Notes under the pieces: generated by a model
What the model was told of the DNA's origin: nothing
Seen by the model: the letters and a program-made list of their open reading frames with translations, nothing else
The model's database searches: none
Virus record (IMG/VR): IMGVR_UViG_3300021338_000003
Coordinates: 186,818-250,817 of that record
Strand: one strand, 5' to 3'
Length of the DNA stretch: 64,000 nt
Part shown: positions 1 through 64,000 of the stretch, piece after piece
Numbering within the stretch: position 1 is the stretch's first letter
Layout of the letters: each line of letters begins with the position of its first letter
Program-made: the position numbers and the translations under genes

Positions 1-2028
1 GTTACGGATGTCTCTCAAAAGAGCCTAGAGAAGCTCACCGAGCAGACTCTCCTCTATTCCCGAGTACTGGGCACTGATGCCAATCGTCTGCAGGAAGAAG
101 CAGCCCAACGGATGTTCAAATATGGTGAGAGCCACGACGAAGCTCTCACCAATATCGTCCGTGTCCGTCATCAGGTAGTGGCTCTCAATGACGACCTCCG
201 GGACCTCTTTCCGAACCAAGCAGCCATCTTTGATGACGATTTTCAAAACCGCCTCGATGCTGTAGCCAAGGGAACCAAGGGATATACCCAGGACCTCGGC
301 AACATGTCGGCCGCCCTATCTGTTGCCATCGAGCGCGGACAAAAGATGGGGATGACATACAACCAGTCCATGGATGCGGCCGAGAAGTTCGCGAACTTCC
401 TGTCCGGGAACAACCTCGACCAACGTACCCAGACTATGGTGGGCCTGGATCTCTTGGAAAAGTTCCAAGAGAATATAGGCCCTGGCGGTAAGATATCCGA
501 GGACTATCTTGCCCAATTCAATCCACAAATCCAATCCCAATTGCAAATGATTGCTCAGGCCCGCCAACGAGGTCAGGTAGACACTATTGTAGCCCGACGC
601 CTACAGTCTACCCTGGCTTCCACTGAACAAGGCATGGGGGCCCAACTGGACCTTCTGCAAAACCTTGCCGGCCGCGGAGGTGATGTTGCTCACATCCTAC
701 AGCGCATGGGCATGGATGAAATGGAGGCATATACTGTTTCAGATCTCCTGGCTTCTGGTGGTGGTCGTGAAGAATTGATGGGCGCCATCAGAAGGAGCCG
801 AGGCGCTGCCAGCAATCAAGCTCGAACGGCCGGAGGGGAAGATGCTATGCGTCGAATGTCCCTAGGCCACCAGGGTGCTGTCGGGACATTGGCCGCCGAG
901 GCTGTTACTGGCCGCAACGTGGGACGCGATGCGGGCCAGTATATGGCCTATTTGGAGGACTCCCGGGTGACCGGAGCCGCTGCCGGAGGTATTGCCGCTT
1001 TTGGCATCGCCGGCCGTCTATATGATGCCTACAAAAAGGGCGGAGTATCGGGGGCCATGGGCGAAATTCCAGGGGCACTATCCGAGCAGGCTGGTGTGGG
1101 CGGCGGAGCGGGTGATACATATGGCGGGGGCAGCGGGGCTGCTGGTGCCATCCCCGCAGACAACGATATGGCCAATGCTGTGGCTATTGGTGTTGATGCT
1201 GTCCTCCAGAAGTACACCACAGAAGGCAACATGCTCCGAGTCAGCGGGGCTGGTGGTGAGGGCCCTGGTGGTCCCCGCAGTATGCTTGGAGATCTCTATG
1301 GGTCATATGTTGAACGAAAGGGCCAGCAGACAGACATGGCCAAGTCTATCATGCGTCTCCCCGGTGTACGTGGTGTCCTAGGCAAGATGATCGTTTCGAG
1401 CCTGATGGGCGGGGGCGCTACGGCGGCGGCTGGAGGTGGAGCAGCTGCTACCGGTGCTGGCGGTATAGGAGCCGGAACCGTAGCCGCCGGAGGGGCTGTT
1501 GTTGGTGGCGGAGCATTGGCTACGTTGGCTGCCATAGGCGCCGCTGGTACTGCTGTTGCTGGCGCCTTCTCGGCCCCCGCTGCTGGGTTCTTCGCCGCAG
1601 GCTCCCGAATGAATCGAGCCGAAGCCCTGCTTCGAAAGGTCAAGGGTGCTTCAAATCGCAAGGGGCCCCTTGGCGTCGGTATTGGTAAGGGGCTTGACCC
1701 TGGAGCTTGGGCCAAAATTTCCAAGGAGTTGGCCCAAGAGCCCGATTCCGTAGTACAGGGCCTGGTCAAAGACGGCGTCATTGCTCCAGAACTTGGCCAG
1801 GAAGTCCTCATGATGAAGAGGGCCAGTACCATGACCCAATCTGTGGCATCAGCCATACCGCAGGCTTCCAACGCTGCCATGGCCCAGAACCTCGCAGGTG
1901 GAGGAATGGCTTCTGCCGCCCTTGGAGAAGTGGCCAATATCCTTCCGAATGGTGATGTAATACTTCGAATCGTCAATGGGATGGCAATCCCAGCAGCGTA
2001 TGACAAGGCTAAATCCGATATGTACTAG
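1..2028 (+). CDS. C-terminal part of a large Gly/Ala-rich tail protein, tape-measure-like (5'-truncated)
   Basis: Frame 1 is open from base 1 to TAG at 2026-2028; long helical Ala/Gly/Met-rich low-complexity sequence. The function call is compositional inference only. Confidence 0.4.
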   Translation, partial: VTDVSQKSLEKLTEQTLLYSRVLGTDANRLQEEAAQRMFKYGESHDEALTNIVRVRHQVVALNDDLRDLFPNQAAIFDDDFQNRLDAVAKGTKGYTQDLGNMSAALSVAIERGQKMGMTYNQSMDAAEKFANFLSGNNLDQRTQTMVGLDLLEKFQENIGPGGKISEDYLAQFNPQIQSQLQMIAQARQRGQVDTIVARRLQSTLASTEQGMGAQLDLLQNLAGRGGDVAHILQRMGMDEMEAYTVSDLLASGGGREELMGAIRRSRGAASNQARTAGGEDAMRRMSLGHQGAVGTLAAEAVTGRNVGRDAGQYMAYLEDSRVTGAAAGGIAAFGIAGRLYDAYKKGGVSGAMGEIPGALSEQAGVGGGAGDTYGGGSGAAGAIPADNDMANAVAIGVDAVLQKYTTEGNMLRVSGAGGEGPGGPRSMLGDLYGSYVERKGQQTDMAKSIMRLPGVRGVLGKMIVSSLMGGGATAAAGGGAAATGAGGIGAGTVAAGGAVVGGGALATLAAIGAAGTAVAGAFSAPAAGFFAAGSRMNRAEALLRKVKGASNRKGPLGVGIGKGLDPGAWAKISKELAQEPDSVVQGLVKDGVIAPELGQEVLMMKRASTMTQSVASAIPQASNAAMAQNLAGGGMASAALGEVANILPNGDVILRIVNGMAIPAAYDKAKSDMY

Positions 2029-2043
2029 ACCATAGGAGGTCAC

Positions 2044-2520
2044 ATGCGGAAGTGTTATGTTTTTGCCAACCCTGAAGACATCACCCAATACATGATGTTG
2101 GGTTGTAGAGATAAGTTCCTGACGCCCCTAATCGATGTCAAAAAGGGCCAACTCTTCACCCTAGAAGACTCCGGGGACGGGAACCTTGTTGAAGATGGTA
2201 CGATCATCAACATCGCCCTGGAAGACGCCAAGTGTACTGGCGGAACAGCTGGTATCCAGTGTACCCCCGTCTTCAAGACCATAGGTGTTCAGATCTTCAA
2301 AATCGGGTACATTGAGGGGGATGTGACCAAGGGCATCAACGATGCCGCAGATACTGCTTTCCAGAAGTATTGTCTCGCTCGGGCCCACAAGGAAGGAACG
2401 GTAGTAGTGACCGTAGGTGACGAAACGTGGACCCCCAGGGAAGAAGACCTAGAGGAGTTTGCTCGCCTCTGGAGGAACGCCGAATCTATAGTGGTGGAGG
2501 GACCTGAAAATGTCCAGTGA
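2044..2520 (+). CDS. Hypothetical protein with a C-terminal portal-like segment
   Basis: AGGAGG SD upstream; C-terminal VGDETWTPREEDLEEFARLWRNAE resembles portal VGNEVWEPTDDQLDAIAAMWMGAE. Confidence 0.6.
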   Translation: MRKCYVFANPEDITQYMMLGCRDKFLTPLIDVKKGQLFTLEDSGDGNLVEDGTIINIALEDAKCTGGTAGIQCTPVFKTIGVQIFKIGYIEGDVTKGINDAADTAFQKYCLARAHKEGTVVVTVGDETWTPREEDLEEFARLWRNAESIVVEGPENVQ

Positions 2521-2764
2521 GAGGTTTGTATTGGCCATTTCCTCGGGAACCCTGAGGGTCCGCAATGATGAGCGGGTGTCGGTGTCCCTAACCATTCCCT
2601 TGGAGGACGGCAAGAAGAAGATTGTCCATGTGCGGGCCGGTCAGGAAACGGACCTCAGTCGAGTGAAAGGGACCAACATTGCCCTCATCCGAAAGTGTGC
2701 CCCACTCAAAGAGGACTTGATCTCCAATCGAATCTTCATTGTAGACACCTGGACGAAGAGATGA
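2510..2764 (+). CDS. Small hypothetical (probably virion) protein
   Basis: Coupled ORF; loosely resembles the N-terminal domain of ORF 49623..50309. Confidence 0.5.
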   Translation: MSSERFVLAISSGTLRVRNDERVSVSLTIPLEDGKKKIVHVRAGQETDLSRVKGTNIALIRKCAPLKEDLISNRIFIVDTWTKR

Positions 2765-3273
2765 GTCAGAGGGAGGGCTTCGTACACTGTGAGGTTTGTG
2801 CGAAGCTTACCCCCAAAGCCTTCGCCGACCGCCACCACGTCACACCCCAGGCGGTCGGCAAGCAGGCCGACAACTCGGATGAGAATCTCATATGGTTATG
2901 CTCCGGGTGTCACCAAAACCTCCACTCCCTGGCCCACTTCCTAATGAAAGGAAGGACAACCGAAGCCAAAGACCTCGCAGAATCCTGGTATACGAACACT
3001 GGTGCTGTTCGCAAGGTTCTCAACTTCGCATCTCATGTGGTTAAAGAGATGATAGCCATGCGGGAAGGCGAACGAGAACTCCCTGAAGAAGTCAGGATCA
3101 CAATCACGGTGCCGCGACGAACATATACCCTCTTGAGACTTATGAGCCTGGAGAAGAGGGGTCACAGACAGTTCACACCGTTTGTGAGAGACCATCTGGC
3201 TCAGATAGCTTCGAAGTACGAGGTGGGGTTCAAAGTGTCTCCCACTGAGTTCGAAACAACAGACTTCGATTGA
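2761..3273 (+). CDS. HNH endonuclease-domain protein
   Basis: CEVC..DRHHVTP...NLIWLCSGCHQNLH matches the HNH/Zn pattern; ATGA overlap with the upstream stop. Confidence 0.65.
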   Translation: MSQREGFVHCEVCAKLTPKAFADRHHVTPQAVGKQADNSDENLIWLCSGCHQNLHSLAHFLMKGRTTEAKDLAESWYTNTGAVRKVLNFASHVVKEMIAMREGERELPEEVRITITVPRRTYTLLRLMSLEKRGHRQFTPFVRDHLAQIASKYEVGFKVSPTEFETTDFD

Positions 3274-3303
3274 ACCCCACAAGGGACTACCAGGAGTATT
3301 TCC

Positions 3304-4068
3304 ATGTCTGACATTCTCACCATTACCGCGCTGGTCTCTTCGGTGACTATCCGGGGCTTCAGCAGCGATGAGCAGCCGCTGGCCCAGGGCCTGGCCTCGA
3401 AGAGCCTCGGCACCATTCCGTCTCTCGACACCTCGGCCACTGTGTCCGCCAGTGAGGCTGCTGCCTTCGGCGGTCGCTTGGCCACCGAGCTGTCGGCCCA
3501 CATCTCTGGCGGCACCATTCAGGTCACCCTGGGTGGTCAGGTCATGACCGCTGCCGAGATGAACCGTCTCGCTGCTGGTTACCTGCGTCAGCGCATCGGC
3601 TTCAACCTTGCAGGCAAAGTCTCGGCTATCACTGGTACCTGGACCGAGTCTTATGCCGGTTCTGGTGTCTGGGAGGTTGCCCGTACTGCTGCTGCTGCTG
3701 CTCAGTCTGCAGCCATCGACATCCCCACCTCTGTGGCGGGTATGCTCGTTTCCGGTATCGAGTTGACGTACAAGGTCGAGACTGCTCTGGTGACTGATGT
3801 GGATGTGGTCCTCTACAAGGCCACTTCCCCCGAAGATGGCTCGGCCCCTGCTGGTGCCAGCATCTCGGCCAGCCAGACGTATGATGCCGGGCATGACACT
3901 TCTGCCGAGCGTGGCGCTGTGGCCCAGCATACCATGGAGGTTTTGCTCGCTGCTCCGACCCAGGTGGCCGAGGGTGAGAACCTAACCCTCGAAGTCGAAG
4001 TCGATGGGACCGCTACAGGTGACGTCACCCTCCAAGCGTTTTGCCTGATCGCTGACATTCCTGTCTGA
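3304..4068 (+). CDS. Putative virion structural protein (paralog A)
   Basis: AGGAG SD; strongly biased codons; N-terminal ~100 aa paralogous to the next ORF. Confidence 0.55.
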   Translation: MSDILTITALVSSVTIRGFSSDEQPLAQGLASKSLGTIPSLDTSATVSASEAAAFGGRLATELSAHISGGTIQVTLGGQVMTAAEMNRLAAGYLRQRIGFNLAGKVSAITGTWTESYAGSGVWEVARTAAAAAQSAAIDIPTSVAGMLVSGIELTYKVETALVTDVDVVLYKATSPEDGSAPAGASISASQTYDAGHDTSAERGAVAQHTMEVLLAAPTQVAEGENLTLEVEVDGTATGDVTLQAFCLIADIPV

Positions 4069-4078
4069 GGGGTATACT

Positions 4079-4870
4079 GTGGATTTTGTCACTATCACTG
4101 CTCTGCTGACTGTAGTGTCCCTCCCTATTCTGGGAGGATACGGAGGGTCGCAGCCAACGAGCACTAACATCGGTCTCAAAACCGGGTATAAACGCACTGT
4201 GAATGTGCCGATATCAGAGCTTGTACAAGATGGTGGCCGAATTGCTTCCTCGATGGCCTCCCTCATCCGAGGTGGGGCCATCGAGGCCACCTTCAATGGC
4301 GATGTTTTCACATCGTTTCAGATGGAACGTCTGGCAGCTGGTTTCCTCACCAAGAAAGAAACCATACCATTTGGAAACATGATCGGAAACCAGACAGCCG
4401 GATACTCCGGTGTCTGGGACTTTCTATACGTGATTCTCGCAGGGTCGGGACAGTGGGTTTTGACCACTGCCGATGGTGCTTTTGGCCAAAATTCCTTGTA
4501 CATGGATTTTCGGCCAAAAACTGGGTCTATGCTTCGTGAGATCGAGGTATCATACAACATCGACGTCGATGTTGGTTCCGTGTCTGTATTTGCGTTCTAC
4601 GCAAATAAGACAGCCTCTGTAGGAGCGTGGGCGTCAAACGAACCCGGGTACAACATCGCTAGTGCTGTCCGAAACAAGACTGCCAGCTCTCCTTTTACTC
4701 TGGTTGCTGACCACAACGGGGCTAACAGTAACAACCTCGGCGCCAACCGAGTACTGGCTGATGACGAGCATTTCACCATATTTGTGTCCTTCGAGGGTAC
4801 CAGCCCCACTCTTGATGGTCAAGTACAGGTGACAGGCGTAGAAGTAACATACGAAGAGCCAGTGTTCTAA
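4079..4870 (+). CDS. Putative virion structural protein (paralog B)
   Basis: Shares TITAL...GGRIAS..LIRGGAIEATFNGDVFTSFQMERLAAGFL with paralog A; beta-rich C-terminus. Confidence 0.55.
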   Translation: MDFVTITALLTVVSLPILGGYGGSQPTSTNIGLKTGYKRTVNVPISELVQDGGRIASSMASLIRGGAIEATFNGDVFTSFQMERLAAGFLTKKETIPFGNMIGNQTAGYSGVWDFLYVILAGSGQWVLTTADGAFGQNSLYMDFRPKTGSMLREIEVSYNIDVDVGSVSVFAFYANKTASVGAWASNEPGYNIASAVRNKTASSPFTLVADHNGANSNNLGANRVLADDEHFTIFVSFEGTSPTLDGQVQVTGVEVTYEEPVF

Positions 4871-4898
4871 GGGTCCTAGATGACCCCAGGCACGATCC

Positions 4899-4934
4899 CT
4901 GCGGCCAGCCGGAATTTCAACCGGCTGGCCGCAG
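4899..4934. terminator. 14-bp perfect inverted repeat, probable terminator
   Basis: ctgcggccagccgg-aatttcaa-ccggctggccgcag downstream of the 4870 stop. Confidence 0.65.
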
Positions 4935-5082
4935 TTGTAGTCAGACATCGCTTCCACCGATGTCTTCTCCCTAAATGCCTTTCTTGAGTTGCAACACGGT
5001 TAGGATCGTGTTACTTTGGTTATGGCACCCACTCCCCGAGTGCCACAACCCTACCTCCCCCTCTTCCCGAGAGCACTGCAGC

Positions 5083-6408
5083 ATGCCCACTGCCATCTTT
5101 CGTGTGGTGCGGAATTATTTTCCGCACCTGGCCTCCCACCAATATCGTTCAATCCTTCACTCCACATATGGTTTCTGCCTCGGTCTCCACGACCACAATG
5201 CCCTGGCCCGAATTGTCAAAGCCCAGGGATTTGACCACAAGGAGGCATCGGAATTTCGGGAAGTCCTCAAGTACAATTGCTACGCCCGTTTCATCTTTTG
5301 GCGATCAGTGATTCACTACCTCCGAGGGGGAGACGAAGAAATCGGCAAACGAAGGTTCCAGTTTGACGAGGAGGATGTCAACGCCTGCCTGTCTCTACTG
5401 ACTGACGACGAGTTCATCCGGGTTTTGCATAAGGCGAGCTTCGAATCCATTTTCATGCAGGACCAAGAGACAATCGACCGGGTCATCGCTGAAACGGATG
5501 TTACCTGCCACTCAGTGGCTAGCCAGCGACTCAAGTGGATCGAGCGCACTGACCCTTCCTTTGATGGGTATTCCGAGTTGAAGGAAGAGTCTATTCGGAT
5601 TGCCTACTATTACTCACATTTCCCGGATTCAGCACGCCTCAAAGCATACATCGTCAGATCCATATACAACAAAGCCGCGTACCTTCAGTCCGAGATGTCA
5701 AAAGACCAACGACAGCGACAGCGCAAACTTCCCGAACTTCGCTGCCCAGACTGCCTGAAAGAATACGTCCACCGGGCCAAGACCCTGGATGGGAAGGAGC
5801 ATGGACAATCGGGGACTTTCTTCTGTCCAGTATGTTTTAAGAAGAAGTCCCTGCTCGTCCCCCTTAAGTGGATTCGTACCGACCGCGAATACGAAACCAT
5901 GGTCATCTCCGCTGATGTCCGCACCGACGATGGGCGCTGCGTCGGTGACTGCCTTTCAGGCAATGAGACCGAATCCTCTATCACTCACCATATGGACTAC
6001 AGGGCGGTTACCAAGAAACTCTCTGAAAAGTCGTCGGAGTTCCTCCGCATCCTATTGGAGGGTGACCTGAAGTTTGATATGTGGTGTGCTGAGAACCGCA
6101 AGAAGGTCCGAGGTATCGAGTCTGAATGCCTTCTCATTTGTGAGTACATCGGGGCCAACCCGGCCAAGGTTAAGGGTGACCTTGGCGATGCCTATGGTGG
6201 CCCACAGGTATTTGTGGTGCGGGCAGATGGGGAACAGGACCTGGTCATGGCCAGTACACGACGGGAGGCGTGTAGATATGTAGCATCTCATTACCGCTTT
6301 GCGAGCGTTAAGGAGATGGAAGACGAACTCGGGACGATCGAGGTACGTCGCTGCCGGGAAGCAGCTTCACTCAAGATGCAGGTTGGGCAAGTCCTGCCAT
6401 ACGAGTGA
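5083..6408 (+). CDS. Hypothetical protein, possibly a sigma-factor-like transcription protein with a Zn ribbon
   Basis: Helical region LKAYIVRSIYNKAAYL followed by CPDC...CPVC. The sigma resemblance is weak inference; the ORF track start is 4975. Confidence 0.4.
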   Translation: MPTAIFRVVRNYFPHLASHQYRSILHSTYGFCLGLHDHNALARIVKAQGFDHKEASEFREVLKYNCYARFIFWRSVIHYLRGGDEEIGKRRFQFDEEDVNACLSLLTDDEFIRVLHKASFESIFMQDQETIDRVIAETDVTCHSVASQRLKWIERTDPSFDGYSELKEESIRIAYYYSHFPDSARLKAYIVRSIYNKAAYLQSEMSKDQRQRQRKLPELRCPDCLKEYVHRAKTLDGKEHGQSGTFFCPVCFKKKSLLVPLKWIRTDREYETMVISADVRTDDGRCVGDCLSGNETESSITHHMDYRAVTKKLSEKSSEFLRILLEGDLKFDMWCAENRKKVRGIESECLLICEYIGANPAKVKGDLGDAYGGPQVFVVRADGEQDLVMASTRREACRYVASHYRFASVKEMEDELGTIEVRRCREAASLKMQVGQVLPYE

Positions 6409-6461
6409 GCCCCATTCGGTGAGTCCCTGGGGAGGGTTCTTACCAAACGAATGAATGGGTG

Positions 6462-6491
6462 GCCCCACCGGAAATTCCGGTGGGGCCTTTG
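6462..6491 (+). terminator. Rho-independent terminator
   Basis: ggccccaccgg-aaatt-ccggtggggcc followed by ttt. Confidence 0.7.
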
Positions 6492-6528
6492 CTTTTGGTG
6501 ATTAAAGGCCCCGTTTGTGAGGGTGCCC

Positions 6529-7338
6529 ATGGACTTACGCGGCCGTTATCTTATACTATCCGGCGGATCTGATGGTAGTCGTAGACAGGATATCTCCCAT
6601 CTCATCGCTGCGGGCGGAGCCCACCTCAGCACTGTGACCGAGAGGGACGATCCAGAAGCCCTCAACGGATACCACACCAAGGTGACTGTCCTGTCCAGCA
6701 TGGACTGCTTCGTGGGAAATCGAGGCAAGTTTGACTTCAAGGTGACTCTTTGGCGGGATGCCATGAGGGATTGTGCCCGACGCTGTGAGCTTGCCATGGA
6801 ACGCGGGGTGTCCATAATAGTGATTGACGATCAACACAGCGAAAAGTGGATGGTCCAACCGTATTTGACTCTTGCTGATCGCTACAAGTATGAAGTCATC
6901 TCCTTCCGAATGAATGACCAACGAAATTTGGGCCGAGAGAGCATGGTCAAGCACAAAGGCAACCCCATGCCTTTGAAGGAAGAATGGAACCTGGTTGATG
7001 GGGATGGAGACCATGTCCAAGACCCCGCGGTTATTTCAGCCCTGACTGGATTCGTTATGGAGGATGTCGAGCCTGAAACCTTGGTAGAGGAAACCTCGTA
7101 TGATGGAATGACAACGATCGTTATCACGGCCGTTCGTCCAGATTCTACATATCACCCCCAAAGATACGAAGTTGGCCTTAAGAAGGCTCTCGGTGTGAAG
7201 ATGACCGAGGCCAAAAACATCCTCGCCGACTTGTGGGGTGAGAATGAGTATGTGAAGTCAGTGCCCATCAAGGATCTTAAGAAAATCCTCAATACACTAG
7301 AATCTCAGGGTTTCAGTGTCGAGGTACGTGATGTCTAA
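6529..7338 (+). CDS. Degenerate P-loop (N4BP2/AAA_33-like) domain fused to a ribosomal L7/L12 CTD-like domain
   Basis: IIVIDDQHSEKWMVQPYLTLADRYKYEV resembles N4BP2-type kinases; LKKALGVKMTEAKNIL resembles the L7/L12 CTD helix. Confidence 0.4.
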   Translation: MDLRGRYLILSGGSDGSRRQDISHLIAAGGAHLSTVTERDDPEALNGYHTKVTVLSSMDCFVGNRGKFDFKVTLWRDAMRDCARRCELAMERGVSIIVIDDQHSEKWMVQPYLTLADRYKYEVISFRMNDQRNLGRESMVKHKGNPMPLKEEWNLVDGDGDHVQDPAVISALTGFVMEDVEPETLVEETSYDGMTTIVITAVRPDSTYHPQRYEVGLKKALGVKMTEAKNILADLWGENEYVKSVPIKDLKKILNTLESQGFSVEVRDV

Positions 7339-8014
7339 CAAAAAAGGTGGCCACCTTTCCTTGATTGATGGGTTTGCTCCTAATGGGGAAACTGAGAGGT
7401 CCGGTCGTGCAGCCCTGAAAAAAGCTCGTGCATTGGCTGAAAAAGGCAAGGGGTCCAAAACCCTGGTGAGGGAAGCCGGGATTAATATAGAAGAGGCCCG
7501 AGAGATCGTCCAGGCATACCGGCGTGCTGCAACACGCCGAAGCTCAAAAGAAATCCTCGAAGACATGCTGGTTGGTACCCGGCAAATGCTACAAAAGGCC
7601 CGAGAAGGATTCATGGCAGACCCTTCGGGCAAGGCTGCCTATGCGGTATCAACCATTCTTTCCGAGCAGCGTTCCATCCTTGAAATGCTCAATAAGGAAA
7701 AGAAGCCTGAACAATTGGCCCTATCCATCCTACAGGACGCAGTCCAAATCCTTATCAAGGATATGCTTCGGGACACTGTTGAGGAGGCTCGGAAGGCTCA
7801 AGAGCGATGTGTAGCTGTTTCCTCTTCGACCAAACAAAGAGAAGCTGTCGAAAAAGCATTCGAGGATATGGCTAACGTCCTGGCCGATGCAACCGATGGT
7901 CACTACGAAAACGTAGCAAACCGTATTTGCGAAATTCAGAGCTGCAAGATCGAAGATGTACAGTCTCTTGCGGCCAAGATGGCCCTAGAAACCAACACCG
8001 GAGAAGGGTCATGA
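7331..8014 (+). CDS. Helical protein, candidate terminase small subunit
   Basis: Coiled-coil character, one gene upstream of terL. Positional inference. Confidence 0.3.
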   Translation: MSNKKGGHLSLIDGFAPNGETERSGRAALKKARALAEKGKGSKTLVREAGINIEEAREIVQAYRRAATRRSSKEILEDMLVGTRQMLQKAREGFMADPSGKAAYAVSTILSEQRSILEMLNKEKKPEQLALSILQDAVQILIKDMLRDTVEEARKAQERCVAVSSSTKQREAVEKAFEDMANVLADATDGHYENVANRICEIQSCKIEDVQSLAAKMALETNTGEGS

Positions 8015-8772
8015 ACAGAAGAGTTGAAGTCGAAGTTGAGGGTAAGACTCGCAGGTATATCTTGCACATCCCTGAACAATATCGAGCGAACCGTACTCTG
8101 CCCCTGATCATCGGATTTCATGGGGGAGGGGGGTCTGGAAAAATCTTCTCGAAGAAGTGGGTCAAGGCCCGAGATCGGGGCTTCCTGATGGCTTTTCCTT
8201 CGGCTGACTTGAATGGGGCCCGCAACTGGGTGGTTCCCAGTGATTCGCCGGACCCAGAGGTAGAAGACCGTTATCAGGACATCAAGTTTGTTCTAGGAAT
8301 GATAGACGAAATCCGAAAGGAATTCAGTGTAGGGAAGGTGTTTGCCGCCGGATTTTCTTCTGGCGGCAAAATGACATGGGGTCTGTCCTTCCATGCCACC
8401 GAGCACTTTGATGGGTTTGCTATAGCTGGCAGTCTTATCAACAAACGTGCGGTGGCAACTGTCCCAAACAATTCTAAGCCCGTATTTTTCACATCTGGTA
8501 CGTACGACTCACATAATTATGTAATCAAGACCACCTTCAACCAGACTGTCCGCAAAATTATCTCGGATCGGTTCATGCAGAATGAGATCCCCGAAAGGAC
8601 TATCATTCCGAACACTGGCCGTTCAAACAATAGCCCCTCCACTTTTGTGAGAGAGGCTAGATACTCTCGGGCTCTTATTCACCAGCGGGTTAGGGGCACG
8701 CATGAATGGCCTACCGAAAACGAATACAATGCTACTTTGATTTCGTTCAATTTCTTTTCCAGTCTGCTCTGA
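8011..8772 (+). CDS. Alpha/beta-hydrolase esterase, PHB depolymerase/LpqC-like
   Basis: RRYILHIP..PLIIGFHGGGGSG; nucleophile GFSSGG; GTYD Asp; GTHEWP His. Confidence 0.8.
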   Translation: MNRRVEVEVEGKTRRYILHIPEQYRANRTLPLIIGFHGGGGSGKIFSKKWVKARDRGFLMAFPSADLNGARNWVVPSDSPDPEVEDRYQDIKFVLGMIDEIRKEFSVGKVFAAGFSSGGKMTWGLSFHATEHFDGFAIAGSLINKRAVATVPNNSKPVFFTSGTYDSHNYVIKTTFNQTVRKIISDRFMQNEIPERTIIPNTGRSNNSPSTFVREARYSRALIHQRVRGTHEWPTENEYNATLISFNFFSSLL

Positions 8773-8781
8773 GGTATCGAC

Positions 8782-11700
8782 TTGCTATCTCCCTCAGCCC
8801 TCAGTATGTCCGAAGATGATTTCCTTATGCGGATGTTCTACCATGTAGAACCCGAGGACTTGGAGAAGCTCTACCTTTGGGCTGGAGGAGACACAAGAAA
8901 ACTTCGAGAGTTCTTGCAGATCGAGCTGTCAAGCAAGGAACTTGCCCGACGTCTGTATGAATCAGGCGTACAACTCATGCCCGAAGACCTCAAGAGAGCC
9001 AGGGTGGAGAGCCAAGAAGCCGTTCATAAGGCTGTAGCCAAATTCAGTTTGGGGGATGACTTTGACCCCGGTGAACTCATGAGAGAAGCGGCCGAGAAGA
9101 AACTCGACCCCTCGGTGTTTGCCGATATGGATTTTCGGGAAATCCCCAAAGCCAAAAACATCATTGACTGGATTACCAATAGGCAATTCCTCGATGCAGC
9201 GCCATTTCCCCGCCAGGTGCAATTCCTGCTGGCTCTATTTGAGGAGTGGTGCTTCTACTGCTCGGACGCCGAATTCGTCAAAGATATCCATCTCTCCCCT
9301 TATATCGGTGAGGACGGAGAACATCGCCGGGCTTGGACCCTAGATGAAATCCTTGAGCGGGTACAACTCACCGAGCATGGTGTATGCCCCAAATGCCACG
9401 CTACGTATCACCAGACGCTGGCTGACCCGGATGCACCTCACTGCGCCCCTAATGACTTTGCCCTCTGCTTGGGTCAGCGGTGTGTGGGCGCCAATACCAT
9501 CGTCCCCACCAACCAGGGGTTGTCTCCTATATCCCGTTTGGTCCCCCGGAGAGAACCTGATACCTTCTACCCCACCCCTGGACTGGAAGTGGCTAGTGGT
9601 GAGGGTGGGTCCTTGTCAGCGGAATCCTCCTATTATTCAGGGGTCCGGTCGGCCATCCAAATCGAAGCCGAGTGTGGATTTTCTCTTGAGGCCAGCTTGA
9701 TTCATCCCGTCCTTGTATTGAGGGATGACAAACAGGTGTGGGTGAAAGCTTCGGATCTCAATGTAGGGGATGCCCTAGTGGTATACCTTGGAGACAATGT
9801 CTGGGGAGACAAGGCGGAAATTTCCAACCAGGAAGCCTATGAAATGGGGGCCAAAGTGGCCCGGGACCCTACGTATTGGGGCAAGAGAGAAGAAACCATT
9901 TTCCAACATAGGCCGTCAGTTGTGGAGGCTTTTCTCAGGGGTCTTCAGGTAACCAAGGTCAAGAATACTGCGGATTCCCCTTGGAGCCGAAACCAAAAGA
10001 CCACTTCCGAACGCGTCATCTCTACACCCTGGGAGAGTCTGGCCAGGTACGTCCAAGCCGCATACATCAACATGGGTCGATTCCCCTTCGTGACTCGCAA
10101 GGATGGCAAGTTTGTTATCTATGCCGGAGAAACGGCCACTGAAGGAGAGTGGTTCGTACGAGTCACCTCCACTCGATTCATTGGTGACCGACATCTCTTT
10201 GACTTTCACGTCCCAGAGAAGCACCGGTTCGTAGGAAACGGGCTCATCAACCACAACTCGGGTAAATCCCGCGTCGCTGAGTTCATTTCCTCCTACCAAA
10301 ATCATCGATTCCAGATGCTGGCCCCCACTCCCCAACGACACTTCGGGGAAGATCGCACCCAGCAATTCACGGCGATGTTCACGGCCCTAGACCTGGCCCA
10401 GTCCGCTGACACCCTCTGGGGCAATTACCACATCCGACTTCAAACCGCCCCCTGGTTCAAGAAGTATCATGAGTGGCTCGATTACCATGGCAAAAAGATC
10501 GGTGTCGAAATGTATCGCATCAAGGATACATACCATTCCTGGGTACCCACCATTCTACAAGATCGGCTCAAGCCTCCATTCGCCAAAGCCATGCGTGGTC
10601 GTACCGGCTATATGATGGGTATTGATGAGATCGGCATGTTCGCCAAAGCAGAAAACTCGGTACGTGCCAATGCTGAAGAAGTGTTCACTGCCATGAACAA
10701 CACTCTGTTCACTTTGCGCGAGGCATCCGATGCTCTGAACCGGAAGGCAATCCACACTCCTACAGCTCTCATGATTTGTGTATCCAGTCCTTGGGAGCTT
10801 TTGGACAAAATCATGGGTCTCATTCGAGGTGCCAAGGATAACCCCCGTCGTGTGGCCTTCCACTTCCCTACTTGGGAGTGCGTGGCCCCTGATACCCTGG
10901 TTCTGACCCCTGAAGGTCCCCTACCGATTGGGAACATAGCCCAAGAGGAAGGACTTCGGCCAGAATACTCCCGAGTTCATCTTGGCAGCAAGAATTCCTT
11001 TGGCTCGATTTCTCATGCCTTTCGCAGCCCCAAGGAACGATACGTTCGGACCATCACTACCGAAAGTGGCAATAACCTCACCGCCAGCCTAGACCACCGA
11101 ATCCTGTCCATTCAAGATGACGGACGTATCGAGTTCACCAAAATGATGGACCTCAACCCAGAAGACACGGTTCTCGTATCCTGGGAGGGGCTACCCGAGC
11201 CGCAGGAAAACAGCCCGGTACCTGGGTCCACCAAGAAGCTCATTCACAGGCTATATGTACGCCTCGGGGCCGAAAGAGACCCCATGGCAAACCGGTTGCG
11301 GGGTCAGGCCACGGTATACGACATCCGTACTCACTTGGCTCACTTGGAGCGGTCCTACCCTACAGCCTTCCATCGCAACTCGGCCCAGGTGGAAGAACTC
11401 CGAGAGTATTTTGGTCCATACATCTTCACCAAGATCTTCTCCATCACCGAGGGCAAGTCTGTGGTATGTGATATCACGGTACCTGGAGACCACCAGTATT
11501 GGTCCAACGGATTCATCAGCCACAACTGCAATCCCAAGATCTTCCGAGATTCCAAGCAGGTCGTGACCGAGTATGCTGAAGACCCGGTCAAAGCTGACCG
11601 AGATTGGGCTGCCATCCCGCCCCTGGCTGATAACCCGTTCCACCAGAACACGGCCGCGCTAGACCAAATCCTTGAAGACTGCCGGGCCAGAAAGCCCCTG

Positions 11701-12693
11701 TTCGTTCAGGGCATGAAGACCGGGCAGTCCCGGGCAGGGCAACACTATGTGTACGCTGTCCCCAATCAGCTGCAGTCAGACAGGTCTATTCCCCGAATGA
11801 TGACCATTGATGCCGGGGAGGTCAACAACTCTTTCGCCCTGAGCATCTGGTCTGTTGCTCGGGCCAAGTCTCCTGATGTCATGGGTGCCAGGGAGGAGGA
11901 CCTTGGGTATGAGGAGGAAGAGGATGAAGATGTTCGTCGCATCCTTGCACTTCGGGATGAATACGAGGAGGAGGAAACCCAAAGCGAAGGCTCTAAGGGT
12001 ATGTCCGACTACCTCAACCTTGATGGTATCATCGAGGTCATCCCTTTCAAAGACCAGGCTGGTAACCACCACAAGGTCAATTTTAAGAAGATGTACGACC
12101 TCTGCCTATTGCCCCTGGTGAGAAGCCTCAATGTCAAGCTTCTAGTGGCCGACCGGTGGAACATGGCCTCTATCTTTGATGGTCTGAGAGACGAGGGGGT
12201 TGATTGTCACCACTTCACCCTGAAGTGGAAGGACTTCATCGATTTTAAGCAAAAGCTTTCCTCCCGAGAGGTACAATTGCTTGGGTTGGAGAAGCCATAT
12301 GAGTCTATCTTCGACGATTATGAACGGGCCATCTTCAACGCCCCCAACCTCCACCTTGTGGTGCAAACCAAGACCGTGCGACGCACTGGCCGTCAAGTAG
12401 TGAAGCCAAAGGGCGGAACCGACGACCTCTACCGCACCATGGTTCTGGCCCATCGCTTTGCTATGAATGACGACCCCAAGGACCAAGCCTGTGACCCGAA
12501 GGGCGACCCCTATCTGGAAGTCCTGATGAGATATGGCCCCGGTGTGCATCCCCTGAATGCACACCGACCTGGAATCGGTGTAGTCCGTTTGCGGTCGAGC
12601 GGCCGTCCAATAGTCGGAAATAGCCAGGTCCAAGGTGTAGGTGGATTCCACTCGCGTACGCTTTCGGGACGCGCAAGAAAGAAGCGGAGATAG
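8782..12693 (+). CDS. terL: Terminase large subunit with two inteins
   Basis: TTG start; Walker A reconstituted as LGQR|SGKS after intein removal; Walker B MMGIDEIG; nuclease MMTIDAGEVNNSFAL, VADRWN, GGTDDLY; adjacent to portal. Confidence 0.9.
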   Translation: MLSPSALSMSEDDFLMRMFYHVEPEDLEKLYLWAGGDTRKLREFLQIELSSKELARRLYESGVQLMPEDLKRARVESQEAVHKAVAKFSLGDDFDPGELMREAAEKKLDPSVFADMDFREIPKAKNIIDWITNRQFLDAAPFPRQVQFLLALFEEWCFYCSDAEFVKDIHLSPYIGEDGEHRRAWTLDEILERVQLTEHGVCPKCHATYHQTLADPDAPHCAPNDFALCLGQRCVGANTIVPTNQGLSPISRLVPRREPDTFYPTPGLEVASGEGGSLSAESSYYSGVRSAIQIEAECGFSLEASLIHPVLVLRDDKQVWVKASDLNVGDALVVYLGDNVWGDKAEISNQEAYEMGAKVARDPTYWGKREETIFQHRPSVVEAFLRGLQVTKVKNTADSPWSRNQKTTSERVISTPWESLARYVQAAYINMGRFPFVTRKDGKFVIYAGETATEGEWFVRVTSTRFIGDRHLFDFHVPEKHRFVGNGLINHNSGKSRVAEFISSYQNHRFQMLAPTPQRHFGEDRTQQFTAMFTALDLAQSADTLWGNYHIRLQTAPWFKKYHEWLDYHGKKIGVEMYRIKDTYHSWVPTILQDRLKPPFAKAMRGRTGYMMGIDEIGMFAKAENSVRANAEEVFTAMNNTLFTLREASDALNRKAIHTPTALMICVSSPWELLDKIMGLIRGAKDNPRRVAFHFPTWECVAPDTLVLTPEGPLPIGNIAQEEGLRPEYSRVHLGSKNSFGSISHAFRSPKERYVRTITTESGNNLTASLDHRILSIQDDGRIEFTKMMDLNPEDTVLVSWEGLPEPQENSPVPGSTKKLIHRLYVRLGAERDPMANRLRGQATVYDIRTHLAHLERSYPTAFHRNSAQVEELREYFGPYIFTKIFSITEGKSVVCDITVPGDHQYWSNGFISHNCNPKIFRDSKQVVTEYAEDPVKADRDWAAIPPLADNPFHQNTAALDQILEDCRARKPLFVQGMKTGQSRAGQHYVYAVPNQLQSDRSIPRMMTIDAGEVNNSFALSIWSVARAKSPDVMGAREEDLGYEEEEDEDVRRILALRDEYEEEETQSEGSKGMSDYLNLDGIIEVIPFKDQAGNHHKVNFKKMYDLCLLPLVRSLNVKLLVADRWNMASIFDGLRDEGVDCHHFTLKWKDFIDFKQKLSSREVQLLGLEKPYESIFDDYERAIFNAPNLHLVVQTKTVRRTGRQVVKPKGGTDDLYRTMVLAHRFAMNDDPKDQACDPKGDPYLEVLMRYGPGVHPLNAHRPGIGVVRLRSSGRPIVGNSQVQGVGGFHSRTLSGRARKKRR
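9481..10257 (+). mobile_element. Intein 1 in TerL (259 aa, degenerate LAGLIDADG remnant)
   Basis: Starts CVGANTIVPT, ends FVGNGLINHN followed by Ser; inserted within Walker A. Confidence 0.9.
10879..11526 (+). mobile_element. Intein 2 in TerL (216-aa mini-intein)
   Basis: Starts CVAPDTLVLT, block B LTASLDHRIL, ends YWSNGFISHN followed by Cys. Confidence 0.9.
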
Positions 12694-12695
12694 AA

Positions 12696-12983
12696 ATGGC
12701 CAGGAGAAAAACGGATAGGCTTTCTGCTCTAGAACGAGCCGGCTTTCGGACTGGTGAGGCTCGCAAAAACTCCTATGACCAACTTGTAGAGGCATCCCAC
12801 AAGAATCGGATCGAGGCTTTTGTCTATACTCATCCCTCTGGAACTTCCCGGGAGTCTACCGAGGCTGCCCACAGTTGCCCCCGTTGCGGTAAGGACATGA
12901 ATTGGGTTCGCCTGGCCTCCGAAGAGAAGGCTGGATATTGTGTTCCCTGCCGCTACACTCTTCCGGTGCCCCAGGACGACTGA
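12696..12983 (+). CDS. Small Zn-ribbon protein
   Basis: CPRCG...CVPC; lies between terL and portal with a TGATG coupling. Confidence 0.6.
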   Translation: MARRKTDRLSALERAGFRTGEARKNSYDQLVEASHKNRIEAFVYTHPSGTSRESTEAAHSCPRCGKDMNWVRLASEEKAGYCVPCRYTLPVPQDD

Positions 12984-15034
12984 TGTTCAAGACATTCTCG
13001 AATGACAAAAGGTCTGTGTTTGGGTCCGGAACCCCTGCACACGCCATCCGCAAGTCCAAGGGGGCAGCAGCTGTCACCGCCGGCAATATTCGTCGGTCCA
13101 AAAACAGTGAAAGGGACTTCATCAACAAGGTGGTTACTGCCCAATCCGACTTCGGGCTGGACCGATACAACCCGGTGCACGATGACCTTGAGGAAGGATC
13201 GGTTGTTGAGAACTGGGTCCCAAAGGACCTCCCCAGTCTCAATCGGCTGATGCGCCGCATCTATCGTCGAGACGATGTCGGCGGCCCAATGGTCGACATC
13301 TATCAGGAAATGGCATGGTCAGACTACGATCTGACCGGCATGGAAGACGAGGCCATGTACGAGCCATATGCTCAGTCCCTGGCCAACCTCAACCCTATGG
13401 ACTGGATGCCTGATATTTCAAATACCGTCTTGGTGGACGGTCGCGGTATCTATGGTCTCCTGTTCGATGAGGCTGAGGGGGTATTCACAGGCTCTGTCCC
13501 TCATGATTCCTCCTTCTGTCGAATCACCCCTGTCCCTATCTTCGGGCAGGACCCCTTGGTTGACATCCAGGCCAGCCCGGTGTGGCGCAACTTCGCCACC
13601 AGCAACGACCCTCGTATGGCGGAGATGCGAAGCTCCCTGCCCCCGAACATTCTCAAAGTTCTTCGAGACAACACGGGATATACCCCCCTTGATCCTCTGA
13701 GCACCGTCATTGTACGTCGGCAAGCTTCGGCTCATGACCACCTAGGAACCTCAATATACACCCGCCTCATCAACTTCATTGCCATCCAGAAGGCTCTAAT
13801 TGATACCACTGTCATAGCCCTTCGTCGGCGTGGCGCTGGCCTCCTGCATATCCAAGTTGGCAACGAGGTGTGGGAACCTACTGATGACCAGTTGGACGCC
13901 ATCGCCGCCATGTGGATGGGTGCCGAGGAGGACCCGGGCGGTGGTGTTGTGGTGACTCGCAACGGAATCCAAGCAGACCGAAGCCAAAGTGCTGTTGGTG
14001 ACATCTGGAAATTCAGTGACGAATATCCCTTCCTATCCGAGGGGAAGATGCGGTCCTTGGGAATTTCCGATGCCTTTCTATCTGGGGATGCCACGTACAA
14101 TAACATGGCCAACGCCCTGTCGGTCTTCATGGAGCGTCTGCGTGGTTTCCGCATGCGCATCACGAACAAGGTGCTAGTGCAGCGGGTGTTCCACACCCTG
14201 GCTCGGGTCCACGGATATATCAAGCCCGAAAAGAACTCCCCGCAGGGTCGCCGTCAAGCCTTCTTGATGCCTCTACGTCAGGCCCTCGAAGTCCCTGCTG
14301 ACCGCCTCATTGTGCCTGACATCCATTGGCACAAGAGCCTTCAGCCTCAGGGTGATGAGGAGCTGATCCGTCTCCTTGAAACCCTGAAGGAGAACGGACT
14401 GCCGGTCACCAAGCAGCACTTCGCTGCTGCCGCCGGGTTCAACCTCAACAAAGCCATGGATATGCTTGAGGATGACATCAAGCAGGAAGAGGAAGTTCGG
14501 AAGTGGCGAGCTGAGATTGAAGGTGGTGACGAGGAAGGGATTTTTGGTCGGGTCCGTCTCGTACCCCACACCATCCAGCAAATCAAGAAGCCTCGGGAAC
14601 TCCGTGTTGCAGCCTCGAAGGCCCTGGAGGACCTCGGGTTCTTCCGGAACGGACCCTTCCTGGGACTATCTCTCCAGCGTGCCCAACGGGCCCTAGACCG
14701 GATGCTACCCGACCTGAAGAGGGATGGAGAACGGGCACCCTTGCGGACCATCATGGCCGATGTTGACCTGGAACGAGAGCAACGCAATGTTATGCGCTAC
14801 CTCTTGGTCCGACTAGGCTTCGCACCCTCCTACCAAATGAACGACCAGCGCCTCGAAAGAGTGGCTCGGGCTATTGCACAAGCGCTCCCGGCCCGTGAAG
14901 CCCACCAGGAGATTGAGCTTCTAGTGAAGGTCTGCGGGGGTAAGAAGGAGCATTACGCCGAGCGCGTAACACGTCTCCCTAACGGTCCGAGTGGGGCTCA
15001 TCTCCTCACGGGTTATGTTCCGCCAGGAATGTAA
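12983..15034 (+). CDS. Portal protein
   Basis: Position after terL; size; GPMVDIYQEMAWSDY, GTSIYTRL, KMRSLGISDAFLSGDATYNN pattern resembles large-phage portals. Confidence 0.8.
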   Translation: MFKTFSNDKRSVFGSGTPAHAIRKSKGAAAVTAGNIRRSKNSERDFINKVVTAQSDFGLDRYNPVHDDLEEGSVVENWVPKDLPSLNRLMRRIYRRDDVGGPMVDIYQEMAWSDYDLTGMEDEAMYEPYAQSLANLNPMDWMPDISNTVLVDGRGIYGLLFDEAEGVFTGSVPHDSSFCRITPVPIFGQDPLVDIQASPVWRNFATSNDPRMAEMRSSLPPNILKVLRDNTGYTPLDPLSTVIVRRQASAHDHLGTSIYTRLINFIAIQKALIDTTVIALRRRGAGLLHIQVGNEVWEPTDDQLDAIAAMWMGAEEDPGGGVVVTRNGIQADRSQSAVGDIWKFSDEYPFLSEGKMRSLGISDAFLSGDATYNNMANALSVFMERLRGFRMRITNKVLVQRVFHTLARVHGYIKPEKNSPQGRRQAFLMPLRQALEVPADRLIVPDIHWHKSLQPQGDEELIRLLETLKENGLPVTKQHFAAAAGFNLNKAMDMLEDDIKQEEEVRKWRAEIEGGDEEGIFGRVRLVPHTIQQIKKPRELRVAASKALEDLGFFRNGPFLGLSLQRAQRALDRMLPDLKRDGERAPLRTIMADVDLEREQRNVMRYLLVRLGFAPSYQMNDQRLERVARAIAQALPAREAHQEIELLVKVCGGKKEHYAERVTRLPNGPSGAHLLTGYVPPGM

Positions 15035-15043
15035 CAGGGTAGT

Positions 15044-15268
15044 ATGACCATTGGCCAACATCGCCAAGCCCTGGTGGACTTCATGCTCCTCTGGGGCTTT
15101 GACGTATCAGAGACCAACATTCGCACCGACTACGATCGCTTCACAGGAAGGTGGGTGATTGTGTTCGAAAGTTTGGGCCAAGCAACCGAAGGTGACGACG
15201 TGGACGATGCTTTCGCCAGTGCAAAAGGTTTGGTCGAGGATCTTATCAGTATGAGGGTTGTTCACTAG
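15044..15268 (+). CDS. Hypothetical protein
   Basis: ORF between the portal stop and promoter P1. Confidence 0.5.
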   Translation: MTIGQHRQALVDFMLLWGFDVSETNIRTDYDRFTGRWVIVFESLGQATEGDDVDDAFASAKGLVEDLISMRVVH

Positions 15269-15270
15269 GC

Positions 15271-15299
15271 TTGCGTGTTTTGATGTGCCGTGTTATAAT
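15271..15299 (+). promoter_or_regulatory. sigma70-type early promoter P1
   Basis: TTGCGT-17 bp-TATAAT, with gtgccgtgt before the -10 (extended TGn). Confidence 0.8.
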
Positions 15300-15321
15300 A
15301 CTTGTACCAAGGGGGCACCAC

Positions 15322-15834
15322 ATGGCCACGAACAAGCACAGCGTCACCCTCGCCAGCGGCACCACCGAGACCCGCAACAGCAAGACCCGGGTGTACGGAG
15401 CCGCGATGCTCGTCACGGTCACAGAGCGCGTCTGGGAGGTCGAGATTGCTCGCTGTGAGAACAACATCACCAGGGCAAATAAGCAAATCGCCGAGTACCA
15501 GGTGGTGATCAACCGCTTCGACCAGGGATGCCCCACCAAGGAAGACACCAAGTGGGGATGGACCCGCGAGACGTGGCAGGGGTTCATCAATGGGTGTAAT
15601 AAGCGCATCACTGCGAATGAGGCCATCCTGGCTGCCCTTCATGGCCGGGACGCCGAAAAGGTTCGTGACCTGGGCCTCAACTTCCCTGATGTAGGAGCCC
15701 AGGGCATCTGGTCCTGGCATCGTGACGAGGCCCTAGCCCAGAAGGCCGTGAACACCCATCACAACAGGCACAAGAGCAGCGTTGCCACCGTGATCAAGCT
15801 GGTCGACGGCCACGCCAACCTCCAGGAGAAGTGA
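15322..15834 (+). CDS. Early hypothetical protein
   Basis: First ORF after P1; AAGGGGG SD. Confidence 0.65.
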   Translation: MATNKHSVTLASGTTETRNSKTRVYGAAMLVTVTERVWEVEIARCENNITRANKQIAEYQVVINRFDQGCPTKEDTKWGWTRETWQGFINGCNKRITANEAILAALHGRDAEKVRDLGLNFPDVGAQGIWSWHRDEALAQKAVNTHHNRHKSSVATVIKLVDGHANLQEK

Positions 15835-16073
15835 TGAGCCGCCAATTTCCCAACAACGTCCATTGGGAGGCTGCCCTGGCCTCCCCCAATCCCATCATCG
15901 ACCGAGGGTCGTTCTTCACCTGCGGTGACGCCCTTGTCAACTGGTCGAGCTTCGACGCCCACAAGGCCCAGCGGAAGCTCGACCAGGCCGCTCGCCGCCA
16001 CATCCGACAGCAGGAAGCGGCCAAGGGACCCTCGGTGTCCGAACGTCTGGGCCTGGGGGTGCATCGTGGGTAA
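15831..16073 (+). CDS. Early hypothetical protein
   Basis: Start overlaps the upstream stop. Confidence 0.55.
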   Translation: MMSRQFPNNVHWEAALASPNPIIDRGSFFTCGDALVNWSSFDAHKAQRKLDQAARRHIRQQEAAKGPSVSERLGLGVHRG

Positions 16074-16521
16074 GATCACGACCACCCTACCCACCGAGGA
16101 GGGGCTGTACCTCTTCTCGGGTCTGCGGCGCGGTTGGCCCGAAGATATGCGAGATGCCCGAAAGTCCCGTTTCCGGGCCGAAAAAGTCCGCGTCTTCACC
16201 AATGGGGCCGGCAAGCTGATGTACGTTGGCCTGGACGTCTTCTACGAGCCCGAGAGTGCTATCGGGGCCTGGATGCGAATCGATGAATGCGAGGCCCTGG
16301 AGGAGCAGGGGCAGGCCATCGTCGACTACATGACTGCCAAGGAAGCGATGGCCGTCTACATGGAGAAGGAATACCGCCCTCAGGATTGTACCCGAAACAG
16401 GTTCATCGACTTCATGGCCGCCACGTGGCAAAACTTCTACGTCTGGGATGAGGACAGACGTAAGAAGATCGCTGAAATAGCAGTCCGAGAGGGCTGGGCA
16501 AAGGAGGATACTGATGACTGA
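16066..16521 (+). CDS. Early hypothetical protein
   Basis: GTG start within ORF 15925..16521; coupled to neighbours. Confidence 0.55.
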   Translation: MGKITTTLPTEEGLYLFSGLRRGWPEDMRDARKSRFRAEKVRVFTNGAGKLMYVGLDVFYEPESAIGAWMRIDECEALEEQGQAIVDYMTAKEAMAVYMEKEYRPQDCTRNRFIDFMAATWQNFYVWDEDRRKKIAEIAVREGWAKEDTDD

Positions 16522-16846
16522 CAAGCAGGACCGGCTGCAGAGACAGAAGGAGCAGAAGGAGAACGTGGAAGCCTTCCGTTTGGACCATCCCCAAATGGAG
16601 GCATATAAGGATGCCTCTAGTATCCGAGTTTTCATGTTTGACTTGTACCGGGCGGATGGTGTCCATAAGGAGATGATCGGATATCCTGTAGCGTATGTCA
16701 ATGTTTCTACTCAACAGGGGCGATTTCTTCATATTGTTACAAGAAGCAACATCGGAGAATGGCATCGACATACCATCACCATGCTATCCGGAGATAGCAT
16801 GTACACCAAGTGTCACCCGGGTAGCCCGCTCATCCGCTTCGACTAG
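16514..16846 (+). CDS. Early hypothetical protein
   Basis: GGAGG SD. Confidence 0.6.
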   Translation: MTDKQDRLQRQKEQKENVEAFRLDHPQMEAYKDASSIRVFMFDLYRADGVHKEMIGYPVAYVNVSTQQGRFLHIVTRSNIGEWHRHTITMLSGDSMYTKCHPGSPLIRFD

Positions 16847-16855
16847 AAGGAACCC

Positions 16856-17431
16856 ATGGACCCCAAACAGCTGCTGAAGTGGTTCGATAGCCAGGAAATC
16901 TTCGGAATCATGGAGCACCGCAACCGCTTCATTGATTGGACCAATCGCCTCGACAAACGGGTGCGCAAGGCCATCAATGATGGCGACCCTCAACCCATCA
17001 CCCGGGTGTTCATGCTAGGTAAAGAACCACTGGTGCGGGTTACCTGGAGCCTCGCCGCTGGGTGGAACATGGCTCTAGGCCGGGATGATGTGCTCAAGAG
17101 CACTGGAGAACCCACCGTCCGCAAGGCGTCCATCTTGTACCCCGACCTCGACCCAGGTGACCAGGTTGTTGCCGAGGCTATCCGCGAGGATATTGTGGAG
17201 GCAATCACAGCAGTCCTGGACCTTACCACCGACACCGTCATCGTCGAGGCAACCAAGAAGGTTGCTCTCCCTTGGTTCCAGGCCCGTGACAAGCGCGGTG
17301 ATGTCATCGTCGGACGGTGGTATCGCAAGGACCTTGGTGGCCACATCGTGGCTTCTGGAGCGTCTAAGCACAAGTACACGATCGACAGCGATCTCATCAA
17401 GCAGGGATTCACTCTGCTTAACCGGGAATAA
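16856..17431 (+). CDS. Hypothetical protein
   Basis: AAGGA SD; 191-aa ORF. Confidence 0.6.
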   Translation: MDPKQLLKWFDSQEIFGIMEHRNRFIDWTNRLDKRVRKAINDGDPQPITRVFMLGKEPLVRVTWSLAAGWNMALGRDDVLKSTGEPTVRKASILYPDLDPGDQVVAEAIREDIVEAITAVLDLTTDTVIVEATKKVALPWFQARDKRGDVIVGRWYRKDLGGHIVASGASKHKYTIDSDLIKQGFTLLNRE

Positions 17432-17467
17432 CCTCGCCGGAGATCCGGCAAGCATATGGAGAAAGGA

Positions 17468-18745
17468 ATGCGCAAGGTTGCGATTGCTGCTACCGTCATG
17501 GTAGCGATGATTTTGGGACTGTACATGGGTGTACCCAGCACCGAGGCGGAAGCCACCGGGACAAGCTGTGGTACACCGATTCCCGTGTCCCCGGGTTCAC
17601 TGACGCTCGGCCTGTATACCCATGTTGGTGAAACCGGAACCCGTGATGGCTTCGGCACTGTCTGGCAGGCTGACCATGCTGCAGGAGTCGATTCTCGAAA
17701 TGAAGTCCGTTGGGTCTTCGACGATCAGACCACATGGCCCGCGGTTGTGAACAACCTGGCGAGCAAGGGCATCAGTACCAACGGTCACGTGGTCGAAGTC
17801 GCCCTATATACCGAACAGGCAACACCAAGCACTACGCTCTCATACTCTGACGTGATCGGTGCTTCGGTGTTCCTGCGGGCATGGGGCAACTATTATCACC
17901 GGTTCTTCGTACCGAACGGCACCGGTGGCTTCGTAGAGGATACTAGCCTTCAGGACGAAGTGCAGGCAGGATACGGCTACTCCTCGTTGTGGGCGATCGG
18001 TGACCTCTCCACCGACTCCACCAAGCGGGACCTCACCATGTACAAGATGGAGTCCAGCAATCTGCAACGGTGGGACTGGGTGCAGACGACAGACGACCTC
18101 GATTTTGACATCGGGCGCTTGATCGTCACCCATGGCAATGCGAGTTCGGTTGTGGAGATCGTGACTCCCGGCACTACCGATGGTCCTGGTGGACCCATCG
18201 TTCCGGGCGGTACCGGAACCACCAACCAGTGCACCTCGAAGCCTGCGTGCGTGGACCTGGAGAATACGGCACCTGACTGCAACATCGTTCAGGTTGAGTG
18301 CGGTCCGACCGGGAAGACCTACTGGGAAGCCTGCGACTGGTTCGACCTACAAGACAACAACCACATCAACTACGTGGCTGCCGATCAGCAGCTGATGTAC
18401 GACCTGCGCGACCACCTGGTTTCCGACCCGGCGACCGTTCACTACGTTGTTGGTTACTACGGGCTCGGCGCGTTCAACGGAGGGGCTACCACTGCCCAGC
18501 GTGTGGCCGCATACAACCATGCCATCAACGCCGCACGTGTGGTGATGGAGGGCAACCCTAATGACATCGTCATTACGCCGGCCGGTCGAACCGCCTATGT
18601 TGCCTACATCAATACAATGCTCGGTGAGTCGTCTGCCTATGATGTGGTACTCAACCAGGTGAAGGGCAAGATCGATGCGTTGGAAGGTGATACCCGGGCC
18701 GTCTTCTGTACGGATGTCTTCGGCGCCTCCGACTGCAACCTCTGA
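17468..18745 (+). CDS. Predicted secreted protein with a Sec signal peptide and Cys-rich C-terminal domain
   Basis: MRKVAIAATVMVAMILGLYMGVPSTEAEA (basic-hydrophobic-AxA); Gly/Pro/Thr linker; Cys cluster. Confidence 0.65.
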   Translation: MRKVAIAATVMVAMILGLYMGVPSTEAEATGTSCGTPIPVSPGSLTLGLYTHVGETGTRDGFGTVWQADHAAGVDSRNEVRWVFDDQTTWPAVVNNLASKGISTNGHVVEVALYTEQATPSTTLSYSDVIGASVFLRAWGNYYHRFFVPNGTGGFVEDTSLQDEVQAGYGYSSLWAIGDLSTDSTKRDLTMYKMESSNLQRWDWVQTTDDLDFDIGRLIVTHGNASSVVEIVTPGTTDGPGGPIVPGGTGTTNQCTSKPACVDLENTAPDCNIVQVECGPTGKTYWEACDWFDLQDNNHINYVAADQQLMYDLRDHLVSDPATVHYVVGYYGLGAFNGGATTAQRVAAYNHAINAARVVMEGNPNDIVITPAGRTAYVAYINTMLGESSAYDVVLNQVKGKIDALEGDTRAVFCTDVFGASDCNL

Positions 18746-18751
18746 TATCTC

Positions 18752-18785
18752 GTGACCCCATCAACAACGCTGTTGATGGGGTCAC
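18752..18785. terminator. 15-bp perfect inverted repeat
   Basis: gtgaccccatcaaca-acgc-tgttgatggggtcac just after the 18745 stop. Confidence 0.7.
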
Positions 18786-18832
18786 CTGTATCCCCACACC
18801 AAACAGGTTTGATATAGAACATAGGTGAACCG

Positions 18833-19063
18833 GTGAAACCCAGAAACGTGGTCCGTCAAGTGGTGCTTACTGCTCTTACCTCCAGAGAAGAGAAATTGGT
18901 ACCTAAGGCCGAGACGTTTCTTATGGACTGGGTATCTGATGGATGGGGCCCTCTACCTCCTGAAATCCAGGCCATCGATGACAAGGGTGCAGAACCACTA
19001 ACCGATGCTGAAAAGAAGGTTCTCGTAGACTGGTTCTACAAGAACGCCCCGGGGAATTACTGA
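18833..19063 (+). CDS. Small hypothetical protein
   Basis: GTG start; TGATG coupling to the next gene. Confidence 0.5.
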   Translation: MKPRNVVRQVVLTALTSREEKLVPKAETFLMDWVSDGWGPLPPEIQAIDDKGAEPLTDAEKKVLVDWFYKNAPGNY

Positions 19064-19902
19064 TGAACCCTCTTGAAAAGATTCTGACCGCCTATACCAT
19101 CGAAGAGCCCCGGGATCGTCCCGAGGAACCCGAATACCCCTTCGAAGCCCAAATCGAGTATCAGGGGCTGGCCCTAGACATCGAGAATCTTAAGGGGAGC
19201 ACTCGATCTGGCGTCGACGAAAATGGTAACAAGTGGGAATCGACCATGTATGCTCACTACGGTGAGCTTCGCGGTCAAAATGCTCCTGACGGTGATTACC
19301 TTGATGTTTTTGTAGGCCCCGAAGATGACGCCCAATGGGTATTCGTGGTCCACCAGGTGCACCCGGGCGGGCACGAGAAGGCAGGCCAATTCGACGAAGA
19401 CAAGGTGATGCTGGGGTTCTCTTCTGCGGACGATGCCATCTCCTGCTACCTCAAGCACTATGACCGCCCTGACTACTTCGGTGGAGTGACCATGGTATCA
19501 ATGCCTGAGTTCAAGGCGTGGGTCAGCCATCCAGACTCTGATAGTAAGCCCGTCCAACCACCCGCCCAATGGAAAACCGACTATCTTCGTCCGAGGAAGA
19601 AAGACATGAACATTGAAGCCATGTCCAACCCACTGACCCGGACGAAGGAAATCATCCGGACCCTGGAAGAGAAACTTCGGGCCGCCCAGAAGAAGCTGAA
19701 GAAGGCAAGGGCAAATCACAAGAAGGCCACGACCATCACGCAAAAGGTGCGGTACAACACGGCCGTGAAGTGGCACCAGAAGACCGTCAAAAGCTTGAAG
19801 CAGGAAATCCGCGAGGAAAAGCAAGTCCTCCGAGATGACACCAAGCTTTTGAAGAAGGAGAAGAAGGCGTCTCTTGAAACGGTGATCGCCAAGTTCTCAT
19901 AG
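19063..19902 (+). CDS. Inorganic-pyrophosphatase-like (InPase) domain protein with a basic coiled-coil tail
   Basis: IENLKGSTRSG..W...M.AHYGEL..PDGDYLDVFVGP...VFVVHQ...FDEDKVMLGF is the InPase signature found in phage polyvalent proteins. Confidence 0.8.
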   Translation: MNPLEKILTAYTIEEPRDRPEEPEYPFEAQIEYQGLALDIENLKGSTRSGVDENGNKWESTMYAHYGELRGQNAPDGDYLDVFVGPEDDAQWVFVVHQVHPGGHEKAGQFDEDKVMLGFSSADDAISCYLKHYDRPDYFGGVTMVSMPEFKAWVSHPDSDSKPVQPPAQWKTDYLRPRKKDMNIEAMSNPLTRTKEIIRTLEEKLRAAQKKLKKARANHKKATTITQKVRYNTAVKWHQKTVKSLKQEIREEKQVLRDDTKLLKKEKKASLETVIAKFS

Positions 19903-19903
19903 G

Positions 19904-19932
19904 TTGACATATCTGTTGTGCCATGTTATAAT
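19904..19932 (+). promoter_or_regulatory. Perfect consensus sigma70 promoter P2
   Basis: TTGACA-tatctgttgtgccatgt(17)-TATAAT. Confidence 0.9.
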
Positions 19933-19952
19933 GCTAGGATGGGAGAGATGAA

Positions 19953-20885
19953 ATGAGCATCAAGAAGGTCATCGAGAAGTACGAAACCACCGCTTCTATG
20001 AGCCGCCAGGACTTCAACCAAGCCGTTCAGAAGGTTTGGGGAGGAGAAACCCCGGAGGGGTTGGTTGTCATCAGTCCCACTGAGTTTGCGTCCCACAGGG
20101 GGCTGTCATCTGACGCAAAGTCGATGATTCGAAAAGAACCGAAGGTGCCGGATACCAGACACCGCGGTCGGACGGAGTGGCTTCCATCTCAGTATATCCA
20201 GAACTGGGATTGGAACAATGGTGGTCTCTCCATCAGTTGGAACTGGGAGCAGAGGAAGGTCATCCTTCCCGAGGGGTGGGAGGACGACCGCAAGTTCATT
20301 CGATCTGTCAATGACTTCTATACCGCAGTGAAGGAGCAACTCCGGGTCACCGAGGAGGGGTGGATTGTCTACTCCTCTCGGGGCATCGTAGGGAGTGTGT
20401 CCCGACAATTTGGGGTTTCTATGAACCGTGCCGAGGCCGTCTTTGAAAAGAACAAGGATGAAGCTCTCCGGCAGACGGAAATCATGAGGATTCGACTGCC
20501 CATCGCCAGTCCTGTGAATGGGAAGGTCCTCATGATTCGCGACGAGCAAAGCGTAGTCGACTTCCTGGGGACCAAGCTCAAAAAGTCTCCTGACTTGTAC
20601 GTGTACGTCGAAGGATATGCCGAGGCCCCCCAAGACCCGGATGAGGAAGTCGATTCCTACAGCGCGTTTGATGGGTGGTCTCAGAAGGACCTCATCCTCG
20701 AACACATTGCCGACATTGATGCATTCGAAGCTGACCGCGACGGGCATTCGGTCATGGCCCTGTGCGGTCCCTTCAAGAGCGCGGCTGCAAAAAGAGCCTT
20801 CATGAAGAAGATTGGCCTCAGCTCAAGGCAAGAGAAGAAGAACCGCGAAACCGCCAAGGCATACGGAACCTTCCAGTCCTACTAG
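19953..20885 (+). CDS. Hypothetical protein with the MSIKKVIEKYETTAS leader
   Basis: GGAG SD; member of the shared leader family. Confidence 0.7.
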   Translation: MSIKKVIEKYETTASMSRQDFNQAVQKVWGGETPEGLVVISPTEFASHRGLSSDAKSMIRKEPKVPDTRHRGRTEWLPSQYIQNWDWNNGGLSISWNWEQRKVILPEGWEDDRKFIRSVNDFYTAVKEQLRVTEEGWIVYSSRGIVGSVSRQFGVSMNRAEAVFEKNKDEALRQTEIMRIRLPIASPVNGKVLMIRDEQSVVDFLGTKLKKSPDLYVYVEGYAEAPQDPDEEVDSYSAFDGWSQKDLILEHIADIDAFEADRDGHSVMALCGPFKSAAAKRAFMKKIGLSSRQEKKNRETAKAYGTFQSY

Positions 20886-20917
20886 TCCGAAGACCCCGCG
20901 CCAAGGATAGAACCAAA

Positions 20918-21364
20918 ATGAACCAGCCTCGGGCCAGGACCATGGCCCAGCAAATTACAGGTTGCTCGGTTGTTTTGACCGACAATCCTGACGGGTGGTA
21001 TCAACACCCGGGATTCATCGAGATACCTCGTGGAAAGGGTCGCAAGGAGGCCCTCATCCATGAAGTGTGTCATTGGGTTGTAGCCAACGACCTTGAGAGA
21101 AAGGAAGAAAACCTGGGCATGCCCAAAGACCCCCAGGTTGACCAGTTGAGCCTCTCGAAGGTTATGCGCGAACTTCGAGAACAACAGGCTTGCTTTCTTC
21201 AAAAAATCCTCTATGCCATGGATGGTAGAGAGGTCCCCCGCAACCCATCATGTCGTTTTCGGCTCATGGTCCCGCTGGGTGTCGACCACTCGAAGTGGGT
21301 GTTTGACCGAGCCCGAGAGATCGGATGGGAGAAATTGTACGTCTTGGTATCAAGGCCCTGGTAG
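20918..21364 (+). CDS. Putative zinc metallopeptidase (HExxH)
   Basis: EALIHEVCHWVV, later E in EQQAC; ImmA/IrrE-like by inference. Confidence 0.55.
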   Translation: MNQPRARTMAQQITGCSVVLTDNPDGWYQHPGFIEIPRGKGRKEALIHEVCHWVVANDLERKEENLGMPKDPQVDQLSLSKVMRELREQQACFLQKILYAMDGREVPRNPSCRFRLMVPLGVDHSKWVFDRAREIGWEKLYVLVSRPW

Positions 21365-21372
21365 GAGAAACA

Positions 21373-21774
21373 ATGAGCATCAAAGAAGTAATTGCAAAGT
21401 ACAAAGTCACTGCCTCGGGCCATGATCAAGAGATGATTAGCCATAGTCATGACTGGGTCAAATATGTTGACACAGAGGGGTGGGATCGACTATGGGATGA
21501 CAGTCTCAGACACGTCGCTCCCGAGGGCTACCTCAGGCATATTGAAGATGATGACTTGCAGTACCACATCATCATCTGGCTTGATGAAAGACTCTATGAC
21601 TTCTTGAAGGAGAAGGGCATGGAGATAGACGGAAGAAAGTGGGATGAGGACCTCTCGCAAGCTAGACAAAAGATGATAGAGGTTGCTTGCAGAAAGTCCG
21701 ACATACTTGAAGGACGTATCAGGCCAGAAGAAATAGAGAAGGTTATCAAGAGCATACCCGATTACATCACCTGA
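21373..21774 (+). CDS. Hypothetical protein with the MSIKEVIAKYKVTAS leader
   Basis: AGGAG SD before the ATG at 21373. Confidence 0.7.
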   Translation: MSIKEVIAKYKVTASGHDQEMISHSHDWVKYVDTEGWDRLWDDSLRHVAPEGYLRHIEDDDLQYHIIIWLDERLYDFLKEKGMEIDGRKWDEDLSQARQKMIEVACRKSDILEGRIRPEEIEKVIKSIPDYIT

Positions 21775-21819
21775 GGTTCCTGGGCGCTAGGTGGAAGATA
21801 TCAAATGAGGTATCTTCCT

Positions 21820-22686
21820 ATGTCCAAGATGATCACAGGACTGGCAGAAATCGACCCCTACAACCCTCTTGTGGTGTTGGAGGGGTCGAAGATTATCGAG
21901 GAAGTGCGCGAGTCTATCGTGGGGTCGGGCTCCGATCGGAGACTTGAGCGTACCGCGGTTGTGGCTTCTACCACCGAGGGTGGGTCCATCAAGCGGCGCC
22001 CCATGGATGTGTCCTGGCTGGCTGGCGCCAGTGAGGCATACAATATATCAGCCGATGTCCGGGACTACATCTTCGTTAATGTTCCGATCGTCACGGCCGA
22101 TTTCCCTAACCGAAACATGGACTGCTTCACGTATGAGGAGCTGACTACTTTCAGCCCAGTTCTGGGTCGCTTCGTCTACGGGTCTTTCAAAGCCAAGCCG
22201 ATGCACCTCAACCACAAGAACAAGAACCCCCTAGAGGCCAAGGGGGTCCACTTCGATGCCACACTCCGGAAGTACAAAGTATGGCCTGGGAAGCAAGGGT
22301 ATCAGAGCAACAACACCCAGCCTCGCGAACTCTGGAAGGTTCGGGTCATGTTGGGAGCTTGTCGCCAGAAAGACCCCAAGGTTGCCCAGAGCATCCTTGA
22401 CAAAAAGCGCACCGGGTATTCTATGGGTGCCTGGATCGACCACGCCTTCTGCTCGGTCTGCCACAATGACAACATGCGCCAGAAGTGCACCCACCGCCAG
22501 CGGGGCAAGGGTTCCATTTCCGCTGACGGCCGCTTGGTATATGACTGCGTGGCTGGTGTCAACTTCTTCGAAACCTCGGTCCTCGATGAAGAGCCGGCAG
22601 ACCCTGATGCCTGGGCTCCCGATGGTGTTTGGGCCCCACACCTGCAGCCCAACATCTGGGCATCCTCCTTGGAGGCTGTGCTGTGA
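21820..22686 (+). CDS. Prohead protease (jumbo-phage type, with Zn-binding insert)
   Basis: PNRNMDCF, MHLNH, YSMGAW..FCSVC...C.H, FFETSVLDEEPADPDA; upstream of scaffold and MCP. GAGGT SD before 21820; ORF track start is 21805. Confidence 0.75.
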   Translation: MSKMITGLAEIDPYNPLVVLEGSKIIEEVRESIVGSGSDRRLERTAVVASTTEGGSIKRRPMDVSWLAGASEAYNISADVRDYIFVNVPIVTADFPNRNMDCFTYEELTTFSPVLGRFVYGSFKAKPMHLNHKNKNPLEAKGVHFDATLRKYKVWPGKQGYQSNNTQPRELWKVRVMLGACRQKDPKVAQSILDKKRTGYSMGAWIDHAFCSVCHNDNMRQKCTHRQRGKGSISADGRLVYDCVAGVNFFETSVLDEEPADPDAWAPDGVWAPHLQPNIWASSLEAVL

Positions 22687-22970
22687 GCGACTATATATAC
22701 CTTGAAGTCACCGTTCTGGTCAGGCACCCCGAGAAGTTCGAGGGATTCAACTTCGAAAATGCAGCAAAGGACCTGGGCCTTTCACCTGACCGGCGAGGAA
22801 ACACCCTCCCTATTCGCACTGACCCTAGAATGGCCAGTGTTCACTTCTGGGGTCGATTCCCTATGGGGCCCGGGCTGCAGGACTCCATTCAGAGGCGTGC
22901 CGAGTCCGCACTCAGTCCCCTGGGCGTGCGTCGAGTTATCATCAGAGCACCTACGCCGAGGTTCATGTGA
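22683..22970 (+). CDS. Small hypothetical protein
   Basis: GTGA overlap with the protease stop. Confidence 0.5.
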   Translation: MSDYIYLEVTVLVRHPEKFEGFNFENAAKDLGLSPDRRGNTLPIRTDPRMASVHFWGRFPMGPGLQDSIQRRAESALSPLGVRRVIIRAPTPRFM

Positions 22971-23554
22971 CTATCCGCCATATCATCCGGGAGCAAATGG
23001 AAATCGAGGCTGCTGTCCCCGCCTGGCTGGCGTCCATGGGTGGAGCCGCAGTTGCCGTCGGTCTTCGTTTTGCCTTGAAGAAGGTGCTCCAGTCTGCGAT
23101 GAAGGCCATGGCCAAGCAAGCAGCCAAGAAGGCTGCCCAGCAGGGCGCGAAGAAAATCACCCAGAAGGGTGCCCAGAAGGTATTGATGAATCCGAAGGTT
23201 ATCAAGCCGGCCATGCGGAGAAAGATTGCTCAGAAGGGTATATCCGATTCCGAGATTGATGAGGTCATCAAAAACATGGACTCGTCAGTGGGCGAGAAAG
23301 CCCAGAAACTCGTGTTCTCCTATCTGGTTGAGAAGGGTACAGCCAACAAGACCCTAACCGAACAGGATGTGGCAGACCTCAAGGCCGGAAAGGCTCCGAA
23401 GGGTACCACTTCTCCTACCGCCAGTGGGAAGAAGGGAAAGAACGGCGAAAAGCCCCCGAAGGGCTACGAAAAAGTCAAGAGTAGCAAGAAAAATGCATAT
23501 CGTCGCAAAAAGGACGATGGCACGTACGACTACTGGTACCCCTCCAAGAAGTGA
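22967..23554 (+). CDS. Basic hypothetical protein with a leader ending IEAA, then a hydrophobic VPAWL segment
   Basis: MTIRHIIREQMEIEAAVPAWLASMGGAAVAVGL; shares this segment with ORF 34450..35310. Confidence 0.65.
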   Translation: MTIRHIIREQMEIEAAVPAWLASMGGAAVAVGLRFALKKVLQSAMKAMAKQAAKKAAQQGAKKITQKGAQKVLMNPKVIKPAMRRKIAQKGISDSEIDEVIKNMDSSVGEKAQKLVFSYLVEKGTANKTLTEQDVADLKAGKAPKGTTSPTASGKKGKNGEKPPKGYEKVKSSKKNAYRRKKDDGTYDYWYPSKK

Positions 23555-23562
23555 TATGGGCG

Positions 23563-23631
23563 CACTTGCATGCAAGTGGGAATCCTATTTCTGGAGATGA
23601 CATATCGTTAATTCGATATTGGATATCAAAT
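23563..23631. promoter_or_regulatory. Palindrome-rich regulatory region upstream of the scaffold gene
   Basis: 16-bp perfect palindrome cacttgcatgcaagtg (23563-78); IR atatcg-ttaatt-cgatat (23602-19); GATATCAAAT (23622-31). Confidence 0.55.
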
Positions 23632-23730
23632 CCGTCTCGAAGTGCCACTGCTTCTACCCAAAGTGGACCATGCACCCTACCTCTTGAATTTTGAATCCAC
23701 CGCATGGAAAATACCTCAAAGGAGTATACC

Positions 23731-25872
23731 GTGCCGAATGACCTCCGCAAGATTCGCGCAAAGCAGCAGCAGATGGACGCTATCACTGCTTCCATGGATG
23801 AGGGCAACACTGACGAGATGCCCACGAACGAAGATGGGAATGGTGCCGAAGCTGGTAGTGATACCGTTGACCTCGATTCTCTTGACCTCTCTGCCTACAT
23901 GGACGAGTCCAATGTAACCGCCGCCCCTATTGTCACCGCCGCAGACGACTGCGATGAGGACGAGGACGAGGATGAGGATGATGAGGACGAGGATGATGAG
24001 GACGATGGCAAGGCTACCGCTGGTTTCCAGAAGGGTGACAGCAAGTCTGATGACTCCGATGACTCTGATGATTCCGACGACTCTGATGATTCCAACGACT
24101 CTGACGACTCTGATGATTCCGACGACTCTGATGAGAAGGGCAAGGCCGAGGCCATGACTTCCGAGGCCCGTTGGTTCGAGGACCACGTTGCCGCTGCCCT
24201 GATCGACGCCGGCCTCAACGACCTCGAAATCGACACCCGAGAGGCAGCTGCCACTTCCCTGTCGAACCGTGCTCACATCGAGGGTTCTGCCTTCATCCAG
24301 GCCATGTCCGATGATGATTTCAGTCGGATGCAGAAGGATATGGTTCCCCTCTACCAAGAGACTCTTCGTATCACCAAGAAGATCCGCGAGGCCCAGGCCG
24401 AGGCTATGAAGGTTCAGGAAAACCTTCGCGCCAACAAGAAGGTCGAGGCTGCTGCTGACATGGGCCGCGAAATTCGTGACGCTATGTTCCAGGATATCGA
24501 AGACTCGAACCTCGACTATCATGCCCCCCAGTGGCTTCAGACCCTCGTGGCTGGCTTCTTGGGCAGCGATTCCAAGGAGACTCAGATGGATACCCCGACC
24601 GTTGAGGAGCGTGCGGCTGCTGCGGCGCCGGAGACAGCCCCCACGAAGCCCAAGAAGCCCAAGAAGCCCGCTGCTCACAAGCCTCGGACGGCCAGTGTGA
24701 AGCCTAGCCCTCGGAAGACCAGCCCCATTCAGGCTGCTTTCGAGGCCACGGCTACAGCTGTTGCTGAGATGGTCAAGATTGGCGATCTCCCCGGCGCTGC
24801 TCGCCTCGTCTGCTTTGAGGACTCTGAGGATGCCCGTCAGGCCGTTCAGGTCATGGCTGGTCTCGTGAAGTCTGGCCAGCATTCCCGGGCTGCCCATATG
24901 GTCAACGACCTTCGCACGGCTGTTCTTACGGCTCCCAAGCAGGAGGGTGGTGAGGCCCAAGGTGAGGTCACCGCTGGTGTTGAAGCTGCTCAACCGATGC
25001 ATGCTGTCCTTCTGGCCCAGCCCAAGGACTTCGGTGAGGTCAGCGAGGATGAGGTGTCCGTCATCCTCCACGCCGAGGCTTCCGAGGATCCCTACTACAC
25101 TGTCATCGTGCAGGGTATGCCGGTGGGTGAGATTCACCTTGCCGACCAGGGTGACCCCGATGAGTATCGTGCGACCTTCGCCGATGTCAATGTCTACGGT
25201 CGTGGTATCCGTCACGCCGTAGCCAACTTCGGTGTCGAGGATGCCCTGAGCAACTTCGAGGCTCGCTATTTCGTCACCGCCTTCGATAGCCACGCCGAGA
25301 TGGGTCGCATCAAGGATGAGGCTGCTGCTCTGGCTGCCGAGGCTATCAACGCCAAGGTTGCCGAGGCTACTGCGGAGATCGTGGACTTCATGATCCTCGC
25401 CCACGAGGGTATCCGTCGCAACGCCTACACCGTCGACGATCCACTGAAGTTCTCCCTGTACGAGACCCTCAAGAGCGCCGGTGTACGTGAGGCCAACATC
25501 CCCAATTTGGTAGAGCAGGCCATCAACATGCCCCTAGCCGTCGATGGCAGCAACGAGCGTACCGCTGCTATGTCGATGTACCTGGAGATCCTCGCTGAGA
25601 AGGCCAAGGAGTTCCAGAATATGGACCCGGCTGCTCTGGAGCACATCACCAAGACCATCATCAACGCCCCTGTCCGTAGCCGTTCGGCCTCGGTTGAGGC
25701 GGTGGCCATGCCCCAGACTCTCCGCGAGCGTCTTGCCAGCAACAACCAGCCGGTCATCAATGTGGGAGATCCGATCACCCCGGACCCCCACCCCTCCACT
25801 TCGAATAGCACTGCCGAGGATCTTCGCCGTGCTCTCGATCTGAGTCACGGATATCGGAACCGTCGGTCCTGA
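23731..25872 (+). CDS. Prohead scaffold/core protein
   Basis: Very acidic Ala-rich protein between protease and MCP; AAGGAG SD before GTG 23731 (ORF track start 23704); highly biased codons. Confidence 0.7.
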   Translation: MPNDLRKIRAKQQQMDAITASMDEGNTDEMPTNEDGNGAEAGSDTVDLDSLDLSAYMDESNVTAAPIVTAADDCDEDEDEDEDDEDEDDEDDGKATAGFQKGDSKSDDSDDSDDSDDSDDSNDSDDSDDSDDSDEKGKAEAMTSEARWFEDHVAAALIDAGLNDLEIDTREAAATSLSNRAHIEGSAFIQAMSDDDFSRMQKDMVPLYQETLRITKKIREAQAEAMKVQENLRANKKVEAAADMGREIRDAMFQDIEDSNLDYHAPQWLQTLVAGFLGSDSKETQMDTPTVEERAAAAAPETAPTKPKKPKKPAAHKPRTASVKPSPRKTSPIQAAFEATATAVAEMVKIGDLPGAARLVCFEDSEDARQAVQVMAGLVKSGQHSRAAHMVNDLRTAVLTAPKQEGGEAQGEVTAGVEAAQPMHAVLLAQPKDFGEVSEDEVSVILHAEASEDPYYTVIVQGMPVGEIHLADQGDPDEYRATFADVNVYGRGIRHAVANFGVEDALSNFEARYFVTAFDSHAEMGRIKDEAAALAAEAINAKVAEATAEIVDFMILAHEGIRRNAYTVDDPLKFSLYETLKSAGVREANIPNLVEQAINMPLAVDGSNERTAAMSMYLEILAEKAKEFQNMDPAALEHITKTIINAPVRSRSASVEAVAMPQTLRERLASNNQPVINVGDPITPDPHPSTSNSTAEDLRRALDLSHGYRNRRS
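24046..24132 (+). repeat. Imperfect 9-bp tandem repeat encoding (SDD)x10 in the scaffold
   Basis: tct/tcc-gat/gac-gat/gac units. Confidence 0.85.
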
Positions 25873-25878
25873 TGCTTC

Positions 25879-25897
25879 GGGGATATTTGATATCCCC
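25879..25897. terminator. Hairpin after the scaffold gene, containing the reverse GATATCAAAT motif
   Basis: ggggatat-ttg-atatcccc. Confidence 0.5.
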
Positions 25898-25970
25898 ATC
25901 ACCTCTTCAATCACCTCAATAGATATCAAATAGGGTGGAAATCCCATCCGCCAAACAAGGGAAAATCACA

Positions 25971-26711
25971 ATGGCAATCGACCTCAAGAAGACCGACTCC
26001 GATCTCGATATCGAAGTCCCTCTGGGCCTCGGCCAGTCCTTCACCGAGGAAGGCCAGCTCGTCATTGGTACGCTGGCCTCCGGTGAGGAAGTGGCGAATG
26101 TTGGGACCGCAGCGGCCAGCCTGAAGCTTCTCGGCTTCGCCAAGCTGGACACCGTGTCCCCGGCTTCGACTCGGACCTTCAGCACCACGGGTACCATCCC
26201 GAGTGCTGCAGCCTATACCATCAGCATCGGTCACACCCTCGTGACCAGCGACATCAATGCTGATGGTGATGTCCGGGTGCAGCGTGTTGATACGGGTGCC
26301 TACCTCACTCTCGCTTCTGGTGCTCCGGCGTCCGGTGAGTTTCAGCTTTCCGACGCAGCCAACGGTGTCCTGACCTTCAACTCGGCTCAGGCTGGGCTGC
26401 AGGTCCGCATCTGGGCCCGGGTGACCATGAGTGCCCGTGAGCGTGATGGTCTGTACCAGCAGCGCCACATCAACAGCAACGCTCAGGGAGACCTGGAGCG
26501 CGTTGGTGTGATCTCGGGTACCGGCGTCATCTACACCGACCAGTACGACATGTCCGTCACGGATTGGACGTCTGGCGATCTCCGCACCGGTGCGGGTGGC
26601 GTGATCACCGTTGGTGGTGGTGGCACTGTCCTGGACGGCTCGGTTTCCGTCATCCACGTTCCGAGCCTCGACGAGCCTATGCTCGGCCTGCGGTTCACCC
26701 TCGGCCGCTGA
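25971..26711 (+). CDS. Head decoration/cement-like structural protein
   Basis: Lies between scaffold and MCP; Gly/Thr beta-rich; start context ggaaaatcacaATGGCA matches the MCP context ggaaaatcaaaATGGCA. Confidence 0.55.
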   Translation: MAIDLKKTDSDLDIEVPLGLGQSFTEEGQLVIGTLASGEEVANVGTAAASLKLLGFAKLDTVSPASTRTFSTTGTIPSAAAYTISIGHTLVTSDINADGDVRVQRVDTGAYLTLASGAPASGEFQLSDAANGVLTFNSAQAGLQVRIWARVTMSARERDGLYQQRHINSNAQGDLERVGVISGTGVIYTDQYDMSVTDWTSGDLRTGAGGVITVGGGGTVLDGSVSVIHVPSLDEPMLGLRFTLGR

Positions 26712-26724
26712 GGCTAGACCTTCG

Positions 26725-27237
26725 ATGCGCTACCTGAATGACATTCTAGCCAAGATAATCTTGGTTCGTGATTCCCTTCGGGAGAAGGGTCAGCAGAAGC
26801 ATGCTGCTGACCTGGACGCTCACGCGGGCGCACTATACTTCCTCGGGGCTGGAGACAGCTCCGAAATTACCTCTCATGCACCTGATACCTCTGATTCCGA
26901 GCGGGTGGCTCGACTGTCTGGCCAAGAAAAGGCCAGACTGCGCCGCCTCAAAAAGAGAAGGGCCAACAAGCGTCCTGCGCGTAAGCGCTATGTCTGTTGC
27001 ACCCCTCTCGAAAAGCGTCGTACCCGTCGTGGGACGGCGTGGGCTAGCGTCTGTCACTATGTAGTCACGAGTGGAAAGCGTCGTGGTCAAATGGCCGCTT
27101 CCTCTATCATGGTCTCCTACGGAAATCAAAAACCGAAGGCAATCATCGTCAAAGAGAGTGGTCGTGATCGTCGAATGAGCTTCTGTCGAAGTGGTCAACT
27201 AGAGCGGGCAAAAGCCAAGTTCGCAAAGAAAGCCTGA
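26725..27237 (+). CDS. Basic hypothetical protein in the head cluster
   Basis: Arg/Lys-rich C-terminal half. Confidence 0.55.
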   Translation: MRYLNDILAKIILVRDSLREKGQQKHAADLDAHAGALYFLGAGDSSEITSHAPDTSDSERVARLSGQEKARLRRLKKRRANKRPARKRYVCCTPLEKRRTRRGTAWASVCHYVVTSGKRRGQMAASSIMVSYGNQKPKAIIVKESGRDRRMSFCRSGQLERAKAKFAKKA

Positions 27238-27261
27238 CATCAGGAACAGAGGAAAATCAAA

Positions 27262-28443
27262 ATGGCAAACCCCTACGGAAAGTTTTCGGGTGCTACCACC
27301 CAGATGGTGCTTGCGGGCACTGATGCTCCGGTTGTGAGTGAAGCTCGCAACTTCGGTCGCACTGTCACTGGCTCCGTCCAGCAGTCCGGCTCCGGCCTTG
27401 CGCCCACCTCCCGTGGCCTAGCCCACGGTGGCGGTGAGCGTCTGTTCGGCGCCAATGGCGAGATCAATGCCTCCAGCAAGCGCGAGCTGATGGAGAAGAT
27501 CGGCCTCCTGCTTGACCAAGCCCAGCATGGTGGCTTCGAGCGCCAGATGACCCCCGAGTACAGCCGTGTGGCCCAGGCCCGTGCTGTTGCTCTCGCCGAA
27601 GCCCAGGCCAACCCCGACGGTCCCGGCATGCGGATCATCGCCGAGGCGACCGGCAACGAGGTCTTCGAGACTCTCGGCCGTGATGGTCTCGTGCGTCAGT
27701 TCCTCCTGATCAACGACCTCAATGGTAGTGACGACGTCAACCGCGTCAAGGTCCGGAAGAAGGACGTGTCCGCGGTCATCTCAACCACGAACATCAACAC
27801 CACCAAGCAGATGGTTCGCCAGATGTGGGTGTACCCGGGCGAGTACTACGTCAAGTCCTTCGTCTCCATTGAGGAGAAGGAGCTGTCGCAGAACGGTGCC
27901 GAGATGCTCGACGAGAAGTTCACGGACATGCTTGAGCAGCACATGGTCCAAGAGGACCGGCACATGAAGAGCCACTTCGATGACCAGGTGGGTATCGTCA
28001 ACCCCGGGCTGACCTTCAACAAGTTCACCCCGCTCATCTTCACCCAGGCTCGCGTGGCTGTCGAGGAGCAGGGCAACCCCTGTGTCCGCGCTGCCCTCTC
28101 CTGGGACCTCTGGGTCGACATTCTCGCTGAGCCGGAGTTCGCCAACTACTTTGACCCGGTCCACAAGCACGCTGCCATCCTCGATGGCAAGCTCGGCGCC
28201 ATCCAGAACGTCCAGCTCTACACCGACGGCTTCCGGTACGATACCCTGCAGGTGCTCGGCACCCGTGAGGTCTACTTCACCGGTCCGGCGGCTACGGTCG
28301 GTGTCCTGGGTCAGCGGAGCCCGATCCAGACGAAGGAGACGGATCGCTACAACCTCGGCCAGGCCGAGCGTGGATGGTTCTCCTTCCAGATCCAGTCCAT
28401 GACCACGTTCCCCCGTGCCGTGAGCCGCGCTCGCGGTATCTGA
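27262..28443 (+). CDS. Major capsid protein
   Basis: 393 aa; follows protease, scaffold and decoration genes; extreme C-ending codon bias; strong terminator; HK97-like size. Confidence 0.8.
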   Translation: MANPYGKFSGATTQMVLAGTDAPVVSEARNFGRTVTGSVQQSGSGLAPTSRGLAHGGGERLFGANGEINASSKRELMEKIGLLLDQAQHGGFERQMTPEYSRVAQARAVALAEAQANPDGPGMRIIAEATGNEVFETLGRDGLVRQFLLINDLNGSDDVNRVKVRKKDVSAVISTTNINTTKQMVRQMWVYPGEYYVKSFVSIEEKELSQNGAEMLDEKFTDMLEQHMVQEDRHMKSHFDDQVGIVNPGLTFNKFTPLIFTQARVAVEEQGNPCVRAALSWDLWVDILAEPEFANYFDPVHKHAAILDGKLGAIQNVQLYTDGFRYDTLQVLGTREVYFTGPAATVGVLGQRSPIQTKETDRYNLGQAERGWFSFQIQSMTTFPRAVSRARGI

Positions 28444-28449
28444 ATCGTG

Positions 28450-28480
28450 GGTGCCCCCCTATGGGGGCACCTTTTCTTTT
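28450..28480 (+). terminator. Rho-independent terminator after MCP
   Basis: ggtgccccc-ctat-gggggcacc-ttttctttt; a second hairpin cgggccggg...cccggcccg follows. Confidence 0.85.
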
Positions 28481-28536
28481 CGGGCCGGGTTGTCCCTTTT
28501 GGCGGCCCGGCCCGAATCGTATCAGGGGGTTAGGAA

Positions 28537-28926
28537 ATGGAAATCTCAGCCGAGTGCTACTATTACCCCCAGATGCATGCCGTCGAGTGTACGGTTCGTA
28601 TATACGACGCCGATACATTGGTTCTACCCCAGGACGTCACTTCTCTTGCCGTCTCTCTTGTTCAGGGTCAAGACGTCCTGGGGTCTACTTCTGACCTCGA
28701 CCGCTTCTATGCCAATGAGGATTTCGCCTTTCGAGTCATCTTTTCCCGCCCGACTGCGAACATCCAAACACTCACTATTTCGGTGACCGCAGAACTCTAC
28801 AACGGTGATACCAGCACCGCTGAGTTCACCATAGCAGAGGCAGCTGCCTCTGGGTCTAACGATGACTTCGAGGTCAACCCCCTGCGCAACCAACCCGACA
28901 ACCGCCCCACTAGGCAGGACACCTGA
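28537..28926 (+). CDS. Hypothetical beta-rich (Ig-like?) structural protein
   Basis: AGGA SD; alternating beta-strand pattern. Confidence 0.55.
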   Translation: MEISAECYYYPQMHAVECTVRIYDADTLVLPQDVTSLAVSLVQGQDVLGSTSDLDRFYANEDFAFRVIFSRPTANIQTLTISVTAELYNGDTSTAEFTIAEAAASGSNDDFEVNPLRNQPDNRPTRQDT

Positions 28927-29921
28927 TGCCCCAGAACCCCACCGGACTGGCCTGGTTGGTGCAGAATGTCCTACCCCGGACGTTCCAAGGTATCCTCGGT
29001 AGATGGATGCTCAAGAAACTCTTCGATGCCCTCCGAGACCGGAAGGTACTACCCCGAAGCATCGACCAATGGCTCAAGAAGCCCGTCAAGGACCTGAACC
29101 AGGTGACGGCCGAATGGGACCCCCTAGAGGCACTTCGACTGGTGCCCGAACTTGGTCATGGCACCGTTGAAGCATCTTCTGGGGACCTGATTCAGGAATC
29201 GGTCCGGACCCTCATTCTCGCCACTGTTGGCAGCCCCAAACCAGGCAAATACCCCAAGGGTATCTCCACCAAGGGAAAGGAGGTCTGGGATGACATTGTC
29301 GAGGATTTTGAGAAGGAAATCAAGGACCTGGGTGAGGGTGACCAGGCCCGTGAATGGGCTGCTGCTATCCTTCTCTATCAGCGTCGGGCCAAAAAGGCCC
29401 GAATCCGCCCATTCGGGAAAGGAACCAAAAGACTCTCCCCACACTCCGGAGATGAGGGTCTGGTCAAGAGAAGAGTTCAGAAGAGGCTGTCCAATTCCTA
29501 CAAACGAGGGTTTGCCAAACTCAATGCAGCTCTGGATGCCCTCCCGGGTCGCAAATCTGTACTCCGAGCCATGCAACCCTGGTCTGGCAAGAATGGGTAC
29601 TGGTTTGCGGTCTGCTACCGTGTCTCGGTTAAGGACCTGGGCCGTGAGGAGAAGAAGGGGCTAGAAACCCTCCTCAAATCCAACTTTCGATTTCGCGATG
29701 GAAACAACGGAAGTCTTGTTCACGATGATGCCCGAATGAAGCACATTGTACGCCTTCGCAAGTCCCGACGAGAGTGGCGTCTGTGCCTAGAGTTCTACAT
29801 GACGAATCGTGAGGCTGAGTTGATGACCGGAGAGAAGCATAGGGATGATATCCTTGAGAAGCTCCGTAAGGTCACCAGGATCCTCAAAAAGGAACAAAGA
29901 ATTCCGAGGAGTATGACATGA
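28926..29921 (+). CDS. Basic hypothetical protein
   Basis: 331-aa coupled ORF. Confidence 0.6.
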   Translation: MPQNPTGLAWLVQNVLPRTFQGILGRWMLKKLFDALRDRKVLPRSIDQWLKKPVKDLNQVTAEWDPLEALRLVPELGHGTVEASSGDLIQESVRTLILATVGSPKPGKYPKGISTKGKEVWDDIVEDFEKEIKDLGEGDQAREWAAAILLYQRRAKKARIRPFGKGTKRLSPHSGDEGLVKRRVQKRLSNSYKRGFAKLNAALDALPGRKSVLRAMQPWSGKNGYWFAVCYRVSVKDLGREEKKGLETLLKSNFRFRDGNNGSLVHDDARMKHIVRLRKSRREWRLCLEFYMTNREAELMTGEKHRDDILEKLRKVTRILKKEQRIPRSMT

Positions 29922-30145
29922 ACAACATCCGCCGTATGGTCTCCCGGAAGGTCATGGCATCTGCCGAGAGCGTATATCTGGACCGGATTCGAAATTCCGG
30001 GTTCTTGGCCGACTTTGTCAAGGAGATGAAGGGCACTTCCCAAGAAGCCCGGAATTTCGAGGACCAGTTGAATTCCATGACCCTAGACACCCTCAAGGAA
30101 ATGTTTCCCGAGAGCGAGCTTGCGGAATATGAGGGGGCACGATGA
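29918..30145 (+). CDS. Small hypothetical protein (leader-like N-terminus MNNIRRMVSRKVMAS)
   Basis: ATGA coupling; GAGGAG SD. Confidence 0.55.
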   Translation: MNNIRRMVSRKVMASAESVYLDRIRNSGFLADFVKEMKGTSQEARNFEDQLNSMTLDTLKEMFPESELAEYEGAR

Positions 30146-30570
30146 GCACTGCCTATGGTGTGAACCAACGACACCCTGCCACTGTGGGCCCGGCTGCCAC
30201 GGTCGATGTGGACATCGAAAACATCCAATCGATGTGGAACATCTCCGGGGCAGCTATTACGGTCATAAATACCCATCCGACGGTAGACCTCTCCTACACC
30301 ATCGAGCGGACTCTAGACCTTGGTGCCGGTGTAGACCCTGCGAACGACGGTGTATTCGTGACTGATCTTGGGTCGGGCACTATCTCCGCCGACAATGGCC
30401 AATTGGTCTTCGAACCAAAAATGACCCTCCAAGCTCTTTCTTCTACTCCACGCATTGTGCATAGGATCTCCCTGTCTCATGCAGACGGTGCCGAATCTGT
30501 GGTGGCCCAGTTCATCATTTCCGGCGTGGCATACGTCAATAACCAAACCGACTTTCTAGCCTTTGGGTGA
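30142..30570 (+). CDS. Hypothetical structural protein
   Basis: GAGGGGG SD; beta-rich. Confidence 0.55.
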   Translation: MSTAYGVNQRHPATVGPAATVDVDIENIQSMWNISGAAITVINTHPTVDLSYTIERTLDLGAGVDPANDGVFVTDLGSGTISADNGQLVFEPKMTLQALSSTPRIVHRISLSHADGAESVVAQFIISGVAYVNNQTDFLAFG

Positions 30571-30574
30571 TCCA

Positions 30575-32392
30575 ATGAGCAGCCATCTCGAATCGGCCAT
30601 GCTGGCCTACTCCCGCCTCCACCGGTCCCTGTACAACGAGTGTCGACTGCCCTCCGAAAGACTCGCCCTTCAACGGTTTGACTCTCTGTACCGGAGGGCC
30701 ATTGATCATGAGGATTCTCCTCATGTGAAGGCGGCTGCTGAGGAACTCGATGAGAGTCTTGCCGCCTGGGTTGAGAAGGCCGAAGATGAGATGTCCGTTC
30801 ACGGAGCCCTACAGGACATCATCTCCTTCAATCGGACCGTTGCAGGCAGAAACAAGGCCCGAGGGTCGGAGGCGTCCAAGCGGGTCGCCATTGCGGCCGA
30901 AGCGGCCGGTGTCGAGGCCATGCCCCTAAGCCTCGATGATTTCTGCGAAGCAACCATGGAGGAAATTCTCGTCCATGGCCAATTCGAATGCCCCCTGGGC
31001 GGTGACTACATCAAGCCCCGAGCCACTCTGGACGCTATTCGCCATATGGTGGACGTCCCCGATTGGTGGTTCCAGTCCCAAGTTCGGTCCTCCATGCTGA
31101 CCCGTGGTATTGTGTCCTCTGTCACTGCTACTGATTGGATGAGGATGCGGACTACCATGGCCAAAAACATAGAGGTCAAGCTTCTCAAAGGCATTCTTCC
31201 AACATCCTGCGAAACATCGATCACTATTGGTCGGCCCGAGAATGTGTACCGCGGAGACCTGAGCACTTCGGTTCTCGTCAATGTCACAACGGCCAATGGA
31301 GAGTCCCAGGCCGACCTCATTCTTGAACCCAATTGTCCACCGGTCATTCGGTGGCGGTTCAGCTTCAATGAGTCCTCTTTCAAGCGTCTGATGGGTGTGT
31401 TCTGTTCATGGAAGACCCCCGAGATTGAGGACGAGTCGGAAATGATGCACACCCTAGCCAACGCAGTGAATGACGACCTTCTGGAATCCGCTGATAATCT
31501 CTCTGATGCGTTCCAATTCGGCACCGTCCACCCTAGCGCATTCATCGACGAGGAGGGGTGCTTCATCCTCCATATGAAGGTGTGCCGAACCCGGAATATC
31601 GAAGCACCCCTAGACCCTATTCGTCGTGCCGAGTTCCTCCTCGAACTCCACCAGGAAGATGAAGCTGCGTTTGGATCCAAAAAATCCATGTCCGACGCTG
31701 CACAAAGTGTCGGAGATCAACTCGGATTCGATCTCCTCAAGGTATCCACGTACAACACCCAGTCCCGGACCGTGTACCAATTTTGTGCCGATTTCTGGTG
31801 GTGTTTCGCCGACGTTAAGAATCACCCCGAGAACCTCAATGCAGCCGTCTGCTTGGACATCCTTACCGAGACCATTCTCTCCCTAGGGGATGACAACATC
31901 ACCGAGGACCACAACCTCAAGAATCCCACCGGTGAGAGCGTTCTGGATGAGCAAGACCAGGTGATGAAGCTCATCGACGACATCACCTCGTTCATTCAGT
32001 CACCTGGCCTGGCTCCTCGAACTAAGACCAACTGGGGTCTTGTCCTAAACCACCTCAAGGAAGGCAAAAAGGTCAACCACAAGACGCTGTTCGATACCCT
32101 TCCGAACCGTCTCGAAGTGGCCCGGAAGCAGTCCAATGGTCTTCCTCGGATTAATGCCGGGCGCCTATCCCAGCTCATCATGTCTTCTGGGTTGAAAAAT
32201 CTTGGTGTGGACTCCGAAGACTTCGAGATGGTGGTTGAGCAGGACTGGAAGTGCGGGCGCCCGAGCACCCGTTTGGCGGCTATCCTGGGATCCGACACAT
32301 CAGATAGGGTGAACATCGACTACGCCGGTCCTGATGGAAAGGTGTGGGCTCGGGGCAATGGTTACAACATTGACGTGATCATCTCGGCCTGA
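30575..32392 (+). CDS. Large hypothetical protein (605 aa)
   Basis: Long ORF; no motif recognised. Confidence 0.65.
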   Translation: MSSHLESAMLAYSRLHRSLYNECRLPSERLALQRFDSLYRRAIDHEDSPHVKAAAEELDESLAAWVEKAEDEMSVHGALQDIISFNRTVAGRNKARGSEASKRVAIAAEAAGVEAMPLSLDDFCEATMEEILVHGQFECPLGGDYIKPRATLDAIRHMVDVPDWWFQSQVRSSMLTRGIVSSVTATDWMRMRTTMAKNIEVKLLKGILPTSCETSITIGRPENVYRGDLSTSVLVNVTTANGESQADLILEPNCPPVIRWRFSFNESSFKRLMGVFCSWKTPEIEDESEMMHTLANAVNDDLLESADNLSDAFQFGTVHPSAFIDEEGCFILHMKVCRTRNIEAPLDPIRRAEFLLELHQEDEAAFGSKKSMSDAAQSVGDQLGFDLLKVSTYNTQSRTVYQFCADFWWCFADVKNHPENLNAAVCLDILTETILSLGDDNITEDHNLKNPTGESVLDEQDQVMKLIDDITSFIQSPGLAPRTKTNWGLVLNHLKEGKKVNHKTLFDTLPNRLEVARKQSNGLPRINAGRLSQLIMSSGLKNLGVDSEDFEMVVEQDWKCGRPSTRLAAILGSDTSDRVNIDYAGPDGKVWARGNGYNIDVIISA

Positions 32393-32419
32393 TACACTCT
32401 TGGACTGGAGAAAAACAAA

Positions 32420-32860
32420 ATGGGCAAAATGAACGTGTCCAAAATCAGTGAAGTAACGGCAAAATACGAAGTCCTTGCAAGCCGTCAAGGAATGCATAAT
32501 GACTTTTTGGAGCGCGCCTACAATATACTAGACGACGCAGGAATTGACAGATCGTCCGTCAAGACTGGAACTCACGGAAGAGACTGGTATTGGGTGAGCT
32601 TCGAACTTCCGAAGGGGGACTTGTGGTACGAGTGGAGACCCGGTATCGTCTCTCCAGAGACCCAGTCCGGGGAGTCTATCACACTTCGACGGAGGCACAG
32701 ACATAGCAGGCACCCGTCATCCCCCTCTTCCTTTGGGGACGCCCTGGTGAATGTATACAACCCTGCAGAATCCTCCTTCGGGGATGTCTGGCTCTCCGAC
32801 CAAGATATCAGAAATGCCCATTCCGATATCTTGGACGTAATCGAAGGAAAGTACCTCTGA
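32420..32860 (+). CDS. Hypothetical protein with a leader variant (SKISEVTAKYEVLAS)
   Basis: GGAG SD; member of the leader family. Confidence 0.65.
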   Translation: MGKMNVSKISEVTAKYEVLASRQGMHNDFLERAYNILDDAGIDRSSVKTGTHGRDWYWVSFELPKGDLWYEWRPGIVSPETQSGESITLRRRHRHSRHPSSPSSFGDALVNVYNPAESSFGDVWLSDQDIRNAHSDILDVIEGKYL

Positions 32861-32861
32861 C

Positions 32862-32890
32862 TTGCACTCCATCGGGTGCCATGTTAAAAT
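32862..32890 (+). promoter_or_regulatory. sigma70-type early promoter P3
   Basis: TTGCAC-tccatcgggtgccatgt(17)-TAAAAT. Confidence 0.75.
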
Positions 32891-32911
32891 ACGTACATAG
32901 GAGGACATCCG

Positions 32912-33775
32912 ATGGGATACGAACAGGCACTTTCGACCAAGAAGCTGGCCACCCACTGCATCCTGTGTGGTCAGCCGCTCCGGGACCCCATCTCGGTTGA
33001 GACTGGTGTTGGTCCGATTTGTCGTGCCAAGAACGGCTACAATGAGGCTGGCAACCCCGAGACCCGTGTCCAGTGTAGCAAGCTCATCCATGCTGCTGCT
33101 CAGCCGGGCTTGACTGCCACCGAGGTCTACGACTACGCCGACCAGATCGAGGCCCTCGGGTTCCCTGATGTGGCCGCCAAAATCCGGGAACGGTTCCATC
33201 GGGCCTACGAATACGAGCAGCGGGGAACCCTCCCAATCAAGATGAAGAGGGAGAATTACCGCCAGTGGACCGACGCCATCTGGATGCACATCCCCTACGA
33301 TGCCGAAACAACCAAGAAGTTCAACCAAGCCTTGAAGGACCGCATTTGGTCCAGTTATCGGACGGGCACGAAGGATGACACTGGAACTTTCTGGTGGATC
33401 GTCGACCCGAAGCGGGCTGACGCCGTCGACGCTCTCCTCCGGGAGTTCTATACCGGTCGTATGTGCCACTCCTCGTTCGGAGACTTCATCATCGGCGAGG
33501 AACTCGGAGGTGGTGATACCGAGAAGGCCCCTCAGGAGGAAGCCCCTCCAGTCCCTGGTCCCCCTGCAGCGACGCCCGGAGCCTCTACCCCCTCGTTTGG
33601 AGGTAGTGGCGGAAAGGGAGGCAGCGGCGGCGAGTGGACCCCCATCCCCGGCCCGAGCGGATCCAAGACGTCGACCCCCGATGACCCCATCACCCCCTCG
33701 CGCAGCCCCCGTGAGGTGGCCGCGGAGCGTGGGCGTGCCCGGGCCGAAGAACTTTTGAAATCTCTGGGATTGTGA
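32912..33775 (+). CDS. DUF6011-like Zn-binding early protein
   Basis: CILCGQPLRDPISVETGVGPICR signature; AGGAGG SD; Pro/Gly/Ser-rich tail. Confidence 0.65.
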   Translation: MGYEQALSTKKLATHCILCGQPLRDPISVETGVGPICRAKNGYNEAGNPETRVQCSKLIHAAAQPGLTATEVYDYADQIEALGFPDVAAKIRERFHRAYEYEQRGTLPIKMKRENYRQWTDAIWMHIPYDAETTKKFNQALKDRIWSSYRTGTKDDTGTFWWIVDPKRADAVDALLREFYTGRMCHSSFGDFIIGEELGGGDTEKAPQEEAPPVPGPPAATPGASTPSFGGSGGKGGSGGEWTPIPGPSGSKTSTPDDPITPSRSPREVAAERGRARAEELLKSLGL

Positions 33776-34374
33776 TGGACCCTCGGCTACTACCCTTCGA
33801 CACCTGGTACAAAGCCAGGTTGCGCTCCGACGCCCCCAAGGATGTGGCCGACATTTTCCGAGGCCACACCAGGCCCTTCGTATATCTGCTCCGCACCCCA
33901 AGCAACATTCCAGTGCCCCGCTTCAAATTGGGCCGATTTGTTGCCTGGAGCGGGGCAGATCGTACCCATGGTCACCTGACCGCGGAAAAGATTAGGGACT
34001 CCTTCGAAATCCTTCAGGTCCATGACGACCAGGAAAACCTCAATGAACGGACCAAGAGATTGTTCCGCAGGAAAAAGCAAATGAGCAAGATGGACGAAGT
34101 TGTTGCGAAGTACGAGAACGAGGTCACAGCCTCCCAGAATGGCCAATTCTACAACGATGAGGGGGAGGAACTTGACGCAGAAGAAGTTGAGAGTCATGTC
34201 GAAGCCACTCTCAAGGAGTTGGAGAAGCTCAAGAAGCAGACAGAAGACTTCCAACGTAAGCTCAAGGCCGGCAGTCTGAAAACGGAGGATGGGTTTATGT
34301 CGTTCATGTCCGTGATCATCCATGGGTATGACCAAACGGGACCTGTGGGCATCAGCTTCGAGTCCAACGATTAG
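33772..34374 (+). CDS. Hypothetical protein with a probable internal second start at 34081 (MSKMDEVVAKYENEVTAS)
   Basis: The internal ATG is preceded by AGGA and begins a leader-family peptide. Confidence 0.55.
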   Translation: MMDPRLLPFDTWYKARLRSDAPKDVADIFRGHTRPFVYLLRTPSNIPVPRFKLGRFVAWSGADRTHGHLTAEKIRDSFEILQVHDDQENLNERTKRLFRRKKQMSKMDEVVAKYENEVTASQNGQFYNDEGEELDAEEVESHVEATLKELEKLKKQTEDFQRKLKAGSLKTEDGFMSFMSVIIHGYDQTGPVGISFESND

Positions 34375-34396
34375 CCGTCCTTCCTAGAGACGGTTG

Positions 34397-34425
34397 AGCC
34401 CCGGTAGGATAATCCCTCCGGGGCT
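34397..34425. terminator. Hairpin between convergent genes
   Basis: agccccgg-13 nt-ccggggct followed by tattt. Confidence 0.65.
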
Positions 34426-34449
34426 TATTTGTATTCAGTCAAGATTGAA

Positions 34450-35310
34450 TCAGCTGGACATCTTCCAGCCTTCGTCATCCTCCAATTCGGACATAGCCTT
34501 CTCCCAATCCGATGGGTGAACCTTCAGGGCCCGCATGGTCTGGTTCATTTCATTGGATACCTGACGAGTGTTGGTAATGGCCCGTCCAGCCAGGGACAAA
34601 CGTTCGGTAACCTTGATTACATCCTTGAGGATGTCGGTCTTCGAACGACTGTAGAGGTAGGGAATGAGACGGCCGATGGCCACCGACATCACGACAGCAG
34701 TGGCTGCCATACCCACGTCTTTGATGAGCCCTACCTTGAGGTACTTGAGAACTCCACGGGCCAGGCTATCTACGACACGACCAGCACGGTCCTTGCGCTT
34801 CTGAAGAAGGGTGTTGTTGACCGAGGCAGCTGTCTTGAAGAAGACTTCCAAGTCACGCTCGGAAGCAGACGTTCCCAGGGCTCCCAGGAGCTGGGATATA
34901 GCCTCGACATTTCCAGCCATTTCATCTTTCCAGAAGGTTACCATGGTGCGGAGGTACAAGGTCAGAACACGCATCAGGACGGTCACTGCGAGGTAGGCCC
35001 CTGCCTGCCCCAGCCATGCCGGGATGGCGGCCTCGACCTGCTTGCGCTCAATGAGATGGGACAGTCGAGTGGCAGCCGTGGCCTTGGTCTTACCGTCGGC
35101 ACCAGGCTCGTCCTTGGAATTCCACTCATCATCGACCTCTTCGAAGAAGTCCTTCTTCTCGCTGTCAGACAGGTCCGAAATCTCATCGATTCCATGCTCC
35201 TTCATCTGACCCTTCATATAATTCTGCCAGTCCTTCTCATGCTCGGTCGTGGCAGGATTTCCATCCTTAGCCACCCGGTAGCGATCGACGACATCTTTGA
35301 TCGACATCAT
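34450..35310 (-). CDS. Hypothetical protein with the MSIKDVVDRY leader and internal VEAAIPAWL
   Basis: AGGAG SD; start overlaps the upstream stop. Confidence 0.7.
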   Translation of the reverse strand: MMSIKDVVDRYRVAKDGNPATTEHEKDWQNYMKGQMKEHGIDEISDLSDSEKKDFFEEVDDEWNSKDEPGADGKTKATAATRLSHLIERKQVEAAIPAWLGQAGAYLAVTVLMRVLTLYLRTMVTFWKDEMAGNVEAISQLLGALGTSASERDLEVFFKTAASVNNTLLQKRKDRAGRVVDSLARGVLKYLKVGLIKDVGMAATAVVMSVAIGRLIPYLYSRSKTDILKDVIKVTERLSLAGRAITNTRQVSNEMNQTMRALKVHPSDWEKAMSELEDDEGWKMSS

Positions 35311-35801
35311 GTCTCCTGGTATTTGCGGATGACTTCGCGAAGACATGCCACCCGGGCGAATGTTGTTTCGACTATATCCACCAAGGCGTCTTTTCCTTGG
35401 TCAGACACGAAATCCACTACCGATCCGTACCCGGACTGGGCACGAACAGTCAGCACCATGCGCCCCACGTCCTGGGACGTCACATCCGGACCACGCCAAA
35501 CAGCATGGACCAAAAGCGAATCCAGGTCCATCAATGGGACCCGGAGCTGGCCGAGGGCCTGCTTCGTGGCCCTCCACTTGTAGTGGTTGGTTACCTGGGG
35601 CGGAGCGGGGTTCATGTCCGCCAAAGCCCGGTCGAAGGGGAGCGCAGCCTCAGAAGTCAAAGCCGCCTCTTGGACCCGCATGTCCACTAGTCCACGAGCA
35701 AACTCCGGGAGTTCACTGTAGGCCAGATACGAGTCCGCCAATGAGGAGGCGAAAACCACCTGCATCATTGGCGAAAGAAAGGGTCTCACGGCCAACCCCA
35801 C
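35307..35801 (-). CDS. Hypothetical protein
   Basis: Coupled ORF on the minus strand. Confidence 0.5.
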   Translation of the reverse strand: MGLAVRPFLSPMMQVVFASSLADSYLAYSELPEFARGLVDMRVQEAALTSEAALPFDRALADMNPAPPQVTNHYKWRATKQALGQLRVPLMDLDSLLVHAVWRGPDVTSQDVGRMVLTVRAQSGYGSVVDFVSDQGKDALVDIVETTFARVACLREVIRKYQET

Positions 35802-35822
35802 TAGGCTGCCGCGGATGACTGT

Positions 35823-36806
35823 TCAGTCAACCACGAGCTTGTCGACGTCCACCTGCCACTCATACCCAATACCATTGTGCATGGCAAGGATCATCTCGTT
35901 GGGACCAGTAGTGAGCACCTTCCCAGAGGCAATCCGAAGAGTATCGGCCCAGGCCAGAGCCGAAGCACCATCCATGGCACCAGCCACAACCAGGAAGGCC
36001 ACCAGTTCATCACGACCGCCCGTGACGGACTGACGGGAGGTGAGCTGCTCGGCATACCCAGCATCACCGAACGCCTCGGCGTAGTACTGACGGAGCTTTC
36101 CAAGAGTGTTCTGGTCCAGTTCGGTGGACGCTACCATCTCGGCAACCTGATTGACGTGGATACGGCTGTTCTCTTCACGACCGGTGATGCGAACGGCTAT
36201 CATGCCGTGAGCGTCAGCCTCAGACTGCACGCTGCCGACCTTCTCCTCACCATATTCGTTGAAGAAGATGACCTGGGCACCAACAACAGGCAAAGGACGA
36301 CCCTGATCGAGAGAAGCAAGGCTCACAGCCCGCTTGCCAACCCGGCTCATCGAGGACTGAAGCTTACGCTCAGCGAGGATGGACTCCAGGTCCTCCTCAG
36401 CCACCCGGTACAGGACAGGGGTGCCACCGTTGTCGGCGACCTCCCATACATCACTGGAACGGGCCTCGATGAAGCGAGACGGACCGTTCGGAATCATCCG
36501 CTCGCGATCGTCGATGGGACGAGTCACCGTGGCTTGAGTCACGTTGAGACTGACGGCTTCGGACCCAGCATGGATTTTGAGGGTGCCCATGTGGGGACGA
36601 ATCCGACCCTTGAAGGACATCGTAATGAAATCCGAGATGTCCTCGGAGGAGGGGTTGCCCACCCCCTTGTCGAAAGCAACCAGAACAGTTGCTAGGTCCG
36701 AACCCGCCATGCGAGTATCGATGAGGGACAGGTCAGCACGATGACCCACATCAGTAGCAATGCGGGAGGCGACCCGAGAAGCAATGCGATCAACTGCGTT
36801 GGGCAT
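35823..36806 (-). CDS. Putative virion/head protein
   Basis: GGAG SD before MPNAVDRIASRVAS; strongly biased codons as in structural genes. Confidence 0.6.
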   Translation of the reverse strand: MPNAVDRIASRVASRIATDVGHRADLSLIDTRMAGSDLATVLVAFDKGVGNPSSEDISDFITMSFKGRIRPHMGTLKIHAGSEAVSLNVTQATVTRPIDDRERMIPNGPSRFIEARSSDVWEVADNGGTPVLYRVAEEDLESILAERKLQSSMSRVGKRAVSLASLDQGRPLPVVGAQVIFFNEYGEEKVGSVQSEADAHGMIAVRITGREENSRIHVNQVAEMVASTELDQNTLGKLRQYYAEAFGDAGYAEQLTSRQSVTGGRDELVAFLVVAGAMDGASALAWADTLRIASGKVLTTGPNEMILAMHNGIGYEWQVDVDKLVVD

Positions 36807-36855
36807 TTCGTTCTCCATGTGGAAGATATGGCTTGGGTGATTGATGGCCTTGGGC

Positions 36856-37620
36856 CTATTTCCCAAGTGCTCGGGTCAAAACTGTTGCCGAGAAACCCAG
36901 CGCTTCTGAAGCGGAATGTATATCGTCAAAGTTATCATGGGCCCACGTCGCCAACTTCGCGGCGGGCACACCATACTTCGCTTCGAGGACCGACTGGGCT
37001 GGGTCACGCACCGAATAGCACTCGGGAGAACATATCCGAATGCAGTCCTCCTCGTAGAATGCCTCGCCATCGAATGAACGTTCACACTCAGCACATACTT
37101 GGGTGTTTTTGAAGAACACAAACTCAGGTCGCAACTCACTCCGAGATTGAGCCACACCGATGGCAGACCCTCGCATCTTACCCAGGGATACCTTGGTGAT
37201 AGACCGCACCTCTTGGGATGTGATGCCCAAGAGATCACCAACAGCCTTGTCCTTCATGGGCTCGTTGTTTGATTCAACCAGCACACAGTTGTGAGAAGCT
37301 GTCTTGAAATTGTATCGACAGTTGGTATTCTCACAAGAAGACAGTACCTCCATTTTGAGAACAGGACAGGCGAACCCTGTCTCCTTCAGTTCAACTCCCT
37401 GTCTCGTCTCCAATACCTGGGCTACATTGTCCATCTCCAATAGACGAAGGCCCTGCCGCAACTTCCGACGAGATATGACATCAAGGTCCCCATAATCAGA
37501 GACCAGGCGTTCTAGGCCCAAAACACTCAACTTCGGGGACAACCCACGGGATTTCAATACATCCTTCAAAAGGACGTTCACAGCGGGAAAGTTTTTCAGG
37601 TCCATGATACGCTCCAACAC
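36856..37620 (-). CDS. Zn-finger and HTH (sigma region 4-like) protein
   Basis: CPV..C...C...C, KAVGDLLGITSQEVRSI helix-turn-helix, CAEC...CSPEC. Confidence 0.5.
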   Translation of the reverse strand: MLERIMDLKNFPAVNVLLKDVLKSRGLSPKLSVLGLERLVSDYGDLDVISRRKLRQGLRLLEMDNVAQVLETRQGVELKETGFACPVLKMEVLSSCENTNCRYNFKTASHNCVLVESNNEPMKDKAVGDLLGITSQEVRSITKVSLGKMRGSAIGVAQSRSELRPEFVFFKNTQVCAECERSFDGEAFYEEDCIRICSPECYSVRDPAQSVLEAKYGVPAAKLATWAHDNFDDIHSASEALGFSATVLTRALGK

Positions 37621-37634
37621 GGACTGGATTTACC

Positions 37635-38141
37635 TCAGAGAATCCCTTCCCGCTTAAGGATCCGGTACACCCCGAGAGTCATAGAATCCATCACGTGGTC
37701 ACATGGGTCATATCTTTTGAGTCTAGGCCGCCAAGTGGCATGCCTATCTCCTGCCTTCTTGATAAGGCCCCTGGGGAATTTTTCGGAGTGATGTTTGTTG
37801 TACGCATTCTTGTGATCAGCAGCCTGGATGATGACCACGTTGATACCCCGACGTCGAGCTTCGGATGCAAACATCCCAATGAGAAGGTTCACACACTCAC
37901 TGACCGATCCGCCTCCCTTGCCTCGACGGGCCTGGTAGCGCTCCATGACCAACTCGTCACCCTCGGACATCTCAAGGTCATCAAAAAGCCTCGCAATGCG
38001 CTTGTAGAGGTCTTCGGTTATGTACCCATGAGGAGTATTGGGGGTAGGAAAGTGACCAGTCTTCCCTAGCTTGCGACCTCTCCACAGACTGAACCAGGTG
38101 TTGTTCTTCCCCGGGTCTATTGATAGTGTCTTAATGACCAT
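37635..38141 (-). CDS. RuvC-like Holliday junction resolvase
   Basis: LSIDPGK, LVMERY, DHVMDS acidic triad pattern. Confidence 0.7.
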   Translation of the reverse strand: MVIKTLSIDPGKNNTWFSLWRGRKLGKTGHFPTPNTPHGYITEDLYKRIARLFDDLEMSEGDELVMERYQARRGKGGGSVSECVNLLIGMFASEARRRGINVVIIQAADHKNAYNKHHSEKFPRGLIKKAGDRHATWRPRLKRYDPCDHVMDSMTLGVYRILKREGIL

Positions 38142-38186
38142 GGGGCGGTCCTTTTCCTGTAGGTCTCATACGCAAGGTGGGACGCC

Positions 38187-39245
38187 ATGACCAAATTCGG
38201 CGGTCGCAATGATGGCGACCTAACAAACCTAGAACGTGCTACTGAGACGGCCGACAATACGTTGGCTCATTCTATCTTCCGACCCGGAATGCGGTATGGC
38301 GGAAGAGATGAGACCAACCAACATCAGGTGGTCACACGAATTGACCACCTGGAAGACCGAGTGGTTGAGCATATCAGAGAGAACCTCATCCCGAGGGTAC
38401 AGGAACATTCCCGGATTTCTATCGACACGGACCCGGTCAAGTTCCTGTACTACCAAAAGCTCCAATTTGGTAGGCTCTGTTCTTGTTTCGACCGGGTCAA
38501 TGGAGCGGCCGACAAGCAATGTCCCATCTGCTACGGACGGGCCTATGTTGGCGGATATCACAAGTATGGGACCAACCACCACGTAGTAGACATGACGGCC
38601 CCCAACCTCACCTTGGTGAACGTAGCCCCTGACTTCGGGTCCGGACAGCGCCCTGTTCCTCTGACCCTTCTAGATACAGCGGTCAAGGGATATATTGAAC
38701 TCACCGTACCTTTGGGCGCTAATAGGGGTGTTCTGGACGCCATGCGGATGAAGGGCAAGGCCCAGAATGGGTCCAGTATCACACCACTGGTCAAGCTGAA
38801 AGGACAGGCTGACTCTGAATTTGTGATAGTCACCAAGAGTGTTGTCGAGACCAAGCTTCGCGATGCCTTCGGACGCCCCAACTCCCTGGTGTTCAGATTC
38901 GTGATGGACCGCATCAACCCCGATGCGGAGCTTCCGGAGTTCCTGTTCTTCTACCTCAGATACACGACCCTGGATGACATCAAGGTAACTCTCGACATCC
39001 CCAAGAGGGAGAAGAGCATCGAATTCCAAGAATATGGACTGTTGGATGTGGTCGATACCATTGAGGCGGTAGCCTCACGAAAACTCCCAAACATCACTTC
39101 GGAAGACATGTTCATACGAGTACTGGATGGGGAAAGGTTCAAGGTCATCCAAACCTCCCAATGGGAACCAGAGAACCAGCTGGTGGAGACCGCCATCCGG
39201 GCTCGCCACATCAACAAAGAAGAACACCTCTATCGAGTTCTGTGA
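38187..39245 (+). CDS. Neck/head-completion-like protein with a Cys cluster
   Basis: YYQKLQFGRLCSCFD...CPICYGRAYVGGY pattern recalled from large-phage neck proteins. Confidence 0.5.
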   Translation: MTKFGGRNDGDLTNLERATETADNTLAHSIFRPGMRYGGRDETNQHQVVTRIDHLEDRVVEHIRENLIPRVQEHSRISIDTDPVKFLYYQKLQFGRLCSCFDRVNGAADKQCPICYGRAYVGGYHKYGTNHHVVDMTAPNLTLVNVAPDFGSGQRPVPLTLLDTAVKGYIELTVPLGANRGVLDAMRMKGKAQNGSSITPLVKLKGQADSEFVIVTKSVVETKLRDAFGRPNSLVFRFVMDRINPDAELPEFLFFYLRYTTLDDIKVTLDIPKREKSIEFQEYGLLDVVDTIEAVASRKLPNITSEDMFIRVLDGERFKVIQTSQWEPENQLVETAIRARHINKEEHLYRVL

Positions 39246-39254
39246 GGACCAAAA

Positions 39255-40004
39255 ATGGCTCTTTCTGATACCTTCCTCAAGCTGGAGATTGACACCTCCT
39301 ATGCTGGGTTCTCCGACCTCACTTCGGAAGCCCTCAATTCCCTAGTCTTGCACGTTGGGCCTGGGCACATTGCCTTCCAGCCCTTCCAGAATGCCGAATA
39401 CCAGCAGAATCTGACTTCAACCTTGGGCCACGCCGGCCGGGTCAGTGCAGACCCTATCTCCTTGGTGATCGGTGCCAAAGCCCCGTACTTCATGCCTCTG
39501 AACCAATGGGGGCTGATGAACCTGAGCCAGGTACAGGAGCTTTCCCAACTCATCAAGAAGGGGGTGGTTACCGCTACCCTTCATAACCGGGGCGAAACCG
39601 TCGGCGGGTCGGGTCTGGAATGGCGGGTTGGATTCAACGTCGATGACCAGGAAATTCGTTCCTACAGCGTTCAACCTCGCAGCGTATGGGAGGCGGTAAC
39701 GGCCTCCCAGTCAGTCCCTGCTGCCGGGGCTGACAATTTCATATACATCCCGGGAACGCCTAGGGTATACCCTATCATCGAGTGCCAGGAAGCCACAACT
39801 GTTGACTATGATATCCAGGTATATGCTTTCAATCCTATCTCCAACGCTGTGGCTCTCATCGCCGAATTCCTCAACCGGAAGGGCACGTTTGTAGAGCGCC
39901 TAAACGATGTGGAGTATTCCCAGTATATCATTCCCATCGTGTCCCGTGTTGGCGGTGTTGTAAACATCGATGTCAATGTCGGACTTCAAATCGAGCGTGC
40001 GTGA
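39255..40004 (+). CDS. Putative virion structural protein
   Basis: GAGGA SD; beta-rich C-terminus. Confidence 0.55.
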   Translation: MALSDTFLKLEIDTSYAGFSDLTSEALNSLVLHVGPGHIAFQPFQNAEYQQNLTSTLGHAGRVSADPISLVIGAKAPYFMPLNQWGLMNLSQVQELSQLIKKGVVTATLHNRGETVGGSGLEWRVGFNVDDQEIRSYSVQPRSVWEAVTASQSVPAAGADNFIYIPGTPRVYPIIECQEATTVDYDIQVYAFNPISNAVALIAEFLNRKGTFVERLNDVEYSQYIIPIVSRVGGVVNIDVNVGLQIERA

Positions 40005-40309
40005 TGACCGAGCTTGAGATCTTCAACGAGGCTCTATTTGTTGATAGTCACCAGGACGCCGTTCGAGAGACTCAAAAGTGGACCCTCGAACGGCTTCTTC
40101 AGTGGCCGGATGACCTCCGCCCGGGCATCGCCCAGCTGCTCATCGACAAGGTCCGAGCCTGGGGCGTAGAGCCTCCGGCTATCTGGGAAGAGGCCATCCT
40201 AAACCCAAGCCTAATCAACGACCTTCATGATGACAGGTCTGAGAGTGAAATGGACGAATGGGAAGACCCAAGGCCGACCCATGACGCCGAGGAAGATATC
40301 CTGGCATAG
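40001..40309 (+). CDS. Small acidic hypothetical protein
   Basis: GTGA/ATG coupling. Confidence 0.5.
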   Translation: MMTELEIFNEALFVDSHQDAVRETQKWTLERLLQWPDDLRPGIAQLLIDKVRAWGVEPPAIWEEAILNPSLINDLHDDRSESEMDEWEDPRPTHDAEEDILA

Positions 40310-40330
40310 TCCGTTCTCTCGTGTTACAAT
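40302..40330 (+). promoter_or_regulatory. Weaker sigma70-type promoter upstream of SNF2
   Basis: TGGCAT-17 bp ending cgtgt-TACAAT. Confidence 0.5.
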
Positions 40331-40353
40331 GGTATATGTGAGGTATACTTCAA

Positions 40354-43300
40354 ATGTCCGACAGCATTGAAGAGACCCCGGCAGCGAGCGAGAAGCTCGC
40401 GGGCCGGGAAAGCCGTATAGAAAAGCCGTCGACCATCGAAGCGATGCCCAAGACACAGCATCGTTTCCAGCTGCCCGGTTTTTTCACTCTCCCGGATGGG
40501 TCCGTCTACTACATCGAGAATGAGGTCGACCGACTGGAGGAATACCAGGCCGACGTTGACCAATTGCACGAGAACGAGCGGCTATTTGAAGAAACCGGGG
40601 TTTTTCCTGGTTCTTACAAAAATCCCGGAGACATCCCGGAATATGAACGCTACGTCAAATGGGATACCGCTTTTAAGAAGGTGGAAAAGGAACTCATCCT
40701 TCGGAAAAGTCAACTCCCTCTAGGTAGCGCTGACCGTACTATCATCGATGCCGAATTGGACGCTTTCAGGGCGGCCATGAGAGCCAAGGAGCCCAAAGTC
40801 CGGTTTCGGCCCCGTCCCCGTGCGCCGCACACGGTATTTCGAGAGAAATGGTCAGTTGGTGACCTTCTCGCTATCAACCTCTCGGATCGCACCATCATGC
40901 GGACCATGGAGAAGGTGGACCGCATCAAGACTGAGGACATTACCGGCCTTGCTCCTCTATCAGATGAGGGCAAGGCCAAGATTATGCTTGAGCCGTCGGT
41001 CTATATACCTCTCGATGTCTGCGGGTATACCAACACACTCCGACGGTCTGTGAAATTTCTCATTGATAACCCCGAGGGTCCCGAAGAGGCTCGAAACAGG
41101 GTCAAAGAAATCTTCTCTTCCTTCATCGCAGGATATGAGAGATTTGTCGACGCTATCTCTGTTCCAGCATATTACGAGTCTATCAAAGACAAATCGTTGT
41201 ATGACTTTGAAAAATCGTTCCGGACCCACTGGGACAATGTATTCGGAAGGTATGAAAGCGACCACCCCAGAATCAATAACATGGTAGAATGGGGTTTTAC
41301 TAGTAGAGACGAAACTGCTGAAACCCATTGGCCAACGATCATCAAAACTGTCCAAGAAGGTCTAGACCTCTACCGTACATATCTCCCCCTATTCGTTGAT
41401 GAGTTCTATACTTGGGTTCAGAAGCATGGCCTGCCCTGTCGGGCCCATGGGACTGAGATTGAAGGGTCCTGGGCAGCGGCTTTTGTTCAGTCCAGCCAGT
41501 TCCTCAGTCGTGCCAACGCTATGCATCACAACTCTTTCGAGGTACAGCGACGAAACCAGAGAAATGCCGAAAGGGCTGGACTTCAAGAGCCTATCTTGAA
41601 GGTTGCCATACGTCGAAACATGTATGGCAATTGGAAGAACTCGGTGCACATTGAGGAGATTGCGGACAAGATTGACGGCCCCGAGGTCGTTAACCGCGTG
41701 GCTGATGAGCGGCTTGCCTTCCAAACCGCTACCATTGACCAGATGCCCGAGGTTCCCCACCTCTCGAAGGATATCAAACTCTTCCCACACCAGGCGAAGA
41801 CTGGTGCTCAACTAGACCAGAAGAACCGTGCTTTTGTGTCGGCCGTGATGGGTGCTGGTAAGACCAGTATGTTCTACTCGGACGCAATGATTGCCATCAA
41901 GAACGGCAAGGCAAAACGTCCTGCTGTTGTAATGCCCACCAATACTGTGGAACAACAGGTTGATGAGCTGAAGCACAAGTTCGGCGATTACGTCAACATC
42001 ATCGGTCTCACCAATCAGTCCTTTCGGAAGATGGGCAAGGGTGATGAGCGATTTGAGACTCTTAAGAAGCTCATCATTGAGGCTCCACCCAACACCATCG
42101 TGCTGGTGGCCTATGAGTGGCTGTCTCTGGAGCCCGAATCCTACGATACTGGCAAGACCCGGAAGAACAAGACTCCGATGATGGCCAAGCGATATACCCG
42201 CGGCACCTTCCTCACTGACGAGTGTGGTGTGGACATGGTCATCCTCGATGAATGTCACCGCATCAAGAACATCGATACTGCCCGGGCCAAGGCCACCATG
42301 GCTTTGTCCAGTGCCCCAGTCAAGCGGGTTGGGTCAGGTACCCTCTTTCCGAACACCCCTGATGATGTGGTCGGGCCGGCATCCTTTCTGGACCCCACCC
42401 TCTTCGGGTCTCACGAGGAATTCTGCAAGAGGTATAGCCTGGAAACCGTCCGTAGCAAGGTGGTGAGCTTCACCCCCGAGATGCTCAAGGAAGTCCGCAA
42501 CGACCTCCTCGAATATGGTATGGTGAACATCCGTCGGACCGCTTGGATGCACATGATGCCCGACCGGACCGAGACCATCCACACCACCCGTCTGAGCCCT
42601 CAGCTCCAGAAGCTCTACGAGGCTCTGTATAATGCCACCATTTCCAAGATCGAGGGTGACCCCGTCCTCTCCAAGTATTGGAAGGAGTTCGCTGAAGACG
42701 TCGGTGCCGAGGACCTCGACATCGACGAGAACGGATTCCTGCTGACCATCCTCGGTCGCATTGACCAATTCGTCTCTGCCCCCGACTCCAAAATGGGCGG
42801 CAACATTCAGGACCTCATTGATGAGGCGCAGAACGCAGAGACCGCCGAGGAGAAGAAAGCAGCCAAGGAAAAGCTCGATGGTATGGGTGCCACCCTACTT
42901 CGAATCCGTGGTGCCATCGAGAACATGCCCGAGATGGACCGGGCCTCCCCCAAGGTGCGTAAGGCAGCTGAAATAATCGACAAGCACTTTGCCGACCCTT
43001 CCAATGTCCTCAAGACCGAAGATGGTCGGGAGTTCGAGGGTAAGGTTATTGTCTTCGTCTCCAATGTCGACACCGCGAAGCACTTCCAGAAGTATCTCCC
43101 GATGCTTGCTAGCTCCGTGACCGAAGCCGAGATCGGTTTCTTCAAGGCTGACAGCAAGGGTCGCCGCGCTCTGGCCGAGTTCAAGGACCCTTTCAGTAAC
43201 ATGAAGGTTCTATGTGCTGTAGACGCTGGACTCCGTGAGGGACACAACCTTCAGGTGGCCAACCGGGTCATCCGTGGGTCTCTCCTCTGGACGCCCGGCG

Positions 43301-45576
43301 CCATGGAACAGACGTACGCCCGGGTATATCGCCCTGGAACTCTGGCCAACGAGGTCTTCATCGATATCATTGTCACGGAGAACACATTGGAGGTGGCCAA
43401 GTTCGGTCGTCTCCTCTCCAAGTATGATGCCATCCAACGCGTCAACTCCGAGTTTGAGGATGATTCCACCGAGGAACTCCCTCCGATCTCGATGAATATC
43501 AAGAACATCGAGACGTACACCAGCATGAGCATGTTGGACGAGTACATGGACCGGTACAACAAGGCGGCCGAATTCGACCTCGCCGAGTCCAAGAGACTCC
43601 AGGCTGAGTACGGGTCCGAGTTCATCGACCGGGCCGGTGGTCGTCTGCCTGGTGCTGATCTCATTACTGGGCTGCTTCCCTATTATGATGAGGAGGACGC
43701 ATATCGTCCGGTCAAGGTTCGGGTGATGGACCGCCAACTGGTGATATCCGACCCCGACAGCTTCGAGTGGCTCAACAAGCGAGTCTGCAAGAAGCTTGGC
43801 TTGAAGGAGGCCACCTCCAGCGGTCAGGTTGTGTACACCGGGAATCGACCCCTCGACATGGACGCCTGGGTAGAGACCGCCGAGACATTTGGCCTCGATG
43901 TTGCCCTGATTGAGGAATCCGGGTCCACCGCGGTCAAGATCAAGAAGGACGAAGTCACCAAGTCTTCGAAGCCGAAGAAGACCAAGGTGAAGATGAAGAG
44001 CCGCAAGAAGACGGGTCCGCTCAAGCTCCTGTGCGTCGGACCCGTGGGCAGTGGCATCCTGGCCATGTATGCCAAGAAGCAACAAAAGGGTGATGGGTCG
44101 GAAACGTACCAGTATGTGATCGTCCATCATACTGATGGTGAGGTCGGGTCGGCCGCCCGTGGCGACCGCATTCACACCTTCCACGCTCGGGGTAGGGGGT
44201 CTGGCCTTGCCAAGCTCACTGGTATCCAGTGGGATCATGTGCACAAGACCCTCTACGATGGGTTCGGTGAGGTCACCTGGTACGCCCCTGGAGACGTCCC
44301 GGAGGTCCCTGATGTGGCTCCAGTGGTCGAAACCACCGTAGCACCTCTTCCGGCCAACGTCGTGCGCTCCTTGCGCTTCCTGCAGTATGATGGGGTCAAG
44401 TACCTCACCATTGACTCAGACGACGACCGCGCTCCTGACCTCCGGCCCCTCGGATTTGTGTGGTACAACGCGTTCTTCCAGCGTCCGTTCCAGACCATGA
44501 AGGATGCCCGGGTCATCATCGACCACCTGCAGCGAGTTGGTTTGGATATCGACGAGGATGATTTCTCGGACCACGCCCGGGACGCCATCTGGAAGCGCAA
44601 GGTTCCGCAACGCAAGCTCCTCCGCGAACAGCTGCAGGAGATGCGCAAGCGGCGCCGGTCCCTCAAGAAGGGCAAGGTGTCCATTCACTACGTCCAATAC
44701 AAGGGTATGCATCACCTCGCTGTCAACGCTCTAGAACACCAGGACGATATCCGCAAAGTACGGGCTGTAGGCCGGTTTGGTCAGGTGACCTCCGGTTTCT
44801 GGATGCCCGTTCCTGGGAAGGCCGAAGTCCAGAAGGTGGTTCGCCAGCTGGAGAGCGCCGGTGTTAAGGTCGTCTATTGGGAGGAGTTCAAGACCCTCTG
44901 CTATGAGTGGTTCGGGTACAAGCCCACCGTCGACCTTTCGGTGCCCGAAGATGTCAAGGAGAAGCTCGAACTCCCCCGTGAGGACCCGAGCCCTGCGCCA
45001 TCTTCCCCCGAGGTCATCAAGGACACTCTCAAGAAGATCCGCAAGAAGCCTGCGAAGGGCCTATCTGATAAGAAGCTTGACATCCTACGCCACACCTCGG
45101 GGTCGGATATCATCGGGTATGGCGGAGACACCCCCTTCAATATCGCGGTCATCCAGTCCCTCCTGAACAAGGGGTACATGGTCGGAACCCAGGAACGGGA
45201 ACTCAAGCGGTACGTTGATGTCCAGCTCACCGAAAAGGGCAGGGAGGCTATCGGAGTGGATGATGAGACTCCGCCTGCTCCAACCCCCGAGCCTACGTCG
45301 ACACCTAAGGACGTCAAGGATGTATCCACCACTCCTCTGGATTGGAAGATGGTGGCCGACGAGCTTGACGACCCCTTTGAGCCCCGAGCCTTGTGGCGGT
45401 CGGTGGCCTCCGGTCGTCAGGTTTCTCTTGTCCTATTGGAGGACGACGAGACCTGGGAAGTCAAGCTGATGAGGCGGCATCCGGAAACCGGCAAGCGTCA
45501 GAGCAAAATCTTCCAGTTCACTGAAAAGGACTTGGCCCTCAGCAAGGTCCAGTCTCTCATCGGAGCCAGGTCATGA
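40354..45576 (+). CDS. Very large SNF2/SWI2-family helicase (1740 aa)
   Basis: LFPHQ Q-motif, MGAGKT, VILDECHRIKN, SGT, EGHNLQVAN, MEQTYARVYRPG. Confidence 0.85.
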   Translation: MSDSIEETPAASEKLAGRESRIEKPSTIEAMPKTQHRFQLPGFFTLPDGSVYYIENEVDRLEEYQADVDQLHENERLFEETGVFPGSYKNPGDIPEYERYVKWDTAFKKVEKELILRKSQLPLGSADRTIIDAELDAFRAAMRAKEPKVRFRPRPRAPHTVFREKWSVGDLLAINLSDRTIMRTMEKVDRIKTEDITGLAPLSDEGKAKIMLEPSVYIPLDVCGYTNTLRRSVKFLIDNPEGPEEARNRVKEIFSSFIAGYERFVDAISVPAYYESIKDKSLYDFEKSFRTHWDNVFGRYESDHPRINNMVEWGFTSRDETAETHWPTIIKTVQEGLDLYRTYLPLFVDEFYTWVQKHGLPCRAHGTEIEGSWAAAFVQSSQFLSRANAMHHNSFEVQRRNQRNAERAGLQEPILKVAIRRNMYGNWKNSVHIEEIADKIDGPEVVNRVADERLAFQTATIDQMPEVPHLSKDIKLFPHQAKTGAQLDQKNRAFVSAVMGAGKTSMFYSDAMIAIKNGKAKRPAVVMPTNTVEQQVDELKHKFGDYVNIIGLTNQSFRKMGKGDERFETLKKLIIEAPPNTIVLVAYEWLSLEPESYDTGKTRKNKTPMMAKRYTRGTFLTDECGVDMVILDECHRIKNIDTARAKATMALSSAPVKRVGSGTLFPNTPDDVVGPASFLDPTLFGSHEEFCKRYSLETVRSKVVSFTPEMLKEVRNDLLEYGMVNIRRTAWMHMMPDRTETIHTTRLSPQLQKLYEALYNATISKIEGDPVLSKYWKEFAEDVGAEDLDIDENGFLLTILGRIDQFVSAPDSKMGGNIQDLIDEAQNAETAEEKKAAKEKLDGMGATLLRIRGAIENMPEMDRASPKVRKAAEIIDKHFADPSNVLKTEDGREFEGKVIVFVSNVDTAKHFQKYLPMLASSVTEAEIGFFKADSKGRRALAEFKDPFSNMKVLCAVDAGLREGHNLQVANRVIRGSLLWTPGAMEQTYARVYRPGTLANEVFIDIIVTENTLEVAKFGRLLSKYDAIQRVNSEFEDDSTEELPPISMNIKNIETYTSMSMLDEYMDRYNKAAEFDLAESKRLQAEYGSEFIDRAGGRLPGADLITGLLPYYDEEDAYRPVKVRVMDRQLVISDPDSFEWLNKRVCKKLGLKEATSSGQVVYTGNRPLDMDAWVETAETFGLDVALIEESGSTAVKIKKDEVTKSSKPKKTKVKMKSRKKTGPLKLLCVGPVGSGILAMYAKKQQKGDGSETYQYVIVHHTDGEVGSAARGDRIHTFHARGRGSGLAKLTGIQWDHVHKTLYDGFGEVTWYAPGDVPEVPDVAPVVETTVAPLPANVVRSLRFLQYDGVKYLTIDSDDDRAPDLRPLGFVWYNAFFQRPFQTMKDARVIIDHLQRVGLDIDEDDFSDHARDAIWKRKVPQRKLLREQLQEMRKRRRSLKKGKVSIHYVQYKGMHHLAVNALEHQDDIRKVRAVGRFGQVTSGFWMPVPGKAEVQKVVRQLESAGVKVVYWEEFKTLCYEWFGYKPTVDLSVPEDVKEKLELPREDPSPAPSSPEVIKDTLKKIRKKPAKGLSDKKLDILRHTSGSDIIGYGGDTPFNIAVIQSLLNKGYMVGTQERELKRYVDVQLTEKGREAIGVDDETPPAPTPEPTSTPKDVKDVSTTPLDWKMVADELDDPFEPRALWRSVASGRQVSLVLLEDDETWEVKLMRRHPETGKRQSKIFQFTEKDLALSKVQSLIGARS

Positions 45577-46118
45577 GCATCAAGGAGAAGGGCACTCGAA
45601 AGCCAGGCCAGAGGCTATGGTTTGAATACCACTGTTTCGAAAGTCATGATTCCGGTGATGCAGAATTGTGGTATCGATCACACCAAAAGGTGACAGTCAT
45701 TGAGCCGCTGCCATTCGGAAAGTTGGATGATGAGGCATCAGTAGAGGACCGAGGAGGCAGAGTGTACTTGGTCCGCTTCGCTGATGGTTTCGAAGGCCAT
45801 GTGACTTGGGATGAACTTCTAGATAGTCCAACCGAGTTCGAACGACCTGACCCTCCTCCTCCAAGTTCAAAGGTCAGAAGGGCCATAGCCCAGCACGCCA
45901 TTGAGGCTTCGAAACTCCGGATGATGCGTCAGCTGGCCGAGAAGGACCTCGAAATGACGGATTCCGAAATCTGCGAAATCATGTTTGGTGGGGATTCCAA
46001 GCAATGTGCAGAGTTCCTAGACATGGACCGGGAAGGACAACTTTCATGGCTCATGACCAACTTGTATGTTGGCATGAGCGAAGAGACTCTTCAAGAATTC
46101 ATTTCCAAAGGGCGGTAG
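45573..46118 (+). CDS. Hypothetical protein (FEYHCFESHDS domain plus an internal IEAS module)
   Basis: ATGA coupling; SH3-like beta pattern by inference. Confidence 0.6.
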   Translation: MSIKEKGTRKPGQRLWFEYHCFESHDSGDAELWYRSHQKVTVIEPLPFGKLDDEASVEDRGGRVYLVRFADGFEGHVTWDELLDSPTEFERPDPPPPSSKVRRAIAQHAIEASKLRMMRQLAEKDLEMTDSEICEIMFGGDSKQCAEFLDMDREGQLSWLMTNLYVGMSEETLQEFISKGR

Positions 46119-46121
46119 ACC

Positions 46122-46508
46122 ATGAGCATCAAAGAAGTCATCGCAAAATACAGCATCCAAGCTAGTGCGTCAGAATGGAGTATTGGTATATATGATACCA
46201 ATGGAAACCCCAGCAAGAAGTTCAAATCACTTCCTGATAACCCCTCCCAAGAAGACGTCGCTAGAGCGTCCGAAGGTAGTGGTGGCAGGGACTACATAAG
46301 TGTCTTCAAGTCAGGAAGAGACTGGGCTGTGATGGCAGGGACTTATGGTCCCAGAGATATCGCGTTCTATGTTGTGGCATTGAAGGGCAAGCACAACAGC
46401 ATCGCCTCTGACATCGAGAATGCTGTGCATACCCTAGAGGACTTCGACCCCTACGACTACACCGAGGAAGAAGTCGTAACGGCAATCATGAGACACTTCA
46501 AATTGTGA
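46122..46508 (+). CDS. Hypothetical protein with the MSIKEVIAKYSIQAS leader
   Basis: Leader DNA is 27/30 identical to that at 21373. Confidence 0.7.
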   Translation: MSIKEVIAKYSIQASASEWSIGIYDTNGNPSKKFKSLPDNPSQEDVARASEGSGGRDYISVFKSGRDWAVMAGTYGPRDIAFYVVALKGKHNSIASDIENAVHTLEDFDPYDYTEEEVVTAIMRHFKL

Positions 46509-46534
46509 ACGTTGTGGAATGACCTGCCTACAGG

Positions 46535-46559
46535 GGCCAGTTTCGAATTGAGACTGGCC
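46535..46559. terminator. Intergenic hairpin
   Basis: ggccagtttc-gaatt-gagactggcc (one G-T pair). Confidence 0.5.
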
Positions 46560-46581
46560 TCATCTGTATACCGGAGCAACC

Positions 46582-47847
46582 ATGCCCCAATCTCAGTCAA
46601 CCCCCTATACCGCAGAAGTCGCCTATCGGGGCGTTCGAAAGACGTTCGAATTCGGGTTCTATGCCGATGATGCCCAGACGATCCCCATTATCCCATTCAA
46701 CACGGCCGAATATCCGAAGGTCCAACTGGTGGCCCCTGATGGCCAGGTGTTCCTAACCCGCGGCCCACCTTCTGTTCGTAGCACTGGGGTACCCGGTAAG
46801 TGGGCCTTTGACTTTGATGTTCCTCCTGATTCCCTGGTTACGGCCATCAACCAGGCATGGGAATTTGCGGCCATCGTTGCTGACTCCAATGGCATCGAAA
46901 AGACGTACCGGACCACCTTCATCATCAAGGACCCGAACGTCGTTAAGGCCGGCAATCAAAGCCGGATGTACCCGGTGGTCTCGGGTAATGACCTTCAGGT
47001 CATATTCCACTCTCCGGTCGACCTCTACTCCGTCTCACTTCGAGTCTTCCGGTCCGGAAGTGAAACCGACATCATCGTGGACTCCACCTCTGTCGGGTCC
47101 GGTGACGGGGACATCAAGAAGGTCGTGTCCGAAGGTGTCTATGTCTACTACTACGACATTCCGGCAGAAACCACGGCCAACATTTCCCTAGGCGACCTGG
47201 ATGAGGGCATCTGGCAAATTCACTGGAAGGCCCAGGAAAGCCAGATATCCCCTAAGGACCTCGTATATCAAATAGCCCAGGTATTCTCCAGCAACATCCT
47301 CGAATATACGCCCCATGTGCGGTACATCGTGGACAAACTCGAAAAGAGGTATACCACTCGCCAGGGGTACGATGAATCCGATATTCTTGGTGCTCTGGAT
47401 ATGGGACTTCAGCTGGTTAACACCACCTTCCCGGCCACCCAGTATGTGCTCACACCCGGAACGGGTACAAGCCCTACCATCTTTGCTGGTGGGACCGGGG
47501 TGGTACCAGACCAATTCAAGCCCTATGTAATCCTTGGGGCGGCATGGTGGCTATATATGGGCCAACTGGGCCTTGCGGTTGACCTCCAGTTCTCGTTCTC
47601 TGGTCAGCGGACTACTCTGGACCAGGATCAGACCGGAGGTATCGAGAGCCTACTGGACAAATATCGGTCTGCCCTCGAAGAGCAACTCGGAAAGGTCAAA
47701 ACCGATTTCCTACGGCAGAACCGCCGGGTGGGAACCCTGGCAGTCCGGCCCCGGTCTTACCGTGTTTCGCAGACCACGGTGTTCAAGATCAATTCAACCT
47801 TGGGGTCCAATTACATCGGGTTCCTAAACGGCATCGGACTCATCTGA
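46582..47847 (+). CDS. Head-tail adaptor/neck-like protein with N-terminal Ig-like domains
   Basis: Beta-rich N-terminus; helical C-terminus YDESDILGALDMGLQLVN. Inference. Confidence 0.45.
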   Translation: MPQSQSTPYTAEVAYRGVRKTFEFGFYADDAQTIPIIPFNTAEYPKVQLVAPDGQVFLTRGPPSVRSTGVPGKWAFDFDVPPDSLVTAINQAWEFAAIVADSNGIEKTYRTTFIIKDPNVVKAGNQSRMYPVVSGNDLQVIFHSPVDLYSVSLRVFRSGSETDIIVDSTSVGSGDGDIKKVVSEGVYVYYYDIPAETTANISLGDLDEGIWQIHWKAQESQISPKDLVYQIAQVFSSNILEYTPHVRYIVDKLEKRYTTRQGYDESDILGALDMGLQLVNTTFPATQYVLTPGTGTSPTIFAGGTGVVPDQFKPYVILGAAWWLYMGQLGLAVDLQFSFSGQRTTLDQDQTGGIESLLDKYRSALEEQLGKVKTDFLRQNRRVGTLAVRPRSYRVSQTTVFKINSTLGSNYIGFLNGIGLI

Positions 47848-48569
47848 TGAATAGAATACGCCAAGCTGTTGTCGACGCCGAGGACCTTCGCTGGCTTCGA
47901 GATGCAGAAGAAGAATTCGACGAAATTGATTCAGAATACCAAGCCACCAAGAAGTCCCTAGAAAACATCGTCTCCAAAAGATATGGAGGGGATTTCGACC
48001 TTCTTATCGATAGCGCCTTCGTTGAATCCGGTAAGGGGGACAAGGAAGCACGACTTCTGGTCGAAGAAGAAGATCGCCTTAGGAGACACCGTCAATCTGC
48101 TTGGAGCAGACGGTGGGACCTTCGGGTTAAGTTGGGCTTTGACCCAAGGACTGGCAAGCCGCGCCAGAAGGAACGCAGCAGAGCACCAAACTTGCCCGGA
48201 GCCGGGTTCTACCCTGACCTTCTTCACGACGACCCCACGGATGTGCACGGGTGGCCCCGAGGTCAAGAAGCCATAGAAGTAGAGACATATACTTCGAATG
48301 TTTGGCACCACACCAGTGAGGATGGTACCTTTCACGTCATCCAGTACTTCAAGGGATACGAGCCTGTATCTGGCATGACCCTTCGATCCAAAAGGGCCTA
48401 CAGAGGCCAACAGACTGCCACCATTGACCGGGTGTTCACCCTGCCCGAACACCAACGACAGGGATACGCCCGAGAAATTATGGATTATGCCCGATCCCAC
48501 TTCCGTCGAGTCAAACACTCAAAGGACCTCACCGATATGGGCCGCCTATGGAAGAGAGGAGTCGGGTAA
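47847..48569 (+). CDS. GNAT acetyltransferase-domain protein
   Basis: IDRVFTLPEHQRQGYAREIM is acetyl-CoA-binding motif A. Confidence 0.75.
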   Translation: MNRIRQAVVDAEDLRWLRDAEEEFDEIDSEYQATKKSLENIVSKRYGGDFDLLIDSAFVESGKGDKEARLLVEEEDRLRRHRQSAWSRRWDLRVKLGFDPRTGKPRQKERSRAPNLPGAGFYPDLLHDDPTDVHGWPRGQEAIEVETYTSNVWHHTSEDGTFHVIQYFKGYEPVSGMTLRSKRAYRGQQTATIDRVFTLPEHQRQGYAREIMDYARSHFRRVKHSKDLTDMGRLWKRGVG

Positions 48570-49559
48570 CTCTGGGTCCCGGTTGTCAATCTCCTTCTTG
48601 TACCAGGCAACCACCGAGGCCCGGAAGGACACCGGGCACTTGGAAATGTGATGCCCCACATGGTCATATATCTGTTGCCAAGTATATCCATCCACGTGCA
48701 TGGCCCATGCTCGCCGAAAATAAGGATACTTCTTCCTCTGGTCGGCTTCCCACCTAGCCTTAGCTGGGTCTAACCCTAGCCGTCTCCATGCCTGGCGTAG
48801 AGAGTGATGCTGAAGGTTGACTTCGGCCGCCAGGTCTTCGGTTCGCTCGTTGTTCATATACCGACGGTCGAAAAGCTCGCGAATCTTATTGGGGGATATT
48901 GGTTCATGGATGAAGTTGTCCCCCTCAACCCAGAATTTCTCCAATGTAGTGTACGTGGTTCCGTGCTCTTTGGCTACTTTCTTTGAGTACTCGCGCAGGG
49001 TCAAACCACTGAGGTCCCGAGTGAAGGTTTTGTTAGCCACGTCTCTAGCATAGTCGAGACGAGCCTGGCGGGGTTTGAACCCAAGGTCGTACCATCGCTT
49101 CTTGAGAGTGGTGAGGTGGCATCCCAACTCACCGGCCACGACAGGCAACTGGATGGCAACGTTCTTCACATACCGATGGAAAGCAGCAGTGTAGTCTTCC
49201 ACATCCTGTTCGGACATGCCGGGGGGATTGGGGTTTTTAAGACCCATACGGCGCCAGAGGTGACGGAGCCAGTATTCGGACCGACCCACAGATTTGGCAA
49301 GGTTGGCCACAGACATCTCTCGACGGAGGTGCCGTTTCCAGAGTTCCTGCCCAACCTTGTTGTAAGAGCGATTACGGTCCCCAGTAAGGTCCCATCCGAG
49401 ATCCCGAAACCTTTTGCTGAGATAGGCATCAGAAAATCCCAATTCCTTTCCGAGCTTAACAAGACTGATGCCATTCACCGCCTTGTCATACAGTATCTTG
49501 GCTTGCTCTTCGGAAATATTCTCTGTATACTTTCCATCCTTTCCTCGGACTTTTGGCAT
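48546..49559 (-). CDS. Tandem multi-HTH DNA-binding protein
   Basis: About 5-6 repeats of the type S/LxxLAxExGxSxxxLxxxW/FxxLG. Confidence 0.6.
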   Translation of the reverse strand: MPKVRGKDGKYTENISEEQAKILYDKAVNGISLVKLGKELGFSDAYLSKRFRDLGWDLTGDRNRSYNKVGQELWKRHLRREMSVANLAKSVGRSEYWLRHLWRRMGLKNPNPPGMSEQDVEDYTAAFHRYVKNVAIQLPVVAGELGCHLTTLKKRWYDLGFKPRQARLDYARDVANKTFTRDLSGLTLREYSKKVAKEHGTTYTTLEKFWVEGDNFIHEPISPNKIRELFDRRYMNNERTEDLAAEVNLQHHSLRQAWRRLGLDPAKARWEADQRKKYPYFRRAWAMHVDGYTWQQIYDHVGHHISKCPVSFRASVVAWYKKEIDNRDPELPDSSLP

Positions 49560-49622
49560 ACAAACCCCCAAAAGAGGGTGTTTACCTCATTAGTTGCGGC
49601 ACACCTAACAAGAGGTGAGCAA

Positions 49623-50309
49623 ATGCGTACTATCATCCCCGGAAAGTCCACCGAAGGCAGCGACAGCAACGAGCAGCTCGTGCGTCGACTTTTGAACGCC
49701 AAGAAGCCTGTGTACCTGAAGAATTCCATTCCTCAGAATGTGCATATGATTTCCTATCCTCGTGAGGACGGAGAGAGCGACACTATCAACTTCCCGGACA
49801 CGTACCTTCCCATCAAGATCACCGATGTCATCTCCACCGAGAATCTCATGAAGTCTCGGGACTTCTGGGCCTACATTCGTAGTGGCATTCTGGTTCCCGT
49901 TCGTCCGAAGGTGGCCAAGCAGCTGCTGAATGACGTTGATGCCGCGGATGAAATCGACCGCCTGCAGTCTCGACAGGGCCAGAACACCAAGGCCAAGGGT
50001 CTGGATCGGTTCAATTCCAAGCCCTCCGGCAAGATCGAAATCGACTTCACTCGTCCCGATGATGATGGCGAGGAGGATGCTGAGTCTACTCTCAATCGCC
50101 GCGTTCAGCACATCATGGCCACGATTCAGGCCGGACAGAACAAGTCAGTACGGAGTGGTCTAGCTGAGCTGAAGAGCATGGCCAGTGACCTGAGCCGTGA
50201 GGACTTCGGGTACCTGGTGGGCCACGGTACTGTCGTCGACCAGGAATCCGGTAAGGTGAATTCCCGCATCACCGACTGGGCCATGAAGCAGCTCAGCGTT
50301 ACTCCCTGA
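49623..50309 (+). CDS. Putative structural protein
   Basis: GAGGTG SD; biased codons. Confidence 0.6.
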   Translation: MRTIIPGKSTEGSDSNEQLVRRLLNAKKPVYLKNSIPQNVHMISYPREDGESDTINFPDTYLPIKITDVISTENLMKSRDFWAYIRSGILVPVRPKVAKQLLNDVDAADEIDRLQSRQGQNTKAKGLDRFNSKPSGKIEIDFTRPDDDGEEDAESTLNRRVQHIMATIQAGQNKSVRSGLAELKSMASDLSREDFGYLVGHGTVVDQESGKVNSRITDWAMKQLSVTP

Positions 50310-50345
50310 GTATTCACGGGGCAGGCTTTTTGTAGGAGGTGAATC

Positions 50346-51107
50346 TTGGCTGAAGTGTTGCCTATCACCGTGGAAAGCCTGTCCCAGGAGGCAGCCGATG
50401 AACAATTCGGTTCCTCTCCCGGTGGGATTCTTGATGACGAAGTAATTGCTGCCCTCAACGAGCGGCTGCCGGACGTGCAGGAAGAAAGGGAGGAGAGCCT
50501 CGGAAATGCCGAGTCTTCCGGTTCCTCTTTCTATAGCCGGCAGCCGTTCATCTTCACCCGAGTCGGTGAACAAGAAGCAGGAATCTTCGTGTATGCGGCC
50601 CTGAATCCCACCGAAATTTCCTACACCATACCCACCCGAGAAGCACTAGAGAAATGTGGGGGTGGTGAGGTTAAGCACACTGCCCAGGCCAGTCTCGAAA
50701 GAGCCGAGAGTCTCGGCAAGTTTATTGATGAGATCGAGATTCGGTATACCCTCACTACTGGCAACGCTCTGCCCCTTCGATTCACAGACGGTGGCTTGGG
50801 TATCCCGGATGGTCTCGACACCTTCTATGCCTTGATGGCTCTCCTCCTTGAGAGCGAACGAGTATTGGAGGATGGTCGTTCCAACGATCTCATCATCAGC
50901 CAAAATTCGGTTACGTTTCCGATGATTACGGTTGAGGGCAAGCTCAAGCCCGAGGGGGTATCATTTGTCCAATCAGCGGATGACCCCAACAAGATCTCCG
51001 GAATTTCTTTTTCGGTGTCAGTCCACAAGACTGTACCCCGTCTAACCTCGGTCGAGGCTCTCCGTGCCGCCTGGGAGAATTCGGCCGATAGAATCGGATC
51101 CTCCTGA
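50346..51107 (+). CDS. Putative baseplate/tail-tube-initiator-like protein
   Basis: TTG start after a perfect AGGAGGTG; AALNPTEISY motif. Function is inference. Confidence 0.4.
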   Translation: MAEVLPITVESLSQEAADEQFGSSPGGILDDEVIAALNERLPDVQEEREESLGNAESSGSSFYSRQPFIFTRVGEQEAGIFVYAALNPTEISYTIPTREALEKCGGGEVKHTAQASLERAESLGKFIDEIEIRYTLTTGNALPLRFTDGGLGIPDGLDTFYALMALLLESERVLEDGRSNDLIISQNSVTFPMITVEGKLKPEGVSFVQSADDPNKISGISFSVSVHKTVPRLTSVEALRAAWENSADRIGSS

Positions 51108-52012
51108 TGTGCTCTTGGATACGCAACCTTCTGGTCCAACCCCAGGACGACCCAACCACTGACTCCGTACCTCCAATCCCGCAGGCTCCGCAGGCCCTGC
51201 CTGACCCTCCCCCTAGTGCAACCCCCAATCCTGCTCCTTCTAGAGGACTGGAGATATCCGAGACAGCTGTAGATGGTACCAAACCTCCTACTGAGGAAGA
51301 GACCATGCATCCGGTTCCAGAAGAGAAAAAGAAAGTCATAGACCAGGTCCTCAGTGTATTTGAGACCGGAAGCTCCGAGCCCTCCTACTCGAAGGTGGTG
51401 TTCCTCGATGACGGGGCTGGTATCACATACGGAAAGCATCAAAGCACCGATGGTGGCGGAGCCCTGGACCAAATAGTCATGAAATATATAGACTATGGTG
51501 GAAAATATGCTGACGAGCTTCGACAGTACCTTCCTCTTCTAGCCGATGATGAAACCACCAAGGCTAACCCTGACGATCTCCCCAAATCGGTTAAGGAATT
51601 GATGAACCTTCTTCAGGCTGCGGGTGAGGACCCACTGATGCAAGCCGCCCAAGACAAAGTGTTCGACGAACATTATTGGGACCCAGCCATCAGCCAAGCA
51701 TGGGATATGGGACTAACCCTCCCCCTATCTTGGCTAGTATGTTATGACAGTACAATCCACTCTGGATCCAACGGCATCGCCCGTATCAGAAAACGGTTCG
51801 CTGCCTTACCTCCGTCACGTGGTGGGGATGAGAAGAGATGGACCAAGGCTTATCTCGAAGCCAGGCGAGCTTGGTTGGCCAGTCATCCCAATCCGGTTGT
51901 TCAGAATACTGTGTACCGCATCGATTCCATGCTTCAGCTCATTGAGGATGATAACTGGATGCTCGACGTTCCTTTCATCCTCCTCAAGCCGAAGCGGATG
52001 ATCAATGGGTGA
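51107..52012 (+). CDS. GH46 chitosanase-like lysozyme-fold hydrolase (candidate endolysin) with a Pro-rich N-terminus
   Basis: VLSVFETG...LDDGAGITYG...AQDKVFDEHYWDPA...CYDSTIHSG. Confidence 0.75.
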   Translation: MCSWIRNLLVQPQDDPTTDSVPPIPQAPQALPDPPPSATPNPAPSRGLEISETAVDGTKPPTEEETMHPVPEEKKKVIDQVLSVFETGSSEPSYSKVVFLDDGAGITYGKHQSTDGGGALDQIVMKYIDYGGKYADELRQYLPLLADDETTKANPDDLPKSVKELMNLLQAAGEDPLMQAAQDKVFDEHYWDPAISQAWDMGLTLPLSWLVCYDSTIHSGSNGIARIRKRFAALPPSRGGDEKRWTKAYLEARRAWLASHPNPVVQNTVYRIDSMLQLIEDDNWMLDVPFILLKPKRMING

Positions 52013-52523
52013 CGACTACACCATGCGTGATGTGAGAACTTTTGCACAGCTTGCCCATGGCGACCAGCTGTATGCTGAAAGGTTTCCTTTTGTGATGCAC
52101 CTGGACCAGGTCTTCTGGACTCTTAAGAAATTCGGGTGCGAGGATACCTTGATCCACAGGGCTGCTTTTCTGCACGATGTAGTCGAGGATACCCACGTTC
52201 AACTGGACGAGGTCCATGACTCTTTCGGCACCGATATGGCCAGGCTGGTCCATGGCGTGACTATGCCCGAAGAGATGAGCCGTCTTGAAGCAGTATCCGT
52301 TGTTGCCGACCATATGAAATTTGACAGCCAAATACAGACCCTCAAACTGGCTGACCGCATTTCAAACGTCCAACTAGCTGTATGGGAAGGCAACAAGAGA
52401 ATCATGCGGTTCTACGCCCGGGAACACCACATCTTCAAACGAGCCCACACCGCCGGGCAAAGTATGGACCACATGTGGTCATTTCTAGATGACATGCTGA
52501 AGCCTTGGACCAAAAAGGACTAA
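52005..52523 (+). CDS. HD-domain hydrolase, RelA/SpoT (Mesh1/SAH-like)
   Basis: AH..Q...PF..H...AAFLHDVVEDT...FG...V.GVT...KLADRISN. Confidence 0.8.
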   Translation: MGDDYTMRDVRTFAQLAHGDQLYAERFPFVMHLDQVFWTLKKFGCEDTLIHRAAFLHDVVEDTHVQLDEVHDSFGTDMARLVHGVTMPEEMSRLEAVSVVADHMKFDSQIQTLKLADRISNVQLAVWEGNKRIMRFYAREHHIFKRAHTAGQSMDHMWSFLDDMLKPWTKKD

Positions 52524-52735
52524 TCCTTTAGGCCATCCCATGCCTCCGGTCGGATGGCCTTCTGCCCTTTTGTTCTGCGGTCCATTTGCTCTCTGTACCA
52601 GCATCGGCCCTGGGGACAACAGCACTTCTTGTTGTCAGGACCAATGTAGTGACCCTTGCACATCTTGTTTGACAGAAATACACTGTCATCCAAGTATGAT
52701 GATTGGTCAAGTCGTATAACGGAATCGTCACTCAT
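52520..52735 (-). CDS. Small Cys-rich hypothetical protein
   Basis: ATG overlaps the upstream stop; CKGH..CCCPQGRC. Confidence 0.4.
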   Translation of the reverse strand: MSDDSVIRLDQSSYLDDSVFLSNKMCKGHYIGPDNKKCCCPQGRCWYREQMDRRTKGQKAIRPEAWDGLKD

Positions 52736-53181
52736 GATGTAACCATCCAACGCAATGTTGCCCAGTTGATAGTGAGGTGCATAGTATTGTCCACGATAAT
52801 GAGCAGCCACACGCCAAGCCAATCGGGGGCATCAGGAGCGGTGGAACGCTGTTCATACGTAACCCCCACCACATGACGTTTCCATCCTATACCGCCGGAC
52901 TTCTCAAAGCCGCGGGTACGCATAATGGCCGCCGTGAACCATCCTTCCTTTCCGGTGCCCCAAAAATCAATCCAGTAGGAGGCCAGGCGCCAACGATCGA
53001 TGATGAAATGAGTTCCAATGATGATGAACCACTGATATACATTGGAAACCAACAGCAAAAATGGAAGACCATAGAGCAGCACGTGTAGTAGAGCCGCCCA
53101 ACTGTTCGAGGTCTTGCTGTTTGCCATCCAGTGGTTTTGGAGAATGTAATCTCCAATGAGATGGGCAAGAAGTTGTTCCAT
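52732..53181 (-). CDS. DUF3307-family membrane protein
   Basis: LAHLIGDYILQ...LLHVLLY...THFIIDR...VDNTMH. Confidence 0.75.
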   Translation of the reverse strand: MEQLLAHLIGDYILQNHWMANSKTSNSWAALLHVLLYGLPFLLLVSNVYQWFIIIGTHFIIDRWRLASYWIDFWGTGKEGWFTAAIMRTRGFEKSGGIGWKRHVVGVTYEQRSTAPDAPDWLGVWLLIIVDNTMHLTINWATLRWMVTS

Positions 53182-53182
53182 C

Positions 53183-53506
53183 TTATTTCTCCTTAGGGCA
53201 GGATAGATGCCCGCCTATCTTGGCTATAGATACACCACCACAGCGACCGTTGAACAGATGGTCGGTCACTTTCTTGTTGGTGGCTTCTGTATCCAACTCA
53301 GACAGCAATTCCCCAGTCTCCACATACCGCCAGGTCCAAACGCTATCTGAATCCCGCTGAATTGGAATGCCATCTAAGTACGCCCGGTCAAAGTCAGTTG
53401 GGTCAACCTTGAAAGTGCGTATCCACCTCCGGAGGACCCACACGAGAGGCTGCAAAGCACTGGCTGTTACCATCAAAACCCCAACGAACAGACAGAGATC
53501 CATCAT
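53183..53506 (-). CDS. Hypothetical protein with an N-terminal transmembrane segment
   Basis: Hydrophobic first 25 aa. Confidence 0.55.
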   Translation of the reverse strand: MMDLCLFVGVLMVTASALQPLVWVLRRWIRTFKVDPTDFDRAYLDGIPIQRDSDSVWTWRYVETGELLSELDTEATNKKVTDHLFNGRCGGVSIAKIGGHLSCPKEK

Positions 53507-54468
53507 GCCACCTTCAACTTTTTGATTTTGACTGGCTTAGCCCCAAAACTTGCACACTTGGCCCGGAGCTTCTTGACCCAAGAGATAGGAGCGTCACCTG
53601 GGTCCTTTTTGGCCGGGGCAGCAAACTCAATGAGGTCAATTTGGCCCTCAAGCTCAGACTTGGCCGCATCCCACAGGGCCTCCCCACCGTGGTCCCCATC
53701 CCCAGCGACGATTATATGCCTAAGCCCAGACCGCATAAGTAGGGAATCAGTCTTGGCAGCTGACCATGTCTCGGCTCCCATGACCGCCACGGCTGGAATT
53801 CCGTACCGCAAAAGACGGAGGGCATCAAAGGGACCCTCGGTGATGACCAAAACTGGTCCCTTTGAGATGCGATCCAGCATGAACCACATTGTATCGGTGG
53901 GAAGGTCCTTGGACGTCAGCCACTTTGGGTCTCCATCCTTTTCTACCGTACGGGCAGTGTACCCCACCATCTCGTTTTCATGAGTAATGATGAACATAGC
54001 CCGCCGACCGCCCCTGCGATCACGCATCCTACGGGCACCAATCCGAGTCATGAAGGACTCTGGTAGTCCACGCCACGGCCCCTTCCACGGGGAAGTGTTT
54101 CGCGGGATCGTGAATTCCTCGACGTCAGCAAAATTCACGTTATCCATGGACTGAAACCGACGCTTGATATAGGACCGGCCATCAATCCCAGGTCCATCAG
54201 ACTTCAGTTTGGGAAGGCCCACCTTGACCGCGTAGTCATTAAAATCAGATTCATGGTTGCACCTGTGGCACTTGATCTTGCGACCACCCCGATGAATCCA
54301 CAAAGACTTGGAAGTGCTATTGTGAAACGGACAGCGAACGTAGAAGAAACTTCCTTCCTTTTTGACTCGGTAGTCGATACCGAAAGTGTCGAGGAGGGAC
54401 CGAATCTTGATGCCGGTTTCGTAGTCAGAACCTCGATGGCCCTCGGCGTGGCTGCGGTCAGTAGCCAT
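53503..54468 (-). CDS. DNA primase (CHC2 Zn-binding domain plus TOPRIM)
   Basis: CPFH...CHRC; ITEGPFDAL; AVMG; GDGDHGG (DxD). Confidence 0.85.
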   Translation of the reverse strand: MATDRSHAEGHRGSDYETGIKIRSLLDTFGIDYRVKKEGSFFYVRCPFHNSTSKSLWIHRGGRKIKCHRCNHESDFNDYAVKVGLPKLKSDGPGIDGRSYIKRRFQSMDNVNFADVEEFTIPRNTSPWKGPWRGLPESFMTRIGARRMRDRRGGRRAMFIITHENEMVGYTARTVEKDGDPKWLTSKDLPTDTMWFMLDRISKGPVLVITEGPFDALRLLRYGIPAVAVMGAETWSAAKTDSLLMRSGLRHIIVAGDGDHGGEALWDAAKSELEGQIDLIEFAAPAKKDPGDAPISWVKKLRAKCASFGAKPVKIKKLKVA

Positions 54469-55480
54469 GCTTAAGTCGCTCCGTAGTCGTATCTTTTCTC
54501 TGTTCGAGCCTGTAATCGACCAGAAGGTATCGCTTGAAGTTCCTCATAGGGCTGAAATCCGAGCCTCCTCTCTACCATTCTGCTACAGGGATATTGCCCT
54601 TACCGCTTGGGCCAAAAAAGGGAACCGGTGCCCCACCAAGGAATGGTCCCTCGGGGCCACTCTTTACACAGACATCGGAACCGCGGTTCACGCCTCTATC
54701 CAAAGGTATCTGGGCGGGGCTGGGTTCCTCTGGGGGTCATGGAAGTGCAATCACTGCGGGAAAGTCTACCTGAACCAGACCTCTCCTGGTGTCTGCTGCG
54801 AAGACCTGGTCGAGTACGTTGAATATTCCCTGGTTCATCCCAACCCCGAAATTGGAGAATTCGGGCACTGCGATGGTATCATCGTCCTCCCTCATAAGAT
54901 GGGGTGGTTCGAATTGGAAATCAAGACGACTGGTCAGTCATTGGCTGCCAAGAGGAAGGAGCAGGGCCCGGCCGAGGAGCATCAACAGCAGGTGGGTATA
55001 TACCACGAGATGTTTGATGCTGGATACGCTCGGGTCAGGGAGCGAGGACGCCCGGAACCTGGAGAGAGGCATGGACCTATCCTCATCGATGAGAAAGCCA
55101 AGATGCCACCAGGCCCTCACCTCAAGGTGGTTCTAGTCATCTACGTCCTTCGCGACAAACCCAAACCCCGCTACTGGATTCCTCTAGTCCGTCGCCCGCG
55201 ACTGGGTGGTCTAGCCGATATCGAAAAGAATGTGCCCCGGGTCAAAAAGGCAATCCGAATTGGCACTTTGCCCCCTGGCACATGCAAAAAATACGACGAT
55301 GCCAAGAACCCCTACAACTTCCGAGAGGTCTGTCCCTGGGCCAGAGAGGTCTGCTTCAACAAGACCGAGAGTCCCAAGTCGGCAGGTCGCCGAGTGTTCT
55401 TGTGGTCCAAGACCCCCCACAAAACAAAGAGAAAGGTAGACTTGAGCAAATCCTTCATCAAGAGGAAGAGTGATCGATAG
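54467..55480 (+). CDS. Cas4-like PD-(D/E)xK exonuclease
   Basis: ASSLPFCYR, GTAVH, GHCDG, LEIKT, QVGIY, C-terminal C..CPW...C Fe-S ligands. Confidence 0.75.
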   Translation: MLKSLRSRIFSLFEPVIDQKVSLEVPHRAEIRASSLPFCYRDIALTAWAKKGNRCPTKEWSLGATLYTDIGTAVHASIQRYLGGAGFLWGSWKCNHCGKVYLNQTSPGVCCEDLVEYVEYSLVHPNPEIGEFGHCDGIIVLPHKMGWFELEIKTTGQSLAAKRKEQGPAEEHQQQVGIYHEMFDAGYARVRERGRPEPGERHGPILIDEKAKMPPGPHLKVVLVIYVLRDKPKPRYWIPLVRRPRLGGLADIEKNVPRVKKAIRIGTLPPGTCKKYDDAKNPYNFREVCPWAREVCFNKTESPKSAGRRVFLWSKTPHKTKRKVDLSKSFIKRKSDR

Positions 55481-55631
55481 ATGAAGGACTGACGGCCCAG
55501 GGACGCTGCCCTAGCCGCAACCGCTAATAGGTACCGAAAGCGACCCTCGGATGCGGAGAAACGACTAAACTTCGGGTCTGGATCGCTCTTTCAGCACATC
55601 CCTTGAATCAACAGAGAGTGGAGACTTTCCC

Positions 55632-57833
55632 ATGAACCACGCACCTTCGTCTGACGCCGGAATCGAAGAGGTTCAACCGATTTCAGTGGAAGAGCACAAG
55701 GTTCAATTTCCAAACGCCCTGTCTCAATTCGTCTTCACTCGAACTTACCCTCGCTGGAGAGAGGAAGACCAGCGCCGTGAGACTTTCGAGGAATCGGTTG
55801 AGCGCTATGTGACGTTCATCAAGGAAGAAAGGCCCAAAGTTCCCGCCGAGGTTCTGACCGAAATCAAGAACGCCTTGTTGTCCATGGAAGTGGCCCCGTC
55901 AATGCGCGCCTTCTGGAGTGCCGGACCGGCCGCCAAACGTGACAACACAATGTTCTACAATTGTTCTTTCATTCCCTTGGATTGCTTGCCCAGCTTTGGT
56001 GAGCTTCTATATGTTCTGATGATGGGCACTGGGGTTGGATACTCGGTTGAATCCAAATTCGTCAACAACCTCCCTACTGTGGCGAAGCCTATAGACGTTC
56101 CCCCTGAGTATATGGTGATACCAGATACCACCAAGGGATGGATGGATGCTCTCACCAAGGGTATGACTGCCTGGTACCAGGGCAGAGACATAACCTTCGA
56201 CTTTTCGAAGATTCGCGAGGCTGGTGCCCGTCTCAAGACCAAGGGTGGTCGTGCCTCCGGTCCCCAACCACTCAAGAATCTCCTCAATTTCACCAAGAAG
56301 GTCATTCAGGGTGCCATCGGCCGGAAGCTCTTCACCGTCGAGTGCAACGATATTGCCTGCATGGTTGGCGAAATTGTTGTGGCATCCGGTGTTCGCCGTT
56401 CTGCTCTTATCTCCTTCTCTGATCCGACCGACAACAAAATGCGGGATGCCAAGAAGTTCCCCATCTGCCAGGAATGCGGATTCGGATATGCCACGCATCT
56501 CTCCCAGGTCACTAATGAGATAGGCGTGGTTGTCACAGACCACGAGAAGGCCCACCTCATGGAGGAGCATGGAATGACCGAGGCCGAGTATCTGGAGAAA
56601 CATCCGGATGCCTACCTTGGGTTTGGGATGCACCGGTTCCTAGCCAACAATTCAGCATTCTGGTCCGAAAAGCCGAGCCGGGATATCTTCGATACTGAGT
56701 GGAAGGCCCTTCGTGATTCTGGGTCCGGCGAGCGTGGATTCTACTTCTTGCCCCCGGCCAAGGTAGCAGAGCGCGGTACCGCCGATATGAGGTCCAACCC
56801 ATGTGGTGAAATTCTCCTCCGCTACGCCATGGCTACGAACCCCTGGACGGGTGAAGGCGGTGGTGGTCAATTCTGCAACCTCAGCGCGGCCATCATGCGC
56901 CCATGGGACACCGTCGACACCATGGCCAAGAAGGTATACATCGCCACCTGGATTGGGGCCATCCAGTCTACCTTCATTGATTTCCCACACCTTCGCCCGG
57001 CCTGGAGAAAGCACTGCGAAGAGGACCGCCTGCTTGGCGTGGATATCACTGGCCATTGCGATAACCCGGCTCTATCCACCGACGAATTCGCCATGAAGGC
57101 CCTCAACACAATTGCCAACTCCACCGCCAGTATAGCCTCGGGTATCCTGGGAATCAACGAACCGAAGAGTGTTACCTGTGGAAAGCCCTCAGGTAACAGC
57201 AGCCAGTTGTTCGACTGCGCCTCTGGGTTCCATACCCGCTACGCTCCCTATTACATCCGACGCGTTCGGGTGTCGGCTACCGACCCCCTGTTCCAGCTGA
57301 TCCGGGACTCTGGTGTCCCCGTCCATAAGGACAACAAGTATCAGTCCTGGAACGACGCCGATTGCCCAACCTGGGTTGCTGAGTTCCCGGTCAAATCCCC
57401 GGAAGGTGCCATGACCCGGGACGACGAAGGAGCGATCGGTCAGCTCAACCGATACCTCCAGGTGATGAGAACCTGGATATCTACCCGAGGGCACAACCAG
57501 TCTGCTACCGTCTACGTCCGTGACCATGAGTGGGATGAGGTTGGTGACTGGTTGTTCGAGAATTGGAACCACGTCACGGGTCTATCCTTCCTACCCTATG
57601 ATGGCGGAAAGTACAGTCTGGCTCCTTACGAGGCTATCACCAAAGAGCAGTACGAAGCCCTGGTCAAGGACTTCCCAGATGTGGACTACAACCTCCTCCA
57701 ATTCTATGAGAAGGAAGACATGGGGCAAGGCAGTCAAGAGCTTGCCTGTGTCGGCGGGAGCTGCGAGGTCGATTGGTCAATCGGTGACGAACCTCCTCCC
57801 CTGGACGATATAGACGCTCTCGAAAGCAAGTAA
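55632..57833 (+). CDS. nrdJ: Class II (B12-dependent) ribonucleotide reductase, monomeric type, with a Zn-finger insertion
   Basis: FTRTYPRW..RETF, FYNCSF, SNPCGEI, FCNLS, KPSG, C-terminal LACVGGSCE; no NrdB nearby. Confidence 0.9.
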   Translation: MNHAPSSDAGIEEVQPISVEEHKVQFPNALSQFVFTRTYPRWREEDQRRETFEESVERYVTFIKEERPKVPAEVLTEIKNALLSMEVAPSMRAFWSAGPAAKRDNTMFYNCSFIPLDCLPSFGELLYVLMMGTGVGYSVESKFVNNLPTVAKPIDVPPEYMVIPDTTKGWMDALTKGMTAWYQGRDITFDFSKIREAGARLKTKGGRASGPQPLKNLLNFTKKVIQGAIGRKLFTVECNDIACMVGEIVVASGVRRSALISFSDPTDNKMRDAKKFPICQECGFGYATHLSQVTNEIGVVVTDHEKAHLMEEHGMTEAEYLEKHPDAYLGFGMHRFLANNSAFWSEKPSRDIFDTEWKALRDSGSGERGFYFLPPAKVAERGTADMRSNPCGEILLRYAMATNPWTGEGGGGQFCNLSAAIMRPWDTVDTMAKKVYIATWIGAIQSTFIDFPHLRPAWRKHCEEDRLLGVDITGHCDNPALSTDEFAMKALNTIANSTASIASGILGINEPKSVTCGKPSGNSSQLFDCASGFHTRYAPYYIRRVRVSATDPLFQLIRDSGVPVHKDNKYQSWNDADCPTWVAEFPVKSPEGAMTRDDEGAIGQLNRYLQVMRTWISTRGHNQSATVYVRDHEWDEVGDWLFENWNHVTGLSFLPYDGGKYSLAPYEAITKEQYEALVKDFPDVDYNLLQFYEKEDMGQGSQELACVGGSCEVDWSIGDEPPPLDDIDALESK

Positions 57834-57846
57834 TAACATCTTCCTG

Positions 57847-57888
57847 TGAGCCCCGCTGCCTTTTTCCGGTCTCAGGCAGCGGGGCTCA
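57847..57888. terminator. 15-bp perfect inverted repeat between convergent units
   Basis: tgagccccgctgcct-12 nt-aggcagcggggctca. Confidence 0.75.
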
Positions 57889-57997
57889 TCTATACTCGGG
57901 TGGGAGGACACTCTCCATATAATCCAGTTGCTCCTTGGTAAGACCAAGAAGGCAAACTTTCATAGGCCCGCAGGGTGCTTCCCGAATACTGGGGGTA

Positions 57998-58573
57998 TCA
58001 GAGAGTGCCTGATACCGCCTTCAAGAAGTGAACATGGGCCTTGATGACCTTCCGAGCAGCGACGACCGCAAGCCTCTCACTATCATAGATAGAGCGGCAA
58101 GAAGTCCGTTTCCAGTTATCGAGGGTCTGGTCTGTAATCCCATCGGACAGAAGCCAGGGCCATTCAGTCAAATTCTGCCCGGAGAGAGGAACCAGAGAAA
58201 GGCCATAATTCCAACCCTCTTGGACCTGGGCAACAAGGTCACCCTTCCATGTCCCATCCCAATACCAGCCGTCGCCCTTCATGTCGCGACGAAGACCAGC
58301 TTGTTCGGCCAGCGATGTGACCGACATGGGGGAGTATTCTGAATCAGCCTTGTTCTTGGACAACTTTCCGTTGACCTTTCGGCGGAAACGCCCCACTACT
58401 TCCATATCAGAGCCCTGAACCTCGGTGATCTCCCACCACTGAAGCACAGGAAACGTGAGAGACATCCCTTCTAGGGCGTCGAAAGCGTCCTCGAATTCAT
58501 CCCAGATGCCTCGAACCTCCTCGTGGTCCTCCATATCCGAGTACAAACGACTGACCATGAACACTGACTTCAC
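57998..58573 (-). CDS. Early hypothetical protein
   Basis: GTG start with AAGGAGGTG SD, downstream of promoter P4. Confidence 0.7.
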   Translation of the reverse strand: MKSVFMVSRLYSDMEDHEEVRGIWDEFEDAFDALEGMSLTFPVLQWWEITEVQGSDMEVVGRFRRKVNGKLSKNKADSEYSPMSVTSLAEQAGLRRDMKGDGWYWDGTWKGDLVAQVQEGWNYGLSLVPLSGQNLTEWPWLLSDGITDQTLDNWKRTSCRSIYDSERLAVVAARKVIKAHVHFLKAVSGTL

Positions 58574-58590
58574 GTTTCACCTCCTTCCCG

Positions 58591-58619
58591 ATTGTAGCAC
58601 GGCATAGAGGATCGCGCAA
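58591..58619 (-). promoter_or_regulatory. sigma70-type early promoter P4 (leftward)
   Basis: Reverse strand TTGCGC-gatcctctatgccgtgc(17)-TACAAT. Confidence 0.75.
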
Positions 58620-58628
58620 GGATCGCAC

Positions 58629-58657
58629 TTGCCACCTTTAACGTGCCATGTTATAAT
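58629..58657 (+). promoter_or_regulatory. sigma70-type early promoter P5
   Basis: TTGCCA-cctttaacgtgccatgt(17)-TATAAT. Confidence 0.85.
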
Positions 58658-58680
58658 ACTGGTATAGGAGGCAATCCAAA

Positions 58681-59172
58681 ATGTACAACACCGTCATCAC
58701 CAAGCCCGTCGTCAACCTCGTCGATGACGTCACCAGGGAGCGGGCCGTCGAGGCCATCAAGGACGTCGAGCAGACCGCCCAGGGTGTGGCCGAGCTGGAG
58801 CGGATCGGGTGGGATGGGGATATGGACATGATGCGACGGGCGGTAGTCGACATGCAGCACAAGGCGGCCAAGGCCCGTTTCAGCGTGGTCGAGGCCACCT
58901 ACAACCACTGGCTGGCCAACAAGTCCGAGAAGTGGCACATCGAGGTCGCCGAGACCGTCGCCGCCATGACCGGCGACTGCAGCGTGTGGAACAAGCACGG
59001 ATACGTCCGCCTCTACGCCAAGGGCAAGAGCCTCGGGGACGTCATGTGCATCCTCGGGAGCTTCGGACGGCGGAGTCTCACCCTGGCGGCCAAGGGACAC
59101 AACTGGGGTCCCCATCGCCGCTTGATGAACTGGTTGCGGTGGACGGCGTTCTGTGCCGAAATGGGGGTCTAG
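58681..59172 (+). CDS. Early hypothetical protein
   Basis: AGGAGG SD after P5. Confidence 0.7.
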   Translation: MYNTVITKPVVNLVDDVTRERAVEAIKDVEQTAQGVAELERIGWDGDMDMMRRAVVDMQHKAAKARFSVVEATYNHWLANKSEKWHIEVAETVAAMTGDCSVWNKHGYVRLYAKGKSLGDVMCILGSFGRRSLTLAAKGHNWGPHRRLMNWLRWTAFCAEMGV

Positions 59173-59182
59173 GATCGCGGTA

Positions 59183-59211
59183 TTGCGGACTCCCTTGTGC
59201 CATGTTATAAT
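59183..59211 (+). promoter_or_regulatory. sigma70-type early promoter P6
   Basis: TTGCGG-actcccttgtgccatgt(17)-TATAAT. Confidence 0.85.
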
Positions 59212-59230
59212 GGTTATACAAGGAGGCAAC

Positions 59231-59671
59231 ATGAAGACTATGAACCGCGATGGCTGGCCCCTCTGGGAGTTGACGTACAGCGTGGATGGGGCTGAGGACA
59301 TCACTCGCTTCTTCCGGCCCACGGGCGATGACGCAGCAGAGTTCGCCGCCGAACACGTGGCCGAGCTGGCCACCTATGCTGGCGATGTCGTCAGGATCGT
59401 CAGCCTCCGCCAGGCCGACAAGGAGGGCACCGTCGAAGTGTGGTTCGACGGTTACAGCCATCGCCGGACCATGAAGATGAAGTCCCCCACCGGCCGGACC
59501 CTCACCTTGGACTGTCACGGCCGGTGGGGCGAAATGTCTGAATCTATGACAGAGTTCGTCATGTGGTTCAACACTCTGAACTCCGACCAGTATAAGTGGC
59601 GCACCTGGTCTAAGAAAGTCATCCCTTACACTCTGATGGCCGAGTTCAAGAAGCTCGTCGAGTCCAAGTGA
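59231..59671 (+). CDS. Early hypothetical protein
   Basis: AAGGAGG SD after P6. Confidence 0.7.
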   Translation: MKTMNRDGWPLWELTYSVDGAEDITRFFRPTGDDAAEFAAEHVAELATYAGDVVRIVSLRQADKEGTVEVWFDGYSHRRTMKMKSPTGRTLTLDCHGRWGEMSESMTEFVMWFNTLNSDQYKWRTWSKKVIPYTLMAEFKKLVESK

Positions 59672-59701
59672 CTTGAGAAACACCCAATCTGAGGAGGACC
59701 A

Positions 59702-59923
59702 ATGGTCTTTGGTTACGTGATTTGGCATCCAGAGGCAAAGATGCTCATCGTCGAGGACTTGCCATCTGGCGGCTACCCTTGTACTTCAAGCACGCTGGTG
59801 ACCAACAGTGACGTGCGTCTCGTTTGCCGTTCCACAAAGGAAAAAGCGGAGGAATACGCCGAGACACTCCCCAGTCACATGGGCGATGGTTGGGTCGCCA
59901 AAGCTGTTGGACTCATCGAATAG
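59702..59923 (+). CDS. Small early hypothetical protein
   Basis: GAGGAGG SD. Confidence 0.65.
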   Translation: MVFGYVIWHPEAKMLIVEDLPSGGYPCTSSTLVTNSDVRLVCRSTKEKAEEYAETLPSHMGDGWVAKAVGLIE

Positions 59924-59946
59924 CACCCGCACCCAAAGGAGAGAGT

Positions 59947-60339
59947 ATGTTCGATTCGATCAAGAAGATCAAGGACAAGAAGTCCAGGAAGATGCTGGAA
60001 TACCTTTCGTACGGGTTCGAAGGGGAAGGAGAACGTCTGTTCGACTTCCTGGTTCACCTGGCCCACGTCGTTGGGGAGGGCGGAAACATCACCAGCCATG
60101 GCTACACCACCACGGTTCAACCCAGCCATGGGGAGTGGGAAGCAACCCTCGTTGTGGTTGGGAGGCAGGACGGGAAGTTCTCTGCAGTCCTGATTTGGGC
60201 AACCATCTGTGGAAAGGCAGAGGTGGTCCTCGATGGGATGTTTGGTCCTGACCGAGGGTCATCCCTGGCTGACGCCGTCATCAAGGCGGTGCGGGACCAC
60301 ACCACCAAGATCGGCTGGCATACGCCGGTGGACTTCTAG
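59947..60339 (+). CDS. Early hypothetical protein
   Basis: AAGGAG SD before ATG 59947. Confidence 0.65.
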   Translation: MFDSIKKIKDKKSRKMLEYLSYGFEGEGERLFDFLVHLAHVVGEGGNITSHGYTTTVQPSHGEWEATLVVVGRQDGKFSAVLIWATICGKAEVVLDGMFGPDRGSSLADAVIKAVRDHTTKIGWHTPVDF

Positions 60340-60352
60340 ACGATCCTCATAC

Positions 60353-60381
60353 TTGCGCCTCCTTGCATGCCATGTTATAAT
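60353..60381 (+). promoter_or_regulatory. sigma70-type early promoter P7
   Basis: TTGCGC-ctccttgcatgccatgt(17)-TATAAT. Confidence 0.85.
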
Positions 60382-60401
60382 GGGTATACAAGGAGGTAGC
60401 A

Positions 60402-60734
60402 ATGATCGACAGCATTCCCGGATACGACAAGTGGAAGACCAGTGGCCCGCCCGAGAACCCCATGGTCGATATCCTGAAGGTTTACGTAGAGTTCGACCCG
60501 ACCGACGACCTCCACCCCTTCACAATGCACCTCACCCACGAGCAGGTTCGGGTTCTGAACGAATATGAGGAAGAGGTGGTGTCGTCCAAGGAACACTCGG
60601 AGCCCCTCCCGAGCTTCCCCAACGACCCTGCGGAGGCTCTGTCTGACCTCCGCGAGGTAGTGGACGGCATGAGCCACTGTTGGCTGGAGTACGACGAATA
60701 CGACTCCGTAAATTTCACCTGGGGGCTGGCATGA
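60402..60734 (+). CDS. Very acidic small early protein
   Basis: AAGGAGGT SD; Asp/Glu far outnumber Lys/Arg. Confidence 0.7.
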   Translation: MIDSIPGYDKWKTSGPPENPMVDILKVYVEFDPTDDLHPFTMHLTHEQVRVLNEYEEEVVSSKEHSEPLPSFPNDPAEALSDLREVVDGMSHCWLEYDEYDSVNFTWGLA

Positions 60735-61102
60735 AGGTCGTTCTGTGGCTGGATGATATGAGGGACCCCAAGTCCTACGCCTACAAGGACCTGCTGGACA
60801 CCTTCTGTCCAGGTCGCGAAAAGGTGGTCTGGGCAAAGGATGCGTTTGCCTTCAAGGAGGAGTACCTTCAGGTATTCGAAGACCCCGACTCCCAGTTGGT
60901 TGGGGTCTTCTTTGACAACGACCTTGGGACCCCCGGAGGGGCGGACGGCCGCCATGTGTTCACCTGGATGGAACGGCACGTTCGAGAGAACAACATCCCC
61001 GAGTTTGAGTTGTACGCCCAGACCTCGAACCCCGCTGCCAAACGCGAGTTGAACGGTGGGTTCGCGTCCTTGCGGAGGTTCTGGGCAGGCATGGAGGACT
61101 AG
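60731..61102 (+). CDS. Cyclic-phosphate-processing receiver (cREC) domain protein
   Basis: LWLDDMRDP...VFFDNDLG...DG..V..W...TSNPAA... Confidence 0.7.
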   Translation: MKVVLWLDDMRDPKSYAYKDLLDTFCPGREKVVWAKDAFAFKEEYLQVFEDPDSQLVGVFFDNDLGTPGGADGRHVFTWMERHVRENNIPEFELYAQTSNPAAKRELNGGFASLRRFWAGMED

Positions 61103-61145
61103 GATTCCTAAACAGATTCAGGACATAGCCAGGAGGGCTAGAAAA

Positions 61146-61484
61146 ATGAGCAAGATGAATGGCTTTGGGGTAGCATTTGAGTCCGAAGGCGACTTCTACG
61201 GTATGGAGGGGGCCATCCAGGAGATGCAAAGTGCCACTTGCGGTGCTATCTTCGATGGGCGCGGGGAACTCATAGTCGTTACAAACGACGAGCGATGCAG
61301 CCTAGAAGACTTCATCTCGGAATACGGCAGGATGTATGGCGAGAGCTATGCCCCCAGCAAAAAAGAAGTGGTGAAGACACATAACGTGACCGGAGACGTC
61401 ACTGCCACGAGCAAGATGGATGAAATTGTGGCGAAGTACAAGAACGAAATCACGGCGGCGGGGGACATTCGTTTGAAGGACTAG
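61146..61484 (+). CDS. Hypothetical protein ending in a copy of the leader peptide
   Basis: AGGAGG upstream; C-terminus TSKMDEIVAKYKNEITAAGDIRLKD. Confidence 0.55.
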   Translation: MSKMNGFGVAFESEGDFYGMEGAIQEMQSATCGAIFDGRGELIVVTNDERCSLEDFISEYGRMYGESYAPSKKEVVKTHNVTGDVTATSKMDEIVAKYKNEITAAGDIRLKD

Positions 61485-62506
61485 ACCAGCCCTCGGGCAA
61501 TATCAACGGCTCGGTTGGCCTTCTCTTCATCGAATCCGACCCTCTCCTGCAGCCACCTTCCGAGGCCAGTGAGAGGGTCATTTGTCTCAATCTTCTGTAC
61601 CTCAGCCTTCGGCATCTTTCGGGGCGTGCTCCGCACGAGGTCACCTCGCCAGGACCTCATGGCCTCGATGTTGGAGGTCTTCAAGTGCACCCAAGAATCC
61701 GTCTCGACCTGCTCCAGGTCCTTCGGGTCGTCAGTCTCCAGGGCTACAAGCTTCTTGACCTTAGGATGATTGTTCTTAATGAGCTTCGGCCTGGTAGGGT
61801 GGTCGAGGTCCACCAGCAGGACTCCCTTGTTCGGAAGCTCCGAGAACTTGTGCTGGGCTGGAGACCCCGGATACCAGGCGTTCTTGAGGCCAGACAGGGG
61901 CTGACGCTTGTGAATATCCCCCATGGCCCAGTATGTCACCCGGTCATTCTTCTTGATGCGGACACCCTTCCGAGCCTTCCACCCCGAGTCATCAGTAACC
62001 CCAGCCACCATCTCATGACCGACAACCACGACGGGGTTATCACCCTCCACTTTGCGAATCAGACGATCGACCATCCGGCCATACCCGGTATCATCCTCGG
62101 TGCAAGGTACCAGAACGAACGTGCATCGGGGCATGTGGAGGATGCGGGGCTTGGTCTCCGTGAAGAAGACATGCGGCAACCTCTTGTCCCTTTGGAGGAT
62201 GGCAAGGTTGTGGAGGTTGGTATACCCGGATTCCAGTTCGTCGTGATTCCCCGGAATGATGACAATCGGGCGCTCGTCATACTTGAGCAGAGCCTCAAGG
62301 AAAATGTCCCTCACCTTGGGGTGGGGGTCCTTGTGGTCATATATGTCACCAGCAATCACTACATAATCGACATTCTTCTTCCGGGCCGTAGTGAAGATGA
62401 ACTCCAGTATACCCTTGTACCGGTCAAGCTTCCACTGAAAGGGGACATCCAATCGGCGAAGTGCTCCCAGGTGAATATCTGCAGTGTGAAGCAATCGAAC
62501 GCCCAT
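61481..62506 (-). CDS. Mre11/SbcD-family metallophosphoesterase nuclease
   Basis: TADIHLG, IAGDIYD, PGNHDE, GHE, MGDIH, YPGSP. Confidence 0.9.
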   Translation of the reverse strand: MGVRLLHTADIHLGALRRLDVPFQWKLDRYKGILEFIFTTARKKNVDYVVIAGDIYDHKDPHPKVRDIFLEALLKYDERPIVIIPGNHDELESGYTNLHNLAILQRDKRLPHVFFTETKPRILHMPRCTFVLVPCTEDDTGYGRMVDRLIRKVEGDNPVVVVGHEMVAGVTDDSGWKARKGVRIKKNDRVTYWAMGDIHKRQPLSGLKNAWYPGSPAQHKFSELPNKGVLLVDLDHPTRPKLIKNNHPKVKKLVALETDDPKDLEQVETDSWVHLKTSNIEAMRSWRGDLVRSTPRKMPKAEVQKIETNDPLTGLGRWLQERVGFDEEKANRAVDIARGLV

Positions 62507-62811
62507 CAGACCTTCCTCTTTTTCTTTCGCCGCCATATCTGATATTCACGGGCGGTCATTTCTGGAACAGGACGAATTGCTTCTGGCTCGGCCATGCACT
62601 GATTTTTGTGCCTCTCTGGAGGGACATAGACAGTATGGGTACCAAGGCACTCCTCTCCCTCGTGCATGTGAATGTCAAACACGTTGTCGAGGTCCGGAGT
62701 GGGAGACGCTCCAAGTTCTTTCTCCCTCTTACCCTCCTCGACTGCTCTGGCCTCAGGAAAGGTCTTCACCATCTTGTTACAGTGCGGGCACAGGTGTCTA
62801 GCCACGGTCAT
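62506..62811 (-). CDS. Small Zn-ribbon protein
   Basis: LCPHC...H...C..H; TGATG coupling to the nuclease gene. ORF track start is 62886. Confidence 0.5.
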   Translation of the reverse strand: MTVARHLCPHCNKMVKTFPEARAVEEGKREKELGASPTPDLDNVFDIHMHEGEECLGTHTVYVPPERHKNQCMAEPEAIRPVPEMTAREYQIWRRKKKRKV

Positions 62812-63283
62812 CCTCCGACAATCCTTTCGACCGGTCCCGACCCACATCCTCTTGAGACTTCCTAGTAGGAAGGGCAACAACTCCATCCTTATTAGAGGAG
62901 CCTCGAATTACAGACAGCACTGGCTCCAAGTGATGCGCCTGGGCTAGAACACGCGTCCCCTGTTCCAAGTCACTATACTCCGTGACGTCCATACCCAAAG
63001 CTTCAGCCACCATAGTTAGTGTACTCCCGGATTCCCGACGGGCTGACACCAGGGCCTCAATATGTAGAGTGTTGCGCCCCCGCACCTTGACCGTTGGAAA
63101 CACTCCCCGAGCTTCGAAGAAGTTAATTCGGTCAATCCAGATGCCCAAGCGAGTGGCTTGACCTCTGGGAACCGTAACCATCAGCGTTACGGTTTCAAGG
63201 TCCTCGCAGACCTCAAACTCGACATCAAGGTCATCTCTGGCTGCGATCGCTGCTGCCGTGTTGAGAGCCTGGTGAGGCTTCAC
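62798..63283 (-). CDS. Protein with a C-terminal XRE-type HTH
   Basis: LVSARRESGSTLTMVAEALGMDVTEYSDLEQG. Confidence 0.65.
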   Translation of the reverse strand: MKPHQALNTAAAIAARDDLDVEFEVCEDLETVTLMVTVPRGQATRLGIWIDRINFFEARGVFPTVKVRGRNTLHIEALVSARRESGSTLTMVAEALGMDVTEYSDLEQGTRVLAQAHHLEPVLSVIRGSSNKDGVVALPTRKSQEDVGRDRSKGLSEDDRG

Positions 63284-64000
63284 TTTTCTGCCTCGGCCTC
63301 AAAGAATCGCTGAAGGGCAAACCCGGAAACAGTCTGGCGTCTCCAAAGTTCCACCAGATTTGGCCCCTTCTTCTTACCCTTGCCGCCATTGTGAATGAGT
63401 TCGCAGAACGTCGTCCAATCCATGCTGACATCGTAATACCCCCTGATGCGGGGATATTTCATCTCCCCATCCTTGAAAACAGGATTGTGAAGATGGAGAG
63501 AAATGCGCTGCTTGCCTAGCCACTCAGCCTGACCGGTCATGATCAAACATTGGAAGATGTCATAGGCTATGTCGAGGCCCACCCCAGGACCACCACCCGT
63601 GCTGGTGTTGATCCGCATGAACGCCTGATGACCACCGGAGAACCCCTTGTTTTTCCTGATGGAAAGGTGGGCATACCCGTAGCGGTCCTTGCCCTTTCCG
63701 GTCCAGGACCGTTCCTTGACCAGACCACCCTTGTCAGCAGACCGGAAGTTCGGATAGGGAAGTTGGGTGTTTCCCTGACCGTTGGAAGACCGCTTGGCAA
63801 CGCGGACTCGGATATCAGAGTAGAACTTAAGGGCGTTACCTCCCTTCTCATATTCCGGGTTACCGAAAGAAACACCAGGCTTCTCACCGGTGTGGTTAGT
63901 GAAAATCATCGAGACGTTCTTGCGACCAAGAAGACGCTTGATCTTCCGAAGACCTCGGGAGTGAACACCCGCCGGTCCAGCCATGTTTTCCTTCTCGGGG
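63280..64000 (-). CDS. recA: RecA/UvsX recombinase, C-terminal part (5'-truncated by the window)
   Basis: MIFTNH...PEYEKGGNALKFYSDIRVRV...IRKNK; the frame stays open to the window end. Confidence 0.85.
   Translation of the reverse strand, partial: PEKENMAGPAGVHSRGLRKIKRLLGRKNVSMIFTNHTGEKPGVSFGNPEYEKGGNALKFYSDIRVRVAKRSSNGQGNTQLPYPNFRSADKGGLVKERSWTGKGKDRYGYAHLSIRKNKGFSGGHQAFMRINTSTGGGPGVGLDIAYDIFQCLIMTGQAEWLGKQRISLHLHNPVFKDGEMKYPRIRGYYDVSMDWTTFCELIHNGGKGKKKGPNLVELWRRQTVSGFALQRFFEAEAEK

What the first reader, a model, noticed from the sequence alone, without database searches (positions are those of the whole stretch)
2401..2484. A small protein carries a 28-aa copy of a portal segment
ORF 2044 has VVVTVGDETWTPREEDLEEFARLWRNAE; the portal (13844-13927) has LHIQVGNEVWEPTDDQLDAIAAMWMGAE. 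These align without gaps with 10/28 identities, including both Trp and the Pro, plus conservative changes. Inference: the segment may be the portal clip region contacted by terminase and adaptors, so ORF 2044 could be a portal mimic or packaging regulator, or a captured portal fragment.
Basis: partly seen in the sequence, partly recalled or inferred. Interest (0 to 1): 0.6.

Follow-up and report, generated by a model that had tools for sequence, protein, structure and literature searches.

The report
Small phage protein copying portal clip
A 158-residue protein of a 251-kb marine jumbo phage ends in a genuine, diverged copy of the portal "clip", the part that docks the DNA-packaging motor and the neck; similar unrecognised small proteins occur in several related jumbo phages, and their function is unknown.

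Summary
ORF 2044-2520 is a real gene with a strong ribosome-binding site and in-frame codon bias. Its residues ~115-148 match the portal family profile. A clip HMM built from 35 portals, searched against all 3,519 six-frame ORFs of the 250.8-kb genome, finds the portal and then this ORF (E 1.6e-7); the next hit has E 0.96. hhalign gives P 6e-7. The portal segment lies between the two stem helices, so it is the clip. The protein itself has no relatives in 1.8 billion representatives. However, the same clip module occurs in other small proteins (110-196 aa) of related jumbo phages that also carry a full portal: four uncultured records plus Burkholderia BcepSaruman gp209, Achromobacter Motura gp019 and Pseudomonas HRDY3 XDJ15160. 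Two of these are mis-annotated as "portal protein". The modules resemble their own phage's portal clip more than other portals (permutation p 3e-4). ORF 2044 alone shares its portal's unusual Trp in the clip helix. Function is untested: the co-fold gave no answer and the single-sequence fold was poor. My best guess is that the protein acts at the portal vertex through clip-type contacts. Interest is moderate to high.

The parts
2034..2039 (+). Shine-Dalgarno AGGAGG, 4 nt before the ATG of ORF 2044
   Evidence: Read directly from the sequence.
2044..2520 (+). ORF 2044 (P0003), 158 aa; a real gene with no relatives outside this phage
   Evidence: ORF list and translation. Codon-usage log-likelihood is +0.56 per codon in frame and negative in four of the five other frames (one reverse frame +0.19, still lower). 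The word search and the exhaustive search find only the protein itself.
2044..2340 (+). N-terminal ~99 residues, predicted beta-rich, no detectable family
   Evidence: No Pfam or PHROG hit. Strands appear in a low-confidence AF2 model. No Cpn10 match.
2341..2394 (+). Predicted helix, residues 100-117, preceding the module; possibly a remnant of the end of the portal stem helix
   Evidence: AF2 secondary structure. tblastn of P0003 residues 94-147 hits a relative's portal at the equivalent place. Weak evidence.
2386..2487 (+). Core of the clip-like module (residues 115-148): strand, G-x3-W-x-P tip, acidic helix
   Evidence: hhalign P 5.9e-7. Clip HMM E 1.6e-7 genome-wide, and E 1.1e-5 with distant portals only. 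G, W and P are invariant in all modules.
2485..2502 (+). Candidate second strand of the module (residues 148-153); the DPxG loop that precedes it in portals is missing
   Evidence: MAFFT alignment A4 puts it on the portal's second clip strand, with one invariant Val. AF2 predicts strand 149-152. Not covered by the HMM match.
12902..15034 (+). Portal protein gene (TTG start; the called form starts at ATG 12983, 683 aa)
   Evidence: phrog_16240 E 2e-100. Called form P0006. AF2 model plus Foldseek hits to T4, lambda and G20c portals.
13838..14011 (+). Portal clip domain, the excursion between the two stem helices (called-portal residues 286-343)
   Evidence: Helices 263-285 and 344-358 flank it. 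T4 gp20 description of stem-clip-stem (PMC4493910).
13823..13927 (+). Portal stretch matched by ORF 2044 (P0004 residues 308-342)
   Evidence: BLASTP; translation.
8782..12693 (+). Large terminase with intein insertions; a candidate shared partner of clip and module
   Evidence: phrog_17415 E 7e-136. Intein_splicing, 2 stretches. Partnership is inferred only.

Best explanation
ORF 2044 encodes a real 158-residue protein. Its last ~45 residues are a diverged copy of the core of the portal clip domain: first strand, the G-x3-W-x-P tip, the acidic helix, and probably a shortened second strand.

It belongs to a scattered and so far unrecognised class of small (110-196 aa) proteins in phiRSL1/BcepSaruman-type jumbo phages. 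These proteins consist of one or two stand-alone clip modules joined to unrelated, variable extra parts. Each is encoded far from a complete portal gene.

Because the only shared and conserved part is the module, I infer that the module is the working part and does what a clip does. In portals the clip does two things. It forms the inter-subunit beta-sheet of the ring. It also presents the exposed tip to which large terminase, and later the neck, attach. The small protein would therefore act at the portal vertex in one of two ways:
- pairing with portal clip strands during ring assembly, or
- competing with the portal for terminase or neck proteins.
The variable N-terminal domain would supply the specific effect.

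Shown: the gene is real; the resemblance is statistically real and matches the family profile; the matched portal segment is the clip; the class recurs; the modules track their own phage's portal.

Inferred: the fold identity of the module, any binding, and the biological role.
For: - Gene reality: AGGAGG 4 nt upstream of the ATG; in-frame codon bias.
- Homology: hhalign P 5.9e-7. The clip HMM ranks ORF 2044 second in the whole genome at E 1.6e-7 against 0.96 for the next ORF. It still scores E 1.1e-5 with only distant portals in the HMM. The G, W and P matched are invariant or nearly so in 35 portals.
- Clip location.
- Class, uncultured members: P0061 (G001, E 1.5e-16, with a separate full portal at E 7e-176); small ORFs in G021, G020 and G014; P0062 and P0063.
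- Class, cultured members: BcepSaruman gp209, Motura gp019 and HRDY3 XDJ15160.
- P0003 against Motura module 2: 13/27 identical, E 5e-7. Against HRDY3: E 3e-5.
- HRDY3's protein is a full-length member of phrog_11049 and has the same layout as ORF 2044, an N-domain followed by the module.
- Tracking of the own portal: summed score 1020 against 876 +/- 57 for permuted pairings, reached in 11 of 40,320 permutations. ORF 2044 and its own portal are the only rows with Trp where the others have Phe, Leu or Val.
- Clip roles (terminase, neck, inter-subunit sheet): PMC4493910 and PMC10359639.
Against: - There is no direct evidence of binding. The co-fold gave no answer.
- The ORF's fold is not established (pLDDT 38).
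- The matched stretch is short (~34 residues), and the DPxG loop of the clip is missing.
- ORF 2044 itself has no orthologues, even in the closest available relatives, although those records are incomplete.
- The stand-alone genes sit in different neighbourhoods: near MCP and sheath in the P0063 contig, and among replication genes and GroES in BcepSaruman and Motura. There is therefore no consistent context pointing to packaging.
- A closed 12-mer ring has no free sheet edge to dock on.
- The modules have long branches in the tree, which is also compatible with relaxed constraint.
Confidence: 0.55

Rival explanations
1. Relic or re-used fragment. A piece of a portal gene was copied and fused to another ORF, and the small strand-helix unit now serves as a generic structural element or oligomerisation tag. 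It has no role at the portal vertex.
For: - Extra domains and gene neighbourhoods vary among class members.
- The stand-alone modules have long terminal branches, 3.2 for ORF 2044 against a median of 0.51.
- ORF 2044 has lost the DPxG loop.
- ORF 2044 has no orthologues.
Against: - The invariant tip residues G, W and P and the acidic helix are kept in all ten modules despite 30-45% identity.
- The modules track their own portal (p 3e-4), which a generic tag need not do.
- The module recurs in at least eight phages.
Confidence: 0.2
2. Virion neck or adaptor-like component. The module self-assembles into a ring by the same strand exchange as the portal clip, and the ring stacks under the portal as part of the head-tail connector.
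For: - P0063 and the G014 protein lie between the major-capsid-like gene and the tail sheath, where connector genes usually sit.
- The clip sheet is the main-chain inter-subunit contact of portal rings (PMC4493910).
- Tandem modules occur in gp209 and gp019.
Against: - ORF 2044, gp209, gp019 and XDJ15160 are not in a connector gene block.
- No virion proteomics was found.
- No oligomer prediction was run.
Confidence: 0.12
3. Chance or convergent short motif. A strand, turn and amphipathic acidic helix with G, W and P arose independently and merely resembles the clip.
For: - The matched core is only ~34 residues.
- In the six-frame all-against-all of the window, the pairwise hit sits at the top of the noise.
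- BLASTP between ORF 2044 and P0061 does not detect the module.
Against: - Genome-wide HMM E 1.6e-7, with a gap of seven orders of magnitude to the next ORF.
- The match holds with distant portals only.
- Other stand-alone modules reach E 1e-16 to 1e-20 and include the DPxG loop and the second strand.
- ORF 2044 shares the lineage-specific Trp with its own portal.
Confidence: 0.05
4. Hitch-hiking with a homing endonuclease. The clip-coding piece was carried to this site with the nearby HNH endonuclease gene and is tolerated rather than used.
For: - An HNH endonuclease gene lies two genes downstream at 2695-3273.
- The genome is rich in mobile elements, with inteins in the terminase and in relatives' portals.
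Against: - No DNA-level similarity remains between the two copies.
- Portal inteins in relatives sit about 50 residues after the clip, not in it.
- The scanned neighbours in the four uncultured loci and the annotated neighbours in BcepSaruman, Motura and HRDY3 include no HNH gene next to the small gene.
- The ORF has a good ribosome-binding site and codon bias.
Confidence: 0.08

Closest known systems
Clip domain of tailed-phage portal proteins (T4 gp20 residues 279-358; here phrog_16240 portals of phiRSL1-, BcepSaruman- and pEa_SNUABM-type jumbo phages)
   Same: Same sequence signature: strand, G-x3-W-x-P tip, acidic helix and a likely second strand. The profile match falls at the same profile positions.
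   Different: ORF 2044 has no stem, wing or crown. It is 158 aa against ~680 aa for the portal. It lacks the DPxG loop and carries an unrelated N-terminal domain.
phrog_11049 (unknown function), with Pseudomonas phage HRDY3 XDJ15160 as a full-length member
   Same: Same layout, an N-terminal domain of ~100 residues followed by one clip module. P0003 matches the HRDY3 module at E 3e-5.
   Different: P0003 does not match phrog_11049 at E <= 1. The N-terminal domains show no similarity. XDJ15160 keeps the DPxG loop and a C-terminal tail.
Burkholderia phage BcepSaruman gp209 (YP_009904142) and Achromobacter phage Motura gp019 (YP_009903608)
   Same: Small proteins (154 and 189 aa) built on stand-alone clip modules, in phages that also have a full portal. 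Motura module 2 is the closest single relative of the ORF 2044 module, at 48% over 27 residues.
   Different: They have two tandem modules each and lie among replication-type genes, two genes upstream of a phage GroES. ORF 2044 has one module at its C-terminus, and its genome has no Cpn10.
phrog_31680 (unknown function, 84 positions)
   Same: Weak match to P0003 residues 96-153 (E 1e-3).
   Different: The family is uncharacterised. The same profile gives matches in 8 of 14 control bacterial genomes at the loose threshold, so the link is unreliable.

Membership tests
Portal protein (phrog_16240; clip-stem-wing-crown fold) | Full-length match including stem helices, wing, tunnel loop and crown | tested here: not met
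   The full portal HMM matches ORF 2044 only at profile positions 285-320. The protein is 158 aa. No other portal remnants occur in neighbouring frames.
Portal clip module (sequence signature of this portal family) | Significant match to a profile of the clip segment | tested here: met
   E 1.6e-7 genome-wide. E 1.1e-5 with the own portal clade removed. hhalign P 5.9e-7.
Portal clip module (sequence signature of this portal family) | Invariant Gly, Trp and (near-invariant) Pro of the tip | tested here: met
   All three are present and aligned.
Portal clip module (sequence signature of this portal family) | DPxG loop and second strand after the helix | tested here: not met
   The loop is absent. 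A short strand-like stretch (residues 148-153) aligns with the second strand only in MAFFT, not in the HMM match.
Portal clip module (sequence signature of this portal family) | Strand-helix-strand fold superimposable on a portal clip | tested here: inconclusive
   The AF2 single-sequence model has pLDDT 38. Its secondary-structure order (H100-117, E121-124, E127-129, H133-145, E149-152) fits, but the model is not usable for superposition. The clip of the monomer portal model is itself low-confidence.
phrog_11049 (N-domain plus clip module, unknown function) | Profile match over the whole protein | tested here: not met
   Not among P0003's PHROG hits at E <= 1. The portal and the other stand-alone proteins do hit it.
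Clip partner-binding protein (terminase, neck or portal binder) | Physical contact with portal, large terminase or neck proteins | tested here: inconclusive
   The co-fold with two portal stem-clip fragments gave ipSAE 0.00, which is no answer either way. Terminase and neck proteins were not tested.
GroES / Cpn10 | Match to PF00166 | tested here: not met
   No Pfam hit for P0003. No Cpn10 match anywhere in the genome. The weak PDB hit to a chaperonin-11 chain (E 0.77) is taken as noise.
Head-tail adaptor or neck protein | Presence in virions and ring formation under the portal | not testable with these tools
   Only gene position is available. One subgroup (P0063 and the G014 protein) lies between capsid and sheath genes. 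ORF 2044 does not.

The most novel reading that the evidence does not exclude
Jumbo phages of the phiRSL1/BcepSaruman portal lineage encode dedicated stand-alone clip decoys that co-evolve with their own portal. These proteins would control when and where large terminase or neck proteins dock, or would cap portal subunits until ring assembly. That would be a previously unknown regulatory layer of head assembly and genome packaging, and ORF 2044 would be a divergent member.
Probability: 0.3. Interest if true: 0.8.

Novelty: new variant of a known kind. Interest (0 to 1): 0.65.

Why it matters
The clip is the hub of the portal vertex. It holds the ring together and is the docking site first for the packaging motor and then for the neck. 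Finding the clip as a free-standing module in small proteins gives a concrete, testable handle on how portal assembly or motor and neck docking is regulated in jumbo phages. The module recurs in at least eight related phages and follows each phage's own portal sequence. Three members are in cultured phages (BcepSaruman, Motura, HRDY3), so binding, virion content and knock-out phenotypes can be tested directly. The result also corrects an annotation error: small proteins of 154 and 196 aa are labelled "portal protein" in public records.

Tried and rejected
**Searches for relatives of P0003**
- The word search found only the protein itself.
- The exhaustive phmmer search found only itself plus P0005, a 1,497-aa CARDB/Ig protein whose score comes from four identical repeats matching the N-terminal part. 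I took this as spurious.
- tblastn against 50,697 phage records found nothing.
- The PDB sequence search gave only noise.
- The ESM Atlas search by features and by structure, on the whole protein and on residues 96-158, gave no usable hit.

**Structure and binding**
- The single-sequence AF2 fold of P0003 has pLDDT 38 and cannot be superimposed or searched.
- Complex prediction with P0003 and two copies of portal residues 250-420 gave ipSAE 0.00, "no answer". This counts neither for nor against binding.
- The portal profile against PDB sequences found no relative. The clip assignment therefore rests on model topology and Foldseek.

**Synteny and orthologues**
- There is no ORF 2044 homologue within 10 kb of the portal in two related contigs.
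- There is none in the two closest IMG/VR records, which are 57% and 19% complete.

**Ideas tested and dropped**
- A GroES-like N-domain, prompted by GroES genes near gp209 and gp019 and by a weak PDB hit. No Cpn10 signal was found.
- A recent duplication. The DNA alignment shows no more than codon-level similarity.
- A decayed full portal pseudogene. There are no other portal fragments nearby.

**Origin and expression**
- The tree of 29 modules is unresolved with 54 columns. It cannot tell one origin from several.
- No RNA run was found. Three seawater DNA runs hold the stretch with no differences, so no selection test was possible.

**Literature**
- Three full-text searches and three papers gave no description of stand-alone clip proteins.

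- No alternative genetic code was used.
- Read laying was given 901 letters.

Full report
**Setting.** The window is bases 186,818-250,817 of a 250,817-bp IMG/VR virus record, estimated 91% complete. Three seawater metagenome runs hold the stretch around the ORF with no differences. Several genes lie on the + strand:
- a large terminase with intein insertions (8782-12693; phrog_17415 E 7e-136);
- the portal (12902-15034; phrog_16240 E 2e-100);
- the major head protein (27262-28443; phrog_2522).

The portal's nearest cultured relatives are jumbo phages such as Vibrio GR11A, Rhizobium RHph_N46, Ralstonia phiRSL1 and Erwinia pEa_SNUABM.

**The observation.** ORF 2044-2520 encodes 158 residues (P0003). 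Three points argue that it is a real gene:
- AGGAGG lies four bases before the ATG, and the next ORF has its own GGAGGG.
- The reading frame scores +0.56 log2 units per codon on the phage's own codon usage. Four of the five other frames are negative, and the remaining reverse frame scores lower (+0.19).
- Both the N-terminal part and the module part score positive.

**Is it more than chance?** Taken alone, the pairwise match is significant. BLASTP gives 12/35 identities, 32.3 bits and E 6e-6. The Smith-Waterman score is 71 against 33 +/- 4.6 for shuffles. In an all-against-all of the window's six-frame ORFs the pair ranks only third, with E 0.003 per query, which is borderline.

Profiles decide the matter. 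I aligned 35 portals of the family (A1). The Gly and the first Trp of the match are invariant, and the Pro is nearly so. Results against this family:
- hhalign of P0003 against the alignment gives probability 92% and P 5.9e-7.
- An HMM of the 53-column clip region, run without filters against all 3,519 six-frame ORFs of at least 40 aa in the whole genome, finds the portal (E 3e-26), then ORF 2044 (E 1.6e-7, 28.7 bits). Nothing else scores better than E 0.96.
- With the phage's own portal and its six closest relatives removed, ORF 2044 still scores E 1.1e-5, with the next ORF at 0.27.

The resemblance is therefore to the family signature, not only to this phage's portal. At the DNA level nothing beyond codon-level similarity remains, so the copy is old. 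No other portal fragments lie nearby, so this is not a decayed second portal gene.

**Where the segment sits in the portal.** The AF2 model of the portal (35-row alignment, mean pLDDT 71) has long helices at 263-285 and 344-358 in called-portal numbering. The matched stretch, 281-315, spans the end of the first helix and the excursion between the two. A 39-residue helix follows at 372-410. The model's best Foldseek matches are the T4, lambda, G20c and HK97 portals.

[quoted passage not shown] The clip is exposed outside the capsid and is the attachment site of the packaging ATPase and later of the neck. The clip itself is low-confidence in the monomer model, as expected for a part that folds across subunits.

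**The ORF has no relatives, but the module does.** P0003 has no homologue in the word search, in 1.8 billion representatives (the one extra hit is repeat-inflated), in GenBank phages or in the PDB.

A scan of IMG/VR with the portal alignment returned one locus where only the clip matched. It is a 160-aa ORF (P0061) in a 216-kb record. That record has a complete portal 85 kb away (portal E 7e-176, small ORF E 1.5e-16).

Searching 32 further related records with a clip profile (A3) found second, small-ORF hits in three of them: G021 (E 5e-17), G020 (E 1e-12) and G014 (E 1.4e-7). A profile search added P0063, a 110-aa relative of the G014 protein.

Among eight cultured jumbo phages with this portal type, three have such genes in addition to their portal:
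- Burkholderia BcepSaruman gp209, 154 aa, two tandem modules;
- Achromobacter Motura gp019, 189 aa, two modules;
- Pseudomonas HRDY3 XDJ15160, 196 aa, an N-terminal domain followed by one module.

RefSeq and GenBank label gp209 and XDJ15160 "portal protein", which they are not. XDJ15160 is a full-length member of phrog_11049, a family of unknown function (E 4e-36). The other small proteins, and the portal clip itself, hit that profile only over the module.

P0003 matches the second Motura module at 13/27 identities (E 5e-7) and the HRDY3 module at E 3e-5. In a joint alignment the Gly, Trp and Pro of the tip and a Val of the second strand are invariant. P0003's last residues align with the second strand, with the DPxG loop deleted. 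Outside the module these proteins are unrelated to each other, apart from the G020/G021 and G014/P0063 pairs.

**The modules follow their own portal.** For the eight genomes that have both, I scored each of the ten stand-alone modules against 19 portal clips. The module's own portal ranks 1st to 5th every time. The summed score of the true pairings is 1020. Over all 40,320 permutations of the genome labels the mean is 876 +/- 57, and only 11 permutations reach the observed value.

One column is telling. In the clip helix every portal and every module has Phe (rarely Leu or Val), except this phage's portal and ORF 2044, which both have Trp. Within the portal alignment that Trp is confined to this phage's portal and its five closest relatives in A1.

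An ancient single duplication without further interaction would leave a module equally distant from all portals. The pattern therefore points to separate lineage-specific copies, to gene conversion, or to co-evolution through a shared partner or direct contact. A maximum-likelihood tree of the 54 usable columns is unresolved and cannot choose among these. It does show that the stand-alone modules have long branches (3.2 for ORF 2044 against a median of 0.51).

**Context.** Around ORF 2044 nothing is informative:
- Upstream is an 885-906-aa Gly/Ala-rich ORF with no family hit.
- Downstream are an 84-aa ORF, an HNH endonuclease (2695-3273), a pair of paralogues and several unknowns before the terminase.

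P0063 and the G014 protein lie between a major-capsid-like gene and the tail sheath, a connector-type position. gp209 and gp019 lie among replication-type genes, two genes upstream of a phage GroES. The class therefore has no single conserved neighbourhood. This phage has no Cpn10 at all.

**How it most likely works.** The only shared, conserved element of the class is the module, and within it the tip residues and the acidic helix. [quoted passage not shown] I therefore think the module is the working part and makes clip-type contacts. Either it pairs with portal clip strands before the ring closes, acting as a cap, chaperone or poison of assembly, or it offers terminase or neck proteins a second docking surface, acting as a decoy or timer. 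The variable remainder of each protein would specify the outcome.

This is inference. The co-fold of P0003 with two portal stem-clip fragments returned no answer. The single-sequence fold of P0003 is unreliable, although its order of elements (helix, strand, helix, strand over residues 100-152) fits.

The main rival is that the copied piece now serves as a generic small structural unit with no link to the vertex. A neck-ring role fits one subgroup. Chance is very unlikely. Hitch-hiking with the HNH gene has little support.

**Novelty.** I found no description of stand-alone clip proteins in three full-text searches, in a comparative survey of 224 jumbo phages, or in the structural papers read. 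The domain is known. Its occurrence as a free module in small proteins that track the cognate portal appears not to have been noticed. ORF 2044 is a divergent member with no orthologues. I rate it a new variant of a known kind, with moderate to high interest, because cultured members make the question directly testable.

Noticed in passing
window 8782-12693 (+): The large terminase gene (phrog_17415, E 7e-136) is 1,303 codons long and carries two intein-splicing stretches. Relatives' terminases of ~1,307-1,311 aa have Intein_splicing and LAGLIDADG hits as well.
   Followed up: partly
window 3304-4068 and 4079-4870 (+): Two adjacent ORFs (254 and 263 aa) are paralogues, 31% identical over 256 residues (E 6e-17). 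Neither has a Pfam or PHROG hit.
   Followed up: no
window 2695-3273 (+): An HNH endonuclease (PF01844, E 2e-7) lies two genes after ORF 2044. Its GTG start overlaps the 84-aa ORF 2510-2764 by 70 bases, so one of the two starts may be wrong.
   Followed up: partly
window 1-2028 (+); genome 186,125-188,842: An 885-906-aa Gly/Ala-rich ORF ends 16 bases before ORF 2044. It has no hit in Pfam or PHROGs, and neither do nine other ORFs in the 20 kb upstream.
   Followed up: partly
window 33715-34371 and 61053-61481 (+): Two otherwise unrelated ORFs share a 17-residue stretch at 76% identity (32.7 bits). This was the second-best non-self pair in the window's all-against-all comparison.
   Followed up: no
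window 40354-45576 (+): A 1,740-aa ORF has SNF2-related, ResIII/DEAD and Helicase_C domains.
   Followed up: no
relatives' portals (P0012, P0013, P0038, P0040, P0055, P0059, P0060; loci L026, L027, L029, L050): Many portals of this family carry inteins (PF14890, PF14528). In four loci the tblastn match to this phage's portal breaks off at about residue 367-371, roughly 50 residues after the clip, which suggests an insertion there.
   Followed up: partly
NC_049850.1 118317-118781; PQ015379.1 165203-165793: The public records name the 154-aa BcepSaruman gp209 and the 196-aa HRDY3 XDJ15160 "portal protein". Both phages have a full-length portal elsewhere, so the names are over-annotations from the clip match.
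   Followed up: yes
L086 4874-5962 (+) and L087 4213-4995 (-): In the two high-GC records G021 and G020, a longer ORF in another frame overlaps the C-terminal half of the small clip-module ORF. It is itself conserved between the two records (47% over 306 aa). The true end of the small genes there is uncertain.
   Followed up: no
window 13190-13255 (portal residues 97-118): A second, weak BLASTP segment (E 0.033) aligns the ORF 2044 module with an N-terminal portal stretch containing a W-x-P motif that is also conserved in the family consensus. This may be an internal echo of the clip tip motif or may be chance.
   Followed up: no
NC_049850.1 119474-119755; NC_049849.1 16291-16566: In both BcepSaruman and Motura a phage GroES gene lies two genes downstream of the stand-alone clip-module gene. 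This may simply reflect the kinship of the two phages. The window's phage has no Cpn10.
   Followed up: partly

What the first reader, a model, noticed from the sequence alone, without database searches (positions are those of the whole stretch)
23731..27480. Recurrent (V/I/A)-(T/E/N)-A-(A/S/G/M) sites in scaffold and capsid define a putative prohead-protease site
The scaffold contains NVTAA, IVTAA, KATAG, KAEAM, KVEAA, EVTAG and GVEAA, mostly at the ends of low-complexity blocks. The MCP N-terminal arm has EINAS, and the leader family ends in TTAS/VTAS/IQAS/IEAA. Other proteins contain internal IEAM (19606 region), IEAS (45573 ORF) and VEAA (34450 ORF) at apparent module boundaries. Inference: the 21820 protease cleaves after Ala (P1), unlike the Glu specificity of the T4 and phiKZ proteases, and several ORFs are processed polyproteins.
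Basis: partly seen in the sequence, partly recalled or inferred. Interest (0 to 1): 0.7.

Follow-up and report, generated by a model that had tools for sequence, protein, structure and literature searches.

The report
Alanine-specific prohead protease sites, shared leaders
In this 251-kb jumbo phage, the capsid, portal and scaffold proteins and eight small leader-bearing proteins carry a conserved x-(T/N/Q)-Ala motif that probably marks where the head protease cuts, after alanine as in herpesviruses and not after glutamate as in phage T4; no experiment has tested this.

Summary
His motif occurs 11 times in the 722-aa scaffold-like protein against about 1.5 expected.

The tetrapeptide alone is too loose to predict sites genome-wide. 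Conservation carries the argument.
- G-E-(I/L/V)-N-A of the major capsid protein (A70|S71) is present in 86 of 88 homologues, and also in Ralstonia phage phiRSL1. The next residue varies.
- Eight proteins of this genome share an N-terminal leader: an amphipathic helix, a spacer of variable length, then phi-(T/Q/L)-A-(S/A). phiRSL1 has an equivalent family ending in (E/D)-V-x-A.
- The portal and four scaffold positions keep x-(T/S/Q)-A at the borders between variable and conserved sequence.
- The protease has the T4 gp21 / herpesvirus assemblin fold, with invariant His137, Ser206 and Glu256.

Best reading: a prohead protease that cuts after Ala, at phi-x-A|S/G/A. This matches the herpesvirus assemblin site pattern and differs from the T4/phiKZ rule of cutting after Glu. 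The leaders would then be cleavable capsid-targeting propeptides.

The "polyprotein" claim is supported for only one ORF. All of this is inference from sequence. Verdict: partly supported, a new variant of a known kind.

The parts
21805..22686 (+). Prohead (head maturation) protease, 293 aa. Putative catalytic residues are His137 (22213-22215), Ser206 (22420-22422) and Glu256 (22570-22572). A Cys-rich insert (C216, C219, C228) lies between Ser206 and Glu256.
   Evidence: phrog_18299 E=3.6e-44; no Pfam hit. AF2 model pLDDT 83.9. Structural matches: T4 gp21 5jbl Z=10.3, VZV protease Z=8.1, HCMV protease Z=6.3. Invariant residues in 71 homologues.
22597..22611 (+). Protease C-terminal tail A265-D-P-D-A269, a possible self-cleavage site about 24 aa before the C-terminus.
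   Evidence: A265 is invariant. Four residues later Ala is present in 59 of 71 homologues, preceded by (D/F/Y)-(P/V/I)-(T/S/D), with 5-18 residues left after it in most. Inference only.
23704..25872 (+). Scaffold-like acidic, low-complexity protein, 722 aa, with a conserved C-terminal domain (about aa 340-720).
   Evidence: The gene order protease / small gene / this gene / 250-aa gene / 170-aa gene / MCP is kept in five metagenomic relatives and in phiRSL1. Alignment A2.
23782..23793 (+). Scaffold site ITA|S (aa 27-30), just before the acidic region.
   Evidence: Aligned with RTA|D, RTA|G and RSA|G in homologues. phiRSL1 has RVLA|A at aa 10.
23914..23943 (+). Scaffold NVTA|A and IVTA|A (aa 71-80), between two acidic blocks.
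   Evidence: Present. Not conserved by position in homologues. phiRSL1 has two KTTA|AE sites in its acidic region.
24727..24738 (+). Scaffold site IQA|A (aa 342-345), at the end of the Pro/Lys-rich linker and before the conserved domain.
   Evidence: Aligned with TTA|S, VTA|S, VLA|S and VTG|S in four homologues while the flanks differ.
24967..24978 (+). Scaffold site G-E-VTA|G (aa 422-425).
   Evidence: Aligned with EVKA|Y, ECKA|Y and ACKA|Y. Same pattern as the G-E-I-N-A|(G/Y) variants of the MCP site.
25681..25692 (+). Scaffold site RSA|S (A662), 60 aa before the C-terminus.
   Evidence: A662 is invariant. It aligns with RTA|S, VTA|A, KTA|E and RAA|S. phiRSL1 has KVQA|A 24 aa before its C-terminus.
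27262..28443 (+). Major capsid protein, 393 aa.
   Evidence: phrog_2522 E=7e-35; 88 homologues; AF2 model pLDDT 79.
27460..27474 (+). MCP site E67-I-N-A70|S71, proposed border between propeptide and mature protein.
   Evidence: N69 and A70 are invariant; G66 and E67 are nearly so. G-E-(I/L/V)-N-A in 86 of 88 homologues; next residue S46/G18/Y16/other. phiRSL1 ORF136 has GANGELNAS. The helix at 73-88 begins right after the site, and 1-70 is mostly coil.
19953..19997 (+). Leader of the 310-aa protein, ending in ETTA|S.
21373..21417 (+). Leader of the 133-aa protein, ending in KVTA|S.
46122..46166 (+). Leader of the 128-aa protein, ending in SIQA|S.
32429..32482 (+). Leader of the 143-aa protein, ending in EVLA|S.
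34081..34134 (+). Leader ending in NEVTA|S, lying inside ORF 33772-34374; probably a nested in-frame start.
35263..35307 (-). Leader of the 285-aa protein, ending in RVA|K (deviant).
35026..35037 (-). Internal VEA|A (aa 104-107 of ORF 34450-35346), followed by IPAWL and a hydrophobic domain.
   Evidence: The same block, EIEA|AVPAWLA, lies 12 aa from the start of ORF 22967-23554.
23003..23014 (+). IEA|A near the start of ORF 22967-23554.
   Evidence: The stretch from the internal Met at 22997 resembles the phiRSL1 leader family.
61410..61460 (+). Leader-like sequence ending in NEITA|A, only 8 aa before the stop of ORF 61056-61484; probably a remnant.
13130..13141 (+). Portal (12902-15034) site VVTA|Q, a few residues before the conserved portal core.
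   Evidence: Portal identified by phrog_16240 E=2e-100. Aligned with IRTA|S and LRTA|D in two relatives, ahead of the shared (D/E)RYNP core.

Best explanation
The window holds the head-assembly module of a 251-kb jumbo phage distantly related to Ralstonia phage phiRSL1. Its prohead serine protease (21805-22686) has the T4 gp21 / herpesvirus assemblin fold, with putative catalytic His137, Ser206 and Glu256. It most likely recognises a short non-prime-side motif: (E/D preferred)-(V/I/L/T, or R in relatives)-(T/N/Q/L)-Ala. It would cut directly after the Ala, with a small or variable residue following.

Proposed substrates (all inferred):
- The MCP, with 70 residues removed at EINA|S.
- The portal, at VVTA|Q.
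- The scaffold-like protein, at conserved positions near aa 30, 345, 425 and 662, and probably at further sites between its low-complexity blocks, so that the core breaks into fragments that can leave the head.
- Eight proteins that share a 12-20 residue N-terminal leader. The leader would act like the T4 capsid-targeting sequence, bringing the protein into the prohead and then being clipped off.
- Possibly the protease's own C-terminal tail.

What is shown: the fold, the invariant residues, the gene order, the conservation of the motifs and the protein-level selection on the leaders. What is inferred: that cleavage happens at all, which bond is cut, and that the leader proteins are packaged.
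For: Protease: phrog_18299. The model matches T4 gp21 at Z=10.3, then the VZV, HCMV and KSHV proteases. H137, S206 and E256 are invariant in 71 homologues.

MCP: N69 and A70 are invariant, and G-E-phi-N-A is found in 86 of 88 homologues while the N-terminal 30-95 residues and the residue after Ala vary. The motif is also in phiRSL1 at 28% overall identity. A helix starts right after the site.

Leaders: there are eight members. The helix element and the phi-T-A-S element are separated by 1-6 variable residues, and similarity ends right after the motif. The members differ in synonymous codons, including TCN versus AGY for Ser, and have unrelated upstream DNA, so selection acts on the peptide. 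phiRSL1 has a parallel family of 6-7 leaders ending in (E/D)-V-x-A.

Scaffold: a motif defined only from the MCP and the leaders is enriched in the window scaffold (5 vs 1.2, p about 0.005) and in phiRSL1 ORF134 (6 vs about 1, p<=0.001). Four sites are conserved by position.

Portal: the site is conserved by position.

Protease of relatives: FITA|(R/K) aligns with the first residues of the window protease.

Against: There is no experimental datum for this phage or for any relative that I could reach. All characterised proteases of the closest structural match (T4 gp21, phiKZ gp175, SPN3US gp245) cut after Glu (PMC5694885; PMC12991175), and Glu is frequent four residues before the proposed break. 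The proteins are Ala-rich, so conserved Ala is common: 15 of 55 invariant scaffold columns are Ala. The independent motif is not significantly enriched in two of five scaffolds. One leader ends in VAK, and one phiRSL1 leader has no clear site. The model of protease with the MCP arm gave no verdict.
Confidence: 0.62

Rival explanations
1. The sites are real processing sites, but the bond that is cut differs. Either the cut is after the conserved Glu four residues upstream (G-E|I-N-A, N-E|V-T-A), as for T4-type proteases, or for the MCP alone an Asn-driven self-cleavage occurs at N69|A70.
For: The best structural match is T4 gp21, whose characterised relatives all cut after Glu. Glu is at that position in 85 of 88 MCPs, in 5 of 8 leaders and in most phiRSL1 leaders. 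N69 is invariant.
Against: Three window leaders (KVTAS, SIQAS, RVAK), the portal site and the scaffold sites near aa 30, 345 and 662, together with their homologues (IRTAS, LRTAD, VDTTAS), have no Glu there, whereas Ala is always present. Two MCPs have Gln and one has Asp. If the cut were after Glu, every mature leader protein would keep a conserved phi-T-A-S start for no evident reason. Asn self-cleavage cannot explain the T-A, Q-A and L-A sites.
Confidence: 0.12
2. The conserved motifs are not cut. G-E-I-N-A would be a structural or assembly contact of the capsid N-arm, and the shared leader a permanent targeting or interaction tag, or a signal for something other than head assembly.
For: Conservation alone cannot separate a cleavage signal from a binding element. 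The MCP model gives moderate confidence (pLDDT 60-80) around residues 60-90. The InPase-domain protein at 19063 has a leader-like start with no Ala site.
Against: The same short motif recurs in unrelated contexts (MCP, portal, scaffold, leaders, protease tail), always at a border between variable and conserved sequence and always with variable residues after it. A dedicated protease gene sits in the module. N-terminal propeptides on the MCP, portal and internal proteins are the rule in jumbo phages that have such proteases (PMC5694885).
Confidence: 0.13
3. The recurrence is mostly chance in Ala/Glu/Thr-rich, partly helical proteins. The motif is loose and was fitted after the fact.
For: Observed/expected is already 1.25 in unrelated proteins. 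KATAG, KAEAM, KVEAA, GVEAA, IEAM and IEAS are not conserved in homologues.
Against: The scaffold has 11 observed against 1.5 expected, even under local shuffles. N-A is invariant across 88 MCPs. Two independent leader families end in the same motif. Chance may explain some individual scaffold sites but not the core set.
Confidence: 0.05

Closest known systems
T4 prohead protease gp21 with the capsid-targeting sequences of the internal proteins and gp24
   Same: Same protease fold (Z=10.3). Catalytic His then Ser then an acidic residue, in that order. Short shared N-terminal leaders of 10-20 residues on several small head proteins that end at the protease site. The MCP loses an N-terminal piece of about 65-70 residues, and the scaffold is cut into fragments (PMC5694885).
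   Different: T4 cuts after Glu in I/L-x-E (PMC12991175). Here the constant residue is Ala. There is no Pfam match to the T4 protease family. The Cys-rich insert between Ser206 and Glu256 did not align to gp21 or to any solved structure in the sequence search. The leader sequence is unrelated.
phiKZ gp175 / SPN3US gp245 proteases of giant phages
   Same: Jumbo-phage setting. Many head proteins, the portal and the MCP are processed. There are several sites within long propeptides, and the protease self-cleaves at its C-terminus (PMC5694885, PMC10052503).
   Different: Their motif is (S/A/G)-x-E with the cut after Glu. There is no detectable sequence similarity, and the MCP family is different.
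Herpesvirus assemblin (protease of HSV, HCMV, VZV, PrV) and its release and maturation sites
   Same: Related fold (VZV Z=8.1, HCMV Z=6.3). [quoted passage not shown]
   Different: Assemblin has a Ser-His-His triad; here the third invariant residue is Glu256. Assemblin is fused in frame to its scaffold; here the genes are separate, with another gene between them. Herpesviruses do not cleave their MCP. Structural similarity is weaker than to T4 gp21.
Ralstonia phage phiRSL1, ORF132-136 and the leader-bearing ORFs 123-127 and 133
   Same: Same gene order. The protease is 32% and the MCP 28% identical. The MCP has GANGELNAS. There is a leader family ending in (E/D)-V-x-A, and the scaffold has TTA|A, VTA|A and VQA|A.
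   Different: It is a distant relative, its leader sequence differs, and its scaffold is shorter. I could not reach any paper describing processing in phiRSL1.

Membership tests
Prohead proteases of the T4 gp21 / herpesvirus assemblin fold | The characteristic beta-barrel protease fold | tested here: met
   AF2 model pLDDT 83.9. VIA-align gives T4 gp21 Z=10.3 (139 residues aligned), VZV protease 8.1, HCMV 6.3 and KSHV 5.1, with unrelated folds at Z<=5.8. The Foldseek top hit is gp21, probability 0.96.
Prohead proteases of the T4 gp21 / herpesvirus assemblin fold | Catalytic His, then Ser, then a third residue (Asp/Glu in phages, His in herpesviruses) | tested here: inconclusive
   H137, S206 and E256 are invariant in 71 homologues and in the right order. 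Their proximity in space and their equivalence to the gp21 triad were not checked, because no coordinates or residue-level alignment were available.
Prohead proteases of the T4 gp21 / herpesvirus assemblin fold | Sequence match to the curated family models (Pfam families of T4-type, HK97-type or herpesvirus proteases) | tested here: not met
   No Pfam family at E<=0.1 and no PDB sequence match. The only match is PHROG 18299, 'head maturation protease'.
Prohead proteases of the T4 gp21 / herpesvirus assemblin fold | Gene located in the head module next to the scaffold and MCP genes | tested here: met
   Order portal ... protease / 195-aa gene / scaffold-like / 258-aa / 170-aa / MCP, conserved in relatives.
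T4-type specificity (cut after Glu) | Glu immediately before every scissile bond | not testable with these tools
   The sequence pattern argues against it: Ala, not Glu, is the residue common to all the conserved candidate sites.
Herpesvirus assemblin proper | Ser-His-His triad | tested here: not met
   Only one His (H137) is invariant. The third invariant residue after Ser206 is Glu256.
Herpesvirus assemblin proper | Protease translated in frame with the scaffold protein | tested here: not met
   Separate ORFs 21805-22686 and 23704-25872, with ORF 22967-23554 between them.
Herpesvirus assemblin proper | Cleavage at phi-x-A|S | not testable with these tools
   The candidate sites fit this pattern, but no cleavage has been observed.
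T4-like capsid-targeting-sequence proteins | Short N-terminal leader shared by several otherwise unrelated proteins | tested here: met
   Eight members found with a leader profile (seven in the window, one elsewhere in the genome). Five score E 1e-7 to 4e-6 and the others are weaker. The bodies after the leader match no family.
T4-like capsid-targeting-sequence proteins | The leader directs packaging into the prohead and is removed by the prohead protease | not testable with these tools
   Inferred from the motif at the end of the leader and from the parallel family in phiRSL1.

The most novel reading that the evidence does not exclude
This clade of jumbo-phage proteases (phiRSL1-like phages and several hundred metagenomic relatives) shares with herpesvirus assemblin the substrate rule phi-x-Ala|Ser as well as the fold. 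The layout would match too: a release-like site at the end of the protease domain and a maturation-like site near the scaffold C-terminus. Alanine specificity would then be an old trait of the tailed-phage/herpesvirus protease lineage, and the Glu rule of T4/phiKZ a derived one.
Probability: 0.2. Interest if true: 0.8.

Novelty: new variant of a known kind. Interest (0 to 1): 0.55.

Why it matters
Prohead proteases decide which proteins stay in a phage head and in what form. For jumbo phages the only specificity rules established so far (T4, phiKZ, 201phi2-1, SPN3US) all place Glu before the cut.

A clade that cuts after Ala would matter in three ways. It would allow mature virion proteins to be predicted for phiRSL1-like phages and several hundred metagenomic relatives. 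It would identify a leader tag that could be used to load foreign proteins into these capsids, as was done with the T4 targeting sequence. It would also add a functional link to the structural one between phage and herpesvirus maturation proteases. A single mass-spectrometry run on virions would test it.

Tried and rejected
1. blastn of the region against cultured phages found nothing, and a viral-contig scan with the MCP found nothing. Relatives came from the protein searches.
2. The model of the protease with MCP residues 48-95 gave no verdict (score 0.02). It is not evidence either way.
3. Sequence search of PDB with the protease profile found only a spurious zinc-finger match. With the MCP profile it found only phage G gp27 (6wkk), which aligns downstream of the site and is too distant to fix the N-terminus. 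The phage G structure paper, the phiRSL1 structure paper, the Cheng et al. protease paper and the 1991 assemblin paper are not held.
4. No paper on processing in phiRSL1-like phages was found.
5. Genome-wide scanning with tetrapeptide patterns was rejected as a predictor, because matches are spread over all kinds of proteins.
6. Leaders as a repeated DNA element (promoter or 5' UTR) was rejected. Upstream DNA is unrelated and codons differ synonymously.
7. A phi-x-A-(S/G) pattern about 10 residues before the conserved protease core (window AVVA|STT, aa 52-58) was considered as an N-terminal self-cleavage site. It is not claimed. It lies in a confidently modelled beta-strand, and the loose pattern matched only 39 of 71 sequences.
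8. NIWA|SS at the very C-terminus of the window protease is not conserved in relatives.

Full report
**Context**

The window is the last 64 kb of a single 250,817-bp contig of 54% G+C, a jumbo phage. Between 12.9 and 28.4 kb lies a head-assembly module on the + strand:
- portal, 12902-15034 (phrog_16240, E=2e-100);
- a protein with a pyrophosphatase domain of the kind found in polyvalent phage proteins, 19063-19902 (PF18823);
- two small leader-bearing genes, 19953-20885 and 21373-21774;
- a protease, 21805-22686 (phrog_18299, E=4e-44);
- a Lys-rich 195-aa gene;
- a 722-aa acidic protein, 23704-25872;
- a 258-aa and a roughly 170-aa gene;
- the major capsid protein (MCP), 27262-28443 (phrog_2522).

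The order protease / small gene / long acidic gene / 250 aa / 170 aa / MCP is the same in five metagenomic relatives with 54-64% MCP identity. It is also the same in Ralstonia phage phiRSL1, ORF132-136. There the MCP is 28% and the protease 32% identical. No cultured phage is close at the DNA level.

Yes. All the strings are there. Whole-protein shuffles and shuffles within 60- or 30-residue blocks give 1.4-1.6, so uneven local composition does not explain it. Observed/expected is 7.4 in this protein, 3.8 in the other head proteins and 1.25 in the rest of the proteome.

Two cautions apply. The pattern was fitted to these very proteins. It is also loose: 79 matches to it lie all over the proteome. 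The tetrapeptide is therefore not a predictor, and the case must rest on conservation.

**The MCP site**

In 88 homologues, G-E-(I/L/V)-N-A is present in 86. N and A are present in all 88 scanned and invariant in the two alignments. The residue after Ala varies freely: S 46, G 18, Y 16, then V, N, A, L and D. The 30-95 residues before the motif vary in both length and sequence. phiRSL1 ORF136 has GANGELNAS.

In the AF2 model, residues 1-70 are mostly coil and a helix (73-88) begins right after the site. A short invariant block that ends in Ala, sits between a variable N-terminal piece and the conserved body, and is followed by a free position is what a recognition site on the non-prime side looks like.

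**The leader family**

A profile built from five leaders finds eight members in the genome. Seven are in the window, at 19953, 21373, 46122, 35307(-), 32429, 34081 and 61410. One is at genome position 154,048.

There are two subtypes, MSIKEVIAKY... and M(S/N)KMDEV(I/V)AKY.... Each is followed by 1-6 variable residues and then (V/I/T)-(T/Q/L)-A-(S/A). All similarity ends after that point, and the protein bodies match no family. The variable spacer shows that the helix and the phi-T-A-S element are separate signals.

The members use different synonymous codons. Ser is TCT, TCG, TCC, AGT or AGC. Upstream DNA is unrelated. So the peptide is under selection, not a DNA repeat.

phiRSL1 has a parallel family of 6-7 proteins: ORF123, 126 (with an earlier start), 127 and 133, and genes at 60,801 and 148,697. 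ORF124 has the leader but no clear site. Their leader M-x-Y-x-I-x-A-A-V-x-R-L-x-A-T ends in (E/D)-V-x-A, followed by G, A, N or P. Most of these genes sit right next to its protease.

**Scaffold-like protein and portal**

A motif defined only from the MCP and the leaders, [VILT][NTQL]A[SGYA], was tested on the scaffolds.

| Scaffold | Observed | Expected | p |
|---|---|---|---|
| Window | 5 | 1.2 | about 0.005 |
| phiRSL1 ORF134 | 6 | about 1 | <=0.001 |
| L004 | 4 | about 1.3 | about 0.03 |
| L001 | 3 | 1.1-1.3 | not significant |
| L003 | 3 | 1.8-2.1 | not significant |

Position is more telling than counts:
- ITA|S (aa 27-30) aligns with RTA|D, RTA|G and RSA|G.
- IQA|A (aa 342-345), at the end of the Pro/Lys linker, aligns with TTA|S, VTA|S, VLA|S and VTG|S.
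- G-E-VTA|G (aa 422-425) aligns with EVKA|Y and ECKA|Y, the same shape as the MCP variants.
- RSA|S (invariant A662) aligns with RTA|S, VTA|A, KTA|E and RAA|S.
- phiRSL1 has KVQA|A 24 residues from its C-terminus.

NVTAA and IVTAA lie between acidic blocks but are not conserved by position. KATAG, KAEAM, KVEAA and GVEAA have no counterpart in the homologues. A D-A-E-A-G unit recurs in the acidic regions of two relatives, and as NGAEAG in the window.

In the portal, VVTA|Q aligns with IRTA|S and LRTA|D just ahead of the conserved core. Because these proteins are Ala-rich (15 of 55 invariant scaffold columns are Ala), each single site is only suggestive.

**The protease**

The AF2 model (pLDDT 83.9) matches T4 gp21 best (Z=10.3). 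The VZV, HCMV and KSHV proteases follow at Z=8.1, 6.3 and 5.1. Foldseek also ranks gp21 first. H137, S206 and E256 are invariant in 71 homologues, and a nearly invariant Cys cluster lies between Ser and Glu. No Pfam model matches.

Near the C-terminus, after the invariant P-A-D, 59 of 71 homologues have (D/F/Y)-(P/V/I)-(T/S/D)-A, with 5-18 residues left after it in most. This is a possible self-cleavage site, at the place where phiKZ-type and herpesvirus proteases cut themselves.

In three relatives an N-terminal extension ends in FITA|(R/K) or FRTA|R. That point aligns with the first residues of the shorter window protein.

**Mechanism and rivals**

The simplest account is a protease that reads (E/D)-phi-x-A and cuts after Ala. 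It would trim the MCP and the portal, break up the scaffold core and remove targeting leaders from internal head proteins.

The main rival keeps the processing but puts the cut after the frequent Glu four residues upstream, as in T4, phiKZ and SPN3US (PMC5694885; PMC12991175). Against it, three leaders, the portal site and three of the four conserved scaffold sites lack that Glu, while Ala never fails.

A second rival is that the motif is a contact element and is never cut. Its recurrence in five unrelated contexts, always at a border between variable and conserved sequence, speaks against that.

Chance remains a fair explanation for several individual scaffold matches and for IEAM and IEAS.

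The "polyprotein" idea has one good case. ORF 34450(-) carries a leader, an acidic stretch, then QVEA|AIPAWL and a hydrophobic domain. The same block, EIEA|AVPAWL, lies 12 residues from the start of ORF 22967.

**Comparison with known systems**

The system works like the T4 arrangement of gp21 plus capsid-targeting sequences. [quoted passage not shown]

It is not an assemblin in the strict sense. The third catalytic residue is Glu rather than His, and the protease is not fused to its scaffold.

I found no description of processing or leaders for phiRSL1-like phages in the held literature. Key older papers were not readable.

**Verdict**

It is a new variant of a known kind. I put 0.62 on cleavage after Ala at the conserved sites, and interest at 0.55.

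Noticed in passing
window 8782-12693 (+): This 1303-aa ORF carries an intein splicing domain (PF14890, E=2e-21). Many homologues of the protease (600-1200 aa, matched in two or more separate stretches) and a relative's portal also seem to be interrupted by inteins.
   Followed up: partly
window 33772-34374 (+): A complete leader (MSKMDEVVAKYENEVTAS) lies at residue 104 of a 200-aa ORF with no stop in between. AGGA lies 9 nt upstream of its ATG at 34081. This is either a nested in-frame gene start or a leader inside a larger precursor.
   Followed up: partly
window 61410-61484 (+): A leader-like sequence ending in NEITAA sits only 8 residues before the stop of ORF 61056-61484, next to a convergent gene. 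It looks like a truncated remnant of a leader-bearing gene.
   Followed up: no
window 19904-19932 (+): A perfect sigma-70-type promoter (TTGACA, 17 nt, TATAAT) lies just upstream of the first leader gene. A similar CATGTTAAAAT element precedes the leader gene at genome position 154,048.
   Followed up: no
window 40354-45576 (+): A 1740-aa SNF2/DEAD-type helicase gene lies among the leader genes, as the 1555-aa helicase ORF129 does beside the leader genes and protease of phiRSL1. It may be a packaged protein of the DarB type. Its N-terminus has STIEA|M at aa 28-31.
   Followed up: partly
window 19063-19902 (+): The protein has a pyrophosphatase domain (PF18823) typical of polyvalent, host-injected phage proteins. 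It has a leader-like start (MNPLEKILTAYTIEE) that lacks the Ala motif, and a coiled-coil tail after NIEA|M.
   Followed up: partly
L001:6009-8510, L003:3242-5719, L004:6126-8534: The acidic regions of the relatives' scaffold proteins contain repeated units of the form (L/M)-(E/D/N)-I-(T/H/Q)-H-(D/E). These are absent from the window protein. Their meaning is unknown; they could be metal-binding or another kind of site.
   Followed up: no
window 22450-22494 (+), protease residues 216-230: A nearly invariant C-S-x-C ... C-x-H cluster is inserted between the catalytic Ser and Glu, suggesting a zinc-binding insertion. It did not align to T4 gp21 or to any solved structure in the sequence search.
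   Followed up: no

Follow-up and report, generated by a model that had tools for sequence, protein, structure and literature searches.

A 17-residue leader peptide common to eight otherwise unrelated proteins of a seawater jumbo phage: a putative head-targeting tag

Terminal tags in described systems and the phage under study

Encapsulins load unrelated cargo into an HK97-fold shell by means of a short terminal peptide that may stand at either end of the cargo protein, and phage-borne polymorphic toxins of the MuF type, which combine a constant N-terminal part with variable C-terminal parts, are thought to ride in the phage head. The leader family described here differs from the encapsulin system, to whose peptides it is not known to be related in sequence, in belonging to a tailed phage with terminase, portal and protease, and from the MuF type, with its domains of hundreds of residues, in having a constant part of 15-20 residues; no toxin domain was found in the proteins scanned. 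The internal proteins of phage T4 have in common only an N-terminal targeting propeptide of 10-19 residues, which lets them bind the core and is cleaved off by gp21, while Alt is also processed at its C-terminus, and the carriers of such propeptides are non-core genes that vary between related phages (PMC9026906, PMC3012670). In phage P1, an N-terminal packaging signal directs DarB into the capsid for delivery to the host, and the N-termini of the Dar proteins have no common consensus (PMC9024508).

The window analysed in this study, i.e. the whole stretch of 64 kb, is the end of a single 250,817-bp contig with 54% G+C that represents an uncultured jumbo tailed phage from a seawater metagenome. 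Near-identical DNA was present in three seawater metagenome samples, and the contigs of these samples (4,001 bases examined) contained no variants over the parts covered, to which the leader barely belonged. The nearest cultured relatives, with 27-31% capsid identity, are jumbo phages of Pseudomonas, Erwinia, Achromobacter and others. Operons of small genes are headed by a regular host-type promoter (TTGC/TTGACA, 17-nt spacer, GTGCCA-TGTTATAAT) that was found at window positions 15291, 19924, 58649, 59203 and 60373 and at 11 more sites elsewhere in the genome; in public assemblies, contigs break or join at these promoter repeats. The large terminase ORF is 1303 aa long and matches the terminase profile in three separate stretches, and it possibly contains an intein or another insertion. 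Faint intein signals were observed in the portal genes of relatives.

The nearest relatives found were seven metagenome contigs with 54-62% capsid identity. They have in common with the phage analysed here the portal and protease genes, a gene of 187-228 aa, an acidic protein of about 800 aa and a protein of 250 aa, and furthermore a basic protein of 170 aa, the capsid protein and the four genes after it. Neither the leader nor a comparable shared N-terminus was found in the seven contigs, and since these relatives have the same head genes without the tag, head assembly in itself does not require it. No leader-carrying relatives were detected by megablast against phages or by a capsid-based scan of IMG/VR viral contigs. 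In viral contigs, one leader DNA pattern matched two contigs, with the peptide lying within a protease-capsid fusion, and a second leader DNA pattern had zero matches. Two related IMG/VR contigs contain the nonapeptide KMDEVIAKY (L001, 7238-7264; L002, 954-980, minus strand), in L001 within a 676-aa ORF after a Peptidase_S78 prohead protease domain and before the apparent capsid part; it may be a coincidence or a hint of a scaffold-like helix. A scan of metagenomes with the leader pattern returned the phage's own contig and 17 unrelated contigs (L011-L028). Fourteen of these 17 matches were Cys-containing small proteins beginning with MTIKEVI.KYPET, which by eye we take to be DUF1858-like, and were set aside as unrelated. 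The 17 unrelated matches indicate that chance estimates from base composition understate matches to common protein motifs. Judged by the sequences searched, the leader is restricted to this 250.8-kb seawater jumbo phage.

The leader family and its genomic context

Eight copies of the leader were identified in the genome by six-frame scans and by searches with profiles made from the respective other copies alone. Apart from the copy at 61407, which is treated below, they scored 23-28 bits, and the best background match reached 4.7 bits. The leader is a 17-residue module consisting of an amphipathic helix of two and a half turns, with hydrophobic residues at i, i+3, i+4 and i+7 and an EVIAKY-like core, and of a VTAS-like motif that follows after a gap of 1-5 variable residues. 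Six copies are N-terminal, and all six have ribosome-binding sites, whereas one copy is internal (34081) and one lies at the C-terminal end of its protein (61407; Table 1). In an all-against-all comparison of 897 candidate N-termini, the leader was the sole shared N-terminal peptide family of the genome. Past the first 20-30 residues the carrier proteins are unrelated, and the reuse of the leader with unrelated bodies, which had been proposed in a preceding sequence-only reading of this DNA, is supported.

Table 1. Leader copies, leader-like tails and neighbouring features, in window coordinates except where the genome position is given
Feature	Position	Strand	Remarks
Large terminase	8782-12693		
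Portal	12902-15034		
Weak leader-like tail of InPase-domain protein 19063-19902	19870..19899	+	10.4 bits, rank 6/2018
Leader, N-terminus of 310-aa gene 19953-20885	19953..19997	+	24.0 bits; sigma70-like promoter at 19924
Leader, N-terminus of 133-aa gene 21373-21774	21373..21417	+	28.4 bits; AGGAG site before
Head maturation protease	21805-22686	+	phrog_18299, E 3.6e-44; conserved in relatives
Major capsid protein	27262-28443		
Diverged leader near N-terminus of gene 32420-32860	32435..32482	+	25.2 bits
199-codon ORF with internal leader	33775..34374	+	public gene call, 199 aa
Leader internal to 199-aa ORF	34081..34134	+	residues 103-120; 28.3 bits
Leader, N-terminus of 285-aa protein (35307 down to 34450)	35263..35307	minus	23.5 bits
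Leader-like tail of gene 35801-35307	35310..35342	minus	16.2 bits, rank 1/2018
Leader, N-terminus of 128-aa gene 46122-46508	46122..46166	+	27.4 bits
Ribonucleotide reductase	55632-57833		
Sigma70-like promoter	60335..60381	+	TTGC..., 17-nt spacer, extended -10; heads three-gene operon ending with 61146-61484
Orphan gene, 112 codons	61146..61484	+	AGGAGG site 9 nt upstream; leader copy near C-terminus
Eighth leader copy	61407..61460	+	residues 88-105 of 112-aa 61146 protein
Tail after leader	61461..61484	+	7 codons and TAG stop
SbcD-like nuclease	62536-61481	minus	
Leader at gene start	genome position 154048		preceded by host-type promoter

In pairwise comparisons of the eight 8-codon cores, first, second and third codon positions differed on average by 0.23, 0.15 and 0.58, respectively, and 35% of the identical residues were written with different codons. 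Ser is encoded by AGC or TCG among the copies, and Lys is replaced by Arg written CGC. The much higher variability of third positions compared with first and second positions indicates that selection keeps the peptide, and the near saturation of synonymous positions argues against recent conversion or transposition and for a high age of the copies. Stretches of DNA common to copies measure only 14-39 nt and lie entirely within the coding sequence of the leader. By this codon pattern it is the peptide, not the DNA, that is conserved, and the copies are old. We regard it as secure that the leader is a real, peptide-selected and phage-specific module.

The internal copy had been described as lying in frame inside a larger ORF with an AGGA sequence of its own, and this description proved correct: the ATG of the 199-aa ORF at 33775 overlaps the stop of the upstream gene, and a coding signal in the same frame begins at about 33780 and runs across the 103 codons upstream of 34081. 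The AGGA, a plausible internal ribosome-binding site, stands 7 nt before the internal ATG at 34081, so that a separate, putative 97-aa product starting at this position is possible. A homologue search with the 33772 ORF retrieved nothing beyond the gene call of this ORF itself, and an AF2 model of this ORF (pLDDT 49) was too poor for use. Between the convergent leader genes 34081 (+) and 35307 (-), a GC-rich hairpin with a T run is found at 34385-34430, which is probably a two-way terminator.

Leader-like ends had also been pointed out at the C-termini of 19063..19902 (LETVIAKFS) and 35307..35801 (LREVIRKY). Both exist as written and rank high with a PSSM of the 8-residue core among 2018 C-terminal windows (Table 1), but they are weak, as both score at background with an HMM built from the N-terminal copies. 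The tail of 19063-19902 ends 51 nt before the leader gene 19953, and the stop of gene 35801-35307 overlaps the start of the leader gene 35307. A relationship of the two tails to the leader is suggestive only.

Five of the eight leader copies cluster around the head genes, and several of them lie in variable islands around portal, maturation protease and capsid. The 6.7-kb island between portal and protease, an interval that contains zero or one gene in the relatives, holds the leader genes 19953 and 21373 and two host-type promoters; gene 21373-21774 is situated directly upstream of the head maturation protease gene. The leader genes 32435, 34081 and 35307 lie past the conserved capsid-proximal block. 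The portal-protease island also contains gene 19063-19902, whose product combines an InPase domain (PF18823, E 4e-39) with a long, basic coiled-coil tail behind it. Matches to this product were found within very large phage proteins that carry the annotation minor head protein or DarB-like. The PF18823 InPase domain is typical of virion-delivered polyvalent proteins. Outside of the head region, the leader gene 46122 is found two genes downstream of a 1740-aa SNF2-type helicase protein. The 285-aa leader protein (34450-35307, minus strand) and the conserved head-module gene 22967-23554 have a hydrophobic segment, EAA.PAWL, in common (E 2e-05), and both proteins look membrane-active. The acidic 722-aa protein adjoining the maturation protease is presumably scaffold-like. 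The conserved basic 170-aa protein encoded upstream of the capsid gene (26725-27237) begins with a helix that may be leader-like, LNDILAK, and its homologue in contig L008 begins with LDEIVAK.

The C-terminal copy in gene 61146-61484

The similarity between 61407-61460 and 34081-34134 noted in the sequence-only reading was confirmed, with 43 of 54 nt identical and no such match in shuffled sequence. A degenerate 30-nt pattern matched only these two sites of the genome, at 0.00 matches expected from 100 shuffles, and blastn within the genome aligned the 61407 copy with the 34081 region over 35/39 nt (E 1e-06). The two peptides are identical in 13 of 17 residues and similar in all 17 (E 4e-07). 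Chance is excluded as the source of this match. With an HMM built from the seven other copies only, the 61407 copy scored 15.7 bits (E 0.0035), against a background maximum of 4.7 bits. Its helix is preceded by VTAT and closes with ITAA, and the position of the start codon is occupied by ACG, with a GGAG 11 nt before it. All five amino-acid replacements relative to the 34081 copy are conservative, which we count in favour of a C-terminal helix that may still function.

The gene that contains this copy is the third one of the operon transcribed from the host-type promoter at 60373, after a cREC_REC-domain gene, and it has small orphan genes as neighbours, at a large distance from the head module. 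Its coding signal is even and in one frame throughout up to the stop. At its TAG stop codon, the gene overlaps with the stop codon of the SbcD-like gene, which is convergent to it, within CTAG (61481-61484), and an intergenic terminator between these two genes is absent. The first four codons together with the 2 nt upstream are the same as the 34081 start (14/14 nt, 34079-34092), and four starts of this kind exist in the genome. In an AF2 model of the 61146 protein, obtained from the single sequence and of low confidence (pLDDT 59), residues 7-80 form a small beta/alpha domain, which is followed by a poorly defined linker and by the leader as a separate helix (residues 87-105). No homologues were found in 1.8 or 5.8 billion proteins beyond the protein itself and a 58-aa fragment from the same phage. 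Four other protein matches were long tandem-repeat proteins aligned via a short VTGDVTA-like stretch and were dismissed as artefacts, and the structural matches of an ESM Atlas model (pLDDT 0.41) were unusable.

The sequence-only reading had taken the 61407 copy for an empty cassette. Almost nothing follows the copy, as had been stated, with 7 codons and the stop being all that is left at 61461-61484, but it is not free-standing: it is the C-terminal helix of a 112-codon ORF that has a uniform coding signal and its own AGGAGG site, and the former start position reads ACG. An in-frame fusion is the most likely origin of the gene. A small gene would have been connected in frame with the beginning of a leader gene downstream of it. 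The start codon of this leader gene would since have become ACG, and of its body only 7 codons would remain, the rest having disappeared at the present border with the SbcD-like gene. The coding signal shows no frame switch, and on this basis a recent frameshift as the event that united two genes was rejected. A decayed leader at the N-terminus beyond the first four codons was not significant (p 0.065). Residues 71-88 were considered as a second decayed leader (p 0.001 versus one leader, in a region chosen by eye) and were likewise rejected, as they score at background with the HMM and form a beta strand in the AF2 model.

Candidate processing motif and possible functions of the leader

The end of the leader resembles a motif of the major capsid protein. 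NGEINAS (27454..27474, + strand; capsid residues 65-71) hardly varies among 15 capsid homologues with identities as low as 30%, in contrast to the 60 residues before it, which are variable; the alignment with the PHROG capsid profile starts roughly at this position. In likely coding frames, E[IV][TN]A[SA] was counted 7 times versus 0.7 times expected, i.e. with an approximately tenfold enrichment; three occurrences are leader ends, one is the capsid site and three are found in other proteins (one clamp loader and two unannotated proteins). In addition, ITAS occupies residues 27-30 of the scaffold-like 722-aa protein, where TA is conserved. We put NGEINAS forward as a candidate site at which the capsid protein is cleaved during maturation, and by its resemblance the VTAS-like motif of the leader would be a cut site of the maturation protease.

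Our tentative interpretation, which we consider possible but short of probable, is that the leader acts as a putative targeting or propeptide tag comparable to the T4 capsid targeting sequence (CTS) and works at either protein end. The helix would dock its carrier onto a component of the assembling prohead, and the head maturation protease would then cut off the tag at the VTAS-like motif and release the carrier; this would follow the principle of the T4 CTS, but as an independent invention that is not bound to one end of the protein. We infer docking, cleavage and packaging from the features described above. Counted against this interpretation are the host-type promoters of the 61146 operon and of gene 19953, which would fit early expression, the distance of gene 61146 from the head module, and the shortness of the processing motif together with the occurrence of three of its seven instances in other proteins. 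The absence of the tag from relatives with the same head genes and its dissimilarity in sequence to the T4 CTS also count against it. A complex prediction for residues 1-40 of the 21373 protein versus the protease and residues 150-722 of the scaffold-like protein returned 0.00, which is no answer and speaks neither for nor against binding. The more far-reaching version, in which the leader would be an independently evolved, position-independent loading tag made up of a docking helix and a protease site, at least eight orphan proteins would be capsid cargo delivered to the host and the leader end would display the cleavage specificity of the protease family, in common with the NGEINAS site of the capsid protein, appears somewhat unlikely to us.

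Other explanations need to be weighed against a head tag. In the sequence-only reading, the leader was a recombinogenic or mobile DNA module that swaps cargo, with 61407 as an empty cassette or functionless vestige after deletion of the cargo. Several findings resemble what such a module would leave behind, namely unrelated bodies after the same leader, carriers in variable islands that are absent from the relatives, two other genes that end leader-like directly before a leader gene, and the structure of the 61146 gene itself, which starts with the 14 nt of the 34081 kind, ends with a full leader and in this respect looks like a joining product, with GGAG placed 11 nt ahead of the ACG found instead of a start codon and 7 codons only after the copy. 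However, the copies have no more than 14-39 nt of DNA in common, their synonymous positions are near saturation, and blastn within the genome found no flanking inverted or direct repeats at the 61146 locus beyond the leader itself. Among the scanned neighbours, which comprise part of the neighbours of the copies, there was no match to a recombinase, integrase or homing nuclease. A decaying remnant at 61407 also fits poorly with exclusively conservative replacements and a coding signal that is even to the stop. We therefore consider the cargo-swapping module unlikely, and the mobility of the DNA is the part of the earlier proposal that found no support. Conservation at the RNA level, in the form of a translation-initiation region or a repressor operator of which the C-terminal copy would be a leftover, could account for the location of most copies at gene starts, their A-rich sequence after good ribosome-binding sites and the AGGA retained 7 nt upstream of the ATG at 34081. 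The codon pattern disfavours such a signal, as third positions vary most and residues are kept through unrelated codons; moreover, the conservation reaches 15-20 codons past the gene start, with a distal motif on the far side of a variable gap, whereas the sequences upstream of the starts differ among the copies. We regard this explanation as highly improbable.

The remaining alternative accepts the leader as a peptide, but assigns it to a non-capsid partner: its helix would dock onto a host factor or onto a hub protein of the phage, to which small effectors would be recruited early in infection. The host-type promoters before gene 19953, before the copy at genome position 154048 and before the operon of 61146 would agree with this function, as would the nature of the carriers, which are small orphans typical of early host-takeover genes, and the tolerance of the tag for N-terminal, internal and C-terminal positions. 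On the other hand, it would leave unexplained why five of eight copies lie around the head genes and why the family is linked to the head-module gene 22967 and to the capsid motif, and we judge a non-capsid partner to be unlikely as well. These same links to the head genes count in favour of the interpretation as a head-targeting tag, as do the enriched processing motif, the separate C-terminal helix of the low-confidence AF2 model and the precedents in T4 and P1. If the leader is a loading signal, a 17-residue motif marks the repertoire of injected proteins in a phage lineage in which nearly all such genes are orphans, and the carriers are likely to be counter-defence or takeover factors. If it is not, the leader still defines a docking peptide common to eight proteins.

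Among the known systems, the Dar proteins of P1 resemble the present case in that a large helicase-type protein and a protein with an InPase domain are encoded in the vicinity of leader genes, and differ from it in that here a peptide is clearly common to eight genes. The similarity to the T4 CTS consists in a short terminal peptide that is common to otherwise unrelated small phage proteins, in eight copies here, in carriers that are poorly conserved, non-core genes and vary between related phages, and in a phage that encodes a prohead maturation protease as well as, by our reading of the 722-aa protein, a scaffold-type core. In contrast to the T4 CTS, the leader is not strictly N-terminal, since it occupies residues 88-105 of 112 in the 61407 copy and residues 103-120 of 199 in the 34081 copy, and the presumed cut motif is VTAS-like, whereas the T4 motif ends in Glu. 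The N-termini of T4 ipII and ipIII (NC_000866) did not match the leader HMM, and the alignment gave p 0.48. Given the lack of a sequence relation to the T4 CTS and its occurrence beyond the N-terminus, the leader is to be seen as an analogue and not as a member of that family. As a loading signal it would be a second, unrelated example of the T4 CTS principle, one that tolerates the C-terminal position, and this tolerance would matter for packaging foreign proteins into phage heads.
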